Assembly: GCF_000172995.2 (NCBI RefSeq) | Contig: NC_014729.1 | Location: 1,170,001-1,202,000 of the forward strand | Direction of reading: 5' to 3' | Source of the DNA: Halogeometricum borinquense DSM 11551 | Lineage (GTDB): Archaea > Halobacteriota > Halobacteria > Halobacteriales > Haloferacaceae | DNA: 32,000 nt | Shown: positions 1 to 32,000 of the stretch, one piece after another | Position numbering within the stretch: the stretch's first letter is position 1 | Layout of the letters: each line of letters starts with the position of its first letter | Program-made: the position numbers and the translations under genes | Notes under the pieces: generated by a model | The model's input: only the letters and a program-made list of their open reading frames with translations | Database searches by the model: none | What the model was told of the DNA's origin: nothing

Positions 1-1
1 G

Positions 2-490
2 TCGTTCGACTTGAAAGCGGGTGATGAGGTATCCACTGACTCGTTGGTCGCCTCGCACGCCACCTACGACGTGGTCGTGGAGACGAGCGACGGTGGCCGG
101 GCGACGGACGAGTGGTTGATCCCGGAGCGTTGGCACTGGCCGCAGTTGGCGATTCTCGTCGCAGACGATGGGTCGCTTCAGATTGGCTGTGGATTGCCCC
201 GAAGCCGAGAGATACCGGTCGAGAACACGGATGAGACGCCGCGTGATGTGACGCTAACGCTCTCTGACGGAAACGAGACGGTCGTAGAGACAACGCAGAC
301 GATACAACCCGGTAACGGCCACCTCAGCTTTGACGGTCCTATCGGTGGCGAGTACGAGATGCAGATCGAGACAGACGAAGGGTCAGACACTGCGACGTAT
401 TTCTCCTGTTACTGCCGGAATACGGAAGCACGCGTTCAGATCGACGACGGCAAGCCGACGCTGGAGACGCTCCGACTCACCTGCGAGTGA
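2..490 (+). CDS. hypothetical acidic protein, 5'-partial
   Basis: Track ORF 11..490 begins at a TTG and the frame stays open back to base 2. Composition is D/E/T-rich and halophile-like, with four Cys. No family recognised. Confidence 0.4.
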   Translation, partial: SFDLKAGDEVSTDSLVASHATYDVVVETSDGGRATDEWLIPERWHWPQLAILVADDGSLQIGCGLPRSREIPVENTDETPRDVTLTLSDGNETVVETTQTIQPGNGHLSFDGPIGGEYEMQIETDEGSDTATYFSCYCRNTEARVQIDDGKPTLETLRLTCE

Positions 491-565
491 GACGCGGTGG
501 GGAGTAATCGGTGTATTCACTCCACACCGTCGAGTTGTCGCAAAAATCGAGTTCGGTCCGGGGCG

Positions 566-1321
566 TTAGCCGCCGAGGAAGTCTTGGCGAACCTGTTCGT
601 CGTTCAGGAGCGCCCGACCGGAATCGGTGTAGCGGTTCTCGCCGTTAGCGAGGACGTACCCGCGGTCACACCGCCGAAGAGCCTCCTTCGCGTTCTGTTC
701 GACCATGAGGATGGCCGTTCCTGCCTCGTTGATCTCGTCGATCTTGTCGAACATCTCGTCTACGAGGTCCGGTGCGAGACCCGCCGAGGGTTCGTCCAAC
801 AGCAGCAGCGAGGGTTCGAGCATCAGGGCACGACCCATCGCTAGCATCTGCTGTTGGCCGCCGGACATCGTCCCCGCTTTCTGCCCTTTCCGTTCTTCGA
901 GGATGGGGAAGCGTTCAAACACCATATCGAGGGCGTCCTGCGGCACCTCATCAAGGATGTACGCACCCATCTCCAAGTTCTCTTGAACCGTGAGCGCCGC
1001 GAAGACGTTGTCGTTCTGCGGGACGTATCCGACGCCCTTGTGGATGATCTCTTCGGGGCGCAGGCCAGTGATGTCCTCGGTCTCGAACGTCACTGTTCCG
1101 CCCATGTGACTGGTGAGGCCGAAGACGGACTTCATCAGCGTGGACTTGCCTGCACCGTTCGGGCCGACGATGGTGACGTACTCGCCGTCGTGAACGTCCA
1201 TGTCCACGTCGGTGAGGATCTGTAAGTCTCCGTACCCCGCATCAAGGTTGCGGACGCGAAGCAGTTCTTCGCCCGCAACATCGGGTGTCGAGTCCGTCGC
1301 CGCGGTGGTGTCAGAACTCAT
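566..1321 (-). CDS. livF: branched-chain amino acid ABC transporter ATP-binding protein (LivF type)
   Basis: Walker A GPNGAGKST, ABC signature MSGGQQQ and Walker B LLLLDEPS. ATGA start/stop overlap (1318-1321) with the upstream ATPase gene. Confidence 0.9.
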   Translation of the reverse strand: MSSDTTAATDSTPDVAGEELLRVRNLDAGYGDLQILTDVDMDVHDGEYVTIVGPNGAGKSTLMKSVFGLTSHMGGTVTFETEDITGLRPEEIIHKGVGYVPQNDNVFAALTVQENLEMGAYILDEVPQDALDMVFERFPILEERKGQKAGTMSGGQQQMLAMGRALMLEPSLLLLDEPSAGLAPDLVDEMFDKIDEINEAGTAILMVEQNAKEALRRCDRGYVLANGENRYTDSGRALLNDEQVRQDFLGG

Positions 1322-2172
1322 ACGTTCCCTCCGAGGTACGCTTCGATGACCTCTTCGTTCGATTTGATGTCCGCTGGCGTGCCCTCAGTGAGGACGCGCC
1401 CTTGGTGGAGGACGATGACGTGTTCGCAGTTCTCCATGATGAGATCCATATCGTGTTCGACCAACAGGAAGGTGTAGCCCTGCTCTCGGAGTTCGTGGAT
1501 GTGCGTGAGCAGTCGTTTCTCAAGCGACGGGTTGACGCCGGCGAACGGTTCGTCCAACAGGAGCATGTCCGGGTCCGTCAGCAGTGCCCGAGCCATCTCC
1601 AGCAATTTCCGCTGACCGCCCGAGAGGTTGCCCGCGTACTCCTCTGCGATGTGGTCTATCTCGAAGAACTCCAGCACCTCCCAGACGCGCTCTAATAGCT
1701 CCTCTTCTTGCTCGATAACGTCGTTGCGGACGCCTGGGGTAACTGAACGCCAGAGTTTCTCGCCGCGCTGGTTCTTCGGCGCAAGCATCATGTTCTCCAA
1801 GACGGTCATGTCTTCGAGTTCGCGGGCGATTTGGAACGTCCGGACGAGTCCCTTGTTGGCGATTGCGTGCGGTTCCATCCCGGTGATGTCCTCGCCGTTG
1901 AACGTGACTGTCCCTTTGTCGGGTTTGAGCATCCCCGTGATGAGGTTGAACGTCGTCGATTTCCCGGCCCCGTTCGGGCCGATGAGGCCAGTCAGCGTTC
2001 CGTTCTCGATTTGGAACGTTGCATCGTCTACGGCGGTGATACCGCCGAACGTCTTCCGGAGTCCGTCTACCTGAAGCGGGTACTCCACCGAAACGTCGGG
2101 GGTGGAGGTCGCATCTATTTTCGCCTCGGACTCGAACTCGTTCGTCTCGGATCCGCTCTCGGTTTCACTCAT
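1318..2172 (-). CDS. livG: branched-chain amino acid ABC transporter ATP-binding protein (LivG type)
   Basis: Walker A GPNGAGKSTT, signature LSGGQRKLLE and Walker B MLLLDEPFAGV. Start moved to the internal ATG at 2172 (MSETESG...), which overlaps the livM stop by 8 nt. The track N-terminal extension to 2235 is R/P-rich and unlike the rest. Confidence 0.9.
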   Translation of the reverse strand: MSETESGSETNEFESEAKIDATSTPDVSVEYPLQVDGLRKTFGGITAVDDATFQIENGTLTGLIGPNGAGKSTTFNLITGMLKPDKGTVTFNGEDITGMEPHAIANKGLVRTFQIARELEDMTVLENMMLAPKNQRGEKLWRSVTPGVRNDVIEQEEELLERVWEVLEFFEIDHIAEEYAGNLSGGQRKLLEMARALLTDPDMLLLDEPFAGVNPSLEKRLLTHIHELREQGYTFLLVEHDMDLIMENCEHVIVLHQGRVLTEGTPADIKSNEEVIEAYLGGNV

Positions 2173-3535
2173 TGGATTCACCACCTTCAGATGCCACATT
2201 CGACGGACTGGGCGACTCGTCGGTGTGTTCGCCACCGTCGGTGGCAGTCTTTCGCGCGTGCGCCGCCGTCAGCGGGATCCCCGAAGCTGTCTCCTTCCGG
2301 TAGCCGAGCATCCCCTCGGGACGGTTGTGCATCAGCCAGATGAGGACGAGTCCCATGATGACGAGTTGGAGTTGCCGGATGCTGTCCACCGTGTAGAAGA
2401 ACAGCGGTGCCGGGTCGATGTTCGAGATGAGCGGCCCGACTGCCTGACCGAACCCGGACGGCGCGTCCGTCGATGGAAGCACGGTGTCGATGAGGTTCTT
2501 GAAGTAGCGCGGCCCCTGGTAGAGCACCGCCGCGAAGACCGCGCCACCGAGAACGCTCCCGGTGTTCGATCCCGCGCCCCCGATGATGAGCGCAATCCAG
2601 ACGAAGAACGTCACGCGCGGGCGGAAGAAGTTCGGCGTCACCGCGCCCTGCGTCATGAGCCAGAAGATTCCTGCCAGCCCCATGAGCGCACACCCGAGCA
2701 TGAACGACTTGATTTTGAACTGATTCGTGTCTTTTCCGAGGGAGTTCGCCACGTCCTCGTCCTCGCGGATGGCCTTGAGGACCCGACCGAACGGCGATTC
2801 ACCGGTCCGCTTCAGGAGCCAGAAGTACGCCCCGACGAACAGAAGCAGAATGAGGCCGTACACGAGACCGTCCACGACCGGCTTCGGATTCGTTGGCACG
2901 ATAACAGTGAACGCGTCAACGAAGCCCAGATAGGCGCCCCACAGCCCGACCGACTGGAACAACGCCTGAAGGGGATCGGTGAAGTCGAGGATGAGCCCCG
3001 ACCCGCCACCGAAGCCGACGCGGTTACCGAGTAGTTGGAACTGCTGGAGATCGCCCGACAGGAAGCTAAATCGGACGATCTCCGACATTGCGATGGTGAC
3101 GATGGCGAGGTAGTCAGCCCGCAACCGAAGCGCCGGTAAGGCGACCACGAGTCCCAGCAACGCCGCGGCAACCATCCCGGCGATGATGCCGATGATGAGT
3201 GGCAGGCCGAGACCGCCGACCTGTGCCGCGCCGCCCGGTGTGTAGGCCGGTTTCGAGAACAGCGCCATCACGTACACTCCGACAGCCATGAAGCCGACGA
3301 TGCCGATATTGAACAGCCCCGTGTACCCCCAATGGAGGTTCAGCGCCAGCGCCAGCATAGCGAACACGCCGATGTAGAACGTCAACACCGCGATGGTGTT
3401 GAGTTGGCCGCGAAGCGAGTAGCCGAGACCGACGCCGACGAGGACGTACGCCGCGTACGTCACCAACAGCACGGCCACGATGAGGCCCGTGTCGCCGCCC
3501 GGCATCCGGGCCGCGAGGTCGTCGCGAACGCTCAT
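2165..3535 (-). CDS. livM: branched-chain amino acid ABC transporter permease (LivM type)
   Basis: Polytopic hydrophobic protein with LivM-like blocks (NLHWGYTGLFNIG, SFMLGCALMGLAG). Start chosen at ATG 3535 (MSVRDDL...), giving an ATGA overlap with the livH stop. The track extension to 3829 is Arg-rich antisense-like sequence. Confidence 0.85.
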   Translation of the reverse strand: MSVRDDLAARMPGGDTGLIVAVLLVTYAAYVLVGVGLGYSLRGQLNTIAVLTFYIGVFAMLALALNLHWGYTGLFNIGIVGFMAVGVYVMALFSKPAYTPGGAAQVGGLGLPLIIGIIAGMVAAALLGLVVALPALRLRADYLAIVTIAMSEIVRFSFLSGDLQQFQLLGNRVGFGGGSGLILDFTDPLQALFQSVGLWGAYLGFVDAFTVIVPTNPKPVVDGLVYGLILLLFVGAYFWLLKRTGESPFGRVLKAIREDEDVANSLGKDTNQFKIKSFMLGCALMGLAGIFWLMTQGAVTPNFFRPRVTFFVWIALIIGGAGSNTGSVLGGAVFAAVLYQGPRYFKNLIDTVLPSTDAPSGFGQAVGPLISNIDPAPLFFYTVDSIRQLQLVIMGLVLIWLMHNRPEGMLGYRKETASGIPLTAAHARKTATDGGEHTDESPSPSNVASEGGESNE

Positions 3536-4638
3536 GCTGTCGACCTCCCGCTGAACAGGCCAGACGGTTTCACGAGCAGGATCACGATCATCACGACGAA
3601 CGCCGCCGCGCGGGCGAACGCCGACGGAATCCACAGCACCGACAGCGACGCCGTCAGACCGATAACGAGGCCGCCCGCGATGGCACCGTAGATGGAGCCG
3701 ATACCGCCGAGGATGACCGCAGCGAAGATGAGCAGCAGCAAGAGCCACCCATCGTTGAATCCGAGCGTCCCCTTCCAGAGGACGAACATGTAGCCTGCGA
3801 CGCCGGTGAGTCCCCCACCGATAACCCACACCGAGCGAACGACACGTTCAGTTGGAATCCCCGTGACGCGTGCGAGGTCTTCGTTGTCGGCCATCGCGCG
3901 CATCGCCTTGCCGAGTTTCGTCCGCTGAAGCAGGAGGTGAACGCCGAGCATCAGTCCCCCTGCAACGACAACCAGTGTCAGGTCGTGCATGTTGATTCGA
4001 ACTGCTCCGTCGAGTAGGTACACCGCGAACGACGGCGGTTGCGCCGTCGTTCCGCGCACGTTCGATCCGAACACGAACTGCATCATGTATCGGAGCGCGA
4101 ACGCGACCCCGATGCTCGTGATGAGAAGCGTGATTCCGTCCTCGTCACGAATTGGCCGGAAAATAGCCCGGTCAACCGCGAGCGACAGGACGATAGTGAA
4201 CGCTCCTGCGACGAGTAGTCCCGCGATAACTGCGAGTGGCGTCCCCGTGATGCCGATGCCGAGTGTCCCACCGAACACTGACCCACCTGCACCGACTAAC
4301 ACCAACGCTCCAATATCGGCGCGTCCGAGTCCAGCAAGAACGTACGTCGTTGCCCACCCGGAGAACGCGCCCGCGGTGATGAAATCACCGTGCGCGAAGT
4401 TTGCGAAGTTCAAGATGCTGTACGTCATCGATAACCCGATACCCGCCAGACCGATCACCAGCCCACGCATTAGGCCGTCCCAAACCAGTGACCCCACGTC
4501 ACTGAGTGCAGTCTGTCCGGTTGCGAGGCCAACGAGGAGGTCTCCGAGGAGGAGTACCCCGACGAAGGCCAAGATAAGCGCCCCCGGCCGGTCCACTGCG
4601 AACCGGCGTCCACGTGAGTAGGTCTCAGCAATACCCAT
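3532..4638 (-). CDS. livH: branched-chain amino acid ABC transporter permease (LivH type)
   Basis: Polytopic membrane protein with LivH-like blocks (GLSMTYSILNFANFAHGDF, MRAMADNEDLARVTGI). First gene of a translationally coupled four-gene operon. Confidence 0.9.
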   Translation of the reverse strand: MGIAETYSRGRRFAVDRPGALILAFVGVLLLGDLLVGLATGQTALSDVGSLVWDGLMRGLVIGLAGIGLSMTYSILNFANFAHGDFITAGAFSGWATTYVLAGLGRADIGALVLVGAGGSVFGGTLGIGITGTPLAVIAGLLVAGAFTIVLSLAVDRAIFRPIRDEDGITLLITSIGVAFALRYMMQFVFGSNVRGTTAQPPSFAVYLLDGAVRINMHDLTLVVVAGGLMLGVHLLLQRTKLGKAMRAMADNEDLARVTGIPTERVVRSVWVIGGGLTGVAGYMFVLWKGTLGFNDGWLLLLLIFAAVILGGIGSIYGAIAGGLVIGLTASLSVLWIPSAFARAAAFVVMIVILLVKPSGLFSGRSTA

Positions 4639-4832
4639 TGATAACTATCCTCACGGTATGTGCGGACGTGAAACTATGATAAGTCTTTCTTCATCGTTCA
4701 GACAATCACGCGAATTCTCCCACCAAAACAGACAAACATAATCATTAATGGGTATGTTAATACACCGTCTGAGAGCGCTGTGTCTCAAAAACGGGGAGTA
4801 GTTCTTTCGCACCAGAGGACGAAGCCCCAACG

Positions 4833-5339
4833 ATGGACTATACCGACGGGAGCGCGATACAGATCGGTCGTACGAATACGGCCGAAATCGACGCACTCGC
4901 GGATCTTTGGGTCTCACTCGCGGCCGACCAGCGGTCGTATCAGTCACATCTCCGTTCTGATGAGAACCGCGGGCGGATACGCGAAGCGATGGCGCGGCAC
5001 GTCGTCACCGACGGCATCCGTGTCGCCCGTGTGAGTGATGAAATAGTTGGCTTCGTAATGTACAGTCTCGAACGTGGCGATTTCGAGCAAGACGAGACGA
5101 GAGGCGTCATCCGTAATCTGTACGTCAAGCCCGCACATCGAAGTCGCGGAATCGGCTCTCGGCTTCTCAAATCCGCGGAGGCAGAACTCGCGGGCGCGGG
5201 CGCGACGCACATCTGTCTCGAAGCCATGGCACGGAACGAACGCGCCCGAAAATTCTACGAACGACACGGCTACACCGTCCATCGAGTCGAGTTGGAGAAG
5301 GCAATCGAAAACGATACACACTCAAAGGAGGACCGATAA
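4833..5339 (+). CDS. GNAT family N-acetyltransferase
   Basis: Acetyl-CoA binding motif A region (LYVKPAHRSRGIGSRLL), C-terminal NERARKFYERHGY and typical length of 168 aa. Confidence 0.85.
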   Translation: MDYTDGSAIQIGRTNTAEIDALADLWVSLAADQRSYQSHLRSDENRGRIREAMARHVVTDGIRVARVSDEIVGFVMYSLERGDFEQDETRGVIRNLYVKPAHRSRGIGSRLLKSAEAELAGAGATHICLEAMARNERARKFYERHGYTVHRVELEKAIENDTHSKEDR

Positions 5340-5350
5340 CTCGAAACCGC

Positions 5351-5424
5351 GCCAGGGGAGCATGGGCGGTTCATGCACTCGACTTGTAATCGAGACTTCG
5401 CGGGTTCAAATCCCGCCCCTGGCT
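5351..5424 (+). tRNA. tRNA-Thr (anticodon TGT)
   Basis: Hand-folded cloverleaf. Acceptor GCCAGGG/CCCTGGC, D stem GCAT/ATGC, anticodon stem CTCGA/TCGAG with loop CTTGTAA, and T arm GCGGG-TTCAAAT-CCCGC. Total 74 nt. Position 8 is G rather than the usual U. Confidence 0.75.
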
Positions 5425-5486
5425 TACAAACGGCTCGCAGTATCTGCGCCCCAAGAATTTCTACATTACCAACCGAAGAGACGGTA

Positions 5487-6242
5487 ATGAGCTTAGAACA
5501 GTTCTTTCAGTCCGTTGAGCGGAGGGATTTATCGCTTGTTGTAGTCAATCGGGAAACTCCGCGACCGATTCAGTCGATGCTCGAAGGGCTGTTCGAACAG
5601 CAATCAATCGAGATACGCCAAGAACAGATTCCAGACGAGGCTGCGGACACGGTGTATCTGGTCGATGACGGCAAGGTCATCGAATCGTCCCCGCTCACCG
5701 AAGTTCAAGAGTCGATTCTACTCGTCAACTCGGATTTGTATATTACCGGCGCGCGCGGACTATCCGAAATCGAACTTCCGGACGTGATCAGAGCGCTCGA
5801 AGATGTACGGTTCACCCTCCGCGGCTATCCGGAGTCACACAAAGAGAAACTGCTGCTCATCACGGTGTCCCGATACATCGAGCGATTAGCGCTCGATACG
5901 ATGAACGGAACCATCCGGTCGTCCTTTCAGCGACTTTCGCGCATCAACGACGAACAAGGAACTCGGACGGTGTACGAAAAACTAGCTGCATCTCCCGTGG
6001 ATACGCACGTGTACGGGATTCCTGATTGGACGCCACCACCGGAGTTCGACATCACGATGCACGGTGGGTGGTCGGACGAGTTCCGTGATGCGTGGTTCGT
6101 CGTGTTCGTACCCGACGCCGACGACGGGCCGCACTCGGCACTGCTGTCGCTAGAAACCAGCCCGGGGGTCTGGGATGGATTCTGGACATTCGACCCGGAG
6201 AGAGTCACTGACATCGCTCAGTACCTCCAACGAGAACTGTGA
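5487..6242 (+). CDS. DICT-like sensory domain protein (tentative family call)
   Basis: 251-aa acidic ORF. Start moved to ATG 5487 because the track start at 5373 lies inside the tRNA. The sequence resembles haloarchaeal proteins I recall as annotated DICT domain-containing. Not verifiable here. Confidence 0.65.
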   Translation: MSLEQFFQSVERRDLSLVVVNRETPRPIQSMLEGLFEQQSIEIRQEQIPDEAADTVYLVDDGKVIESSPLTEVQESILLVNSDLYITGARGLSEIELPDVIRALEDVRFTLRGYPESHKEKLLLITVSRYIERLALDTMNGTIRSSFQRLSRINDEQGTRTVYEKLAASPVDTHVYGIPDWTPPPEFDITMHGGWSDEFRDAWFVVFVPDADDGPHSALLSLETSPGVWDGFWTFDPERVTDIAQYLQREL

Positions 6243-6459
6243 GAACAGGGGTAGCGACCGTCAATCCGGCGAGAAGTATCCAAAACAATAGATGTGTTTT
6301 TTCGTCATCATTGTCACTCGATCTCCTTCGAGTTGAGTATCGGCCGAGAGAGGCCATATTCGTGCCGATAAGAAAAACGGCGTAGCGATATTGTCATTGC
6401 AACTCCAGAAGACATACCGGGAACTTCTTTTGCTTTGGCACTACCAACTGTGACGACCG

Positions 6460-6684
6460 ATGGCATCGCAGGCACCCCTCAGTATTCAAATCGTGACAGA
6501 GATATCACGGCTAGAAGGTGTCGAACCGTTCGAACTCCCACCACTCGAAGACTGCGTAGACACCGAATCACTCGACACGTTGTTCGGGAGTTCGGACGCT
6601 CCGTTCCACGCAGGATCAGTTTCGTTTCACTACGCTGGCTACGAGGTTACAGTCTCGCATACGGGGGAGTTCGAGATAGCGTAA
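6460..6684 (+). CDS. HalOD1 (halobacterial output domain 1) family small protein
   Basis: 74 aa with the characteristic pattern EGVEPFELPPLEDCVDTESLDTLF...VSFHYAGYEVTV. Confidence 0.75.
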   Translation: MASQAPLSIQIVTEISRLEGVEPFELPPLEDCVDTESLDTLFGSSDAPFHAGSVSFHYAGYEVTVSHTGEFEIA

Positions 6685-6849
6685 CCAATTTGCGGGTGTA
6701 AGGTATCTCAACGACGACAGCACGATAGACGCCTTCTCGATCACTTTCGGGGTGCCATCGAACGTTTCGCTGGCGTGAGGTTCAGCACTGTTTCAACTTG
6801 ACTTCGCCACAGCGTTTTCCGCACGTTGAAATACCGGTGCAACGAGGAC

Positions 6850-7425
6850 ATGCCTGTACCCATGGACGGGGGACGCGGCACACAGCAGAGACGTGACCGG
6901 CAACGAGCGAAGCGGACATCGCCCGAATCGGATACCGGCCGGTTAGTTACCGTTTGCGGCCTTCCGGGTGTCGGCAAGACGCTGGTATCTGAACGGATCG
7001 CCGACAGACTCGACGGACGGTTGATTCGGACCGACGTGGTTCGAAAAGAACTGTTTCCCGAGCCTGAGTACACTTCGGCCGAACGGCAGTCAGTCTACGA
7101 TGAACTGTTCTCTCGCGGACGCGAGAGTATCCAGAACGGGACCCCTGCCGTCCTCGATGCGACCTTTCGGAAGCGTGAGGATCGAGACCGGGCGGCGTCG
7201 GTCGCTACGGCCGCGGACGTGCCGTTAGAGATCGTTCAGGTTGAGTGCGACACACAGGTCGTCCGCGAGCGGATCGCCGCCCGCGAAGACGACGAGAGTG
7301 ATGCTGACTTCGAGATCTACCTCAAGTTCCGCGACCGCTTCGAACATATCGAACGCGAACACGAGACGGTGGACAACTCGGGCGACATGGCCGAGACGCG
7401 GCGACAGATAGACGCAATGTTCTGA
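6850..7425 (+). CDS. P-loop kinase-like / AAA-family ATPase
   Basis: Walker A CGLPGVGKT and a compact nucleotide-kinase-like size. The track start at 6826 is TTG. The first ATG is 6850, with an alternative at 6862. Confidence 0.7.
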   Translation: MPVPMDGGRGTQQRRDRQRAKRTSPESDTGRLVTVCGLPGVGKTLVSERIADRLDGRLIRTDVVRKELFPEPEYTSAERQSVYDELFSRGRESIQNGTPAVLDATFRKREDRDRAASVATAADVPLEIVQVECDTQVVRERIAAREDDESDADFEIYLKFRDRFEHIEREHETVDNSGDMAETRRQIDAMF

Positions 7426-7488
7426 AACGGGAGCGCGTGGAACGAGCGGCGTGTCTCGGATGGGTGCTACTGTCAGGAACGGAAAAAG

Positions 7489-7665
7489 ACCACTGTGGGA
7501 GGATGGGGTGGAGTCTATTGGGGGACTACTGTGGAGCGTATGGGGGGAGGGGACCCACCGTGGGGGATCGGTGAGTCGTCAAACGGGTGGGGGCGAACGT
7601 CAGCGGGTAGCGGAAACGGATGGGGAATGGTGGGGGGAGGGGAAAGACGGTGGGAGGGGGGGATG
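7489..7665 (+). repeat. G-run-rich tract with internal direct repeats
   Basis: Fourteen runs of >=3 G between 7497 and 7662, all on the plus strand. TGGGGGGAGGGGA is repeated exactly at 7541-7553 and 7631-7643. AC(C/T)ACTGTGG modules occur at 7489 and 7525. The tract lies in a convergent intergenic region. Confidence 0.7.
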
Positions 7666-7833
7666 CACCGTCTACGGTATCCGTTCCGCCGTTAGGGGCG
7701 GCGCATCTTTTCCTATGGAAGCCGGGGACATAACCACAGCGTATACTCAAACAGTCGTTTTACCGAAGACGACGTGCGTCAGACGTTGCTACTAGGCACC
7801 TGTTAACCCCGCTACCGTCGGCGTAACGTTCCA

Positions 7834-8256
7834 TTAGCGCGATGTGTCGTTCTCGCGCGGGGCGAGGAGGATGAGCGCGCCCGGGATTGAGAGCGCGACG
7901 AGTTTCATCGGGTTTTGACGGATATCCACGTCCGGATCCAACGGTTGGCTCTGCACGTCGGTGATGCGCAGACACGAGTAGTAGACGGTGATATGCGTGA
8001 CGACGTATCCGAACAGGAATGGCACCAAGAGCGGGTACGTCAGCCCGAGTTGTGTCGCTAACAGATCGAAGAGGATAGCCGTCGCCGACGAGACAGCGAT
8101 GAAATCACCGAGTTGCAGGGTCACTCCAGTGAACGCGGTAACCGTGGAATCGATCCACGAGGACGTGTACGGGGTGTAGACGAAGGCGGTGAACACGCTC
8201 ACGGCGACGAGAGATGCGCCGAGAAACAGTCCACTCACTGGGTACACGTACTCCAT
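7834..8256 (-). CDS. hypothetical integral membrane protein
   Basis: 140 aa with about four hydrophobic segments. A TATA-like AACTATAC lies 24-34 nt upstream of the ATG. No family recognised. Confidence 0.6.
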   Translation of the reverse strand: MEYVYPVSGLFLGASLVAVSVFTAFVYTPYTSSWIDSTVTAFTGVTLQLGDFIAVSSATAILFDLLATQLGLTYPLLVPFLFGYVVTHITVYYSCLRITDVQSQPLDPDVDIRQNPMKLVALSIPGALILLAPRENDTSR

Positions 8257-8367
8257 CTTACTCGCGCTGAATACCTGCGTGAGTATAGTTCTATCTCTCT
8301 AGCTATCAGATCTGAGTATAGTTTGTGAATAGCGGTTCTCGACGGATCTACGCCTCAGATACCGGAA

Positions 8368-9498
8368 TTATGACGTGGAATTGCCGTCTGTCGCTGTCTC
8401 GCCCGTGGTCTCTCTGTCTTCGGAGGCTGTTTCGGTGTCCGCCGAACCGTTGGCGTTGCGATTCGAGGGCACATCTCGACCGGAGTTAGCGTCAGCATGT
8501 CCCGGCCCGTTTCCAGAATTCCCGGGATCGCTGGCGCTGTTCCCGTTCGAGCGATTGGGTCCAGTCTTGGCACTGTTATCGTCGGTTCGTTCACTACCGT
8601 GTCCGTGCGCGTTACCCGAATTTCCGGGTTCGCCCGCTTCGTTCTGTCCGTCGTTCCGGCCCGTCTCATTTGCTGCGTTGCCGGGCGCGCCCGAGTTGCC
8701 TTGTCCCCGATCTCGCCCAGGTGCGTCCGCGGAATTGCCGGGCGAGTTCGAGTCGCTCTCGTTGCGGTCCGGCGGTCCGCGTTCGCCGGGGCGGTCGGTG
8801 GGCGGCCCACGAGCGAAGCCGTTACCGACGTTCTCGCCAGCGACTTCGCGGGCGACTTCCGACACCTCGGATCTGGAGAGATTCTCCGTGTCGTTACGGA
8901 GTCGGTCGAACCGTTTCTCGTCGAGACCAGTCGCCTGTCGTGCCTCCGGCGGCAGTCCGTCGGCGGCCTCCTGTGATTTGTCGAGGAGGCGTTGGAGCGA
9001 GCGAATTTCAGCCGCGAGGCGCGCGGCCTGCGACCGATACCGACCCTGCGAGAGGTTTCCTTCGCGCCGTTCAGCCTTCAACACCTCCAACTGCGTCTGA
9101 AGGCTTTCGAGTCGCTCTTGCGTCTGATTCACCTGTTGTGAGACAACTTTCGCTTTCGACTCGTTGGATCGGGCGGATGCGACTTGCTTCTCGAACGACC
9201 GTGTGGCGATTTCGCCGTCGATCTCAGTGCGTTGGACAGCGAGAACTCCGGCAAGTTGCGCACCGGGCGAAATCCCACCCGACGACTCGTTCGAGTCAGC
9301 GTCCTCTGCTTTTGCCGTCTCGTTGTCCGTCCCTGCCGTTTCGTTCGTAGCGGTCCCTGTCTCGGTCGCATTCTGTGCAGCGACCGCGGGCGACTCTCCG
9401 GACGGTCCTGTCGGTGGTGACGCGGCAGCGGCCATCCCGGCCGATGCGGACGCTACGACGAGAACCAACACCATCGAGAGCGTAACGACCCGTCTCAT
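8368..9498 (-). CDS. secreted protein with coiled-coil core and G/N/S/P low-complexity tail
   Basis: Start set at ATG 9498 (MRRVVTLSMVLVLVVASASAGMAAA, signal-peptide-like). The central region is heptad-like (QERLESLQTQLEVLKAERRE...). The C-terminus has degenerate PGNSGN-type repeats. Confidence 0.75.
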   Translation of the reverse strand: MRRVVTLSMVLVLVVASASAGMAAAASPPTGPSGESPAVAAQNATETGTATNETAGTDNETAKAEDADSNESSGGISPGAQLAGVLAVQRTEIDGEIATRSFEKQVASARSNESKAKVVSQQVNQTQERLESLQTQLEVLKAERREGNLSQGRYRSQAARLAAEIRSLQRLLDKSQEAADGLPPEARQATGLDEKRFDRLRNDTENLSRSEVSEVAREVAGENVGNGFARGPPTDRPGERGPPDRNESDSNSPGNSADAPGRDRGQGNSGAPGNAANETGRNDGQNEAGEPGNSGNAHGHGSERTDDNSAKTGPNRSNGNSASDPGNSGNGPGHADANSGRDVPSNRNANGSADTETASEDRETTGETATDGNSTS

Positions 9499-9644
9499 GC
9501 TACTCTCATCTCGGGTCCCAAACCACGTATATACTGTACTCTCTCGCATCGAATTGGGCCGAATCAACGACGTTTTAGTGTCGCCGCTGTCGGTCGATTC
9601 GTGTCGTCCGCGGCGGTCGGCTCTCCTGAACGGTCGAAGCATAT

Positions 9645-10907
9645 TTATACTAGATCTCCTTCGTCGTCGTTTTCGTCCGGCAGGACGAGAACGTTCTCTC
9701 GGCCGAGGCGGAACGCATCGAGGTCACCTTCGTCCCGCATCTTCCGGACGACCTGACTCGTCTTCGCGTCCGTCCAATCGAGCGTCCCGGCGACCTCCTG
9801 CTGTTTCAGTCGGCCTCCTTCGTGTTCGATGAGCGCCAGCACGCGTTCTTCGTTGCTGAGGAGTTCGTCCTCCCACGGCGGCGTGTCGTCCGCCGGGGCG
9901 GGTGTCGCCTCGGTGTCGTCCGCTGCCGTTCCGTCGGTACCGCCCGTGGACCCGTCTTCGTCAGTCGTCTTCGTTTCGTCCGACTCAGATGTGTCAGCCA
10001 TCTCGGCCGACTCGGACCGGGCGTCGGATGACTGGGGCGACGACGCCGCTGCTCCCGCACCATCTCGGCCATCGTCGGACGGGCCAGTTTTGATGGCGGT
10101 CCCGCCGCCCCGGCGGTAGAACACCCACCCGCCACCAACGGCGACAACGACAAGGAGCAGACCCGCGCCGACGAACCACGTACTCGAGTTATCCGAATCC
10201 CCCGAGGCGGTCGTCCCGTCGCCTACTCCACCGGTGTTCGACGAGTCACCTGTCTCCGTCCCAGTTTGCGGTGAGAGTATAATCGACGGTTCACCCGGTC
10301 CAAAGTCGAGCGGGCCGTTCCAGACGACAGTGCGACTCCGTTCGTCGTCGGGTGATGGGGTTGCATCCTGTGCGGCGTACCCCTCTGGCCACGTCATCAG
10401 AAGCGACGTCTCCTCATCGAGGAACAGACCCGCGAGCGCATCACCAGCACGAATGCTGTCACCGTCTATCTCGGCGAAATTAGTCCAGACGAACCGGTAG
10501 GTGACGACGCCGTACTCCTGCGGAAGTCCTTGGCGCGAAACGGAGACGCTCACGTTCCGAACGTCCATCTCGCGCCCAGTGGCGTTCTCTGCCGTCTGTG
10601 CGGTGGCGTCCATCCGGTCGTGGAATTCTCCGGTGAACTGCGATTCGTTGTTCTCGATGTCTTGCCGAACGGACTCAAACGCCGCTGTCGCGTTTTCATC
10701 GCCGTCGAGGAGGACGCGATACTCGACCTCCCAGATAGCGGATCCGTTCTCTTGGATATCAATTCGGAGGGAGACGTCGTCGGGCGCAAGTTGCGTCCCA
10801 GCGACGGCCTGCGTCGATTGGGCGGTCGCAGGCGTGGCAGCGCCCAAAACGGTGGCAAAAATAATCACCGTAATGACACAGAGCGTTCGGGGTTCGAGAC
10901 GACTCAT
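9645..10907 (-). CDS. membrane-anchored winged-helix transcription regulator with extracytoplasmic N-domain
   Basis: Start at ATG 10907 (MSRLEPRTLCVITVIIFATVLGAATPATA). The layout is an external domain of about 230 aa, one TM (WFVGAGLLLVVVAVGGGWVFY), an acidic linker and a C-terminal wHTH (NEERVLALIEHEGGRLKQQEVAGTLDWTDAKTSQVVRKMRDEG). Confidence 0.8.
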   Translation of the reverse strand: MSRLEPRTLCVITVIIFATVLGAATPATAQSTQAVAGTQLAPDDVSLRIDIQENGSAIWEVEYRVLLDGDENATAAFESVRQDIENNESQFTGEFHDRMDATAQTAENATGREMDVRNVSVSVSRQGLPQEYGVVTYRFVWTNFAEIDGDSIRAGDALAGLFLDEETSLLMTWPEGYAAQDATPSPDDERSRTVVWNGPLDFGPGEPSIILSPQTGTETGDSSNTGGVGDGTTASGDSDNSSTWFVGAGLLLVVVAVGGGWVFYRRGGGTAIKTGPSDDGRDGAGAAASSPQSSDARSESAEMADTSESDETKTTDEDGSTGGTDGTAADDTEATPAPADDTPPWEDELLSNEERVLALIEHEGGRLKQQEVAGTLDWTDAKTSQVVRKMRDEGDLDAFRLGRENVLVLPDENDDEGDLV

Positions 10908-11040
10908 TCGCCCCCATCCATGAAGCCCTCCAACAAACAACTTCCGAGTGAGACCAAATAGCGTCTGTTAGATGTCATTTTTATAGAGGGAGTTACGGTT
11001 CCGAACACCTTTAAGCGGCTCCTCCACGTACCCTCACTCC

Positions 11041-11127
11041 ATGGACGGTCCCGACGTATTTTTCCTCGTCATAACGGCACTCATCTTCCTTCTCATTGCG
11101 CTTGGGTTAGTGCTCAGTCTCCTCTGA
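11041..11127 (+). CDS. possible 28-aa single-TM micro-protein
   Basis: ATG...TGA ORF translating to MDGPDVFFLVITALIFLLIALGLVLSLL, below the track cutoff. A TATA-like CCTTTAAG lies about 26-33 nt upstream. Otherwise unsupported. Confidence 0.25.
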   Translation: MDGPDVFFLVITALIFLLIALGLVLSLL

Positions 11128-11177
11128 GTGAAGGCGGCAGAAAGCTTATAGCAAAAAAATGTCGTCTCTTAGACGCC

Positions 11178-11336
11178 ATGCCCGAATGTCAGAACTGTGG
11201 TTCCTTCGTCACGACAGCGTACGCCCGGGTATTCGCCCCGGACGGCATGGATCACCCGCGTGTCTGTCCGAGCTGTGAGGATATGGTTCGAGACGGCGCA
11301 GAGGTGAGACAAGCACGCTCCCCTCGGAACACCTGA
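11178..11336 (+). CDS. small zinc-finger protein (two CxxC pairs)
   Basis: 52-aa ORF MPECQNCGSF...RVCPSCEDMV, below the track cutoff. It resembles the abundant haloarchaeal small CPxCG-type zinc-finger proteins. A TATA-like GCTTATAGC sits at about -27 to -35. Confidence 0.6.
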   Translation: MPECQNCGSFVTTAYARVFAPDGMDHPRVCPSCEDMVRDGAEVRQARSPRNT

Positions 11337-11346
11337 GAACGACGGT

Positions 11347-11583
11347 TCAGGCGATACGGTAGCGCTCGGCGTCCTGGTGTATGAGTCCCCGCTTACATAG
11401 GGCCCCCAGGATGCTGTACAAGGAGATCTTCTTCATCTCCAACCCCTCTTGGAGTTCAGTTATAGAGGATTCGCCCTGTACTGAGAGGTAAAGATAGACG
11501 AGTTTGGCGCTCGGCGAGTCGAGTTCTTCCGGAACGGCGACCGGCGCTGTCCCGGCAGACGGCGATTGAACAGTCCCTTGCAT
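11347..11583 (-). CDS. small winged-helix DNA-binding protein
   Basis: 78 aa from ATG 11583. The wHTH-like block is SAKLVYLYLSVQGESSITELQEGLEMKKISLYSILGALCKRGLI. The track extension to 11805 runs into the tRNA-like element. Confidence 0.6.
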   Translation of the reverse strand: MQGTVQSPSAGTAPVAVPEELDSPSAKLVYLYLSVQGESSITELQEGLEMKKISLYSILGALCKRGLIHQDAERYRIA

Positions 11584-11781
11584 AGTCGTTATCGGCCTGA
11601 CTACTTCGACGATAATAAAATCAACCCACGTCAATTGTCGAAATGGGAGCGAAGCGATTCGGCGGAGAGGAGGCACAACGCCGCTAAACCGACGAATCTT
11701 CAGGAACGTTCCCGTACGAAATGAGCCGGATCCGTTCGCCTTTTTTCGACTTCTGACGAGGGGCGGTTTCGACTGGGAGAG

Positions 11782-11880
11782 TGGAAGGGGCGGGAGTCGA
11801 ACCACGCGAAGCCGTAAACCCGGGCGACCGCAGAGGGTCGCTGCCGGAAGTTTATTGCTCTACCACTGAGCCACCCTTCC
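11782..11880 (-). ncRNA. aberrant tRNA-like element (pseudo-tRNA, t-element or unusual intron-containing tRNA)
   Basis: The minus strand reads GGAAGGG-TG-GCTC-AGTGGTA-GAGC ... TTCGACT-CCCGC-CCCTTCC-A. The acceptor stem is a perfect 7 bp, with a canonical D arm and T loop. The T-stem 5' strand is GCGTGG and needs a bulged U. The anticodon arm is an AT-rich TAAAC/GTTTA stem enclosing a 30-nt insert. Confidence 0.5.
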
Positions 11881-12432
11881 GTTCCGGCATAGGGCTGTGA
11901 CAGTTGACATCCTCCTCGTAAACGGGGAGGAATCCCGAGCGGTGGGTGTTTCAGGTTAGCAGTCCAATCACCGGACTACCACACCTTTCGGACATGGGTA
12001 GTCCCATAGCATCGGAGTGGTGGACTGCTGGCCATGCCAAGTGGCCGTTACCCCTCTCCTCGACCATATACGGCGTCCCGGCGTTGTTTTTGCCACGGGG
12101 ACGCCGGCAGGCGTCAGCAGAGTCGGGGGTATCGTCTTGCCCGCTTTCAGCAGCCGGCACAGACACACTCTTCTAAATGTGCGTTCACCGACTGGTCTTT
12201 CGGATACTGCCTCGTTACGTGGGTGGACAGGCCACCTCCGAAGGACGGTTCGGAATCCGCTCCGTTCCGACCGATTCCTACCCATAAGTATGGTAGCCTG
12301 TCACTTAAACGCCAGTCTTCTGAAACTCAAGACGGTCATCGAATGGAGATGCTCTCCCAAATGACGGCGCGTATCCACGGCGTGAACGCCGTGGTATTGC
12401 GCCTGTTCAGCATATAAATACCCGTTGGGGCG
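11881..12432 (-). other. ORF-free, hairpin-rich region of unknown function (possible structured RNA or long tRNA-like leader)
   Basis: No ORF here has halophile-like composition. Strong local stems occur at 11911-11930 (8 bp plus tetraloop), 11973-12004 (8 bp), 12071-12106 (9 bp) and 12375-12394 (8 bp plus tetraloop). A TATA-like TATTTATATG on the minus strand lies at 12411-12420. Confidence 0.3.
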
Positions 12433-13344
12433 CTACGTTCTCGCCAGCGAAAGCCACAACCAGACCACCGTCTGCGCGGCGACGAATACGACCATCGCGG
12501 CGACGGCAGGGAACGGGGATCTGACGCGAGTGTAGCGGACACCGCCCCAGACCGAGAGCGGGACTGCGAAGAGTCCGGCGCCGACGACCACCCACGGAAC
12601 GATGCCGCCGACACCGAGGAGGACGAGTGTCGCGTAAGCGGCGAAGACACTCAGCCAATACGCCCGCCTGAGGCGGTGCGAATCCCACCGAACGGCCAGC
12701 GTCTCCTTTCCGACCGACGCATCGGGTTTTCGGTCCGCCCAGTGCGTCGTGAGAAGATTCGCAAACACGAGGACGGCGAACGGAACAAACACCAGCGTCG
12801 CCGTCACGGGCACCGACTCGGTGACGACAGTGAAGCCGTACGCCGGGAGCAACACGCCACCCAGAATCGTGTTCGTTGCTTCTCCGTATCCGTTCCAGAC
12901 GAGTTCGAGCGGTGGCAACGAGTACTGGACGCCGACGATGCCGATAGTGAGGAGGATCAGAAACGCCGAGAGCGGCAGCACATGCGCGCCCAGTGCCACG
13001 ACGGCCGCGAGGACGCCCACGATGCTTGAGAGGAGCATCGCCCGTCGCAGAAACAGTGGCGGGAGTCCTGTGCGGACGAGCGCACCGCTCCCGCCCGAAA
13101 ACGGCGTCCGGTTCGCGCGGCTATCTGTCTCGTAGTCATCATATTCATTTGCGTAGTGGACAGTCACCGCCGTCGGGACGAACGCGACGAACGAGAGGGC
13201 GAACGTGGCAGGTGAGAGAGTCCCGCCGACGCTCACGGCAACGAGTCCACCGAAAGCGTAGACGAGAGCCATCAGCGCTACCTGTTCAGGCCGGCTCGCG
13301 TCGAACAGAGCGCGAACGATTGTCAGCGGGTCAGTGCGTATCAC
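12433..13344 (-). CDS. UbiA family prenyltransferase
   Basis: Polytopic membrane protein with the Asp-rich motif NEYDDYETD (N-x-x-x-D-x-x-x-D type). Confidence 0.85.
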   Translation of the reverse strand: MIRTDPLTIVRALFDASRPEQVALMALVYAFGGLVAVSVGGTLSPATFALSFVAFVPTAVTVHYANEYDDYETDSRANRTPFSGGSGALVRTGLPPLFLRRAMLLSSIVGVLAAVVALGAHVLPLSAFLILLTIGIVGVQYSLPPLELVWNGYGEATNTILGGVLLPAYGFTVVTESVPVTATLVFVPFAVLVFANLLTTHWADRKPDASVGKETLAVRWDSHRLRRAYWLSVFAAYATLVLLGVGGIVPWVVVGAGLFAVPLSVWGGVRYTRVRSPFPAVAAMVVFVAAQTVVWLWLSLART

Positions 13345-13402
13345 AGTGAAGAAAATCAGCTTCGGGAAGAAAAGCGTCGCGTGAGTCAGTCTAGAGTCCG
13401 AG

Positions 13403-15241
13403 TTAGTAACTACGGACTTTCGGTTCGTACGTCTTGTTTTCGCCTTCGAGGACGACCGGCCGGTACCACAGTTCCGGTTCGCCGTCGTTCCACGACAGCA
13501 GCGTGTGCTTGAGCCACTTGTCGTCCTTGCGCTCTTGGTGTTCTTTCCGCCAGTGTGCGCCGCGGAACTCGTCGCGGGCCAACGCGCCGAGCGTGATCGC
13601 TTCCGCGGTGTCGAGGATGTTCCGCGTCTCGATGGTGTGGATGAGGTCGGTGTTGAACGTGCGCGATTTGTCTGCGACGTACACGTCCTCGTACTTCTCG
13701 CGCGCCTTGCGGATGTCCCGAAGCGCCTCCTTCAGTCCATCCTTCTCGCGGAACACGTTCACGTGCTGGGTCATCGTCTGCTGGACCTCAGCGCGAATCT
13801 CGGCGTGCTGGACACCGTCGTCCTTCTCTAGCAGCGACTCGACGCGCTCGCGTTCGGCATCGAGGGCGCGCTGGACGTACTCCTCACCTGAGAGCGACCC
13901 TGCGGCGGCCCCTCCATCGGCAACCACATCTTCGCCGGAGGAGACTGCGCCGGGTTCGACGGGCGTCTCGACTTCGCCGACTTCCCATTCGCCGCGCTGA
14001 CCCGTCTCGATCTTCGCTTCGCCGAGGTCACGGCCCGCGGCGTGGTGACCGGCACGCTTGCCGAACACGATGAGTTCCGGCAGGGCGTTGCCGCCGAGGC
14101 GGTTCGATCCGTGGACGGAGGCGCAAGCGCACTCACCGGCCGCGTAGAGGCCGGAGATACACGTCTCTCCGTTCTCGTCGGTCTCGATGCCGCCCATCGC
14201 GTAGTGCTGACCGGGCTTGACGGGCATCGGTTCTTCGAGCGGATCGACACCCTCGAAGTCTTCCGAGAGGTGGACGATGTTCTCCAGTCGGTCGATGATA
14301 CGCTCTTCACCCAGATGGCGCATGTCGAGGTGGACGTACTCGTCCTCGATACCGCGACCCTCGTTCACCTCGGTGAGTTCTGCGCGCGAGACCACGTCGC
14401 GGGAGGCGAGTTCGCCATCGTTGTTTGCGTAGCCGTACTCGAACATGAAGCGCTCTCCGTCCTCGTTGTAGAGGATACCACCCTCCCCGCGGACACCCTC
14501 GGTGATGAGGACACCCGTCGAGGGGAGCGTCGTCGGGTGGAACTGGATGAACTCCATGTCTTCCATCGGAACGCCCGCGCGGTAGGCCATCGCAGGGCCG
14601 TCGCCGGTGTTGGCGACGGCGTTGGTCGTGTGGTCGAACACCTGACCGGGACCGCCGGTTGCGAGGATGACGCCGTTACGCGCGTGGAACGCCGAAATTT
14701 CACCGGATTTGATGTCGTAGGCGACGACGCCGTGACAGGTCCGGTCTTCGGGGTCCTCCTCGTCGGAGACGGCAAGACGCGTGACGTACCACTCGTCGTA
14801 CACCTCGATGCCGCGTTTGACCAACTGCTCGTACATCGTGTGCAGGAGTTGGTGGCCCGTCTCCGCACCGGCGTACGTCGTTCGGGGGAACGACATGCCA
14901 CCGAACGGACGCTGGCTCACTCGCCCGTCGTCGTCACGGGAGAACGCAAGTCCCCAGTGTTCCAGTTGGATGACTTCTTCGGGGCTGTCCTGACAGAGTG
15001 TCTCGATAGCCGGGGCGTCGCCGAGATAGTCCGACCCCTTCATCGTGTCGTAGGCGTGTTGCTCCCACGAGTCGCCCTCGCGGAGGGCGGCGTTGATGCC
15101 ACCCTCGGCCGCGCCCGTGTGACTGCGGACGGGGTGGAGCTTCGAGACGATAGCAACGTCTGCTCCTTCTTCTTGTGCCGCGATTGCCGCGCGGAGACCC
15201 GCGCCGCCCGCGCCGACAACGATAACGTCGTGTTCGTGCAT
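13403..15241 (-). CDS. sdhA: succinate dehydrogenase flavoprotein subunit
   Basis: FAD-binding N-terminus VIVVGAGGAGLRAA, the histidyl-FAD region RSHTGAAEGG, and HPT/GEGG blocks typical of SdhA/FrdA. Confidence 0.95.
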   Translation of the reverse strand: MHEHDVIVVGAGGAGLRAAIAAQEEGADVAIVSKLHPVRSHTGAAEGGINAALREGDSWEQHAYDTMKGSDYLGDAPAIETLCQDSPEEVIQLEHWGLAFSRDDDGRVSQRPFGGMSFPRTTYAGAETGHQLLHTMYEQLVKRGIEVYDEWYVTRLAVSDEEDPEDRTCHGVVAYDIKSGEISAFHARNGVILATGGPGQVFDHTTNAVANTGDGPAMAYRAGVPMEDMEFIQFHPTTLPSTGVLITEGVRGEGGILYNEDGERFMFEYGYANNDGELASRDVVSRAELTEVNEGRGIEDEYVHLDMRHLGEERIIDRLENIVHLSEDFEGVDPLEEPMPVKPGQHYAMGGIETDENGETCISGLYAAGECACASVHGSNRLGGNALPELIVFGKRAGHHAAGRDLGEAKIETGQRGEWEVGEVETPVEPGAVSSGEDVVADGGAAAGSLSGEEYVQRALDAERERVESLLEKDDGVQHAEIRAEVQQTMTQHVNVFREKDGLKEALRDIRKAREKYEDVYVADKSRTFNTDLIHTIETRNILDTAEAITLGALARDEFRGAHWRKEHQERKDDKWLKHTLLSWNDGEPELWYRPVVLEGENKTYEPKVRSY

Positions 15242-15293
15242 TGTGTGAATTATTGTCGTGGGTTAGGACTGGCTGAACTTGAGGATTGCCCGT

Positions 15294-16172
15294 TCACCAG
15301 AACTTGAGGTTGTTCTTGACCGCTTCGCGCTTCAGCTCCTGAATGTGTTCCGTGAGGGGGATATCCTTCGGACACACTTCGGTGCAGGAGAACTGCGTCT
15401 GACAGCGCCAAACGCCGTGTTCCTGTTCGAGAATCTCCATCCGGTGTTGCTTCATGTCCTCGCCCTCGCGTTCGTCCATCGTAAAGCGGTAGGCCTTGTT
15501 GATGGCCGCCGGGCCGAGGTACTTGTTGTCGCCCGCGGCGATGTTGCACGAGGACATGCAGGCACCGCACCAGATGCACCGCGTGGACATCTTGATCTTC
15601 TCGCGGTTTTCACGCGTCTGCCGCTGCTCTTCGAGTTCGCCGTCCGGCAGGTCGTTCGTCTGGAAGTACGGTTCGACCGACTCCATCTGGTCGTAGAAGT
15701 GCTCCATGTCCACGACGAGGTCTTTGACGACCTCCTGGTGGGGGAGCGGTTCGATGCGGACGGGTTCTTCGAGGTCCGACAGTTGCGTCTTGCAACCGAG
15801 TCGCTGCGAGCCGTTGACGAACAGCGCGTCGGAGCCACAGATGGCCTGCCGACAGGAATGTCGGAACGTCAGGCTGGAGTCGTAGTGGTCGCGCGCGTAC
15901 ATCAGCGCGTCGAGGACGGTCATCCCCTTGTGGTAGGGGACGTGGAAATCGTCGAACCGCGGTTCCTGTTTGCCCGCGACTTCGGGGTCGTAGCGGAACA
16001 CCTTGAGGAGGTACGTATCCTCGCCGGCCGCGGCCGATTCGGCCTCTTCGGCCTGTCGCTCGCGCTCCTCGGCTTTCTGCCGTTTCTTCTCCATGCGCGC
16101 CTGTTGCGCGGCGGACGTCTCGGTGTCCGCGGACGATTCGTCTTCGACTTGTTCCGGAACTTGCGTACTCAT
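15294..16172 (-). CDS. sdhB: succinate dehydrogenase iron-sulfur subunit
   Basis: Cys clusters for 2Fe-2S (CRQAICGSDA...C), 4Fe-4S (CIWCGACMSSC) and 3Fe-4S (CQTQFSCTEVCP). The N-terminal extension is charged. Confidence 0.95.
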   Translation of the reverse strand: MSTQVPEQVEDESSADTETSAAQQARMEKKRQKAEERERQAEEAESAAAGEDTYLLKVFRYDPEVAGKQEPRFDDFHVPYHKGMTVLDALMYARDHYDSSLTFRHSCRQAICGSDALFVNGSQRLGCKTQLSDLEEPVRIEPLPHQEVVKDLVVDMEHFYDQMESVEPYFQTNDLPDGELEEQRQTRENREKIKMSTRCIWCGACMSSCNIAAGDNKYLGPAAINKAYRFTMDEREGEDMKQHRMEILEQEHGVWRCQTQFSCTEVCPKDIPLTEHIQELKREAVKNNLKFW

Positions 16173-16173
16173 G

Positions 16174-16551
16174 TTAGAAGGGGAGGAGAGCGATTCCCGC
16201 CCACTCGTTTGCGGTTCTGATTCCCTGCACGATCAGGAGGATGCTCGCTGCGATCAGCGTCCACTTGACGGCAGTCTTGCGCGTGCCTTCGATCCCCTGA
16301 TTCACCAGCGCGTTGTAGACGCCGTTGACGCCGTGGAACGTCGCGGTGATGAGGAACAGCACCATCAGCGAGTAGTACGTCCACTGCTGCATCCGTGCCG
16401 CCGACATCTGGAACGTCACGTCGGCCGCGTGGTGGACGAAGTGAAGCAGGAAGAAGTGGAACGCTAGCACTACCACGAGGAACGCGGCCGTGATGCGCTG
16501 CCAGAGCCATCGGCGGCCGCCACGTTCGAACGAGGAGTAGTGTTCTGCCAT
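16174..16551 (-). CDS. sdhD: succinate dehydrogenase membrane subunit
   Basis: 125-aa three-TM protein tightly packed between sdhC and sdhB (1-nt gaps). Confidence 0.8.
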   Translation of the reverse strand: MAEHYSSFERGGRRWLWQRITAAFLVVVLAFHFFLLHFVHHAADVTFQMSAARMQQWTYYSLMVLFLITATFHGVNGVYNALVNQGIEGTRKTAVKWTLIAASILLIVQGIRTANEWAGIALLPF

Positions 16552-16552
16552 C

Positions 16553-16945
16553 TCAGAACACCCCCGCCACGAACGTTGGGACGCTGGCGACGACTATCGC
16601 ACCCGTCAGTGCCAGCGACGCGTAGAAACTCTTGTCCTGTGCGTGAAGCCCCACGCCGAGATCGACGAGGAGCAATCTGAGGCCGTTGAGGATGTGGAAA
16701 ACGGCCACCGCGAGCAGGCCCACTTCGAGAATTCGGACCACGAGCAGACTTTCGAGCGTCTGAATCGTGTTAGTGTACTCCGCCTGCCCGGTCAACGCCG
16801 TCGAAAGGACGGCGATGTGGGTGAATAGGTATCCCACCAGCACCCAGCCGGTGAACTTGTGGAAAATCCAGGCCCACATCCCTGCCGAGAACTCCTTCCA
16901 GCGGCCGAAGTCCTCTATGAGGCCTCGATTGTAAGACTGACTCAT
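16553..16945 (-). CDS. sdhC: succinate dehydrogenase cytochrome b subunit
   Basis: 130-aa three-TM protein, the first gene of the sdhCDBA cluster. Confidence 0.8.
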
Positions 16946-17088
16946 ACTCTCGTGAATCTCGGGAGTGCGATAGTATAGAACTTACGTGTACGTCCGAAAG
17001 TGGCCTGGAAGAATCGGCAGACTGTGCCGGGAAGTCCGGTGGAGGCGTCTGTAGAATTTACTGAGTGCGTAGTACCTCAGTTCGCCGG

Positions 17089-18117
17089 TCACGCCCGAAC
17101 GGTCTCGCCGTCGGGTGACTGCTCGCGTTCGACGACGCGGCGGACGGGTTCTTCGAGTTCGACGAGGTGGCACAGCGGATTCCCCGGATAGACGACTGGG
17201 TTCTCCAAGACGCCAACGAGGAGGCCGGTAAACGGCGCTTGAATCGTCACGTTGTCGTCCTTGAACGGGTTGGTGATGGTGCAGATGCGGTCGCCTTCGT
17301 GGACGAGTGCGCCGCGGTCGTAGTGCATATCCACGATGCCGCCCGCGTCGGCGCGAATCCACGTCTTCTCGCTGTCGTCGTCGATGACCGTTCGCCAACC
17401 GGGCCATCGGACGGCGGTGGTGTCGCGTAACCCGTACTCCGCGAAGACGCTCTCGACGCCCGCGAGTGCTTCGTCAATGAGTTCGCGTTGGAACCGATGT
17501 GCTTCACCCATTTCGACGGTGATCGTCGGCACACCGACGGCTGTCGCCTCGGTGCGGAGCATCCCGCTGGAACCCTCCCCGGCGATAATGACGTGCGATC
17601 CGAACGCCCTCGCCAGTCGTGCGCTCCCGTCGTGTTCCATGTTTGCGCGGACGTGGATCATGTTCGTCCGCCCGCGCGTGGAGGTATGGAAATCGATGCC
17701 GAAATCGCAGGGGGCGATGAAGTTATCGAAAATGCGAGCGGCCATCCGCTTTGCACTCGTTGAGTCTTCGCGCCCGGGGAACGACCGATTCAGGTCGCGG
17801 TCATAAATCGGAAGATATCGCTGTTGAGCCAAGAATCCGGGAACGTTCAGGACGGGCATGCAGACGAGCGTCCCGGCGAGATCCGAGAGGTCCCACTCGT
17901 GGGCTACCTCACGCACTACCTCGATGCCGTTGAGTTCGTCACCGTGTGCAGCGGCCGAGAGGAACGCCGTCGGCCCGTCGCGTTCGCCGTTGACGATGGT
18001 GACGGGGATACGCACCGGATCGCCGAGATACGTCTCACTGATGCCGTAACGGATGTTCTGCGTCTCGCCCGGCGCAACCTTCCCGCCGTTGTACGTGAAC
18101 GCCCCATCGTCGCCCAT
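17089..18117 (-). CDS. succinylglutamate desuccinylase/aspartoacylase (AstE/AspA, M14-like) family deacylase
   Basis: Zn-binding H-x-x-E motif (AAHGDELNG), a downstream DFHTS histidine, and the typical length of about 340 aa. Confidence 0.85.
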   Translation of the reverse strand: MGDDGAFTYNGGKVAPGETQNIRYGISETYLGDPVRIPVTIVNGERDGPTAFLSAAAHGDELNGIEVVREVAHEWDLSDLAGTLVCMPVLNVPGFLAQQRYLPIYDRDLNRSFPGREDSTSAKRMAARIFDNFIAPCDFGIDFHTSTRGRTNMIHVRANMEHDGSARLARAFGSHVIIAGEGSSGMLRTEATAVGVPTITVEMGEAHRFQRELIDEALAGVESVFAEYGLRDTTAVRWPGWRTVIDDDSEKTWIRADAGGIVDMHYDRGALVHEGDRICTITNPFKDDNVTIQAPFTGLLVGVLENPVVYPGNPLCHLVELEEPVRRVVEREQSPDGETVRA

Positions 18118-18138
18118 ACCGGTCCTCGGGTTGCGGGA

Positions 18139-18146
18139 TATATAAA
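18139..18146 (-). promoter_or_regulatory. TATA box candidate for the deacylase gene
   Basis: The minus strand reads TTTATATA, 22-29 nt upstream of ATG 18117. This is consistent with a leaderless haloarchaeal transcript. Confidence 0.4.
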
Positions 18147-18234
18147 CACCGGCAACGTTCGACGATAGCGTTCTCCGTGCAAAGACGGCGTGACACCGGC
18201 ATTACTTTGATAGCGCGGGCTATTACGTAGTGGT

Positions 18235-19593
18235 ATGTCTGGCGACGGAGATTCGGTTCGTGTGGGTGTGTTGTCGCTACACAACAGCAAGGAGACGAAG
18301 GCTATCTTGAACGCGGTAGACGACTTGGGTCACGAGGGCGTCTGGCTCCGCCGAGAGAACACGGCAATAAGTATCGAAAACGGAGAAGTGTCGGTCGAAC
18401 CAGAAGTAGACATCATTGCGAATCGGTTACTGCTATCGAACACTGAGGAACCGGCCGAACTGTTGGGATTGGCGAGTACGTTCCAACGCATTCGACCGAT
18501 GTTGAACGAACCGTCGGCGGTGCTGGCGGCGATTCACAAGTTCGCTACTGCGGCGACGCTTGCGAACTGGAACATTCGGGTTCCCGACGCACTCCTCGCA
18601 CTCTCGAACGACCGACTGAATAAGGACCGCGACCGTTTCGGGGACGTCGGGGTCTACAAGTCGGCTATCGGGACTCACGGCGGTGGAACGTGGAAGGTTG
18701 ATCTCACGGAGGCCGTCAATCCAAAGGTCGGTAACCGACAGGCGTTCCTACAGGATCTCATCGAACGAGACGACACCCGACACCGCGACCTGCGCGTCTA
18801 CATCGTCGATGGCGAGATTATCGGGGCAATGTACCGCTACGCGCCGGACGGCGACTGGCGGACGAACGTCGCACTCGGGGGCGACGTGATGAACGCGACG
18901 GACGAGATGCCCGAAGAGGCCCGCGAGACGGCGCTGTACGCGGCGGAAGTGATGGAACTCGACTACGTCGGCGTGGACCTCGTAGAGGGCGAGGACGGCT
19001 GGTTCGTCCTCGAAGTCAATCCGACAGCCGGGTTCAAGGGTCTCTACAAGGCAACAAATCGGTCGCCTGCGCCGTTCATCGCCAAACTTGCTATCGAACA
19101 AGCGGGCGGGACGGTCGAACAATCCCGCGTCGAAGATCTCGCGGCGACGCTTGACGATTCCGAGCCGCGAAGCAAGCCCCGTGTGAATCCAAGTCCCGAC
19201 GGTGAGATACCGCTCATCGGCTACATCGAGGAGGTCGTCGTTTCCGGGACGAGCGGTTCGACGCAGGCCTATGCCAAGTCCGACACCGGAGCGACACGGA
19301 CGAGCATCGACACCTCGCTGGCAGCGGAAATCGGAGCCGGCCCGATCAAGAGCATGACGCGCGTGAAGTCGGGATCGATGAAGTCCGGCAAGGCCCGACC
19401 CGTCGTGGACCTCGTCATCGGTATCGCCGGAACGCAACACACCGTCACCGCAAGTGTCGAAGACCGGTCGCACATGGACTACCCACTTCTTCTCGGGCGC
19501 GACATCCTCCAGCACTACCGCGTGGACGTGCGCCGTCGCGTAGACGAGGGTGGGAAAGAGACGGACAGCGAAGAAGAGTACCTCGAAGAATAG
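18235..19593 (+). CDS. rimK: RimK-type ATP-grasp alpha-L-glutamate ligase fused to a retropepsin-like (putative ATP-dependent zinc protease, PF05618-type) domain
   Basis: The N-terminal ~290 aa form an ATP-grasp (LRVYIVDGEIIGAMYR, GVDLVEGEDGWFVLEVNPTAGF). The C-terminal ~120 aa carry AKSDTGATRTSID, VKSGSMKSGKARPVV and DYPLLLGRDIL..YRVDV, typical of the stand-alone proteins found next to bacterial rimK. Confidence 0.85.
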   Translation: MSGDGDSVRVGVLSLHNSKETKAILNAVDDLGHEGVWLRRENTAISIENGEVSVEPEVDIIANRLLLSNTEEPAELLGLASTFQRIRPMLNEPSAVLAAIHKFATAATLANWNIRVPDALLALSNDRLNKDRDRFGDVGVYKSAIGTHGGGTWKVDLTEAVNPKVGNRQAFLQDLIERDDTRHRDLRVYIVDGEIIGAMYRYAPDGDWRTNVALGGDVMNATDEMPEEARETALYAAEVMELDYVGVDLVEGEDGWFVLEVNPTAGFKGLYKATNRSPAPFIAKLAIEQAGGTVEQSRVEDLAATLDDSEPRSKPRVNPSPDGEIPLIGYIEEVVVSGTSGSTQAYAKSDTGATRTSIDTSLAAEIGAGPIKSMTRVKSGSMKSGKARPVVDLVIGIAGTQHTVTASVEDRSHMDYPLLLGRDILQHYRVDVRRRVDEGGKETDSEEEYLEE

Positions 19594-19643
19594 TACTGCT
19601 GAGACCGACGCGGCTATCCTTTCGGCGGACGCAAAGACAGCTG

Positions 19644-20207
19644 ATGGACCCGATACGAAACGACGAGCAACTGGCTCCACTCGTGGAAGAACACGGCGAA
19701 CTCGCCATCGAACCCGCCGATGACGAGTTCGAGCGCTTCGTCGTCTCGATTATCAACCAACAGCTCTCGACGCAATCTGCGGCGGCTATCAGAGAACGCC
19801 TGTTCGACCGGTTCGAGGTAACGCCGGAAGCGATGCTCAACGCCGACGAAACAGCGCTTCGGGATGTTGGACTCTCCTCACAGAAGATTTCGTACATCCA
19901 AAATGTAGCGACGGCGTTTCAAACGGACGACCTGACCCGTGCGGGAATGGCAGATCTAACCGACGAGGACGTTCTGATGCGACTGACAGAGATTCGCGGC
20001 GTCGGCGACTGGACCGCAAAGATGTATCTCATGTTCGTCCTCGGACGCGAGGACGTGTTCCCCGTCGAAGACCTCGGTATTCGGAAGGCGATGGCGGAAC
20101 TGTACCGGATGGACGAGAACGACCGGGCTGTGATGGTCAAACGCGCCGAGGCGTGGCGGCCGTACCGAAGCGTCGCGTCCCGGTACCTCTGGCGTGTCGT
20201 GGACTGA
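19644..20207 (+). CDS. DNA-3-methyladenine glycosylase II family (AlkA-like, HhH-GPD)
   Basis: Helix-hairpin-helix block LTEIRGVGDWTAKMYLMF followed by the catalytic-Asp region FPVEDLGIRKA. Confidence 0.8.
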   Translation: MDPIRNDEQLAPLVEEHGELAIEPADDEFERFVVSIINQQLSTQSAAAIRERLFDRFEVTPEAMLNADETALRDVGLSSQKISYIQNVATAFQTDDLTRAGMADLTDEDVLMRLTEIRGVGDWTAKMYLMFVLGREDVFPVEDLGIRKAMAELYRMDENDRAVMVKRAEAWRPYRSVASRYLWRVVD

Positions 20208-20295
20208 TCACGGCCAGAACACTCATACTCGAACGCCGAGAGTCGATACCGTGACGCATCTCCGTCACATTCCCCCTCGCTGCGACGCTCAACAA

Positions 20296-20332
20296 AAACT
20301 ATGAATAAACGGGCTAAGAGTTTTCATAGTTT
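20296..20332. promoter_or_regulatory. perfect 10-bp inverted repeat (candidate operator)
   Basis: AAACTATGAA (20296-20305) and TTCATAGTTT (20323-20332) are separated by 17 nt and lie 43-79 nt upstream of ATG 20375. Confidence 0.4.
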
Positions 20333-20374
20333 CTGAGGGAAACGTTGAAACGCCTCGCATCCGAGAATCCGGGT

Positions 20375-22354
20375 ATGGAGTTAGACGATATCAACACTAT
20401 CACGGTTCTCGGTGCAGGGAACATGGGTCACGGCATCGCCGAAGTTGCCGCTCTCGCCGGGTACCAAGTTAATCTGCGAGACATCAACGAGGAGTTTGTC
20501 CAGAACGGCTACGACCAGATCGAGTGGTCGCTCGGCAAACTCGCTGAGAAGGATCAGCTTTCCGACGAGGAGGCCAACGCCGCCCTCGAACGCGTGGCGA
20601 CGTACGTTGATCTCGCCGAGTCAGTTTCTGACGCCGACGTGGTCATCGAGGCCGTCCCCGAGAAGATGGACATCAAAAAGGACGTGTACACCGAGTTGGA
20701 GGCGGCCGCCCCCGACCACACCATCTTCGCGACGAACACATCCAGCCTCTCTATCAGCGAACTCGCGGACGTGACGGAGCGACCCGAGCAGTTCTGCGGG
20801 ATGCACTTTTTCAACCCACCCGTTCGGATGCAACTCGTCGAAGTCATCTCGGGTGCAGAGACCGCCGAGGAGACGATGGATGTCATCTCGGATCTTGCAG
20901 AGGCGATGGACAAGACGCCGGTCCGCGTCCACAAGGACAGCCCCGGTTTCATCGTGAACCGTATTCTCGTCCCCCTGATGAACGAAGCGGCGTGGGCCGT
21001 CGAATCCGGCGATACCACCATCGCGGAGGTTGACTCGACGGCGAAGTACGAAATCGGCCTGCCGATGGGGAGCTTCGAACTCGCAGATCAGGTGGGTATC
21101 GACGTGGGCTACCACGTCCTCCAGTATATGCACGAGGTGCTGGGCGATGCCTACGAACCATGTCCGCTCCTCGAAGAGAAAGTCGAGGAAGAGAAACTCG
21201 GCAAGAAGACGGGCAAGGGATTCTACGACTACGAGGATGGCGAGGGTGCGCAGGTTCCGTCCGATCAAACCAGCGAAGACGTTAGCCGTCGTCTGATGGC
21301 CGTGATGGCAAACGAAGTCGCCGGTCTCATCCAAAACGACGTGGCCGACGCCGACGCAATCGACCGCGCGGTGATGCTCGGCGGCGGGTTCCCCGACGGT
21401 CCCGCAAAGATGGCCGACGACGCGGGGCTGGAGACACTCGTGGAGACGCTCGACGAACTGCACGAAAAGACGGGTGCCGAGCGCTACGAGGCGGTTGACC
21501 TCCTCCGCGAACTCGCGGAATCCGGTGACCGCTTCCACGGGAGCGACGGCGGGGACGACGCCGACCCCTACGAGTTCGAGAACATCTCTGTCGAGATTCG
21601 TGATCGCGTGGGACACATCGAACTCGACCGTCCGCACCGGATGAACACCATCAGCTCCGACCTCGTGGACGACCTGTCGGGCGCTATCGACGCACTCGGC
21701 GCAGACGATGACGTGCGCGCGATTCTCCTCACCGGTGCCGGTGATCGTGCGTTCTCCGCCGGTGCGGACGTGCAGAGTATGGCTGGCGGCGCGGGCGACC
21801 CAACCGCCGGAGCGGAACTCTCGCGGAAGGGCCAGCGCACGTTCGGTAAGCTTGAGGAGTGCGACAAGCCCGTCATCGCCGCCATCGACGGTTACTGTCT
21901 CGGCGGCGGAATGGAACTCTCGATGTGTGCGGACCTCCGCATCGCAACGAAGCGTTCGGAGTTCGGCCAGCCCGAACACAATCTCGGTCTGATTCCCGGA
22001 TGGGGCGGTACCGTCCGCCTCCAGCGTATCGTCGGCACCGGCCGCGCGAAGGAGATTATCTTCACCGCCGACCGCTACGAGGCCGAGACGATGGCCGACT
22101 ACGGCTTCATCAACGAACTCGTAGAGAACGACGAGTTCGAAGAACAAGCCTTCGAGTACGCAAAGCAGTTCGCGCAGGGACCGCCCGTTGCCCAGCGGTA
22201 CACCAAGCGCGCCATGCACAACGGCTGGGAAGATACTGACGCCGGTCTCGAAGTCGAAGCGCAGTCATTCGGCCTTCTGTTCACGACAGACGACCTGATG
22301 GAGGGAATGACGGCGTTCATGGGCGACCGCGAACCCGACTTCAAGGGAGAGTAA
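20375..22354 (+). CDS. fused 3-hydroxyacyl-CoA dehydrogenase / enoyl-CoA hydratase
   Basis: N-terminal Rossmann motif ITVLGAGNMGHGIA and an HCDH core. The C-terminal crotonase fold carries FSAGADV and GYCLGGGMEL. The track start at 20345 is TTG, so ATG 20375 is preferred. Confidence 0.9.
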   Translation: MELDDINTITVLGAGNMGHGIAEVAALAGYQVNLRDINEEFVQNGYDQIEWSLGKLAEKDQLSDEEANAALERVATYVDLAESVSDADVVIEAVPEKMDIKKDVYTELEAAAPDHTIFATNTSSLSISELADVTERPEQFCGMHFFNPPVRMQLVEVISGAETAEETMDVISDLAEAMDKTPVRVHKDSPGFIVNRILVPLMNEAAWAVESGDTTIAEVDSTAKYEIGLPMGSFELADQVGIDVGYHVLQYMHEVLGDAYEPCPLLEEKVEEEKLGKKTGKGFYDYEDGEGAQVPSDQTSEDVSRRLMAVMANEVAGLIQNDVADADAIDRAVMLGGGFPDGPAKMADDAGLETLVETLDELHEKTGAERYEAVDLLRELAESGDRFHGSDGGDDADPYEFENISVEIRDRVGHIELDRPHRMNTISSDLVDDLSGAIDALGADDDVRAILLTGAGDRAFSAGADVQSMAGGAGDPTAGAELSRKGQRTFGKLEECDKPVIAAIDGYCLGGGMELSMCADLRIATKRSEFGQPEHNLGLIPGWGGTVRLQRIVGTGRAKEIIFTADRYEAETMADYGFINELVENDEFEEQAFEYAKQFAQGPPVAQRYTKRAMHNGWEDTDAGLEVEAQSFGLLFTTDDLMEGMTAFMGDREPDFKGE

Positions 22355-22389
22355 GAGACTCTCTCCCGAGGCCGGTTCGGAACGGAACG

Positions 22390-22397
22390 TTTAAACA
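22390..22397 (+). promoter_or_regulatory. TATA box candidate for tRNA-Glu
   Basis: TTTAAACA lies 27-34 nt upstream of the mature tRNA 5' end. Confidence 0.4.
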
Positions 22398-22423
22398 AAT
22401 AAGCCTACCACGATAGAATGCAG

Positions 22424-22498
<75 letters not shown>

Positions 22499-22509
22499 CT
22501 CCATTCTAC

Positions 22510-22673
22510 CGCCGTCTTGCGTTTTTGAGCCGTGAATAGAGCAATGATAGCCAATGTTTCAGGCCAAGTCGAAAACCAAGACTCGCTTACCCCGACGCCG
22601 TCTTGCGATTAGCGGTTTTGTCTCGCCCAGTCGATTCAAAGGACTGGCCAAATACGTGCGAACCGCAAGACGG
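22510..22673. repeat. three copies of a CCGTCTTGCG motif between tRNA-Glu and the integrase
   Basis: CGCCGTCTTGCG occurs at 22510-22521 and 22596-22607 as direct copies. An inverted copy CCGCAAGACGG lies at 22663-22673, just upstream of integrase ATG 22685. Confidence 0.5.
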
Positions 22674-22684
22674 AGGCACGTCTG

Positions 22685-23788
22685 ATGGACGAATTAGACG
22701 AACTCCCCGTCGTCACCGACGCATCGAGAGAGTACCTCAACCAGCGTCAACTGCTCGACTACCGGGCCGAGCGAGAAGCGTATCTCGAATGGCTCCTCAC
22801 GTTCGGAAAGAGACCGGACGAGGCGGTCGGGTACGCCCCGGGCACGGTGAAATCGGGTGCGTACCGGACGGACCGGTTCTACCGGTTCGTCTGGGACCAA
22901 GAGGGCGGGTACACGGCGAACGTCACGCACGATCACGCCGACGCGTGGATGAAGCATCTTGCACGCGGGGACACGGGCGCGACGAACAAGCGAAACTGCC
23001 AGAAAGCGGCCAAGCGGCTGTTCAAATGGCGACATCACGAGCACGGTCGCAGTGAATGGGATCCGGATATCACGTTCGCTGCCGACTCCAGTACGAACCC
23101 GCGGGACTACCTAACGCGCGAGGAGCGATCCGCGGTGCGCGAGGCAGCGCTCGAATACGGCTCCGTTCCAAATTACAAGAGCCTCACGCCGACGGAGCGA
23201 GACCGGTGGAAGCAGTATCTCGCCCAGCGATTCGAGAAACCGAAGTCGGAGGTCGGGCCCGACGACTGGGACCGCGCGAACGGGTGGAAGGTTCCGTCGC
23301 TAGTTTGGGCGAGTCTGGACGCGGGGCTTCGCCCTGTCGAAGTGAAGCGCTCGCAAGTCGGGTGGGTTGACACCGATAACGCGGTCCTCCGCATCCCGAA
23401 AGAGGAGAGCTCGAAAAATCGAGACCACTGGGTTGTCGGTCTCCAGTCCCGAACGGCCGAAGCGCTCGGCAACTGGCTCGAAGAGCGCGAGGCGTACCCG
23501 GAATACGACGATACGGAATCGATATGGCTGACTCGGAAGTCGAACCCGTATAACACGAAGACGCTTCGATACCTACTGCATCAACTCTGTGATATCGCCG
23601 ACATCGACACGACTCACCGGCAAATGAGTTGGTATACGATCCGCCACTCCGTCGGAACGTACATGACCCGTGAAGAGGATCTCGCGGCCACTCAGGCACA
23701 GCTCAGGCACAAGAGCGCCGAAACGACCATGAAGTACGATCAGGTACCGGTAGAAGATCGTCAAGATGCGTTAGACCGGATGGGATAG
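22685..23788 (+). CDS. tyrosine recombinase / phage-type integrase
   Basis: Catalytic-region blocks GLRPVEV (Arg I), WYTIRHSVGTY (H-x-x-R region) and TTMKYDQ (Tyr). The N-terminal SAM-like domain is typical of haloarchaeal provirus and plasmid integrases. Confidence 0.9.
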   Translation: MDELDELPVVTDASREYLNQRQLLDYRAEREAYLEWLLTFGKRPDEAVGYAPGTVKSGAYRTDRFYRFVWDQEGGYTANVTHDHADAWMKHLARGDTGATNKRNCQKAAKRLFKWRHHEHGRSEWDPDITFAADSSTNPRDYLTREERSAVREAALEYGSVPNYKSLTPTERDRWKQYLAQRFEKPKSEVGPDDWDRANGWKVPSLVWASLDAGLRPVEVKRSQVGWVDTDNAVLRIPKEESSKNRDHWVVGLQSRTAEALGNWLEEREAYPEYDDTESIWLTRKSNPYNTKTLRYLLHQLCDIADIDTTHRQMSWYTIRHSVGTYMTREEDLAATQAQLRHKSAETTMKYDQVPVEDRQDALDRMG

Positions 23789-23886
23789 ATAGGTACACAC
23801 CTATTTACAGGCTAATTCACTTTCCGACTCCTTTGAACAGATTACGACTATCAGGTCTCCCGCCGTACCGCCTCTGTCGATAATTC

Positions 23887-25005
23887 TCAGAGGATGTTCG
23901 CTGCTGAGCGCCGGAGTTCTTCAGTCGGGTGGACGTATCGAGCAGCTGACGACGTACTGTTTTGTCGTAACACTTCGGCAACGATTTTGAGGTCTTTGTG
24001 CTCCTCGTACGTGTACGTACCGAGGGTGTGTCTGAATGAGTACCAACAGAGCTTTCGGCCTCGTTCGGTGATTCCGGCTTCCTCGATGAGGTTATTGAGG
24101 AGGTAGTTGAGCGTTTGTGAGCTGTACGGGTTGCCTTTCCGTGTGAGCCACATGTGATCAGAGTCGTCGTATTTGCTGATGTTCGCTCGTTGCTCAATCC
24201 ACAACTCAAGCGGTCGAGTGGCTTTTTCCGGTAGAGCCTGGCTCCACTCTGAATTGTTTTTGACCGCGTGCTCTGCAGGGATGATGATCGTCTTTGAATC
24301 GGAATCATACCAGTGGACTTGCATCCGCTTGATGAGCGCTGGCCGCCATCCTGCGGCCTTTACTGTCCCGATGAGCGACGGAATTTTCCAATTCCTGTTG
24401 ACCCGGTCCCAATCTGCCGGTCTGACTTCGTCCTTAGGTTTGCCGAGTTCCTGTGCGAGGTACCCCCGCCAACGGTCCCGTTCGTCCGGGGAGAGGTTAT
24501 TGTATTTCGGGATGGACTTGTAGGTCAGCGATGTTTCCCAGAGCGAATTAACCTCGGCTTTGTTGAACGGGTCTGCTCCGTTCTCAGCCGGCTTGTCGTT
24601 GAAGCTGATTTCAGGTTCCCAGTCTGAACCGTGGAATCGGAACCAGTTGACTAGTGCGTTCGAAATCTTTCGTTTGCTCCCCTCAGAATAGCGCTCGCCA
24701 TCGCGCCGGCGGAACTCGTCAGTGGCGAGCGCTTCAATCACTTGATCCGCTTGTTTCGGTGAGATCTCTGTGGCGGGTTCATCGGTCTCCCAAACCCACC
24801 GAATAGCTTGTAGTACTCGTGAGACTCGCGTTCCGATTGACCGTTCCGCATATCCGATCTCTTTTCGCGGATTCTTTCCCTCTGAACGAAGATATTGCTC
24901 GAACTCCTCAAGGGTCGATTCGAAGATGACCTTTTGTCGCGTGCCCAACTGCGGGAACGACTCCCCTAAGTCATCTGCAGAATAACTACTCATGACTGCC
25001 ACCAT
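23887..25005 (-). CDS. tyrosine recombinase / phage-type integrase (paralogue of 22685..23788)
   Basis: Blocks GWRPALI, WYSFRHTLGTY and AARYVHP. It shares ERDRW..YLAQ...KPK.EV.P.DWDR and WLTRK.NPY blocks with the other integrase. The start is uncertain (ATG 25005 or 24993). The track start at 25170 is a TTG. Confidence 0.85.
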   Translation of the reverse strand: MVAVMSSYSADDLGESFPQLGTRQKVIFESTLEEFEQYLRSEGKNPRKEIGYAERSIGTRVSRVLQAIRWVWETDEPATEISPKQADQVIEALATDEFRRRDGERYSEGSKRKISNALVNWFRFHGSDWEPEISFNDKPAENGADPFNKAEVNSLWETSLTYKSIPKYNNLSPDERDRWRGYLAQELGKPKDEVRPADWDRVNRNWKIPSLIGTVKAAGWRPALIKRMQVHWYDSDSKTIIIPAEHAVKNNSEWSQALPEKATRPLELWIEQRANISKYDDSDHMWLTRKGNPYSSQTLNYLLNNLIEEAGITERGRKLCWYSFRHTLGTYTYEEHKDLKIVAEVLRQNSTSSAARYVHPTEELRRSAANIL

Positions 25006-25432
25006 CCAAGTCGAACTGCGAATCCCGAGGAGCGTTTCAACTGACTTGGAGACCACCTCCTCGGACCTGATTCCCCGAGGTGGTAATCGATTGCCGAGTG
25101 ATGCAACGTGATCATCGATCTGAACAGTTACAGTAACCACCCGTTTTAAAACATTAGTGTTGAGAATCAATCAATACCGACGGAGCTGAGTGAAAGAGGT
25201 TGAATACGGGGGTATGAGCTGCTAAAAGTCAAGATCGAGTCTCAGGGGGGCGTATTGAGAATCCACAGCTTTCGCCCCTGCTACGCAAGGGGCACCCCAT
25301 ATTTTGAGAGCGAACGAAATGAATTCTCCAAAACCCGGTACAAGCTTACGGATAGATGCGAAGCAATTTCCTCACCACAGATTGGGTTCCAGTTGAGTCC
25401 ATAGACAGAGCAATCGAGTACCTTGGATTTGA

Positions 25433-25492
25433 GTACGTCTCTATGTACATACTCACGTACATACCTGGGTACGTGAATGAGTACCTACTTAC
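25433..25492. repeat. five phased 12-nt units each beginning GTAC
   Basis: GTAC occurs at 25433, 25445, 25457, 25469 and 25481. GTACATAC is repeated at 25445 and 25457. An additional GAGTAC lies at 25416. Confidence 0.6.
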
Positions 25493-25616
25493 ACACCACC
25501 GGGAACGGGAACCTCAGGAGAATCTGATCAACGAGAAGATGACAGTGTAGTGCTCCCACACCGACCAAGCACAAGCTGTTGAAGTCACAGTACGGTGTAA
25601 CGCGATTCACCTGCTG

Positions 25617-27887
25617 CTACAGCACTTGACGAACTATTGAACCAATTCGCTCGATCACTGCAGTTTCGCTTTGGTCATCTCGCGCGGCTTCACAGAGGTC
25701 GTCGAAACACTTGGCGAGTGTGGCTACGATGTCCCGAGGGAGTGCTCTTGGGTCAACGACTGGAATGTTTTTGACATCCCCTGGCTCAACTTTTGGTAAT
25801 CCGTCTGCGAGTACCCGCTGCTGCTGAGCGATTCCAGAATCACCGAACAAGTAGTTCAGGTACGCCAGTAGCGCCTTCTCGCCTTGCCGGGTTATCTCCG
25901 GGTCCGGATAGATCCCGTAGTAACTGTTCAGATGTCTGGCGTCCGTCTCATTATCTATCGCGCGGAATCCTGATCGGCCTGTCACCGTCACGAGGATCGG
26001 CGCAGTATCACCGCGCTCTACTCGGTACCAGGGATTCCGGCCGTGTACTGTTGACCTCGTCGAGAGTGTTTCGTGGTCGGTCAGGCCATGACGCAGATAC
26101 TCAATTATTGGGGGTTCTGGATCCGTGGTCAGTGAGTCTTCTGCCCAGTCGGCTGACCCAGTGTCGTCGTTATAGGTCGTCTCGGGGACTCCCGGTACCT
26201 GGTCAAGGTAGTAGAGCAGCCACGTTGGCCGCCCGTGGCTATCGTAGTCATTCCAATCCTCGGGACGGATATCATACCCATCGACGTACCGTCGGCTTGG
26301 AACGATGCGTGACAGGCACTGCGGGTCGATTCCCCAGTCATCGACTTGATCCTGTGAGAGACAGAAGAAGTCGTTCTCACCGGTCTGCAACCCCCGGTGG
26401 ACGTCTGCGAGATCCGAGAGTGGCGGTAGGTCGGACCGCTCGTCAGAGGTCGGCTCGAACAAATTATCCCATCGTTCCTCTGGATTCAGCTCCGACTGCT
26501 CAATACAGTTGATTACTCCCCAGTCCGTCTCTCCACAAGAACCATGCCGAGCTGCCTCTAGTTTCGTCTGAACGCCAGGGTCATTGTCGACGCGAATGAA
26601 CCGTGTCGCCCCGACATCGGCTTCGTCATCGGTCGCTTCAAGGAGCACGACCATACTGGTTGTCTGTGCCGTTTCGAATTTTGACTCGTTCTTTGGGTTG
26701 TCCAAAAGAAGCGCCTTGATGTCGAATTCCCGGAGCAAGAATTGCTTGAGGGGCTCACCGAAACCCCGTGAGAGGAAGTGATGAGGCGTGAGGACGGCCG
26801 CCCGATCCCCTGTGTCGAGGAACCGTCCGAGATGGTAGTAGAAGTACGCGTACAGCGGGGACGTTTTCGGGATCTCTAATTCAGTTTGGTTCTCGGCTTG
26901 CGCGTTGAGTTTGTCTTTGTACGCCGAAGAGAGTGATTCGTGGCGCGTGTAGGGCGGGTTACAGAGGATCGCGTCCACGTCTTGGGTTAAGTCCGCTGGA
27001 TCCAACTCGAAGAAATCAGTTCTACGGGTCTCGTGCCGTTGCCCGGAGATCGTCTGTGCGACTCGTCCCATAAGCGCTGCAAGTGGACTACGATCAACCC
27101 CATTAACACGGCCTGGATCAGTGCTTATCTCCCAATCCGGATGGAACGGTGCCGACAGTTCGCCAGCACCCATCCCAGGGTCAAGCACGGTGTCGTCACC
27201 GCTGACAGCCCAGGTTCGCATCAACTCTGCAAGTTCCGTCGGTGTTCGGTGCTGTCCGAGAACCCGACGATGATTTCCGGCGATCAACGTCTCGTACAGA
27301 TGTCCGATATCCGTTGCTGGCTGGGTGGACTCCAGAAGCTGATCTCGTGCTTCTGTCACGGCGATGGTCTTAGCTTCGACGCCCCAGAGGATCTCATCTA
27401 ATGCACACGCAGTAAACGCCGAGTCACCGGTTTCCTCGTAAGCGATCTTGAACTGTTCCTGCGCGTTGCCTTCGAATTCCGGGAGGCCGCCGCGTCGATG
27501 GTACCATTCGTGGAGCGTGGCCTTCAACAGGAGTCCGAACGCCGCTTGGTTAGCGATGATCGAAGGTGTCGCGTCGTCACTGGGAACGTATCCGTGGAGG
27601 CCACACCACGATTCGACTGCTGCTTGAATTTTGGGTGACGGATCCGCGATTCCGGACTCAAGATCTGCAGCAGTTGCTTCCAATTGCTCGATGAGGTCGT
27701 CGCTGTAGGCCGACTCGTTCCTCAACCCAGTACTGACGCGCTCGCCTCTCGGCGGCTCTGGTTGTGACCGAGCAAGCGGGGACGTGGCGTCGATACTGGT
27801 TACCGGGATATCTGGTTCACAATCGACAGCCGCATAGGTGCAGTTGAGATGTGTTACTCGGCGAAATCTGCCCCGTTGAGTTGTCAT
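25617..27887 (-). CDS. N6-adenine DNA methyltransferase, gamma class (Eco57I/TaqI-like architecture)
   Basis: Motif X GQHRTPTELAELM, motif I VLDPGMGAGEL and motif IV NPPY. The C-terminal target-recognition-like region carries LADVHRGLQTGENDFF and LLAYLNY. About 210 aa at the N-terminus are unassigned. Confidence 0.9.
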   Translation of the reverse strand: MTTQRGRFRRVTHLNCTYAAVDCEPDIPVTSIDATSPLARSQPEPPRGERVSTGLRNESAYSDDLIEQLEATAADLESGIADPSPKIQAAVESWCGLHGYVPSDDATPSIIANQAAFGLLLKATLHEWYHRRGGLPEFEGNAQEQFKIAYEETGDSAFTACALDEILWGVEAKTIAVTEARDQLLESTQPATDIGHLYETLIAGNHRRVLGQHRTPTELAELMRTWAVSGDDTVLDPGMGAGELSAPFHPDWEISTDPGRVNGVDRSPLAALMGRVAQTISGQRHETRRTDFFELDPADLTQDVDAILCNPPYTRHESLSSAYKDKLNAQAENQTELEIPKTSPLYAYFYYHLGRFLDTGDRAAVLTPHHFLSRGFGEPLKQFLLREFDIKALLLDNPKNESKFETAQTTSMVVLLEATDDEADVGATRFIRVDNDPGVQTKLEAARHGSCGETDWGVINCIEQSELNPEERWDNLFEPTSDERSDLPPLSDLADVHRGLQTGENDFFCLSQDQVDDWGIDPQCLSRIVPSRRYVDGYDIRPEDWNDYDSHGRPTWLLYYLDQVPGVPETTYNDDTGSADWAEDSLTTDPEPPIIEYLRHGLTDHETLSTRSTVHGRNPWYRVERGDTAPILVTVTGRSGFRAIDNETDARHLNSYYGIYPDPEITRQGEKALLAYLNYLFGDSGIAQQQRVLADGLPKVEPGDVKNIPVVDPRALPRDIVATLAKCFDDLCEAARDDQSETAVIERIGSIVRQVL

Positions 27888-27916
27888 CGGAGTGCTTCGG
27901 CTTCATGAACCACCCC

Positions 27917-27926
27917 GGTTTAAAAC
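27917..27926 (-). promoter_or_regulatory. TATA box candidate for the methyltransferase
   Basis: The minus strand reads GTTTTAAACC, 30-39 nt upstream of ATG 27887. It is flanked by two CCCCGGTTT copies (27913-27921 and 27949-27957). Confidence 0.35.
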
Positions 27927-28095
27927 TCTGCCCTCAAACCCCCGAACCCCCCGGTTTCACCACTTCTAGAGCGAAACTTGACGCGAAACCACACCACATT
28001 CGCCGACGGAGCATCCGTCCTACGCAGGGCCGCAATGAAATGTTCGGAATCGCCCAACGGTGAATCGCCATCTTCTAACATCCATATGATGGGTT

Positions 28096-28185
28096 TTCTG
28101 GACACACCCCGTGGAAATTCAGAATATACTGCTTGAGATCGGCTGTCGGCCTCAAATAATTCTGGACACCCCCCGTCCCAATTCA
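28096..28185. repeat. two 26-nt imperfect direct repeats upstream of the methyltransferase
   Basis: TTCTGGACACACCCCGTGGAAATTCA (28096-28121) and TTCTGGACACCCCCCGTCCCAATTCA (28160-28185) match at 22 of 26 positions. Their starts are 64 nt apart. Confidence 0.55.
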
Positions 28186-28381
28186 AGTGGGTGTTCTGAT
28201 AGGATACAAGTATTGAGCGTCACGCGCTTGCAGGAAGAGTAACCTGCTTTACGACCTTCAAAGCGATATTATTCCATCTCCGTATCCAACAAAGCAGTGT
28301 CTCTCATACACTTCGCTGCAGGCACGATGCGCAGTTACGCCAGTCACTTATGAGGTGCGGTGTCCGAGGCAGCCGCTGGAG

Positions 28382-28696
28382 CTACGTTTCGATCAGGTGA
28401 CCGAATTCGTCGACGACGATCTCACCGTCGATGCCGTGTTCTTCGCACCAGTCCAGCGCTGCTTCCTCGTTGAGGGGTTTGATCTCCGCACCGCCAGTCG
28501 TGCCGCCCCCGTTACACGGCTTGGCGTATTTGGTTGCTGCACCGCCCTCTCCGTGGAGGAAGTACTCTCCCCCTGAGGTCTTGTATAGCGTTTCGATGAG
28601 GTAGTAGAAGTCACCTCGATCCGTGTTTGGGGCATGTTGGGCGATCTGTTCAGCTCGATCCGTGTCGTACAGTTTCCGGTCGATGACGCGCTGCAT
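28382..28696 (-). CDS. conserved hypothetical protein (104 aa)
   Basis: Start set at ATG 28696 (MQRVIDRKLYDTDRAE...). The pattern DFYY..ETLYKTSGGEYFLHGEGGA...I.PL..EEA..W resembles a small protein family I recall from bacterial and phage mobile elements but cannot name. Confidence 0.6.
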   Translation of the reverse strand: MQRVIDRKLYDTDRAEQIAQHAPNTDRGDFYYLIETLYKTSGGEYFLHGEGGAATKYAKPCNGGGTTGGAEIKPLNEEAALDWCEEHGIDGEIVVDEFGHLIET

Positions 28697-28786
28697 TGCA
28701 AACCGGCAAAACCGCCAGTGACATTTAAAGGCTTGCCGCAGAGATCCGATTCTCGACCGATTCAGGCCCACAGACACCAGAATTCA

Positions 28787-28821
28787 GACTGACAGCATGA
28801 CTTCCCGACTGACAGCACGAC
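28787..28821. repeat. tandem 15-nt repeats GACTGACAGCA(T/C)GAC
   Basis: Copies at 28787-28801 and 28807-28821 match at 14 of 15 positions with a 20-nt period. They lie 91-125 nt upstream of ATG 28696. Confidence 0.5.
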
Positions 28822-28979
28822 CATATCGCACCTAGTGTTAGATTACCGGCTATTTGGGCGTGTGAAGTGCTGCGAACCACCCAGACTACCGCGCGCGGGC
28901 CGGCTGGCACTGACTGAATCTGCAATGATTTCTTTGTAAGTCAGGTACGGACCTTGACTCCAGCCACAAGCCGACAAAA

Positions 28980-31900
28980 CTATTCTTCTGACCTAGGACC
29001 AACGCTGAAGGAGTCCGGTGCACAGGGCAGTTGGTTGTGTTGACACCACTGGCAATGCTCGTCAGCGCTGTACCGGTTGAACGAGAATTCCGAAATACGG
29101 GTCATGGACTCCGTCACGTCGTCCGTGACTGCTTCTAGGTCAGCATCGCTGAACGTCCGCGTTTCGACTTTCGGCCCGATTTCGCCAACGTACGCGTACC
29201 CAGCGCGCGTCACTGGCTCGTCGTACAGGTCACAGCACGCCAACAGATAGATCGGGAGTTGCTTATCGTCCTCCAGGTCTCGGTGGCGCTCGGTGGCCTT
29301 GTAGTCGATGACGAGGAGCCCATCGTCCGGCGTCCGGTAGACTGCGTCAATATAGCCGACGAGTTCGTGCCCATCAATATCGAGTTCGAACTCCCGCTCC
29401 GCGTCGATGATCTCGCAATTGGGGAGCTCTAACTCGAAGTACCGGTCGATGCACTCCTTCGCCGCCGTGAGTGCATCTTCAGCGCGGCGGTGACTGGCGA
29501 GACGCTCGCAGATCTCGTACCAGTCCCCACGGCGTTTCACGCCTTGCTTCGCGGCTTGTTCTGCGGTGTCGTGGAACAGCAATCCGATTTCACGTTGTGA
29601 TACACCGCCCCCGGAATCGCTTCTGACTGTGGTCTCCTGATAGTCGGGGAATGCGTTGACCACGTAGTCCAGGTAGTGACTCCGTGGGCATTCTTCGTAG
29701 GCAGCCAGTGACGTGTAGCTGTGCGAAAGCGATGGTGACGGTGTCGACGGGTCGGTCAGCGACGCAACCTGGAGTGTCTCCCGCTCAGCTCTCGGGGAGA
29801 GCTCTCCGTTGAGGGTGGCTGTTGCAAGGTCTAGCACGCGGTCGCGCGCCGCCGCGACTGCGAGTTCTTCCCCGGCGTGATTGACGGTCCCGCCAACGTG
29901 CCCGACTGTCTCGGTGGCCAGTGTGTCCGTCCAGTCTACCGCCTCTCTCGGGAGACAGTCTTGAACGTCGGCCCAGAGGGGGAGCTGTCCTCGCTCCGGT
30001 TGCCATGGGATTCGGGACGGGAGAATTTCGTCAACGGATTCTGAAACGGGGTGTACGTCCGTAGCATCGTCGTCTTCGCTGCCGCCCTGGAGGACGAGGA
30101 CATCTTCGGCGCGCGTGATGCCGACGTGGAACACGCGACGGGTTTCACGGGCGTCACGCTCGACGAAGTCCTCGGCAAACGCCGCCTCTGCGCCGTCTGA
30201 AAGGCTGGTTTCGAGCGCGTCGTAGGTGCGTGAACTCGGTGCCCACTCGCCCGCTGTGACTTGCGGGATGAGGACGACTGGGAAGTCAAGGCCCTTGCTC
30301 TTGTGGATAGTCATCACGTTGACCGCGTCGTCGGCGACATCCGGCTGACTCGTCGGGGACGAGCCGCTCTCGTCGAACAGAGAGTCGTAGTGTTCGAGCG
30401 AGTCGATGAACTCCGGGGTGAGCGGTGGTTGAACAGCGCTGTCTCCGTACTGTTCGATGACATCCTCCAGCTGGGCGAGATCCCGACGTTCCTGCTCGCT
30501 GAGATACCACTCGATATTCGTGACGTCTGTGAGCTCGCGGTACAGATGACTGAGCGACGCTGAATCTCGGATAGCGAGGAGTTCCGTGACGTGTTTACGG
30601 GCCTCCGCGACGCGGTCTGGCTCCTCGAACTCGTCGAGTGGCGTCTCGCGGAGCGTGTCCACGAGCGGGTCATCGCCCGCGTTGAGCTTGCGGAGGTCTG
30701 TATCGCAGAGCCGGTACCGCATCAGGAGGACGCGATTCCAGCTCACCTCGTCTTCGGGGCGTGCGAGTGCCTTTAGGTAGGCGGTCACGGTGCCGACACC
30801 AACGGATTCCGTGGCCAGATCCCCTGCAACCTGGTACGGGATGCCAGCGTCTTCGAATTCCTCGATGACTGGTGTCGCGTGGTCGTTTTTCCGGACGAGT
30901 AACGCGATGTCGCCCGGGTCGTACGCCTCATCGAAACTCTCTGCTGCCCCGCTCAGCAAGTTCTGCACGACGGTACGAAGCTGAGAAGCACCGTCCGCAT
31001 CGTCCTCATCCGACAGCTCGACGGTAGCGATGGTGTCCCCATCGTACTCGGGTTCGTCGACGCGCTTCAGTGTCTTGTGACGTTCCCGGTGATCGAGTTT
31101 CTGAATCGCCTCGTTCGCCAAGTCCAGGATCGGCTGCCGAGAGCGGAAATTCTCCTCTAAGGGTTCGTCGGAGAGTGCCGCGAATGCGCGGTCGAGTTCA
31201 TCAGTGATGTTGGCGACGTGCGCGCCGCGCCACTCGTAGATCGCCTGATCGTCGTCACCCACGACGAACAGGTTGTCGTCAGTGACGAGTGACTTGACGA
31301 GGTCGAACTGCAGGCGGTCGGTGTCCTGAAACTCGTCACAGAACACGTAGTCCCACCGAGCAGCGATTTCCTCCCCGACCGGCGACTCCATCAGCTCGGC
31401 CGCCTCTACAACTAGACCGTCGAAGTCGATGAGATTCCGCTCATCGAGTTCCCGCTCGTACGCGGCGTATCCGGCCGTCAGGTCACGGGCCGTCAGACAG
31501 TCCGAGAGGAACGAGTCGAGATGATCCGTGAGCTCAAGATCAAGGTCACCAGGGATTCCTTTCGGCGCACCGTTCGCGTACCCACCGAGTAGATACTTCG
31601 GGAGCTTGTACGCGTTGTCCGGCAGGTCCCGGTCGCCCGCCTCGTGGGCTTCAAACGCCGCTTCTAGCGCATCGCAAAGATCCACCAAGCGGTCGAGGAA
31701 ATCGCGTACACTGGCCTCCATTCCGTCCATCCCCAACACATCACGTTCTTCAACGAGGTCAGCACGGACGTCTGGGAGCGAGTCCAGCACGCTCGACACG
31801 GACCGGCCGCCCAGATGGTCACTGGCAATCGCCTCGACGCGCTCCGAGAGGTCGGCGAGTTCGTAGACACGGTCAGCAGGACCGAGGAACGCGTCGATAT

Positions 31901-32000
31901 CGTCGGGCGTGATGCCGCTGCGTTTCATCGATCCGATGAAGTTGAGCAACTTCGATGCGGCCCCTGACGCGTACCCATCAGAGCCGTACACGTTGGGTTT
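28980..32000 (-). CDS. UvrD/REP-type SF1 helicase fused to a Cas4/AddB-like Fe-S PD-(D/E)XK nuclease, 5'-partial
   Basis: Helicase motifs are II DEFQD, III VGDDDQAIYEWRGA, IV NFRSRQ, V TIHKSKGLDFPVV and VI VGITRAED. The C-terminal nuclease carries GYIDAV, VIDYK and QLPIY, with Cys768 plus C980-x2-C983-x6-C990 in track numbering. The Walker A motif is absent, and the frame is open to the window edge (the track start at 31991 is a GTG). Confidence 0.9.
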   Translation of the reverse strand, partial: KPNVYGSDGYASGAASKLLNFIGSMKRSGITPDDIDAFLGPADRVYELADLSERVEAIASDHLGGRSVSSVLDSLPDVRADLVEERDVLGMDGMEASVRDFLDRLVDLCDALEAAFEAHEAGDRDLPDNAYKLPKYLLGGYANGAPKGIPGDLDLELTDHLDSFLSDCLTARDLTAGYAAYERELDERNLIDFDGLVVEAAELMESPVGEEIAARWDYVFCDEFQDTDRLQFDLVKSLVTDDNLFVVGDDDQAIYEWRGAHVANITDELDRAFAALSDEPLEENFRSRQPILDLANEAIQKLDHRERHKTLKRVDEPEYDGDTIATVELSDEDDADGASQLRTVVQNLLSGAAESFDEAYDPGDIALLVRKNDHATPVIEEFEDAGIPYQVAGDLATESVGVGTVTAYLKALARPEDEVSWNRVLLMRYRLCDTDLRKLNAGDDPLVDTLRETPLDEFEEPDRVAEARKHVTELLAIRDSASLSHLYRELTDVTNIEWYLSEQERRDLAQLEDVIEQYGDSAVQPPLTPEFIDSLEHYDSLFDESGSSPTSQPDVADDAVNVMTIHKSKGLDFPVVLIPQVTAGEWAPSSRTYDALETSLSDGAEAAFAEDFVERDARETRRVFHVGITRAEDVLVLQGGSEDDDATDVHPVSESVDEILPSRIPWQPERGQLPLWADVQDCLPREAVDWTDTLATETVGHVGGTVNHAGEELAVAAARDRVLDLATATLNGELSPRAERETLQVASLTDPSTPSPSLSHSYTSLAAYEECPRSHYLDYVVNAFPDYQETTVRSDSGGGVSQREIGLLFHDTAEQAAKQGVKRRGDWYEICERLASHRRAEDALTAAKECIDRYFELELPNCEIIDAEREFELDIDGHELVGYIDAVYRTPDDGLLVIDYKATERHRDLEDDKQLPIYLLACCDLYDEPVTRAGYAYVGEIGPKVETRTFSDADLEAVTDDVTESMTRISEFSFNRYSADEHCQWCQHNQLPCAPDSFSVGPRSEE

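What the first reader, a model, noticed from the sequence alone, without database searches (positions are those of the whole stretch)
11881..12432. About 550 nt without credible ORFs but dense in stable hairpins, upstream of and co-oriented with a tRNA-like element
Every ORF the track offers here is short, overlapping and compositionally unlike the acidic proteome. The DNA is less GC-rich than its flanks. It contains several perfect stems: CCTCCTCG-TAAA-CGGGGAGG at 11911-11930, GGACTACC/GGTAGTCC at 11973-12004 enclosing a CCGAAAGG GNRA-type loop on the minus strand, CGGCGTCCC/GGGACGCCG at 12071-12106, and CCACGGCG-TGAA-CGCCGTGG at 12375-12394. A possible long-range GTGACAG/CTGTCAC pairing and duplicated TCAGCAG segments flanked by GCCGGC are also present. 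A good minus-strand TATA-like box (TATTTATATG, 12411-12420) could drive a transcript of about 600 nt ending in the tRNA-like element. I could not match it to RNase P RNA (no GAGGAAAGUCC) or SRP RNA (no GGAAGG.AGCA helix-8 motif).
Basis: partly seen in the sequence, partly recalled or inferred. Interest (0 to 1): 0.6.

Follow-up and report, generated by a model that had tools for sequence, protein, structure and literature searches.

The report
Mobile guide-RNA element in tRNA-like promoter
The 550-nt "ORF-less, hairpin-rich" stretch is one copy of a widespread gene-less haloarchaeal jumping element (a PATE, derived from TnpB-type IS200/IS605 insertion sequences) that carries a structured guide-RNA scaffold and has landed between the TATA box and the start of a tRNA-like gene, so it is an ordinary member of a known class sitting in an instructive place.

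Summary
The region has no credible ORF, is dense in hairpins and is co-oriented with a tRNA-like gene.

It is not a private cellular ncRNA gene. Window 12417-11904 (minus strand) is a 514-bp unit with sharp ends. It occurs more than 100 times, across dozens of haloarchaeal genera. Every copy follows TTATA and ends in TGTCAA, with no target duplication. Each end has an 8-bp hairpin just inside it.

The left end, the promoter region and the last roughly 225 nt are homologous to TnpB-encoding IS1341-type elements. A covariance model built only from gene-less copies hits the 3' ends of four annotated tnpB genes (62-100 bits). Thirty-five base pairs show compensatory changes, and G-U pairs place the RNA on the minus strand.

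Halogeometricum limi has the empty site. The element therefore sits between the tRNA-like gene's TATA box and its +1. H. borinquense shares the insertion.

Verdict: a palindrome-associated transposable element (PATE) carrying an omega-RNA scaffold, i.e. a new member of a known kind. Transcription, use by TnpB and co-transcription with the tRNA-like gene are inferred, not shown. The element's nt 140-288 form a covarying RNA domain of unknown origin.

The parts
12414..12420 (-). Host TATA box TATTTAT. Its last four bases, TTAT (12417-12414), are the transposon-adjacent target motif.
   Evidence: In 60 copies the five bases TTATA are 54-57/60 conserved, and everything upstream is random. H. limi has TATTTAA at the equivalent place, 23 nt before the tRNA-like +1, with no element present.
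11904..12413 (-). The PATE itself, a gene-less IS200/IS605-family element of 510 bp. The conserved unit is 514 bp (12417-11904) if the TTAT target is counted. Element numbering nt 1 = 12417.
   Evidence: 122 places in 54 haloarchaeal plasmids. Sharp ends. Absent from the orthologous site in H. limi.
12366..12403 (-). Left-end structure: outer helix GGCGC/GCGCC enclosing the hairpin CCACGGCG-UUCA-CGCCGUGG (12394-12375).
   Evidence: G-C to C-G compensatory change in 17 of 43 copies at the loop-closing pair. 93-95% identical to the left ends of TnpB-encoding elements L007 and L144.
12304..12309 (-). TTTAAG box (element nt 109-114), a candidate internal promoter. It is homologous to the TTTAATA box upstream of tnpB in full-length relatives.
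   Evidence: Conserved as GTTTAAGTGACAGG (0.89). Aligns with the TATA region before the tnpB ATG in L013-L015 and L144. Also present in the subfamily that has a different left end. Promoter function is inferred.
12130..12278 (-). PATE-specific core RNA domain (element nt 140-288): hairpins H4-H10, of unknown origin.
   Evidence: Helices H7, H8, H9 and H10 show compensatory changes. No similarity to four TnpB proteins. No Rfam match at E<=10. Indels are not multiples of three.
11910..12129 (-). Omega-RNA (sotRNA-type) scaffold, derived from the decayed 3' end of tnpB: helices H11-H17.
   Evidence: Rfam sot0042 gives 34 bits, E = 8e-7, below the gathering score of 88. The PATE-only model R1 hits the 3' ends of annotated tnpB genes at 62-100 bits. 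Remnants of the TnpB C-terminus (GDRSTGWLAQP versus ERGNGHLAWPAV) are detectable. Twelve pairs of H12 covary.
11910..11931 (-). Right-end hairpin CCUCCCCG-UUUA-CGAGGAGG. It is degenerate in this copy: one C.A mismatch, and the 3' arm plus tail is 3 nt shorter than the consensus.
   Evidence: The consensus is CCUCCGCG-UUYA-CGCGGAGGAGGAUGUCAA, with covariation in six pairs. The 3-nt deletion is seen relative to H. borinquense and all other copies.
11904..11909 (-). Invariant terminal oligonucleotide TGTCAA, the right cleavage site (…TCAA).
   Evidence: 60 of 60 copies; the next base is random.
11881..11903 (-). 23 nt of host DNA between the element and the tRNA-like +1. This is the predicted guide segment if the scaffold is read through: CUGUCACAGCCCUAUGCCGGAAC.
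   Evidence: Its position immediately 3' of the right end is shown directly by the sequence. Its guide role is inferred from the established TnpB/omega-RNA mechanism.
11782..11880 (-). Neighbouring tRNA-like gene. The acceptor, D and T arms are tRNA-like, and the anticodon arm is replaced by a long rod-like hairpin.
   Evidence: Rfam tRNA 43.5 bits. ARAGORN -i forces Arg(CCG) with a non-canonical 23-nt intron. 100% identical to H. borinquense and differs from H. limi by one base. The arm is variable in other genera.

Best explanation
Identity. Window 12413-11904 (minus strand) is a palindrome-associated transposable element (PATE). This is a gene-less derivative of an IS1341-type (TnpB-only) IS200/IS605 insertion sequence. 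It retains three parts of the parent: (i) the left end with its hairpin and the promoter region that precedes tnpB in full-length elements, (ii) the decayed last ~225 nt of tnpB that encode the omega-RNA scaffold, and (iii) the right-end hairpin and the TCAA terminus. The ~1.1 kb tnpB body is replaced by a ~150-nt structured RNA domain of unknown origin.

How it works, by inference from the IS200/IS605 mechanism. A Y1 transposase (TnpA) encoded elsewhere recognises the two hairpins on the top strand, which is the window's minus strand. It excises the element as single-stranded DNA and inserts it 3' of TTAT without a target duplication. Transcription of the element through its right end would give an omega-RNA whose guide is the adjacent host DNA. 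A TnpB encoded elsewhere could load this RNA and cut unoccupied TTAT+guide sites, which would favour retention of the element.

At this locus. The element inserted into the TATA box of a tRNA-like gene, 23 nt upstream of its +1, before the window species and H. borinquense diverged. The junction re-creates TTTATA upstream of the element. The element and the tRNA-like RNA are therefore probably co-transcribed from the old promoter, or from the internal TTTAAG box. The damaged right end suggests that this copy can no longer move.

Shown versus inferred. Shown: element identity, boundaries, homology to TnpB elements, covarying structure, strand, and the empty site. Inferred: transcription, use by TnpA and TnpB, and co-transcription.
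For: 1. Repetition. There are 122 places in 54 haloarchaeal plasmids at 67-86% identity, mostly unannotated. A 20-nt core word hits more than 120 loci in one-genome-per-species contigs, with several copies per genome. Short-read assemblies of the same locus break inside the element.
2. Boundaries. In 60 full copies the left flank becomes random exactly upstream of TTATA, and the right end is an invariant TGTCAA followed by random sequence. There is no target duplication.
3. Subterminal hairpins. Both ends carry 8-bp hairpins of the same design with U-rich tetraloops, and both covary.
4. Homology to autonomous-type relatives. The left end is 93-95% identical to the left ends of the TnpB elements L007 and L144. 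Those elements also follow TTATA and end in GGAGGAGGATGTCAA. The right end and scaffold align to the 3' ends of the tnpB genes L013-L015. Model R1, built only from PATE copies, scores 97-100 bits on those three genes and 62 bits on L007. Rfam sot0042 (the IS1341 sense-overlapping transcript) and HgcC give sub-threshold hits at the same place.
5. RNA structure. There are 98 consensus pairs; 35 have double changes against 19.9+/-2.4 in shuffles and 7-14 in slid controls, and 97.4% of cells are paired. Abundant G-U pairs would be A.C mismatches on the other strand.
6. Empty site. In H. limi, UbiA is followed by TATTTAA, 23 nt and the tRNA-like gene, with no element. H. borinquense has the element at the same place, 97.1% identical.
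7. Literature. PATEs with IS605-type ends were defined in haloarchaea (PMC3119063). PATE-derived RNAs are expressed in Halobacterium and Halorubrum (PMC4615843, PMC10544981). PATEs "often encode omega-RNAs" that act with TnpB in trans (PMC10055086).
Against: - No expression data exist for this locus.
- No TnpA or TnpB is present in the 32-kb window, and the rest of the genome could not be searched.
- The Rfam sot0042 hit is far below the gathering score (34 versus 88 bits).
- Element nt 140-288 have no counterpart in the TnpB elements examined, so a simple internal deletion does not explain the element's origin.
- This copy's right end is altered (a mismatch in the hairpin, and 3 nt missing).
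- Its divergence from the H. borinquense copy (2.9%) equals that of neighbouring intergenic DNA. This particular copy may therefore be a neutral fossil.
- Five of seven annotated plasmid copies abut the 3' end of a convergent gene rather than a promoter. Insertion into a promoter is not the rule.
Confidence: 0.88

Rival explanations
1. The same element has been exapted by the host. The insertion now serves as a long structured 5' leader or promoter spacer for the tRNA-like gene, or its RNA has acquired a cellular regulatory role and is kept for that reason.
For: The insertion has persisted across a species split while the tRNA-like gene stayed 100% identical. The TATA box is re-created at the junction. 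Overexpression of a PATE-derived RNA improved growth in Halobacterium (PMC4615843).
Against: The element diverges at the same rate as neighbouring intergenic DNA (97.1% in both). H. limi, Salinirubrum and the metagenome homologues of the tRNA-like gene work without it. The element's conserved features are explained by family-wide constraints, not by constraints at this locus.
Confidence: 0.1
2. A stand-alone cellular structured ncRNA gene of about 550-600 nt, unrelated to mobile DNA.
For: Strong folding z-scores and covarying helices. No ORF.
Against: More than 100 copies lie in unrelated genomic contexts with sharp transposon-type ends. The ends and the 3' third are homologous to TnpB elements. 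It is absent from the orthologous site in a congener.
Confidence: 0.02
3. An in-situ decayed pseudogene of a full-length tnpB insertion sequence, i.e. a locus-specific remnant rather than a mobile gene-less element.
For: Remnants of the TnpB C-terminus can be recognised in one frame.
Against: The same 514-bp architecture, including the non-TnpB core, recurs with identical boundaries in dozens of genera. Independent decay could not give the same product. The deletion derivative itself must have spread.
Confidence: 0.03
4. A self-splicing or self-cleaving RNA element (an IStron-like group I intron or a ribozyme) fused to IS605 ends. The nt 140-288 core would be the catalytic part.
For: IS605-type elements fused to group I introns exist in bacteria (IStrons; bioRxiv 10.1101/2023.11.20.567912). 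The core is structured and conserved.
Against: No Rfam intron or ribozyme family matches at E<=10 on either strand. The core (~150 nt) is too small for a group I core. Copies lie mostly in intergenic DNA, where splicing would bring no benefit.
Confidence: 0.02

Closest known systems
PATEs (palindrome-associated transposable elements) of haloarchaea, first defined in Haloquadratum walsbyi (PMC3119063); for example the 489-bp PATE of Halorubrum lacusprofundi / virus HRTV-DL1 (PMC10544981)
   Same: No terminal inverted repeats, subterminal palindromes, no target duplication, insertion after a short fixed oligonucleotide, a conserved terminal oligonucleotide, too short to encode a protein, ends shared with IS1341-type elements, and a size of about 0.5 kb. 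In the Halorubrum case the 3' part is the expressed part.
   Different: No blastn similarity to any record in the phage collection, so this is a different sequence family from any PATE held there. It carries a ~150-nt covarying core that is not traceable to tnpB. I could not check whether this family already has a name in ISfinder or HaloLex.
TnpB omega-RNA / sotRNA (Rfam sot0042, RF02656; HgcC, RF00062) of IS1341-type IS200/IS605 elements
   Same: The same position (the last ~200 nt up to the right end) and the same order of hairpins. It ends in the U-rich tetraloop right-end hairpin. Scaffold homology to the 3' ends of annotated tnpB genes is demonstrated with an independent covariance model.
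   Different: There is no overlapping tnpB ORF. It is below the Rfam gathering scores (34/88 and 13.5/50 bits). Helix H12 is expanded relative to the TnpB-linked versions. An extra 5' domain is present.
IS608 / ISDra2 (the studied IS200/IS605 models)
   Same: The target tetranucleotide or pentanucleotide lies 5' of the left end (TTAC / TTGAT there, TTAT(A) here). The right end terminates in TCAA, as in IS608. Hairpins sit at both ends on one strand.
   Different: These are bacterial and encode TnpA and/or TnpB. Here there are no genes, and TnpA-dependent movement is only inferred.

Membership tests
PATE / non-autonomous IS200/IS605 element | No terminal inverted repeats, but hairpins just inside both ends | tested here: met
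   Left-end hairpin at 12394-12375 and right-end hairpin at 11931-11910. Both are conserved and covarying in 43 copies. The ends themselves are not inverted repeats.
PATE / non-autonomous IS200/IS605 element | Inserts 3' of a fixed short oligonucleotide without target-site duplication; conserved terminal oligonucleotide at the other end | tested here: met
   TTATA is conserved in 54-57 of 60 copies at the left junction and TGTCAA in 60 of 60 at the right end. Flanks are random beyond these and show no duplication. The empty site is in H. limi.
PATE / non-autonomous IS200/IS605 element | Too short to encode a transposase, or no ORF for one | tested here: met
   510-514 bp. The ORFs have no Pfam hit. 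Indels among copies are not multiples of three.
PATE / non-autonomous IS200/IS605 element | Ends homologous to those of IS605-type elements that carry tnpB | tested here: met
   The left end is 93-95% identical to L007 and L144. The right end is ~80% identical, and the whole 3' 175 nt score 62-100 bits on four annotated tnpB 3' ends.
PATE / non-autonomous IS200/IS605 element | Multicopy and mobile (presence/absence polymorphism) | tested here: met
   More than 120 loci, with several per genome. Present in the window species and H. borinquense, absent in H. limi.
PATE / non-autonomous IS200/IS605 element | Mobilised in trans by a Y1 TnpA | not testable with these tools
   No tnpA lies in the window, and the rest of the genome could not be searched.
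TnpB omega-RNA (Rfam sot0042 / HgcC) | Reaches the family's curated Rfam score | tested here: not met
   sot0042 gives 34 bits against a gathering score of 88 (E = 8e-7, full model length). HgcC gives 13.5 against 50.
TnpB omega-RNA (Rfam sot0042 / HgcC) | Scaffold at the element's 3' end, homologous in sequence and structure to RNAs overlapping the 3' ends of tnpB genes | tested here: met
   Model R1 hits L013, L014, L015 and L007. The alignment is and the covariation.
TnpB omega-RNA (Rfam sot0042 / HgcC) | Transcribed across the right end, bound by TnpB, guide taken from flanking DNA | not testable with these tools
   This needs RNA-seq, pull-down and cleavage assays.
tRNA (the neighbouring gene 11880-11782) | Cloverleaf reaching the Rfam tRNA score | tested here: met
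   43.5 bits against a gathering score of 29.
tRNA (the neighbouring gene 11880-11782) | Seven-nucleotide anticodon loop, or a canonical bulge-helix-bulge intron, and an anticodon conserved among orthologues | tested here: not met
   ARAGORN in default mode finds nothing. With -i it needs a 38/39 intron with no bulge-helix-bulge motif. In homologues from Salinirubrum and from metagenomes the arm is a different long hairpin, with no common anticodon.
RNase P RNA, SRP RNA, group I/II introns, known ribozymes | Match to the Rfam covariance model | tested here: not met
   There is no such hit at the gathering threshold in the window or at E<=10 in 11300-12700.

The most novel reading that the evidence does not exclude
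This PATE family may be more than a stripped-down insertion sequence, in two ways.

First, its ~150-nt covarying core (element nt 140-288, window 12278-12130) has no detectable tnpB ancestry. It is kept together with the omega-RNA scaffold even in a subfamily that has swapped its left end. It could be a new functional RNA module carried as cargo, for example one that stabilises, processes or regulates the guide RNA.

Second, the TTAT(A) target resembles an archaeal TATA box. Insertions could therefore capture host promoters. At this locus, RNase P cleavage at the 5' end of the tRNA-like RNA would trim the read-through transcript to a scaffold plus a 23-nt guide.
Probability: 0.12. Interest if true: 0.6.

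Novelty: new member of a known kind. Interest (0 to 1): 0.3.

Why it matters
- Annotation: the result turns an apparently mysterious 0.5-kb structured non-coding region into an annotatable feature. It also gives a covariance model and boundary rules (TTAT | … TGTCAA) that would annotate hundreds of currently unlabelled loci in haloarchaeal genomes.
- Biology: it offers a natural case in which a gene-less guide-RNA element sits between a TATA box and a gene start. That makes three questions directly testable: whether such elements exploit host promoters, how a tRNA-like gene tolerates a 510-bp insertion in its promoter, and whether trans-acting TnpB uses PATE-encoded guides in polyploid archaea.
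- Limit: the class itself is already described, so the conceptual gain is modest.

Tried and rejected
- Rfam at gathering thresholds over the whole window found only three tRNA hits. A permissive scan of 11300-12700 gave only the sub-threshold sot0042 and HgcC hits plus one chance-level hit.
- There is no second copy of the element in the window (model R1).
- The phage collection gave no match.
- Pfam found nothing on the three longest internal ORFs.
- tblastn of four TnpB proteins against 43 copies found only weak C-terminal similarity (best E = 0.002) and nothing in the core.
- Partial plasmid hits (H27, H28, H30) were checked as possible full-length parents. They are truncated copies with no adjacent tnpB.
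- L124, a 48-nt perfect core match, is a truncated fragment and not a new context.
- My first ORF-conservation statistic was uninformative in GC-rich DNA, so I replaced it with the indel-phase argument.
- Folding energy cannot tell the strands apart. The strand comes from the G-U pairs.
- The two bacterial-MAG hits to the 20-mer (L049, L076) have no further similarity. About one such hit is expected by chance in 596 Gb.
- I considered and rejected calling the neighbour tRNA-Arg(CCG) with an intron. There is no bulge-helix-bulge motif and no conserved anticodon.
- I could not confirm TnpA or TnpB in the Halogeometricum genome.

Full report
**Observation.** The quoted stems, the minus-strand TATTTATATG and the repeated TCAGCAG motifs are at the stated coordinates. 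One stem (11911-11930) is imperfect: a T.G pair on the plus strand, which is a C.A mismatch on the minus strand. All ORFs are short and overlapping and have no Pfam hit. GC content is 0.56-0.60 against 0.63-0.69 in the neighbouring genes. The sequence folds much better than shuffled versions on both strands (z = -5.2 and -5.7). Directly downstream on the minus strand lies a tRNA-like gene (11880-11782). Rfam calls it tRNA at 43.5 bits, but default ARAGORN misses it. No Rfam family reaches its threshold inside the region.

**First lead.** A permissive Rfam scan gave a full-length but sub-threshold match on the minus strand (12073-11910) to sot0042: 34 bits, gathering score 88, E = 8e-7. This family is the "sense overlapping transcript" at the 3' end of IS1341-type tnpB genes of Halobacterium. 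A weak HgcC match overlaps it. These RNAs are what is now called the TnpB omega-RNA (PMC4615843, PMC10055086).

**It is a repeated element with sharp ends.**
- blastn against plasmids found 122 places in 54 haloarchaeal records, spanning Halomicrobium, Natrinema, Haloarcula, Halobacterium, Natronorubrum and others. Identity is 67-86% over essentially the same 514 nt, and almost all places are unannotated.
Some genomes carry several copies.
- In 60 full-length copies the flanks are unrelated. On the left, similarity begins exactly at TTATA (54-57 of 60 at each base). On the right, it stops after an invariant TGTCAA. There is no target duplication.
- Each end has an 8-bp hairpin with a U-rich tetraloop: CCACGGCG-UUCA-CGCCGUGG on the left and CCUCCGCG-UUYA-CGCGGAGG on the right.
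- These are the defining features of IS200/IS605-family elements and of their gene-less derivatives, the PATEs described in haloarchaea (PMC3119063).

**Relation to TnpB elements.**
- The last ~60 nt also match the 3' ends of annotated "RNA-guided endonuclease TnpB" genes.
- Alignment with three such elements (L013-L015) shows a common right end and a common scaffold (…GGGGAUAGGAGUA-CGGCnnnUUGGCAnnGCC…). It also shows a left end of the same design that follows TTATA.
- A second TnpB clade (L007, L144) has a left end 93-95% identical to the element's first 56-61 nt. It has the same TTATA junction and the same GGAGGAGGATGTCAA terminus.
- One reading frame of the element still shows the TnpB C-terminus (…ERGNGHLAWPAV… against …GDRSTGWLAQPAV…).
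- A covariance model built only from the last 175 nt of 37 gene-less copies scores 97-100 bits on the 3' ends of the three tnpB genes and 62 bits on L007. None of these was in the training set.
- In contrast, element nt 140-288 (window 12278-12130) have no detectable similarity to TnpB protein or DNA and no Rfam match.
- The element is therefore: left end plus tnpB promoter region (nt 1 to ~125), a PATE-specific core (nt 140-288), and the omega-RNA scaffold plus right end (nt ~289-514).
- A subfamily, mostly from Halorubrum, combines the same core and scaffold with a different TnpB-type left end.

**Structure and strand.**
- RNAalifold on 43 copies predicts 98 pairs in 17 helices.
- 35 pairs show changes on both sides, against 19.9+/-2.4 in column shuffles (0 of 500 reach the observed value) and 7-14 when the partners are slid by 1-3 columns.
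- 97.4% of cells are paired, against 39-48% in the slid controls.
- Covariation is present in the core (H7-H10) and in the scaffold (H11-H14, H17), not only in the two end hairpins.
- Several pairs are predominantly G-U on this strand, for example columns 243/278, 244/277, 233/287 and 326/388. On the other strand they would be A.C mismatches. The constrained molecule is therefore an RNA, or single-stranded DNA, of the window's minus strand.
- Frequent indels that are not multiples of three argue against a conserved small ORF.

**Empty site.**
- The window comes from a Halogeometricum genome. The UbiA-family gene at 12433-13344 is found exactly in GCA_000337855.1 and is 97% identical to that of H. 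borinquense.
- H. borinquense has the element at the same place, 97.1% identical. That equals the identity of neighbouring intergenic DNA, while the tRNA-like gene is 100% identical.
- H. limi keeps the gene order sdhB-sdhA-UbiA-tRNA-like-small HTH gene. Its intergenic region reads …AACGCCTATTTAA-TCGCTGGCACCGTACTGACGAAC-GGAAGGG…, with no element.
- The window reads …AACGGGTATTTAT-[element]-CTGTCACAGCCCTATGCCGGAAC-GGAAGGG….
- The element thus sits immediately after TTAT inside the TATA box of the tRNA-like gene, 23 nt before its +1.
- Homologues of the tRNA-like gene elsewhere all have a TATA-like box at -24 to -30. This supports reading the box as the promoter.
- The insertion re-creates TTTATA, which now lies upstream of the element's left end.

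**Mechanism.**
- Shown: identity, boundaries, target motif, homology, covarying structure, strand, and insertion polarity and age.
- Inferred from the established IS200/IS605 and TnpB mechanisms (my knowledge, plus PMC10055086 and PMC3119063): movement as single-stranded DNA by a Y1 TnpA supplied in trans; transcription through the right end; and use of the RNA, with the adjacent 16-23 nt as guide, by a TnpB supplied in trans to cut unoccupied TTAT sites.
- Transcription could start from the re-created TATA box. It could also start from the conserved TTTAAG box (12309-12304), which is homologous to the TTTAATA box ahead of tnpB. A start about 25 nt after that box would fall at the beginning of the core. 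This fits the report that only the 3' ~300 nt of a 489-bp Halorubrum PATE are strongly expressed (PMC10544981).
- In this copy the right-end hairpin has a mismatch, and the stretch between the loop and the terminus is 3 nt shorter than in every other copy. This copy is probably no longer mobile.

**What I could not do.** No expression data were available. No tnpA or tnpB lies in the window, and I could not scan the rest of this genome.

**Known or new.** PATEs, their IS1341-type ends and their omega-RNA content are all published. This locus is therefore a new, unannotated member of a known kind. Three points go slightly beyond the textbook picture: the covarying core of unknown origin, the TATA-like target motif, and the position of this copy between a TATA box and a tRNA-like gene.

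**Side observations.**
- The neighbour is not an ordinary tRNA. Its acceptor, D and T arms are identical in Halogeometricum, in Salinirubrum (same synteny) and in four metagenome contigs. The anticodon arm, however, is a long hairpin that differs between loci with compensatory changes and has no canonical intron motif.
- Many copies of the element in other genomes carry ~55-nt two-hairpin mini-insertions at fixed points after GAGG. These recall the 52-bp "terminal-only" PATEs and the small mobile repeats that target PATEs in Haloquadratum (PMC3119063).

Noticed in passing
window 11782-11880 (minus); L141:4915-5013; L143:3548-3635; L145-L148: The "tRNA" next to the element belongs to a family of tRNA-like RNAs. 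The acceptor, D and T arms are invariant (the T stem has a bulged U). The anticodon arm is replaced by a 30-50-nt rod-like hairpin that differs between loci with compensatory changes. There is no canonical bulge-helix-bulge motif and no shared anticodon. Each gene has its own TATA-like box at about -24 to -30. In Halogeometricum and Salinirubrum it lies between a UbiA-family gene and a small TrmB-like HTH gene plus a DUF7563 gene. I found no description of it in one literature search.
   Followed up: partly
L079, L109, L040, L042, L053, L116 (element nt 184/185); L098, L103, L008, L011 (nt ~208); L113, L029, L118: Two-hairpin mini-elements of about 54-56 nt (e.g. TCGTTCGAAAATCGGATATTTTCGTGATCTCGAGAGACACAGTCTCTCGGACGA) are inserted in either orientation at a few fixed points of PATE copies, typically right after GAGG. 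They look like minimal mobile elements that target this PATE. None is present in the window copy.
   Followed up: partly
L012, L032, L036, L057, L064, L075, L088, L092, L093, L104-L106, L120, L133: A subfamily, mostly from Halorubrum, shares only element nt ~146-514 (core plus scaffold). It has a different left end of the L014/L015 TnpB type (TTATA-GAnAnTCAAGGAGAATACC-hairpin-GGATGAATCCGACA). This implies modular exchange of left ends.
   Followed up: partly
L002:4810-5522 and L011:2682-3582: In two unrelated plasmids (Natrinema thermotolerans, Natrialba magadii) a copy of the element lies within 0.6-1.8 kb of an RtcB RNA-splicing ligase gene. This may be coincidence. Circular omega-RNA isoforms have been reported in archaea (PMC12558985).
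   Followed up: no
L137 (contig end at 4091) and L140 (contig end at 4963): Short-read assemblies of the same locus, in the window species and in H. borinquense, break off 51-179 nt beyond the UbiA gene, inside the element. This is as expected if these genomes hold further copies.
   Followed up: no
window 11178-11336 (+) and 11347-11583 (-): Downstream of the tRNA-like gene lie two small conserved genes: a 52-aa DUF7563 protein and a 78-aa weak TrmB-like HTH protein. The same order is found in Halogeometricum, Haloferax larsenii and Salinirubrum. The 152-aa ORF 11347-11805 that overlaps the tRNA-like gene is an over-extension of the 78-aa gene.
   Followed up: partly
window 11897-11903 versus 12298-12304: The first 7 nt of host DNA after the element's right end (CUGUCAC on the minus strand) are complementary to the conserved element motif GUGACAG (nt 114-120). 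The flank is locus-specific and differs in H. limi, so chance is the likely explanation (about 3% for a 7-mer somewhere in 514 nt).
   Followed up: partly
window 5351-5424 (+) and 22424-22499 (+): Two ordinary tRNA genes, Thr(TGT) and Glu(TTC). The window is otherwise core chromosome: the sdhABCD operon lies next to the UbiA-family gene.
   Followed up: no

What the first reader, a model, noticed from the sequence alone, without database searches (positions are those of the whole stretch)
17089..19593. Divergent pair: RimK ligase fused to a retropepsin-like domain, facing an AstE/AspA-type deacylase
In bacteria, RimK adds C-terminal poly-alpha-glutamate to ribosomal protein bS6. It is often encoded next to a small stand-alone PF05618 protein, called RimB in Pseudomonas as far as I recall. 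Here both are one polypeptide (ATP-grasp, linker, DTGA-containing domain). A zinc deacylase of the family that cleaves N-acyl-Glu/Asp bonds is transcribed divergently from a shared 117-nt promoter region. Archaea have no bS6, so the substrate is unknown. The trio looks like a writer, processor and eraser set for glutamyl tails on a protein or cofactor.
Basis: partly seen in the sequence, partly recalled or inferred. Interest (0 to 1): 0.6.

Follow-up and report, generated by a model that had tools for sequence, protein, structure and literature searches.

The report
Haloarchaeal polyglutamate ligase–protease fusion with deacylase
This Halogeometricum locus encodes a glutamate-adding ligase fused to a polyglutamate-type protease, next to a zinc deacylase; the same three activities occur as three-gene operons in bacteria, but here the organism lacks the only known protein target.

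Summary
ORF 18235-19593 (+) is a RimK-family ATP-grasp ligase fused to a C-terminal RimB-like (PF05618) retropepsin domain with intact DTGA and GRD motifs. ORF 17089-18117 (-) is an AstE/AspA-family zinc amidohydrolase. They are separated by 117 nt holding two conserved TATA-like boxes.

The pairing is not a local accident. It is kept in 71 of the 80 closest haloarchaeal loci, in Haloarcula, and as a same-strand tandem in two distant uncultured lineages. The five nearest bacterial homologues of the deacylase that I examined all sit in rimK / rimB-like / astE-like operons.

The locus is therefore the haloarchaeal, fused form of a conserved three-part module, most likely for making and breaking alpha-polyglutamate. 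A bacterial RimB-RimK hybrid was published in 2025, but with the opposite domain order and without the deacylase partner.

The acceptor is unknown, because archaea lack bS6. One new clue: all 120 close homologues end in a disordered acidic tail, ...(D/E)EE-[Y/L/F]-L-E(1-4)-COOH, which resembles the Glu-Glu end of bS6 and may be a built-in acceptor.

Verdict: new variant of a known kind, moderately interesting, biochemistry untested.

The parts
17089..18117 (-). AstE/AspA-family zinc amidohydrolase (342 aa). It is the deacylase / carboxypeptidase-like partner.
   Evidence: PF24827 matches at 158.9 bits against a cut-off of 25. The best NCBIfam hit, DoeB, scores 101.8 against a cut-off of 402.7, so the protein belongs to none of the named equivalogs. 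H58, E61, R100, N110, R111, H144 and E202 are invariant in alignment A3. The best PDB sequence hits are DoeB 6twm and two structural-genomics AstE/AspA proteins.
18118..18234 (.). 117-nt divergent intergenic region carrying two back-to-back core promoters.
   Evidence: Read directly from the sequence. Promoter elements were compared across loci.
18139..18146 (-). TATA box (TTTATATA on the minus strand), 22-29 nt upstream of the deacylase ATG. This implies a leaderless transcript.
   Evidence: A TTTATA-like element sits at the same distance in nearly all compared haloarchaeal loci. Promoter function is inferred.
18195..18212 (+). Conserved ACCGGCA motif followed by a TATA-like CTTTGATA, 23-40 nt upstream of the fusion-gene ATG.
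   Evidence: The pattern (A/T)CCG(G/T)CA-N3-5-CTTTGAAA or CTTTTA is conserved across genera. Function is inferred.
18235..19140 (+). RimK-family ATP-grasp alpha-L-glutamate ligase domain (residues 1-302).
   Evidence: PF08443 matches. TIGR00768 scores 139.6 against a cut-off of 143.4. K102, K142, D248, E260 and N262 are invariant. Foldseek top hits are LysX/ArgX and RimK with target TM-scores of 0.80-0.87.
19141..19209 (+). Linker (residues 303-325).
   Evidence: pLDDT is lower here, falling below 50 at residues 319-322, and the model shows no secondary structure.
19210..19542 (+). RimB-like retropepsin domain (residues 326-436). The DTGA codons are at 19282-19293 and the GRD codons at 19495-19503.
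   Evidence: PF05618 and RloA hits. Foldseek matches RloA2 (E 2.7e-7), Ddi1 and HIV-1 protease. The domain has net charge +3 and pI 9.5 within a protein of pI 4.75.
19543..19593 (+). Disordered acidic C-terminal tail (residues 437-452, ...DSEEEYLEE) plus the stop codon.
   Evidence: pLDDT is below 50 for residues 440-452. Net charge is -8. All 120 close homologues end in Glu, with a terminal motif [Y/L/F]-L-E(1-4).

Best explanation
What it is. The locus encodes the haloarchaeal form of a conserved three-activity module for alpha-linked polyglutamate.

Proposed steps:
1. The N-terminal ATP-grasp domain uses ATP to add L-glutamate, one residue at a time, to a C-terminal glutamate of an acceptor.
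2. The fused, positively charged retropepsin-like domain cuts long glutamate runs, as RimB does. It presumably acts as a dimer inside the RimK-type oligomer, and it may also stimulate the ligase.
3. The divergently transcribed AstE/AspA-type zinc enzyme has a carboxypeptidase-like site built to hold a terminal acidic amino acid. It removes terminal glutamates from the resulting short oligo-Glu, or from short tails, and so returns free glutamate.

Acceptor. Archaea have no bS6, so the acceptor is most likely free Glu or oligo-Glu, and/or the enzyme's own conserved, disordered ...L-E-E C-terminal tail.

Shown versus inferred. Shown here: the domain identities, intact catalytic motifs, the folds, and conserved genomic linkage in archaea and bacteria. 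Inferred: every chemical step, the acceptor, and the physiological role. The role is possibly glutamate, cation or osmotic homeostasis.
For: Domains and motifs.

Linkage in haloarchaea. Of the 80 closest genome loci, 65 have the divergent pair with a 99-414 nt spacer. Four more are divergent with a 1-2.1 kb spacer, and two have the deacylase downstream on the same strand. Three of the nine misses are contig ends. Twenty-three pairs have lost the sdh neighbour and still keep the pair. Haloarcula (63% identity) keeps the divergent pair.

Linkage in distant lineages. Two uncultured low-GC lineages (38-42% identity) have the deacylase 45-59 nt downstream on the same strand.

Linkage in bacteria. 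All five examined bacterial loci holding the nearest bacterial deacylase homologues carry rimK plus a small RimB-like gene in one operon.

Published biochemistry of the family. RimK makes poly-alpha-Glu. RimB cleaves runs of at least 5 Glu and stimulates RimK. A RimB-RimK hybrid is proteolytically active (PMC11957791). RloA needs 8 Glu and has a basic substrate channel (PMC12239564).

Protein features here. The protease domain has pI 9.5 in an acidic halophile protein. The closest structural relatives of the ligase domain, LysX/ArgX and RimK, all act on a protein's C-terminal Glu. The Glu-ended tail is conserved with synonymous codon turnover, while the 14-26-residue stretch before it varies (106 distinct tails in 120 sequences).
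Against: No biochemical or expression data exist for any archaeal member; five literature searches found nothing.

The ATP-grasp domain is only 24% identical to the RimK of the bacterial trios, and the protease domains match only at profile level. The archaeal and bacterial modules may therefore be analogous assemblies rather than one inherited unit.

All characterised AstE/AspA enzymes act on small N-acyl amino acids, not on peptides.

Several distant fusion relatives and plasmid paralogues have lost the DTG motif, and many paralogues lack an adjacent deacylase.

Six of the 80 loci have no deacylase within 6 kb.

The 80 loci are the closest relatives out of 470, so the sample is biased towards Haloferacales.
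Confidence: 0.55

Rival explanations
1. The ligase glutamylates a specific other protein in trans, an archaeal functional counterpart of bS6. The protease domain and the deacylase act as endo- and exo-erasers of that tail. The enzyme's own tail plays no acceptor role.
For: The family precedent is RimK acting on bS6 and RimB trimming it. The closest folds act on protein C-terminal Glu. About 80% identity across genera suggests a conserved macromolecular partner.
Against: No candidate target is encoded nearby. Only sdh, a DNA glycosylase and a FadB-like gene flank the pair, and that flanking synteny is lost in Halorubrum. The published D. psychrophila RimBK did not glutamylate RpsF.
Confidence: 0.2
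2. The pair acts on a small molecule or cofactor. The ligase adds one or a few Glu to a metabolite, as in MptN/CofF-type cofactor capping or a NAAG- or beta-citrylglutamate-like N-acyl dipeptide, possibly an osmolyte. The AstE/AspA enzyme hydrolyses that N-acyl amino acid.
For: The second-best NCBIfam match, after the general RimK subfamily model, and the nearest stand-alone relatives lean towards MptN-like. Every characterised AstE/AspA member is a small-molecule deacylase (established knowledge). The mammalian RimK-like enzymes and aspartoacylase share the N-acetylaspartate metabolite family (papers surfaced). Bacterial trios sit beside MscS, MgtE, CorA and universal stress protein genes.
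Against: The MptN, CofF and LysX equivalog scores are far below their cut-offs: 115.7 of 350, 51.4 of 300 and 94.9 of 275.6. A polyglutamate-type endopeptidase domain with intact catalytic motifs and a basic surface is conserved and fused to the ligase. That has no role in a small-molecule pathway.
Confidence: 0.15
3. LysW-like carrier chemistry. The enzyme's own C-terminal Glu serves as a covalent carrier for an amino compound attached by the ATP-grasp domain and later released by the zinc deacylase, as LysK releases lysine from LysW.
For: The top structural matches are LysX/ArgX in complex with LysW. The protein has a conserved disordered tail ending in Glu. A metallo-deacylase is the conserved partner.
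Against: No kinase, reductase or aminotransferase genes accompany the pair. The LysX equivalog score is well below its cut-off. The retropepsin domain is left unexplained.
Confidence: 0.05
4. The two genes are merely neighbours, kept together by haloarchaeal synteny and without a shared function.
For: The sdh operon, a glycosylase and a FadB-like gene are also often syntenic. Plasmid paralogues of either gene often occur alone.
Against: The pair outlasts the flanking synteny; 23 pairs have no sdhC nearby. It reappears in a different orientation in distant lineages and as operons with overlapping genes in three bacterial phyla.
Confidence: 0.03

Closest known systems
RimK / RimB system of Pseudomonas (PMC4741518, PMC7343187, PMC11957791)
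   Same: It combines an ATP-grasp alpha-L-glutamate ligase with a PF05618 retropepsin-like protease specific for glutamate runs. The catalytic motifs of both are present here.
   Different: In Pseudomonas these are two separate proteins, the target is bS6, and regulation involves RimA and c-di-GMP. Here they form one polypeptide, the organism has no bS6, and there is a third conserved partner (AstE-like) that those papers do not mention.
Bacterial RimBK hybrid, e.g. Desulfotalea psychrophila DP2392 (PMC11957791)
   Same: The same two domains are fused. The hybrid protease is active, and no bS6 glutamylation was seen, which hints at another substrate.
   Different: The domain order is reversed (RimB N-terminal there, C-terminal here), so this is an independent fusion. 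The published survey covered bacteria only. Examples of that order seen here (P0175, P0248, P0249) lack the Glu-ended tail, and the two whose contigs were read (P0248, P0249) have no AstE neighbour.
Three-gene rimK / rimB-like / astE-like operons in Vibrionaceae, Phaeobacter and Acaryochloris
   Same: The same three activities are genetically linked. The deacylases are 32-38% identical to the one in the window, with every catalytic residue shared.
   Different: The genes are separate, the bacterial RimK is the bS6-type enzyme (24% identical), and the bacterial RimK and RimB proteins lack the ...LEE tail. I found no publication on this trio.
Eukaryotic tubulin glutamylation (TTLL ATP-grasp ligases and CCP M14 carboxypeptidases)
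   Same: By analogy only: an ATP-grasp writer is paired with a zinc carboxypeptidase-fold eraser of Glu tails. This comparison rests on established knowledge and was not tested here.
   Different: The subfamilies are unrelated. TTLLs build gamma-linked branch points on side chains. There is no endoprotease component.
MptN, CofF and LysX/ArgX (archaeal RimK-family enzymes)
   Same: They share the ATP-grasp subfamily and have the closest folds and profile matches.
   Different: All equivalog scores are far below their cut-offs. None of these enzymes carries a protease domain or pairs with an AstE-like gene.

Membership tests
RimK-family alpha-L-glutamate ligases (PF08443 / TIGR00768) | Profile match above the curated cut-off | tested here: inconclusive
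   PF08443 scores 80.3 bits against a cut-off of 21, which is met. TIGR00768 scores 139.6 bits against a cut-off of 143.4, just below.
RimK-family alpha-L-glutamate ligases (PF08443 / TIGR00768) | ATP-grasp fold with conserved nucleotide- and Mg-binding residues | tested here: met
   K102, K142, D248, E260 and N262 are invariant in alignments A1 and A2. The GVD...EVN motifs align with bacterial RimK. Foldseek matches LysX/ArgX and RimK with target TM-scores of 0.80-0.87.
RimK-family alpha-L-glutamate ligases (PF08443 / TIGR00768) | ATP-dependent alpha-L-glutamate ligation | not testable with these tools
   This needs an enzyme assay.
bS6--L-glutamate ligase RimK proper (NF007764) | Equivalog score, and bS6 as substrate | tested here: not met
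   The score is 55.8 bits against a cut-off of 331. bS6 is bacteria-specific (established knowledge), so the defining substrate is absent.
MptN (NF040720), CofF (TIGR04443) and LysX (TIGR02144) | Equivalog score above the cut-off | tested here: not met
   Scores are 115.7 of 350, 51.4 of 300 and 94.9 of 275.6.
RimB-like retropepsin peptidases (PF05618) | Profile match above the cut-off | tested here: met
   PF05618 scores 34 bits against a cut-off of 27. RloA1-3 give partial hits. PDB sequence search finds 9g59 at E 6.9e-4.
RimB-like retropepsin peptidases (PF05618) | Catalytic D-T/S-G-A motif and the G-R-D/N motif | tested here: met
   D350-T-G-A and L-L-G421-R-D423 are present. D, G and G-R are invariant in alignment with bacterial RimB-like proteins.
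RimB-like retropepsin peptidases (PF05618) | Retropepsin fold | tested here: met
   The domain model has pLDDT 85.9. Foldseek finds RloA2 (E 2.7e-7), RloA and Lpg0085, then Ddi1 and HIV-1 protease.
RimB-like retropepsin peptidases (PF05618) | Homodimeric active site and cleavage of Glu runs | not testable with these tools
   Only monomer models were available. The only indirect support is the basic charge of the domain (pI 9.5).
Published RimBK hybrid (PMC11957791) | RimB domain N-terminal to RimK | tested here: not met
   Here the ATP-grasp domain spans residues 1-302 and the RimB-like domain residues 326-436. RimBK-order proteins were seen separately (P0175, P0248, P0249).
AstE/AspA zinc amidohydrolases (PF24827) | Profile match, the H-x-x-E...H zinc site, the catalytic Glu and the Asn-Arg carboxylate clamp | tested here: met
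   PF24827 scores 158.9 bits against a cut-off of 25. H58, E61, H144, E202, N110, R111 and R100 are invariant.
DoeB, AstE and aspartoacylase equivalogs | Equivalog score above the cut-off | tested here: not met
   Scores are 101.8 of 402.7 for DoeB, 17.5 of 305.65 for AstE and 34.3 of 180 for ASPA.
Conserved ligase / protease / deacylase module | Genomic linkage kept across lineages and gene orders | tested here: met

The most novel reading that the evidence does not exclude
The fusion protein is its own substrate. Its conserved, disordered ...(D/E)EE-[Y/L/F]-L-E(1-4) C-terminus would be the built-in primer, replacing bS6. The ATP-grasp domain would extend it with alpha-Glu. The adjacent retropepsin domain would clip it, releasing free oligo-Glu or resetting the enzyme. 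The AstE-like enzyme, acting as a prokaryotic deglutamylase, would trim it residue by residue. That would make a self-contained auto-polyglutamylation cycle, possibly tied to glutamate, K+ or Mg2+ homeostasis in salt-in halophiles.
Probability: 0.25. Interest if true: 0.75.

Novelty: new variant of a known kind. Interest (0 to 1): 0.55.

Why it matters
RimK/RimB is the only studied prokaryotic protein-polyglutamylation system, and it is understood solely through bS6. This version is highly conserved: about 80% identity across haloarchaeal genera, and relatives in 470 species-representative genomes. It occurs in organisms that cannot have that target, and it comes with a third conserved enzyme that the literature I could search does not mention.

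If the module works as proposed, three things follow:
- Alpha-polyglutamate turnover extends to archaea.
- The AstE/AspA family gains its first peptide- or tail-directed member.
- There is a tractable model, because Haloferax volcanii has an 85% identical homologue. That model could settle whether polyglutamate acts as a free polymer, as a self-modification or as a tag.

The recurring MscS, MgtE, CorA and universal stress protein neighbours in bacteria also suggest a testable link to ion or osmotic homeostasis.

Tried and rejected
- Known pathway enzymes (LysX, MptN, CofF, bS6-RimK, DoeB, AstE, ASPA): all equivalog scores are far below their cut-offs. The nearest stand-alone ligase relatives are also generic RimK-family proteins.
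- An RNA element in the spacer: the Rfam gathering scan of the window found only tRNAs.
- Direct BLAST of the protease domain against a bacterial RimB: no significant hit. Homology shows only in profiles, multiple alignment and fold.
- A strict link between an intact DTG motif and the Glu-ended tail: among distant representatives it looked real. However, protease-dead Natrialbaceae plasmid paralogues still end in ...RLEE, so the tail is not simply a protease substrate.
- Literature on the deacylase partner or on haloarchaeal RimK: nothing relevant was found. The one survey likely to have catalogued such gene neighbourhoods (Iyer et al. 2009, Mol Biosyst, PMC3268129) is not held. I therefore cannot exclude that the linkage was noted there.
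- Taxonomy of the distant low-GC contigs: cluster look-ups gave no names. Their acidic predicted proteins and archaeal markers suggest uncultured halophilic archaea.
- An att repeat for the integrase beside tRNA-Glu: none was found inside the window.
Full report
**Observation**

The window comes from Halogeometricum borinquense; its 452-aa protein is 100% identical to a protein from that species.

ORF 18235-19593 (+, 452 aa) and ORF 17089-18117 (-, 342 aa) are divergent and separated by exactly 117 nt.

The 452-aa protein has these features:
- A RimK ATP-grasp domain: PF08443 with E 1.8e-22, and TIGR00768 at 139.6 bits, just under its 143.4 cut-off.
- A C-terminal PF05618 domain scoring 34 bits against a cut-off of 27, with additional RloA-type retropepsin hits.
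- DTGA at residues 350-353 and LLGRD at 419-423.
- A good AlphaFold2 model of the whole chain (pLDDT 88.4, pTM 0.80). It shows an ATP-grasp body (residues 1-302), a linker, an all-beta domain (326-436) and a disordered tail (440-452).
- Closest folds of the whole chain are LysX/ArgX and RimK.
- Modelled alone (pLDDT 85.9), the C-terminal domain best matches the bacterial retropepsin-like peptidases RloA2, RloA and Lpg0085, and then Ddi1 and HIV-1 protease.

The 342-aa protein is a clear AstE/AspA-family enzyme (PF24827, E 1.5e-46). Its zinc ligands, catalytic Glu and Asn-Arg carboxylate clamp are invariant. It reaches none of the DoeB, AstE or aspartoacylase equivalog cut-offs.

**Is the pairing more than chance?**

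A scan of species-representative genomes found 470 with a relative of the fusion protein. The 80 best loci were kept.

Position of the deacylase gene in those 80 loci:

| Arrangement | Loci |
|---|---|
| Divergent, spacer 99-414 nt (median 131) | 65 |
| Divergent, spacer 1-2.1 kb | 4 |
| Downstream on the same strand | 2 |
| Absent within 6 kb | 6 |
| Cannot be judged (contig end) | 3 |

Twenty-three pairs have no sdhC nearby, as in Halorubrum, so the pair outlasts the surrounding synteny. These 80 loci are the closest relatives, mostly Haloferacales, so I sampled further out:
- Haloarcula (63% identity) keeps the divergent pair.
- Two uncultured low-GC lineages have fusion proteins only 38-42% identical. 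Their deacylase (58-62% identical) lies 45-59 nt downstream on the same strand, an operon-like arrangement.
- Other distant relatives and plasmid-borne paralogues lack the neighbour.

**The same trio exists in bacteria**

The nearest bacterial homologues of the deacylase (32-38% identity) were found on plasmids and chromids. All five loci I opened carry rimK and a small RimB-like gene in the same operon:

| Organism | Gene order |
|---|---|
| Salinivibrio kushneri | rimB-rimK-astE-like, with overlapping genes |
| Acaryochloris marina | rimB, a frameshifted rimK, astE-like |
| Vibrio nigripulchritudo | rimK-astE-rimB-MscS |
| Vibrio europaeus | rimK-astE-rimB-MgtE-CorA-MscS |
| Phaeobacter inhibens | rimB-rimK-astE |

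The three-part set is therefore a recurrent module. Haloarchaea have two of its parts fused.

The archaeal ligase domain is only 24% identical to these bacterial RimKs, and the protease domains align only at profile level. The module may therefore have been assembled more than once.

**What is published**

- RimK adds Glu to the C-terminus of bS6 and makes free poly-alpha-Glu.
- RimB is a retropepsin-like endopeptidase that cuts runs of five or more Glu and stimulates RimK.
- A RimB-RimK hybrid from Desulfotalea is proteolytically active but did not glutamylate RpsF. That survey covered bacteria only (PMC11957791).
- That hybrid has RimB at the N-terminus. The haloarchaeal protein has the opposite order, so it is an independent fusion.
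- RloA proteases need about eight Glu and have a basic substrate channel (PMC12239564).
- None of these papers mentions an AstE/AspA partner. Searches for that link, and for haloarchaeal RimK, found nothing relevant.

**A new clue to the acceptor**

All 120 close homologues end in Glu. The terminal Glu run has length 1 in 31 of them, 2 in 74, 3 in 10 and 4 in 5. Leu precedes the run in 109 of 120.

The motif is (D/E)EE-[Y/L/F]-L-E(1-4)-COOH. The 14-26 residues before it vary freely, giving 106 distinct tails. The Leu and Glu codons change synonymously between genomes. Other genes in the same loci end in Glu roughly 6% of the time (after removing the fusion genes).

The tail is disordered in the model and has net charge -8. 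It follows a protease domain of pI 9.5, in a protein of overall pI 4.75.

bS6, the known RimK acceptor, also ends in Glu-Glu (from memory). The closest structural relatives of the ligase domain all act on a protein's C-terminal Glu. The bacterial RimK and RimB proteins of the trio operons have no such tail.

Protease-dead paralogues in Natrialbaceae still end in ...RLEE. This ties the tail to the ligase or to a partner rather than to the protease alone.

**Most likely mechanism**

The ATP-grasp domain polymerises alpha-Glu on free Glu or oligo-Glu and/or on its own tail. The basic retropepsin domain cuts long runs. The AstE-like enzyme strips terminal Glu and recycles it.

These steps are inferred from family chemistry and genomic linkage, not shown. 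My confidence is about 0.55.

Rivals:
- An unknown protein target in trans (0.2).
- A small-molecule or cofactor pathway (0.15).
- LysW-like carrier chemistry (0.05).
- Mere neighbourhood (0.03).

**Promoters**

Both genes have conserved TATA-like boxes 22-30 nt upstream of their ATGs. A conserved ACCGGCA motif lies upstream of the fusion gene's box. This fits two back-to-back leaderless promoters, though that is inferred.

**Verdict**

This is a real, strongly conserved and uncharacterised variant of the RimK/RimB system, with a third partner and no known target. It is a new variant of a known kind, with interest 0.55.

Noticed in passing
window 22424-22499 (tRNA-Glu), 22685-23788 (+), roughly 24000-29000: A tRNA-Glu(UUC) gene is followed by a tyrosine-integrase-like ORF (367 aa). 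A stretch of lower GC follows (0.51-0.57, against about 0.60 elsewhere). It looks like an element integrated at the tRNA. No tRNA-derived direct repeat was found inside the window.
   Followed up: partly
window 11782-11880 (-): Rfam calls a 99-nt tRNA here (43.5 bits) that ARAGORN did not report. It may be an intron-containing archaeal tRNA.
   Followed up: no
L086 5001-7289 (protein P0262); phage records LC779065.1, MW570730.1, MT647606.1: A 762-aa protein has two RimK ATP-grasp domains and a C-terminal RimB-like domain, and ends ...AKEEE. It sits inside a T4-like structural gene block (gp13, gp15, sheath). Related proteins with the ligase-then-protease order occur in Yersinia phage YerA41, where the protein is annotated as structural, and in Pelagibacter phage Mosig.
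   Followed up: partly
proteins P0169, P0179, P0223 (alignment A4): Single chains of 221-241 aa contain two tandem RimB-like DTG domains. These are possible pepsin-like pseudo-dimers built from the short archaeal-type domain.
   Followed up: no
L095 4971-6038, L100 3992-5065; also L093, L097, L098, L091: Stand-alone paralogues of the deacylase on haloarchaeal plasmids sit among cation:proton antiporter, TrkA-C, Na/Ca antiporter and mechanosensitive-channel genes. The bacterial trios are flanked by MscS, MgtE, CorA and universal stress protein genes. One distant fusion gene follows an MgtC gene. This is a recurring ion or osmotic theme.
   Followed up: partly
proteins P0130, P0135, P0141, P0151, P0152, P0157; L101 3986-5311, L103 3989-5296: Distant relatives and Natrialbaceae plasmid paralogues keep the C-terminal domain but have lost the DTG catalytic motif. 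One of them (P0135, L090) still has the deacylase immediately downstream. The domain may therefore have a non-proteolytic role, such as stimulating the ligase.
   Followed up: partly
L094 4040-4992: In the Acaryochloris marina S15 plasmid, the rimK between the RimB-like gene and the deacylase gene reads through two frames. This is either a frameshifted pseudogene or a sequencing error, and it explains why no CDS is listed there.
   Followed up: no
window 13403-16945 (-), 19644-20207 (+), 20345-22354 (+): The pair is flanked by the succinate dehydrogenase operon, by an HhH-GPD (AlkA-like) DNA glycosylase and by a FadB-like fusion protein. These flanks are syntenic in many but not all relatives.
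   Followed up: partly
L085 2471-3739 (protein P0249): A RimB-then-RimK order hybrid lies on a low-GC contig next to a prefoldin gene. The published bacterial-type domain order may therefore also exist in uncultured archaea.
   Followed up: no

What the first reader, a model, noticed from the sequence alone, without database searches (positions are those of the whole stretch)
25617..32000. Methyltransferase + small conserved protein + UvrD-helicase/Cas4-like nuclease: candidate uncharacterised defence (R-M-like) module
Three co-oriented minus-strand genes sit on the AT-richer island. The first is a >=1003-aa SF1 helicase with a C-terminal Fe-S PD-(D/E)XK nuclease. The second is a 104-aa protein of unknown function. 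The third is a 756-aa gamma-class N6-adenine methyltransferase with an Eco57I/TaqI-like specificity region. Within the window I see no HsdR/Res/Mrr-type endonuclease, PglZ, BrxC, DrmA/B, OLD/GajA or other partner that would place it in a named system. A self-marking methylase next to a processive helicase-nuclease follows restriction-like immunity logic (compare DISARM, type ISP, Nhi, Gabija GajB). I cannot match this exact combination to any described system. The genes are separated by 283- and 494-nt spacers that each carry their own direct repeats, so they may be separately regulated rather than one operon.
Basis: partly seen in the sequence, partly recalled or inferred. Interest (0 to 1): 0.8.

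Follow-up and report, generated by a model that had tools for sequence, protein, structure and literature searches.

The report
Argonaute-operon helicase-nuclease beside separate methylase cassette
The three genes are real but do not form one restriction-like system: the helicase-nuclease is the last gene of a known Argonaute defence operon that runs off the window, and the small protein and the methylase form their own recurrent, self-promoted cassette at the end of a tRNA-integrated island.

Summary
All three genes and their domains are confirmed. The same locus in a public assembly is 100% identical to the window. There the helicase-nuclease (1152 aa) is the last gene of a tightly packed five-gene operon. 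The order is long-A pAgo, PLD protein (AgaP-like), 686-aa protein with degenerate helicase motifs, 301-aa Cas4-like Fe-S nuclease, then the UvrD/PD-(D/E)XK helicase-nuclease. The pAgo-PLD pair is the published APAP system; the helicase trio is an unstudied accessory that resembles AddAB. In 11 loci found through the helicase, the trio is always complete, pAgo/PLD or remnants are adjacent in 6, and the small gene plus methylase follow in only 1. The 104-aa gene and the methylase form a separate module. Seventeen of 19 haloarchaeal loci with a conserved repeat element upstream of the small gene have this methylase family just downstream, against 1 of 27 without the element. Each gene has its own TATA-like box. 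The window copy is a mosaic of three blocks next to two integrases and tRNA-Glu. The methylase's nearest relatives (83-85%) end a different cluster (Mre11-like, SMC-like, NurA, HerA, PLD). A looser methylation-linked coupling is therefore not excluded.

The parts
28980..32000 (-). C-terminal 1006 codons of a 1152-aa UvrD-type SF1 helicase with a C-terminal Fe-S PD-(D/E)XK nuclease. It is the last gene of the operon pAgo, AgaP-like PLD, 686 aa, Cas4-like 301 aa, helicase. The gene would start at window-equivalent position 32438.
   Evidence: Pfam UvrD-helicase/UvrD_C/PDDEXK_1. Full gene and upstream genes in L004/L005, which is 100% identical to the window. Invariant Cys and nuclease residues. 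Best PDB sequence matches are PcrA/UvrD, AdnB and AddA.
28299..28829 (-). The 'small104 cassette'. This ~530-bp block is conserved as a unit across islands whose flanks differ. It holds the upstream repeat element, the promoter, the 104-aa gene and 86 nt of 3' sequence.
   Evidence: Homology to L007, L034 and L171 resumes at L004 positions 9860-9869 and stops at 10392-10398, with non-homologous DNA on both sides. Blastn and alignment of the flanks.
28737..28829 (-). Conserved non-coding element upstream of the small gene. It has two direct repeats, GTCGTGCTGTCAGTC and GTCATGCTGTCAGTC, at 28807-28821 and 28787-28801. It is operator-like.
   Evidence: The repeats. The 17-mer TGGTCGTGCTGTCAGTC occurs exactly once per locus, 111-128 nt upstream of the ATG, in 26 fetched loci. 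Alignment of 19 loci shows no covariation-supported RNA fold. No Rfam match. The element co-occurs with a downstream MTase in 17 of 19 loci, against 1 of 27 without it.
28724..28729 (-). TATA-like box (TTTAAA) 28-33 nt upstream of the small-gene ATG. This implies the gene has its own promoter and a leaderless or near-leaderless mRNA.
   Evidence: Read directly from the sequence. A conserved TTTATA/TTTAAA sits at the same position in 19 loci. Promoter function is inferred from general knowledge of haloarchaeal promoters.
28382..28696 (-). 104-aa acidic protein ('small104'). It belongs to a large uncharacterised family found in haloarchaeal islands and in phages.
   Evidence: 99 haloarchaeal clusters. 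3369 clusters at 50% identity library-wide. No Pfam, PADLOC, NCBIfam or PHROG family. AF2 pLDDT 94, a beta-sheet plus two helices. No PDB fold match, and only uncharacterised phage proteins in BFVD. Relatives are fused to RHH, HTH_3 and Ros/MucR domains.
27888..28188 (-). Conserved upstream region of the MTase. It carries a 26-nt direct repeat (28096-28121 and 28160-28185) and a TATA-like TTTTAAA at 27919-27925.
   Evidence: 86-89% nucleotide identity to the MTase loci of L169, L174 and L175, starting at window positions 28112-28188 depending on the locus. Alignment. Repeats.
25617..27887 (-). 756-aa stand-alone gamma-class N6-adenine DNA methyltransferase. It has an N-terminal helical domain, the MTase domain and an Eco57I_C/TaqI_C-type target-recognition domain. 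It has no nuclease domain.
   Evidence: Pfam and PADLOC MTase_II. Precomputed M_Eco57I_C. AF2 model pLDDT 80, residues 1-56 disordered. Best fold matches are the monomeric MTases M.BseCI and CamA, with TM 0.65-0.72 normalised to the target.
25356..25550 (+). 64-aa ORF convergent with the MTase; function unknown.
   Evidence: Called as a gene in public assemblies. No PADLOC match.
23887..25005 (-). Tyrosine recombinase (372 aa).
   Evidence: PF00589 on the called gene. Coordinates mapped from L004.
22685..23788 (+). Tyrosine recombinase (367 aa) next to tRNA-Glu. Relatives lie at the same island edge in L170 and L067.
   Evidence: PF00589. ORF. tblastn.
22424..22499 (+). tRNA-Glu(TTC); the island boundary and likely integration site.
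   Evidence: ARAGORN. Housekeeping genes lie on the other side.

Best explanation
The region is the tRNA-proximal end of a mosaic genomic island integrated at tRNA-Glu. It holds three blocks that were inherited separately and are promoted separately.

Block 1 is the 3' end of a five-gene operon. The genes are a long-A pAgo, an AgaP-like PLD nuclease, a 686-aa protein with degenerate helicase motifs, a Cas4-like Fe-S nuclease, and a UvrD helicase fused to an Fe-S PD-(D/E)XK nuclease. The pAgo-PLD pair is the published APAP system, which restricts plasmids and a virus. I infer that the last three proteins form an AddAB/AdnAB-like DNA-end-processing motor. It would unwind and degrade broken or linear invader DNA and supply single-stranded fragments to pAgo as guides. 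RecBCD and AddAB are reported to do this for bacterial pAgos.

Block 2 is the small104 cassette: a repeat element, a promoter and the 104-aa gene. Block 3 is the MTase with its own 300-nt upstream region. Blocks 2 and 3 together are one recurrent methylation module. The MTase is a stand-alone m6A enzyme. I infer that the small protein is its controller acting through the tandem-repeat element, in the manner of a C protein.

What is shown: gene order, overlaps, domains, co-occurrence statistics, mosaic breakpoints and promoter-like boxes. What is inferred: complex formation, guide generation, the regulatory role of small104, and whether methylation matters to the neighbouring nucleases. The module is not required by the pAgo/helicase operon.
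For: Operon structure. The gaps between genes are 63, 5, -4 and -4 nt, then 283 and 494 nt.

pAgo. The PADLOC pAgo match has E 7e-190. The best PDB matches are CpAgo and CbAgo, with GLDV / GE / HRDG / YADK aligned.

PLD protein. PLDc_2 with an HTK...GSAN motif. APAP is described and tested in PMC11442185, which notes an unstudied neighbouring helicase. UvrD/PD-(D/E)XK, Cas4 and PLD proteins were reported as enriched in pAgo operons in PMC6299218.

Trio. The three genes are present and syntenic in all 11 helicase-anchored haloarchaeal loci. pAgo/PLD or their remnants are adjacent in 6 of them. The Cas4-like protein has C17 and C281-x2-C284-x5-C290 plus D...DYK. The 686-aa protein has degenerate Walker motifs and weak hits to UvrD1 and AddB.

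Methylation module. Element, small104 and MTase go together in 17 of 19 loci, against 1 of 27 without the element. Most loci have a spacing of 89-112 nt. Truncated MTase remnants remain after small104 in L028 and L031.

Mosaicism. Homology to H. limi runs from pAgo to the helicase stop, breaks, covers only the 530-bp small104 block, then breaks again. The MTase block is 86-89% identical to loci with a different upstream cluster.

Small-protein family. Relatives are fused to three different DNA-binding domains.
Against: The AddB-like reading of the 686-aa protein rests on weak matches. The PDB profile hits have E 0.0065-0.024, and hhalign against the helicase profile gives probability 1.2% with only one local motif aligned. 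I could not model its structure.

No transcript data were available. The promoters are inferred from TATA-like boxes.

small104 has no recognisable DNA-binding fold, so a direct operator-binding role is uncertain.

The MTase family is found next to DNA-end-processing clusters far more often than a fully independent module would predict. All 5 MTase-anchored loci show this, and at least 4 of them also have an Aq_aa27 PLD protein or its remnant. Much of the synteny may also reflect shared descent of one island family rather than independent events.
Confidence: 0.6

Rival explanations
1. The MTase marks self DNA. The neighbouring machinery (a PLD nuclease plus a processive DNA-end-processing motor) destroys unmethylated DNA. 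Together they would be one methylation-dependent, MADS- or DISARM-like system. It would come in an AddAB-like/pAgo variant, as here, and a Mre11/SMC/NurA/HerA variant. small104 would be its controller.
For: All 5 MTase-anchored loci have a DNA-end-processing cluster upstream in the same orientation. In L169, L174 and L175 it is Mre11-like, SMC-like 903 aa, NurA, DUF8166, HerA and a 762-763-aa Aq_aa27 PLD protein. In L170 and L171 it is the helicase trio; L171 also has the PLD gene and L170 a PLD remnant beyond the MTase. The trio lies upstream of small104 and the MTase in the window, L007, L034, L040, L052, L053 and L171. The MTase slot keeps a family member even when its sequence is only 40-54% identical and the flanks are 85-99% identical. 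PADLOC gives domain-level hits to mad2 (MTase), mad3 (SMC-like) and mad8 (HerA).
Against: Ten of 11 helicase-anchored loci have no small104 or MTase, and no other MTase lies next to the trio where I checked. APAP from N. pellirubrum works as a two-gene system in a heterologous host (PMC11442185). In N. gregoryi the MTase is reduced to a 58-codon remnant while the five upstream genes keep full length. The blocks have separate promoters and mosaic breakpoints between them. No mad1, mad4, mad5, mad6 or mad7 homologues were found even at E<=1.
Confidence: 0.2
2. small104 plus the MTase is the mobile element's own counter-defence cargo. The orphan methylase would pre-protect the element or host DNA from other restriction systems. 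The small acidic protein would be an anti-restriction or regulatory accessory. It sits next to the integrases because it belongs to the element backbone, not to the defence cargo.
For: The cassette lies at the integrase/tRNA end of the island in the window, and the MTase holds the same position in L169, L170 and L171. small104 relatives sit in the lysin-integrase accessory-gene ('moron') slot of temperate Lactobacillus phages and among the early genes of a Methanomicrobiales virus. Fifty-four IMG/VR viral contigs carry relatives. Family members are acidic even in non-halophiles, with pI 4.5-5.3. The MTase fold is closest to stand-alone or orphan MTases (M.BseCI, CamA).
Against: There is no similarity to known anti-restriction proteins. 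Fusions to DNA-binding domains point to regulation rather than DNA mimicry. In several loci the MTase is present without any integrase in the fetched flank.
Confidence: 0.2

Closest known systems
APAP system (long-A pAgo + AgaP PLD protein) of haloarchaea, Cheng et al. 2024, mLife, PMC11442185
   Same: A long-A pAgo with its catalytic residues aligned to CpAgo is followed 63 nt later by an N-terminal-PLD protein with an HxK motif. The host is a haloarchaeon. The paper itself notes a helicase gene next to some ago-agaP operons.
   Different: Here three further genes are fused into the operon (686 aa, Cas4-like, UvrD-nuclease). They are untested. In this PLD protein, GSAN lies 16 residues after HTK, not about 50 as described for NpAgaP. 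The pAgo and PLD genes lie outside the window.
AddAB / AdnAB / RecBCD helicase-nuclease complexes
   Same: A UvrD-family motor is fused to a C-terminal PD-(D/E)XK nuclease. A second Cas4/AddB-type Fe-S nuclease and a partner with degenerate ATPase motifs are encoded alongside. AddA and AdnB are among the PDB sequence matches.
   Different: The AddB-like part would be split into two genes. The motor subunit itself carries the four-Cys cluster. From memory, AddA lacks it. Similarity of the 686-aa protein to AddB is weak. No Chi-like recognition is known. The host is an archaeon and the complex is encoded inside a pAgo operon.
MADS (methylation-associated defence system), Maestri et al. 2024; preprint 10.1101/2023.03.30.534895
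   Same: A multigene locus combines an N6-adenine MTase with ATPases and nucleases. Relatives of the window's MTase end clusters that contain SMC-like and HerA-like ATPases, which hit the mad3 and mad8 profiles.
   Different: The hits are generic domain matches, weaker than the matches to MTase_II, LmuB and HerA. No mad1 or mad4-7 homologues were found. No kinase or specificity subunit is present. The window itself has only the MTase.
Controller (C) protein plus operator of Type II restriction-modification systems
   Same: A small gene sits immediately upstream of an R-M enzyme gene. It has a conserved tandem repeat upstream of its own promoter and travels as a unit with the enzyme gene.
   Different: small104 has no helix-turn-helix. 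Its fold is a six-strand sheet plus two helices. It precedes a methylase, not an endonuclease. No binding data exist.
Gabija GajB
   Same: The best PADLOC hits for the helicase are GajB profiles (E 2e-41), because of the shared UvrD core.
   Different: No GajA (OLD/TOPRIM) partner is present. The solved GajB chains are ~495 aa with no added nuclease domain, while this protein carries a C-terminal nuclease.
M.BseCI and CamA (stand-alone gamma-class adenine MTases)
   Same: They are the best structural matches over the MTase and target-recognition domains (Foldseek E 4e-19; TM 0.65-0.72 normalised to the target).
   Different: Sequence identity is 13-19%. The window protein has an extra ~230-residue N-terminal region (a disordered 1-56, then a helical domain). 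Many relatives carry a further ~145-residue N-terminal domain.

Membership tests
APAP (pAgo + AgaP) | Long-A pAgo with an intact DEDX catalytic tetrad | tested here: met
   The 892-aa orthologue in L007 is 99% identical to the H. borinquense C-terminal part. It aligns to CpAgo with GLDV, GE, HRDG and YADK conserved. The PADLOC pAgo match has E 7e-190. The gene lies outside the window.
APAP (pAgo + AgaP) | Adjacent co-oriented PLD-family gene with a short intergenic gap and an HxK catalytic motif | tested here: met
   The gap is 63 nt. PLDc_2 has E 1.8e-7. H118-T-K120 and G136-S-A-N139 are present. The spacing of GSxN differs from that described for NpAgaP.
AddAB/AdnAB-type helicase-nuclease | SF1 UvrD-like motor subunit with a C-terminal PD-(D/E)XK nuclease | tested here: met
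   Pfam domains. Invariant Walker A GTGKT, DEFQD and the D-x13-D-Y-K nuclease motif. AddA and AdnB are among the PDB matches.
AddAB/AdnAB-type helicase-nuclease | Second subunit with an inactive helicase-like body and a Fe-S nuclease | tested here: inconclusive
   The Fe-S nuclease is present as a separate 301-aa gene. The 686-aa protein has degenerate Walker motifs. It gives only weak matches: UvrD1 E 0.0065, AddB E 0.024, hhalign probability 1.2%.
AddAB/AdnAB-type helicase-nuclease | Stable complex that resects double-strand DNA ends | not testable with these tools
   This needs biochemistry. Only the translational coupling (4-nt overlaps) and the strict three-gene synteny in 11 of 11 loci argue for a complex.
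Gabija | GajA (ATPase-TOPRIM/OLD nuclease) encoded next to GajB | tested here: not met
   The flanking genes are the Cas4-like nuclease, the 686-aa protein, the PLD protein and pAgo. None gives a GajA hit.
MADS | mad6, mad7 and mad8 present (mandatory in the authors' model), together with mad2-5 | tested here: not met
   In the window only the MTase gives a mad2 hit. In related loci only mad3- and mad8-level hits occur. No mad1, mad4, mad5, mad6 or mad7 hits appear at E<=1. The criteria are from the preprint.
Classical Type II restriction-modification system | Cognate restriction endonuclease gene adjacent to the MTase | tested here: not met
   The neighbours are the 104-aa gene, a 64-aa ORF and two integrases. 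Neither small protein matches a PADLOC family.
Type IIG / IIL bifunctional enzyme (Eco57I, MmeI, BpuSI type) | N-terminal PD-(D/E)XK endonuclease domain fused to the MTase and target-recognition domain | tested here: not met
   In the AF2 model, residues 1-56 are disordered and 63-227 are all-helical. The top fold matches are the stand-alone MTases M.BseCI and CamA. BpuSI and MmeI match less well.
Gamma-class N6-adenine DNA methyltransferase | Motif order X (GxxxTP), I (DPxxGxG), IV (NPPY), followed by a C-terminal target-recognition domain | tested here: met
   GQHRTP, DPGMGAG and NPPY appear in that order. Pfam N6_Mtase/Eco57I. M_Eco57I_C.
DISARM | DrmA helicase + DrmB (DUF1998) + DrmC (PLD) or DrmD/E, together with an MTase | tested here: not met
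   No DrmA or DrmB is present in the locus. The PLD protein gives only a marginal DrmC hit, E 0.02. A DEAD/DUF1998 (MZB) protein occurs only in the related locus L170.
R-M controller (C) protein | Small helix-turn-helix protein that binds repeats upstream of its own gene | tested here: not met
   The model shows six strands and two helices with no HTH. There is no Pfam HTH hit. Binding cannot be tested here. The tandem repeats do exist.

The most novel reading that the evidence does not exclude
Haloarchaea may carry an undescribed family of methylation-linked defence islands. In this reading, an Eco57I-family m6A methylase is controlled by a new small protein and its tandem-repeat operator, and it provides self-marking for an Aq_aa27-type PLD nuclease working with an interchangeable DNA-end-resection machine. 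That machine would be either an AddAB-like trio, with or without pAgo, or a Mre11/SMC/NurA/HerA set.
Probability: 0.2. Interest if true: 0.8.

Novelty: new variant of a known kind. Interest (0 to 1): 0.5.

Why it matters
To my knowledge, archaea are generally thought to lack RecBCD/AddAB. A conserved, horizontally spread AddAB-like trio welded onto a catalytically active pAgo-PLD operon offers a direct way to ask how archaeal pAgos obtain guides and finish off invader DNA. The only experimental paper on this system left the neighbouring helicase untested.

The small protein belongs to a family of more than 3000 sequence clusters, found in haloarchaeal islands and in phages, with no database family and no known fold relative. 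Its strict link to an operator-like element and a methylase gives a first functional handle on it.

The repeated placement of this methylase family after two different DNA-end-processing clusters, most of them with an Aq_aa27 PLD protein, is a concrete and testable hint of methylation-dependent immunity in haloarchaea.

Tried and rejected
Structured RNA in the spacers. Rfam found nothing at E<=1. RNAalifold on 19 upstream regions gave -8 kcal/mol and no compensatory pairs. A DNA-level regulatory element is more likely.

MADS membership. The mad2, mad3 and mad8 hits looked promising. They are weaker than the generic MTase_II, LmuB and HerA hits. No other mad gene was found at E<=1. Rejected as membership and kept as an analogy.

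Gabija. The GajB hits reflect the shared UvrD core, and there is no GajA.

Type IIG enzyme. Rejected on the structure model.

small104 function by fold or family. PHROGs, Pfam, PADLOC and NCBIfam gave nothing. Foldseek against PDB had a best E of 0.34 (Pur-alpha-like, not credible). BFVD returned only uncharacterised phage proteins.

'X207' as a separate gene after small104. It is the N-terminal domain of the long-form MTase, or a truncated remnant of it in L031.

Second att site. No copy of the tRNA-Glu 3' end lies inside 22380-32000. The far island boundary is beyond the window and could not be fetched.

Profile-profile proof that the 686-aa protein is a helicase homologue. It failed, with hhalign probability 1.2%.

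The co-occurrence counts are therefore small samples and are not corrected for phylogeny.

Organism name. The window is 100% identical to GCA_000337855.1 contig AOHT01000010.1. I believe this is Halogeometricum borinquense, from memory only. The nearest tool-named relative is Halogeometricum limi.

Full report
OBSERVATION

The MTase is at 25617-27887 (756 aa). The 104-aa gene is at 28382-28696. The helicase-nuclease starts beyond the window and ends at 28980.

Pfam, PADLOC and NCBIfam confirm Eco57I/N6_Mtase for the MTase. They confirm UvrD-helicase + UvrD_C + PDDEXK_1 for the helicase (best PADLOC profile GajB; weak Cas4). The small protein matches nothing. The gamma-class motif order is visible in the translation: GQHRTP, DPGMGAG, NPPY. 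The four-cysteine cluster and the D...D-Y-K nuclease motif are invariant in 11 helicase homologues.

The spacers are 283 and 494 nt, and each holds a direct repeat. The low-GC tract covers the integrases, the MTase and the small gene. It does not cover the helicase gene.

WHAT LIES BEYOND THE WINDOW

Exact-protein look-ups placed the MTase and the small gene on public contigs. One of these, GCA_000337855.1 contig AOHT01000010.1 (locus L005), is 100% identical to window 18382-32000. There the helicase is 1152 aa and is the fifth gene of a compact array:

- a Piwi protein (895 aa), then a 63-nt gap
- a 706-aa PLD protein, then a 5-nt gap
- a 686-aa protein, overlapping the next gene by 4 nt
- a 301-aa PDDEXK_1 protein, overlapping the next gene by 4 nt
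- the helicase-nuclease

The Piwi protein is a pAgo (PADLOC E 7e-190). Its full-length orthologue aligns to the active long-A CpAgo with the GLDV, GE, HRDG and YADK positions kept. The PLD protein has HTK...GSAN. This pAgo-PLD pair is the APAP system. It was shown experimentally, using the Natrinema pellirubrum genes in Haloarcula hispanica, to restrict plasmids and an ssDNA virus. The authors remark only that a helicase gene neighbours some operons (PMC11442185). Earlier comparative work listed UvrD/PD-(D/E)XK, Cas4 and PLD proteins among pAgo-operon genes (PMC6299218).

THE HELICASE'S REAL PARTNERS

The helicase family is 67-91% identical across many haloarchaeal genera and occurs on plasmids as well. 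This fits horizontal spread.

I examined 11 loci found through the helicase alone: L007-L015, L172 and L173. The order 686-aa gene, Cas4-like gene, helicase is present in every one. pAgo plus PLD is adjacent in four of them: upstream in L007, L008 and L172, and downstream in L012. PLD remnants are present in two more, L010 and L173. Only L007 (Halogeometricum limi) has the small gene and an MTase downstream. Pfam on the genes flanking the trio in the other loci found no methylase.

The 301-aa protein has the C...C-x2-C-x5-C cluster and a D...DYK motif. The 686-aa protein has degenerate Walker A and B motifs. It gives weak profile hits to UvrD1, AddB and AdnA over one region. Profile-profile comparison with the helicase aligns only the '...IAV..R......GIP' segment.

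I therefore read the trio as AddAB/AdnAB-like, with the AddB-like part split into two genes. The evidence for the inactive-helicase body is weak, and I flag it as such.

THE SMALL PROTEIN AND THE METHYLASE ARE A PAIR

The small protein has 99 haloarchaeal clusters at 57-96% identity. Library-wide it has 3369 clusters at 50% identity. Its relatives include 54 IMG/VR viral contigs. They include temperate Lactobacillus phages, where the gene sits between the lysin and integrase genes. They also include a Methanomicrobiales virus.

The AF2 model is confident (pLDDT 94). It has no PDB fold relative and matches only uncharacterised phage proteins in BFVD. Some relatives are fused to RHH, Xre-type HTH or Ros/MucR DNA-binding domains. 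This points to a role in transcription control.

In haloarchaea, one subfamily carries a non-coding element upstream of the gene. The 17-mer TGGTCGTGCTGTCAGTC occurs exactly once per locus, 111-128 nt before the ATG, in 26 fetched loci. A TATA-like box lies about 30 nt before the ATG. There is no Rfam hit and no covariation-supported fold.

After removing duplicate loci, 17 of the 19 element-bearing loci with enough downstream sequence have a member of this MTase family within 500 nt. In most of them the distance is 89-112 nt. Of the 27 loci without the element, only one has the MTase, and its upstream region is cut off by the contig end. Two of the 17 hits are only truncated MTase remnants: N. 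gregoryi (C-terminal piece) and Haloferacaceae DSL9 (N-terminal piece).

The MTase model matches the stand-alone enzymes M.BseCI and CamA best. It has no nuclease domain. No endonuclease gene is adjacent.

MOSAIC STRUCTURE

Against H. limi, nucleotide identity is 80-98% in 500-nt windows from pAgo to the helicase stop. It then disappears for about 165 nt. It returns only for a ~530-bp block (window 28299-28829: element, promoter, small gene and 86 nt), and then disappears again.

The MTase, with up to about 300 nt of upstream sequence (window 25432-25673 to 28112-28188, depending on the locus), is 86-89% identical to loci in Salinilacihabitans rarus, Halorubrum sp. DTA46 and a metagenome. That upstream stretch contains the 26-nt repeats and a TTTTAAA box.

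The window therefore joins three blocks with separate histories. They are followed by a 64-aa ORF, two tyrosine recombinases and tRNA-Glu(TTC), which marks the island boundary. Related islands likewise end at a tRNA just past the MTase: tRNA-Val, tRNA-Cys and tRNA-Glu(CTC).

The three closest MTase relatives all sit at the end of a different cluster. Its genes are Mre11-like phosphoesterase, a 903-aa SMC-like ATPase, NurA, DUF8166, HerA and a 762-763-aa Aq_aa27/PLD protein related to AgaP. N. gregoryi has the same cluster followed by the small gene and the MTase remnant.

Counting the two other MTase-anchored loci (L170 and L171, which have the helicase trio), all five have a DNA-end-processing machine upstream. 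L171 also has the PLD gene, and L170 has a PLD remnant beyond the MTase.

PADLOC reports mad2, mad3 and mad8 hits for the MTase, the SMC-like protein and the HerA protein. These are generic domain matches, and no other MADS gene is found. The MADS criteria are from the preprint.

A looser methylation-linked coupling therefore remains possible (about 0.2). The following argue against an obligatory R-M-like unit:

- the frequent absence of the MTase next to the trio
- the two-gene sufficiency of APAP
- the decayed MTase beside an intact-looking cluster in N. gregoryi
- the separate promoters and the mosaic breakpoints

VERDICT

The helicase-nuclease belongs to a known kind of system, an APAP pAgo operon, in an uncharacterised extended form. 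The small gene and the MTase are a distinct, recurrent and apparently undescribed cassette. Nothing here is categorically new, but two testable questions come out of it. One is whether an AddAB-like accessory helps an archaeal pAgo. The other is what the small-protein/operator/methylase module does. Interest is about 0.5.

Noticed in passing
L169:1-12265, L174:1-12274, L175:1-12265, L028:1829-13046: A recurrent haloarchaeal cluster: Mre11-like phosphoesterase, 903-aa SMC-like ATPase (PADLOC LmuB/mad3/PbeC-like), NurA, DUF8166, HerA, and a 757-763-aa Aq_aa27/PLD protein related to AgaP. It ends with this MTase family, or with an MTase remnant in N. gregoryi. It matches no complete PADLOC system and looks like an undescribed defence candidate.
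   Followed up: partly
L034:15197-19341: An array of 15 tRNA genes lies a few kb downstream of the MTase in a metagenomic island that otherwise matches the window's pAgo, helicase, small-gene and MTase arrangement. Such arrays are typical of viruses or large mobile elements.
   Followed up: no
L010:13618-15009, L040:6891-8273, L052:6099-7481, L031:8303-9694; L171:7880-9142, L053:133-1392, L032:5259-6518: Two further genes recur between the helicase and the small gene in related islands. One is a 463-aa ATPase_2/DUF234 protein (PADLOC candidate PDC-S27, E 2.5e-57). The other is a 420-aa HEAT-repeat protein on the opposite strand. Both are absent from the window.
   Followed up: partly
L025:1-20312 (Halorubrum lacusprofundi plasmid CP001367); L026 and L027: A different small104 subfamily, without the upstream element, sits in a dense defence island. 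The island carries a 1432-aa MmeI-like enzyme, a SNF2 helicase, a TBP paralogue, GmrSD, TIR proteins and Pycsar-like genes. In two metagenomic versions the MmeI-like and SNF2 genes are broken into many fragments.
   Followed up: no
L105:10001-11413: Three tandem paralogues of the small protein (37-40% identical to the window copy) lie on a human-gut metagenome contig. Some library members are tandem-duplicated within one protein (189-196 aa).
   Followed up: no
L166:4001-4468, L167:4001-4441: In temperate Lactobacillus phages JNU_P7 and LFP01 the small104 domain carries a C-terminal extension that looks like a ribbon-helix-helix. The gene lies in the accessory-gene ('moron') slot between endolysin and integrase.
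   Followed up: partly
L170:3790-6330: In Natrinema sp. H-ect1 the helicase-nuclease is followed by an 846-aa DEAD/Helicase_C/MZB (DUF1998) protein (PADLOC BrxHI/DruE/SngC-like). After it comes about 3.6 kb with no called gene before the MTase.
   Followed up: no
window:5351-5424 and 5000-7000: A tRNA-Thr gene lies next to a second dip in GC content (about 55%). This may be another small integrated element.
   Followed up: no
window:23887-25005 and 22685-23788: Two convergent tyrosine recombinase genes sit side by side at the tRNA-Glu boundary. This suggests two nested or tandem integrative elements rather than one.
   Followed up: no

What the first reader, a model, noticed from the sequence alone, without database searches (positions are those of the whole stretch)
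28980..32000. Single-polypeptide AddAB-like helicase-nuclease in an archaeon
UvrD motifs II-VI are followed by a RecB-family nuclease whose core (D...D/E-x-K in GYIDAV / VIDYK, then QLPIY) is bracketed by one N-terminal Cys (EECPR) and a C-terminal C-x2-C-x6-C. This is the 4Fe-4S staple arrangement of Cas4 and AddB. Haloarchaea lack canonical RecBCD/AddAB, so such a fusion on a mobile element is unusual. There is also a long, acidic insertion of more than 200 aa before motif II.
Basis: partly seen in the sequence, partly recalled or inferred. Interest (0 to 1): 0.6.

Follow-up and report, generated by a model that had tools for sequence, protein, structure and literature searches.

The report
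AddA-like helicase-nuclease of a haloarchaeal defence island
The gene is a real UvrD-type helicase fused to a Cas4/AddB-type nuclease with four conserved cysteines, but in relatives it is always the last gene of a three-gene AddAB-like module that moves between salt-loving archaea on islands and plasmids, often in one operon with an Argonaute defence system.

Summary
Window 28980-32000 (-) is the C-terminal 1006 codons of a ~1150-aa protein cut by the window end. It has UvrD motifs II-VI and a PDDEXK_1 nuclease domain (E 1.8e-23). The D, DYK, QLxxY and C...CxxCx6C residues are invariant down to 33% identity.

- **Not single-polypeptide.** In 53-55 of 57 related haloarchaeal loci the gene closes a module with overlapping genes: a 686-aa Walker-A-less helicase-like protein (best solved match AddB, E 1.7e-8), a 301-aa four-Cys Cas4-like nuclease, then this gene. 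That reads as a split AddB plus an AddA/RecB-like motor-nuclease.
- **No special insertion.** The "acidic insertion" is a RecB-sized 1B domain, no more acidic than the rest.
- **Mobile.** It lies in an island at tRNA-Glu with two integrases. Relatives sit in unrelated contexts and on 17 plasmids, at 90-91% identity across three families.

In 15 loci the module follows ago-agaP (the published APAP system) with a 5-nt gap.

Most likely role, inferred: a portable DNA-end-processing machine that degrades invader DNA and feeds guides to Argonaute. The domain fusion and the pAgo-helicase link are in the literature; the tripartite reading is new but untested.

The parts
28980..32000 (-). Helicase-nuclease gene ('helnuc'): C-terminal 1006 codons plus stop. 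The N-terminal ~147 codons (motifs I/Ia) lie beyond the window end.
   Evidence: ORF list and translation. Full-length homologues of 1145-1154 aa at 80-92% identity.
31488..32000 (-).
   Evidence: Collinear with RecB up to motif II. Pfam profile gap of ~135 aa. AF2 helices with pLDDT 70-93 at P0001 residues 160-350. D+E 20% vs 21.5% overall.
31200..31487 (-). UvrD-helicase domain segment with motif II (DEFQDTD, 31317-31337) and motif III (31221-31259).
   Evidence: Pfam PF00580, 1.3e-28. Motif coordinates. Invariant columns.
30090..31160 (-). UvrD_C (2A/2B) domains with motif IV (31134-31151), V (30282-30311) and VI (30105-30125).
   Evidence: Pfam PF13361, 1.7e-29. Coordinates.
29721..30089 (-). 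Linker between motor and nuclease (~120 aa).
   Evidence: No Pfam hit. Low pLDDT.
29034..29720 (-). PD-(D/E)XK nuclease domain of Cas4/AddB type. Catalytic D (GYIDAV, 29340-29357), D-Y-K (29298-29312), Q-x3-Y (29247-29261).
   Evidence: Pfam PF12705, 1.8e-23, and NCBIfam cas4, 1.2e-6. Invariant residues. Weak profile hits to AdnB/AdnA nuclease domains and ACE1. Foldseek hits to ACE1 and Cas4 SSO0001.
29682..29696 (-). N-terminal cysteine of the putative 4Fe-4S staple (EECPR).
   Evidence: Invariant Cys in 13 and in 45 homologues.
29022..29054 (-). C-terminal C-x2-C-x6-C of the putative 4Fe-4S staple.
   Evidence: All three Cys invariant.
28385..28696 (-). Conserved 104-aa ORF downstream of helnuc, function unknown.
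   Evidence: 66-92% identical copies at the same relative position in 7 related loci. No family hit.
25617..27887 (-). N6-adenine DNA methyltransferase (NPPY; Eco57I/N6_Mtase), paired with the 104-aa ORF.
   Evidence: Pfam and PADLOC MTase_II. Homologues at 41-54% identity downstream of helnuc in 9 other loci.
23887..25170 (-). Tyrosine recombinase/integrase.
   Evidence: Pfam Phage_integrase, 8.4e-13.
22685..23788 (+). Tyrosine recombinase/integrase next to the tRNA.
   Evidence: Pfam Phage_integrase, 3.1e-15. NCBIfam XerA-type.
22424..22499 (+). tRNA-Glu(UUC), the likely integration site and boundary between core genes and island.
   Evidence: ARAGORN. Core metabolic genes upstream. G+C falls from ~0.60-0.63 to 0.51-0.57 at 24-29 kb.

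Best explanation
The gene encodes the active motor-nuclease subunit of a three-protein AddAB-type DNA-end-processing machine. It plays the part of AddA/RecB/AdnB. The machine is carried on a mobile defence island integrated at tRNA-Glu.

The two partners lie just beyond the window end in all close relatives. One is a 686-aa helicase-like scaffold without a Walker A motif, homologous to the N-terminal part of AddB. The other is a 301-aa Cas4-like nuclease with its own four cysteines. Together they correspond to an AddB split into two genes.

Inferred mechanism, by analogy with AddAB. The complex binds a double-stranded DNA end. The single SF1A motor pulls the 3'-terminated strand and unwinds the duplex. 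Its C-terminal nuclease cuts that strand. The scaffold guides the other strand into the 301-aa nuclease.

In about a third of related loci the module shares an operon with, or sits next to, a long-A Argonaute and its PLD nuclease AgaP (the APAP system). The likely biological role is therefore to degrade linear or nicked invader DNA and to produce the small single-stranded DNA guides that Argonaute loads. RecBCD/AddAB do this for bacterial pAgos, and haloarchaea otherwise lack that activity.

Shown: domain content, conserved catalytic and cysteine residues, the invariant three-gene module, AddB homology of the scaffold, mobility, and co-occurrence with ago-agaP.

Inferred: complex formation, the Fe-S cluster, strand polarity, guide generation, and whether this particular island carries the partners and ago.
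For: - **Domains and motifs:**. Invariant D/DYK/QLxxY and 1+3 Cys down to 33% identity.
- **Three-gene module:** found with 4-nt gene overlaps in every well-covered relative. ORF clusters for nuc301, p686 and helnuc occur in 55, 54 and 53 of 57 distinct sources, 56 fetched loci plus the window. The three proteins diverge in step: tiers of roughly 90%, 80%, 65%, 50% and 30% identity.
- **p686 resembles AddB:** its profile hits B. subtilis AddB (3u44_B) best, E 1.7e-8, then UvrD1, Rep and AdnA. hhalign to an AddB-like 1081-aa protein gives 94.9% probability, E 4.6e-8, collinear over 455 columns. It is homologous to the helnuc motor (E 8e-5) but has no GKT.
- **nuc301:** PDDEXK_1 at 1.2e-23. C17 plus CxxCx5C are invariant; D, DYK and QTAxY are conserved in all sequences except the ~30% clade (L055/L056).
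- **Fold search:** best match of the helnuc model is AddA 3u44_A (4e-15), then RecB (low-confidence model).
- **1B domain:** RecB-sized.
- **Link to pAgo:** ago-agaP lies immediately upstream in 15 distinct loci, with a 5-nt gap between agaP and p686. A second clade at ~65% identity has ago and/or agaP-like genes downstream, in a different arrangement.
- **Literature:** APAP is experimentally a defence system, and its authors note an untested neighbouring helicase (PMC11442185). UvrD+PD-(D/E)XK orthogroup og_6 is listed among proteins enriched in pAgo operons (PMC6299218). AddAB/RecBCD generate siDNA guides, and the source of guides in hosts lacking them is open (PMC12094033).
- **Mobility:** tRNA-Glu plus two integrases. 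17 haloarchaeal plasmids carry it. Identity is 90-91% across Haloferacaceae, Natrialbaceae and Haloarculaceae. Neighbours are defence genes: Mrr, MTase, ATPase_2/DUF234, DEAD+MZB, ThiF+JAB, McrBC.
Against: - The window ends inside the gene. The partner genes and ago/agaP are not seen for this locus; they are inferred from relatives at 80-92% identity.
- Most related loci (roughly 35 of 57) have the module without pAgo, so guide production cannot be its only role.
- No experiment addresses the module.
- AF2 models are poor (pLDDT 43 and 54), so the fold evidence is weak.
- The helicase core scores higher against PcrA/UvrD than against RecB/AddA models, and far below the AddA/RecB equivalog cut-offs.
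- Unlike B. subtilis AddA (own knowledge), this subunit carries the four cysteines.
- nuc301 has no significant match to solved AddB by sequence.
Confidence: 0.6

Rival explanations
1. Accessory double-strand-break resection machine. This would be an AddAB/AdnAB analogue acquired by horizontal transfer that serves recombinational repair or replication-fork processing of the host or its plasmids, with no dedicated role in immunity.
For: The module occurs without pAgo in most related loci. Its architecture is that of repair enzymes. Archaea are not known to have RecBCD/AddAB (own knowledge), so such a machine could add repair capacity.
Against: Distribution is patchy: 54 loci, all Halobacteria, among 185,579 species genomes by pattern scan. 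The scaffold family is tiny: 82 clusters in 1.84 billion proteins. It sits in islands and plasmids beside integrases, transposases and defence genes. It forms operon fusions with ago-agaP. Decayed copies exist.
Confidence: 0.17
2. Restriction arm of a methylation-dependent self/non-self system. The helicase-nuclease module would attack DNA lacking, or carrying, the mark written by the adjacent N6-adenine methyltransferase. This would resemble the UvrD-Cas4 fusions found with type III R-M or Dcm genes.
For: A 104-aa ORF plus an Eco57I/TaqI_C-type methyltransferase follow helnuc on the same strand here and in 7-9 other loci. UvrD-Cas4 fusions have published links to R-M genes (PMC5704561).
Against: The methyltransferase is absent from about 47 of 57 sources. 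It is only 41-54% identical where present, while the module is 85-91%. In this window it is separated from the 104-aa ORF by ~500 nt. Other loci carry Mrr, ATPase or integrase genes at that position instead.
Confidence: 0.1
3. First reader's reading. The protein would be a self-sufficient single-polypeptide helicase-nuclease that acts alone, comparable to Nhi-type or stand-alone UvrD-Cas4 defence proteins.
For: One polypeptide carries an intact motor and an intact nuclease with conserved Fe-S ligands. The partner genes are not visible in the window itself.
Against: Two partner genes with overlapping stop/start codons are present in essentially every related locus and co-diverge with it. One of them is AddB-like.
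Confidence: 0.07

Closest known systems
AddAB helicase-nuclease (Bacillus subtilis; PDB 3U44/4CEJ)
   Same: - One active UvrD-like SF1A motor fused to a RecB-family nuclease (AddA role).
- A partner with a degenerate helicase-like fold plus a Cas4-type nuclease bearing 1+3 cysteines (AddB role).
- B-like genes precede the A-like gene, as in addB-addA (gene order from my own knowledge).
- Best solved match of p686 is AddB. Best fold match of helnuc is AddA.
   Different: - The B subunit is split into two genes (686 + 301 aa).
- The scaffold has no Walker A motif.
- The A-like subunit also carries the four cysteines. AddA does not, to my knowledge.
- Scores lie far below the NCBIfam AddA/AddB cut-offs.
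- It is archaeal, accessory and mobile rather than a core repair operon.
AdnAB motor-nuclease (mycobacteria; PDB 6PPJ/6PPR/6PPU)
   Same: - Both nuclease modules are Cas4/RecB-type. The ACE1 paper describes AddAB and AdnAB nuclease domains as using such cysteines to bind an Fe-S cluster (PMC12094033).
- AdnB/AdnA nuclease domains are among the top profile hits for the helnuc nuclease domain (E 0.06-0.2; a spurious snRNP hit at E 0.043 ranks first).
- The helnuc motor hits AdnB at 2e-17.
   Different: - AdnA is a full motor-nuclease polypeptide with ATPase motifs (own knowledge).
- Here the second 'motor' lacks Walker A and is separated from its nuclease.
UvrD-Cas4-like fusion proteins of pfam12705 (Hudaiberdiev et al. 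2017, PMC5704561)
   Same: - Same domain architecture: UvrD-like SF1 helicase plus C-terminal Cas4-like PDDEXK_1.
- Reported in bacteria and mesophilic archaea, in defence contexts.
   Different: - Those were described as stand-alone or linked to type III R-M or Dcm/Vsr.
- The obligatory p686 and nuc301 partners and the ago-agaP link are not part of that description.
- Whether helnuc falls inside that monophyletic clade was not tested.
APAP system (long-A pAgo + PLD protein AgaP) of haloarchaea (Cheng et al. 2024, PMC11442185); pAgo operon orthogroup og_6 (Ryazansky et al. 2018, PMC6299218)
   Same: - In 15 related loci the module is the 3' part of an ago-agaP operon.
- The authors mention a neighbouring helicase gene.
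- og_6 is a UvrD + PD-(D/E)XK group listed among proteins enriched in pAgo operons.
   Different: - APAP was defined and tested as two genes only.
- The helicase-nuclease module was not analysed or tested.
- The module also occurs without pAgo.
ACE1/ACE2 Argonaute-associated Cas4-family nucleases (PMC12094033; PDB 9IAB/9IAC)
   Same: - Cas4-family Fe-S nuclease co-encoded with long-A pAgo.
- ACE1 contributes to siDNA trimming.
- ACE1 structures match the helnuc nuclease core and its profile weakly.
   Different: - ACE proteins lack a helicase. The paper found them only in bacteria: ACE1 only in cyanobacteria, ACE2 mostly in Bacillota.
- Here two Cas4-type nucleases come with a motor and a scaffold.

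Membership tests
AddA (AddAB subunit A) | SF1A UvrD-like motor with intact helicase motifs. | tested here: met
   Motifs II-VI in the window. Motif I GAGTGKT in full-length relatives, invariant or near-invariant. Pfam UvrD-helicase and UvrD_C.
AddA (AddAB subunit A) | C-terminal RecB-family PD-(D/E)XK nuclease. | tested here: met
   PDDEXK_1, 1.8e-23. Catalytic residues invariant.
AddA (AddAB subunit A) | Score above the NCBIfam equivalog cut-off (TIGR02785 707.65 bits; TIGR02784 860.75). | tested here: not met
   83.1 and 84 bits for the truncated protein. PcrA/Rep/UvrD models score higher, also below their cut-offs.
AddB (AddAB subunit B) | Partner polypeptide combining an inactive helicase-like domain with a Cas4-type Fe-S nuclease. 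| tested here: inconclusive
   Both parts exist in relatives, but as two genes. p686 hits AddB 3u44_B at E 1.7e-8, and an AddB-like protein at 94.9% hhalign probability. nuc301 has the 1+3 Cys and catalytic motifs but no significant match to solved AddB. Neither is visible in the window.
AdnAB | Two subunits, each a UvrD-like motor with ATPase motifs fused to a RecB-like nuclease. | tested here: not met
   p686 lacks Walker A (consensus TGxPTSxDTF, no conserved GKT). It is not fused to its nuclease.
RecB (RecBCD) | Score above the TIGR00609 cut-off (696 bits); partners RecC and RecD. | tested here: not met
   116.2 bits. No RecD-like SF1B gene among the conserved neighbours.
Cas4 | PD-(D/E)XK core bracketed by one N-terminal and three C-terminal cysteines. 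| tested here: met
   C771 and C983/C986/C993 of the window protein are invariant in homologues.
Cas4 | Stand-alone ~200-aa protein scoring above TIGR00372 (65 bits), usually in a cas operon. | tested here: not met
   28.5 bits. It is a domain of a 1150-aa protein. No cas genes in the window or in related loci.
4Fe-4S 'iron staple' nucleases | A bound iron-sulfur cluster. | not testable with these tools
   Only ligand conservation can be shown. This needs UV-vis/EPR on purified protein.
UvrD-Cas4 fusion clade of pfam12705 (PMC5704561) | UvrD-like helicase N-terminal to a pfam12705 nuclease in one polypeptide. | tested here: met
   Monophyly with the published clade was not tested.
Gabija GajB | UvrD-like helicase encoded next to the OLD/TOPRIM nuclease GajA, without its own nuclease domain. 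| tested here: not met
   PADLOC GajB hits cover only the generic helicase core. The protein has its own nuclease. No GajA-like conserved neighbour among 57 loci.
APAP (pAgo-AgaP) operon accessory | Encoded in or next to an ago-agaP operon. | tested here: inconclusive
   Met in 15 related loci, and in another arrangement in 3-7 more. The upstream region of this gene lies outside the window. 6 of the 7 related loci sharing the window's 104-aa+MTase pair do carry ago-agaP.

The most novel reading that the evidence does not exclude
Haloarchaeal Argonaute islands carry their own portable AddAB-type machine: a motor-nuclease, an AddB-like scaffold and a separate Fe-S nuclease. It would supply the DNA-end processing that bacterial pAgos borrow from host RecBCD/AddAB. 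On this reading it makes siDNA guides and finishes off invader DNA after pAgo/AgaP cleavage. To my knowledge it would be the first AddAB-type resection complex working in archaea, and a dedicated, co-transferred guide-biogenesis module for a long-A pAgo.
Probability: 0.35. Interest if true: 0.7.

Novelty: new variant of a known kind. Interest (0 to 1): 0.5.

Why it matters
How long-A Argonautes get their DNA guides in hosts without RecBCD/AddAB is stated as an open question (PMC12094033). The one tested haloarchaeal system, APAP, was studied without the adjacent helicase genes (PMC11442185).

If the three-gene module is an AddAB-like end processor that travels with ago-agaP, it gives a concrete, genetically tractable candidate for guide biogenesis and target clearance in archaea. 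It would also be an example of a bacterial-type resection machine, in split form, spreading among archaea on mobile elements.

It could also matter for tools. Mesophilic pAgos are limited by their inability to open double-stranded DNA, and a natively matched helicase-nuclease partner could help.

If the module is only an accessory repair enzyme, the finding is a modest addition to the catalogue of UvrD-Cas4 fusions.

Tried and rejected
- **AF2, p686 (40-sequence alignment):** mean pLDDT 43, so I ran no fold search on it.
- **AF2, full-length helnuc relative (45 sequences):** mean pLDDT 53.8. Only the 1B arm and the nuclease core are confident. The Foldseek ranking (AddA, RecB, PcrA...) is used as weak support only, because TM-scores are ~0.15.
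- **nuc301 against solved structures:** no hit by profile. hhalign to an AddB-like protein aligned only the catalytic motif, 8% probability. The 'AddB nuclease half' assignment therefore rests on Pfam/Cas4 hits, the Cys pattern and gene order.
- **PADLOC:** only generic GajB/DRT-helicase hits for helnuc and none for p686, so this is not a catalogued system. Gabija rejected.
- **Viruses:** no relative in IMG/VR. Only generic helicase hits in phage genomes. A provirus origin is not supported.
- **Source genome:** not among the GTDB representatives (best 91%), so the missing upstream part could not be recovered.
- **Repeats:** a search for an att-like direct repeat of the tRNA 3' end within 22.3-32 kb found nothing meaningful. 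The far island boundary lies outside the window.
- **Literature:** searches for any study of the module with pAgo found only passing mentions. The AdnAB structure paper was not in the held library.


Full report
**What is in the window**

On the minus strand an ORF ends at 28980 and remains open to the last base of the window. The 1006 visible residues give three strong Pfam hits:
- UvrD-helicase, residues 172-267, 1.3e-28
- UvrD_C, residues 281-637, 1.7e-29
- PDDEXK_1, residues 761-989, 1.8e-23

NCBIfam adds a weak Cas4 match over the C-terminal half of the nuclease domain.

Full-length homologues are 1145-1154 aa, so about 147 N-terminal residues with motifs I/Ia are cut off by the window end. 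I aligned 13 homologues reaching down to 33% identity. The N-terminal Cys, the three C-terminal Cys, the catalytic Asp, D-Y-K and Q-L-x-x-Y are all invariant. The same holds in a 45-sequence alignment.

**The 'acidic insertion'**

The 221 residues before motif II are not unusually acidic: 20% D+E against 21.5% for the whole protein. That is ordinary haloarchaeal composition.

The alignment to E. coli RecB pairs window residues 157-302 with RecB 309-464. Adding the 147 missing residues makes the two proteins collinear to within 5 residues from the N-terminus to motif II. Against the Pfam UvrD profile the extra length is about 135 aa, inside domain 1B. The AF2 model, poor elsewhere, predicts long helices there with pLDDT 70-93. 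This is the enlarged 1B 'arm' typical of RecB/AddA-type motors, not a novelty.

**The gene is not alone**

The closest relatives (80-92% identity) come from many haloarchaeal genera. I looked up the contigs encoding three of them, read RefSeq annotation of a Haloferax plasmid, and fetched 54 loci from species-representative genomes. They all show the same arrangement: a 686-aa gene, a 301-aa gene overlapping it by 4 nt, and the helicase-nuclease gene overlapping that by 4 nt.

Clustering all ORFs of the 57 distinct sources (56 fetched loci plus the window) gave these counts:

| Gene cluster | Sources (of 57) |
|---|---|
| nuc301 (301 aa) | 55 |
| p686 (686 aa) | 54 |
| helnuc | 53 |
| AgaP | 22 |
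| pAgo | 18 |
| AAA/DUF4143 ATPase | 12 |
| Methyltransferase | 10 |
| 104-aa ORF | 8 |

Apart from shadow ORFs that overlap the module genes, no other gene cluster is shared by more than 22 sources. The shortfalls for the module are contig ends or decay. The three proteins also diverge in step, in tiers of roughly 90, 80, 65, 50 and 30% identity. They are inherited as a unit.

**What the partners are**

- **The 301-aa protein** is a PDDEXK_1/Cas4-like nuclease (1.2e-23). It has an invariant N-terminal Cys and C-x2-C-x5-C, with conserved D, DYK and QTAxY.
- **The 686-aa protein** has no Pfam domain above threshold, only a weak UvrD_C hit. A profile built from 13 diverse members finds B. subtilis AddB (3u44_B) as the best solved structure: E 1.7e-8, residues 63-326 on AddB 56-355. 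UvrD1, Rep and AdnA follow.
- **Family size.** An exhaustive HMM search of 1.84 billion representatives finds only 82 clusters for the 686-aa family. The nearest outsider is a 1081-aa protein that NCBIfam recognises as AddB-like. hhalign between the p686 profile and that protein gives 94.9% probability, E 4.6e-8, collinear over 455 columns.
- **Motor status.** p686 is also homologous to the motor of its neighbour (E 8e-5). It has no Walker A: the consensus is TGxPTSxDTF with no conserved GKT.

So p686 plus nuc301 look like an AddB split in two, and the gene in the window plays the AddA/RecB role. The Foldseek ranking of the helnuc model agrees: AddA 3u44_A at 4e-15, then RecB, PcrA, UvrD and AdnB, with the nuclease core matching ACE1 and Cas4. 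The model is low-confidence and TM-scores are low. The gene order, B-like then A-like, is that of addB-addA (my own knowledge).

**Membership**

The protein does not reach the NCBIfam equivalog cut-offs for AddA, RecB or Cas4. Its helicase core is closer to PcrA/UvrD. It carries four cysteines, which AddA does not (my own knowledge). The B-like partner is split and lacks Walker A, unlike AdnA.

It should therefore not be filed as AddA, AdnB or RecB. It works like them. By architecture it belongs with the UvrD-Cas4-like fusions, which Hudaiberdiev et al. described as the largest pfam12705 branch in bacteria and mesophilic archaea, with defence-type neighbourhoods (PMC5704561).

**Mobility**

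In the window, core genes run up to tRNA-Glu at 22424-22499: branched-chain permeases, succinate dehydrogenase, UbiA, RimK and FadB-like. After the tRNA come, in order:
- two tyrosine recombinases
- an N6-adenine methyltransferase
- a conserved 104-aa ORF
- the helicase-nuclease

G+C falls to 0.51-0.57 in this stretch.

Relatives sit next to different tRNAs, integrases, transposases and defence genes: McrBC, Mrr, ATPase_2/DUF234, DEAD+MZB and ThiF+JAB. Seventeen haloarchaeal plasmids carry a full-length copy. Copies from Haloferacaceae, Natrialbaceae and Haloarculaceae are 90-91% identical to the window protein. No viral contig or phage genome carries it. This is an accessory, horizontally moving module, not a syntenic core repair gene.

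**Link to Argonaute**

In 15 distinct related loci the module is preceded by a long pAgo and a 706-aa PLD-family protein. The pAgo is ~890 aa with a Piwi domain, a PADLOC pAgo score of 1073 bits and a weak N-terminal replication-factor-A-like hit. Gaps are 64 nt between ago and the PLD gene and 5 nt between the PLD gene and p686. That makes one five-gene operon.

A second clade (~65% identity) has pAgo and/or an AgaP-like PLD gene downstream instead. Several loci retain only AgaP fragments.

The pAgo-PLD pair is the APAP system. It was shown experimentally to restrict plasmids and a ssDNA virus in Haloarcula hispanica. Its authors remark that a helicase gene neighbours some ago-agaP operons and may help, but did not test it (PMC11442185). 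Ryazansky et al. listed a UvrD + PD-(D/E)XK orthogroup among proteins enriched in pAgo operons (PMC6299218). Bacterial long-A pAgos obtain siDNA guides from RecBCD/AddAB, and the source of guides in hosts lacking these enzymes is described as unclear (PMC12094033).

**Most likely mechanism**

I infer a heterotrimeric AddAB-type end processor:
- The window's protein is the only motor. By analogy with AddA it is SF1A and moves 3'-5'. It cuts the strand it translocates on.
- p686 is the scaffold for the other strand.
- nuc301 cuts that other strand.

On islands with ago-agaP the module would degrade broken invader DNA and generate guides. Elsewhere it may act as a stand-alone RecBCD-like barrier to linear DNA, or as accessory repair.

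The domain assignments, the module, the AddB homology, the mobility and the co-occurrence are shown. Complex formation, the Fe-S cluster, polarity and guide production are inferred.

Whether this particular island contains the partners and ago cannot be seen. Six of the seven related loci that share the window's 104-aa+MTase pair do carry ago-agaP.

**Rivals**

- **Accessory DSB repair.** Supported by the many pAgo-less loci. Weakened by the island/plasmid context and patchy distribution.
- **Methylation-linked restriction with the adjacent methyltransferase.** The MTase pair recurs in only ~10 of 57 sources and is far more divergent than the module.
Contradicted by the invariant partners.

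**Verdict**

The interpretation needs revising from 'single-polypeptide AddAB-like' to 'AddA-like subunit of a split, three-gene AddAB-like module on a mobile defence island, frequently operonic with pAgo-AgaP'.

The domain fusion and the pAgo-helicase association are already in the literature. In the papers I could search I found neither the tripartite AddAB-like reading nor the split AddB-like scaffold described, and the module's function has not been tested. I score it as moderately interesting: 0.5, a new variant of a known kind.

Noticed in passing
window 28385-28696 (-) and 25617-27887 (-); L006 13454-16290; L007 16345-19203; L010, L018, L030, L039, L046: A 104-aa ORF with no family hit (66-92% identical between loci) is followed by an Eco57I/TaqI_C-type N6-adenine methyltransferase that is only 41-54% identical. 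The pair recurs downstream of the helicase-nuclease on the same strand. The small protein being far better conserved than the enzyme is unexplained.
   Followed up: partly
L007 21545-22890; L010 19937-22342: Dense arrays of 9 and 14 tRNA genes lie a few kb downstream of the module and methyltransferase in Natribaculum breve and Halorussus marinus. Such arrays are more typical of large viruses or megaplasmids than of chromosomal islands.
   Followed up: no
L055 8623-9564; L056 8623-9564: In the most distant clade (~30% identity) the 301-aa nuclease has lost D-Y-K and Q-x3-Y but keeps all four cysteines. This suggests a purely structural or DNA-binding Fe-S domain there. The motor-nuclease keeps every catalytic residue.
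   Followed up: partly
L004 6056-6679 (Natronomonas moolapensis); L011, L035, L053; plasmids NC_007427.1 113073-113975 and CP007061.1 246862-247863: Decay products. AgaP is reduced to fragments upstream of an intact module. There are also unannotated C- or N-terminal fragments of the helicase-nuclease on Natronomonas pharaonis pL131 and a Halobacterium sp. DL1 plasmid.
   Followed up: no
L001 1-1925; L005 1-1907; L060 1-2474: A very large SACS/NOV_C (DUF3883) protein (1597 aa) and an AAA/DUF4143 ATPase (PADLOC PDC-S01-like) lie upstream of ago on the opposite strand. The ATPase recurs in 12 loci. This may be a further component or a neighbouring defence gene.
   Followed up: no
L037, L049, L051, L052 at 13003-21833; L042, L047, L054 at 13653-19888: In the ~65% identity clade a conserved 375-aa gene with no Pfam hit lies convergent to the helicase-nuclease. 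It is followed by an AgaP-like PLD gene without pAgo, a ThiF+JAB gene and a DEAD+MZB helicase (four loci), or by pAgo plus an AgaP-like gene (three loci).
   Followed up: partly
window 22424-25170: Two tyrosine recombinase genes in opposite orientation lie directly after tRNA-Glu. This may mean two elements integrated in tandem or a remnant. No att-like repeat was found inside the window.
   Followed up: partly
window 29451-29453 and 29235-29237 (residues C850 and C922 of the window protein): Two further cysteines in the nuclease domain (KECIDRY and LLAC) are invariant in all 13 aligned homologues, in addition to the four expected Fe-S ligands.
   Followed up: no
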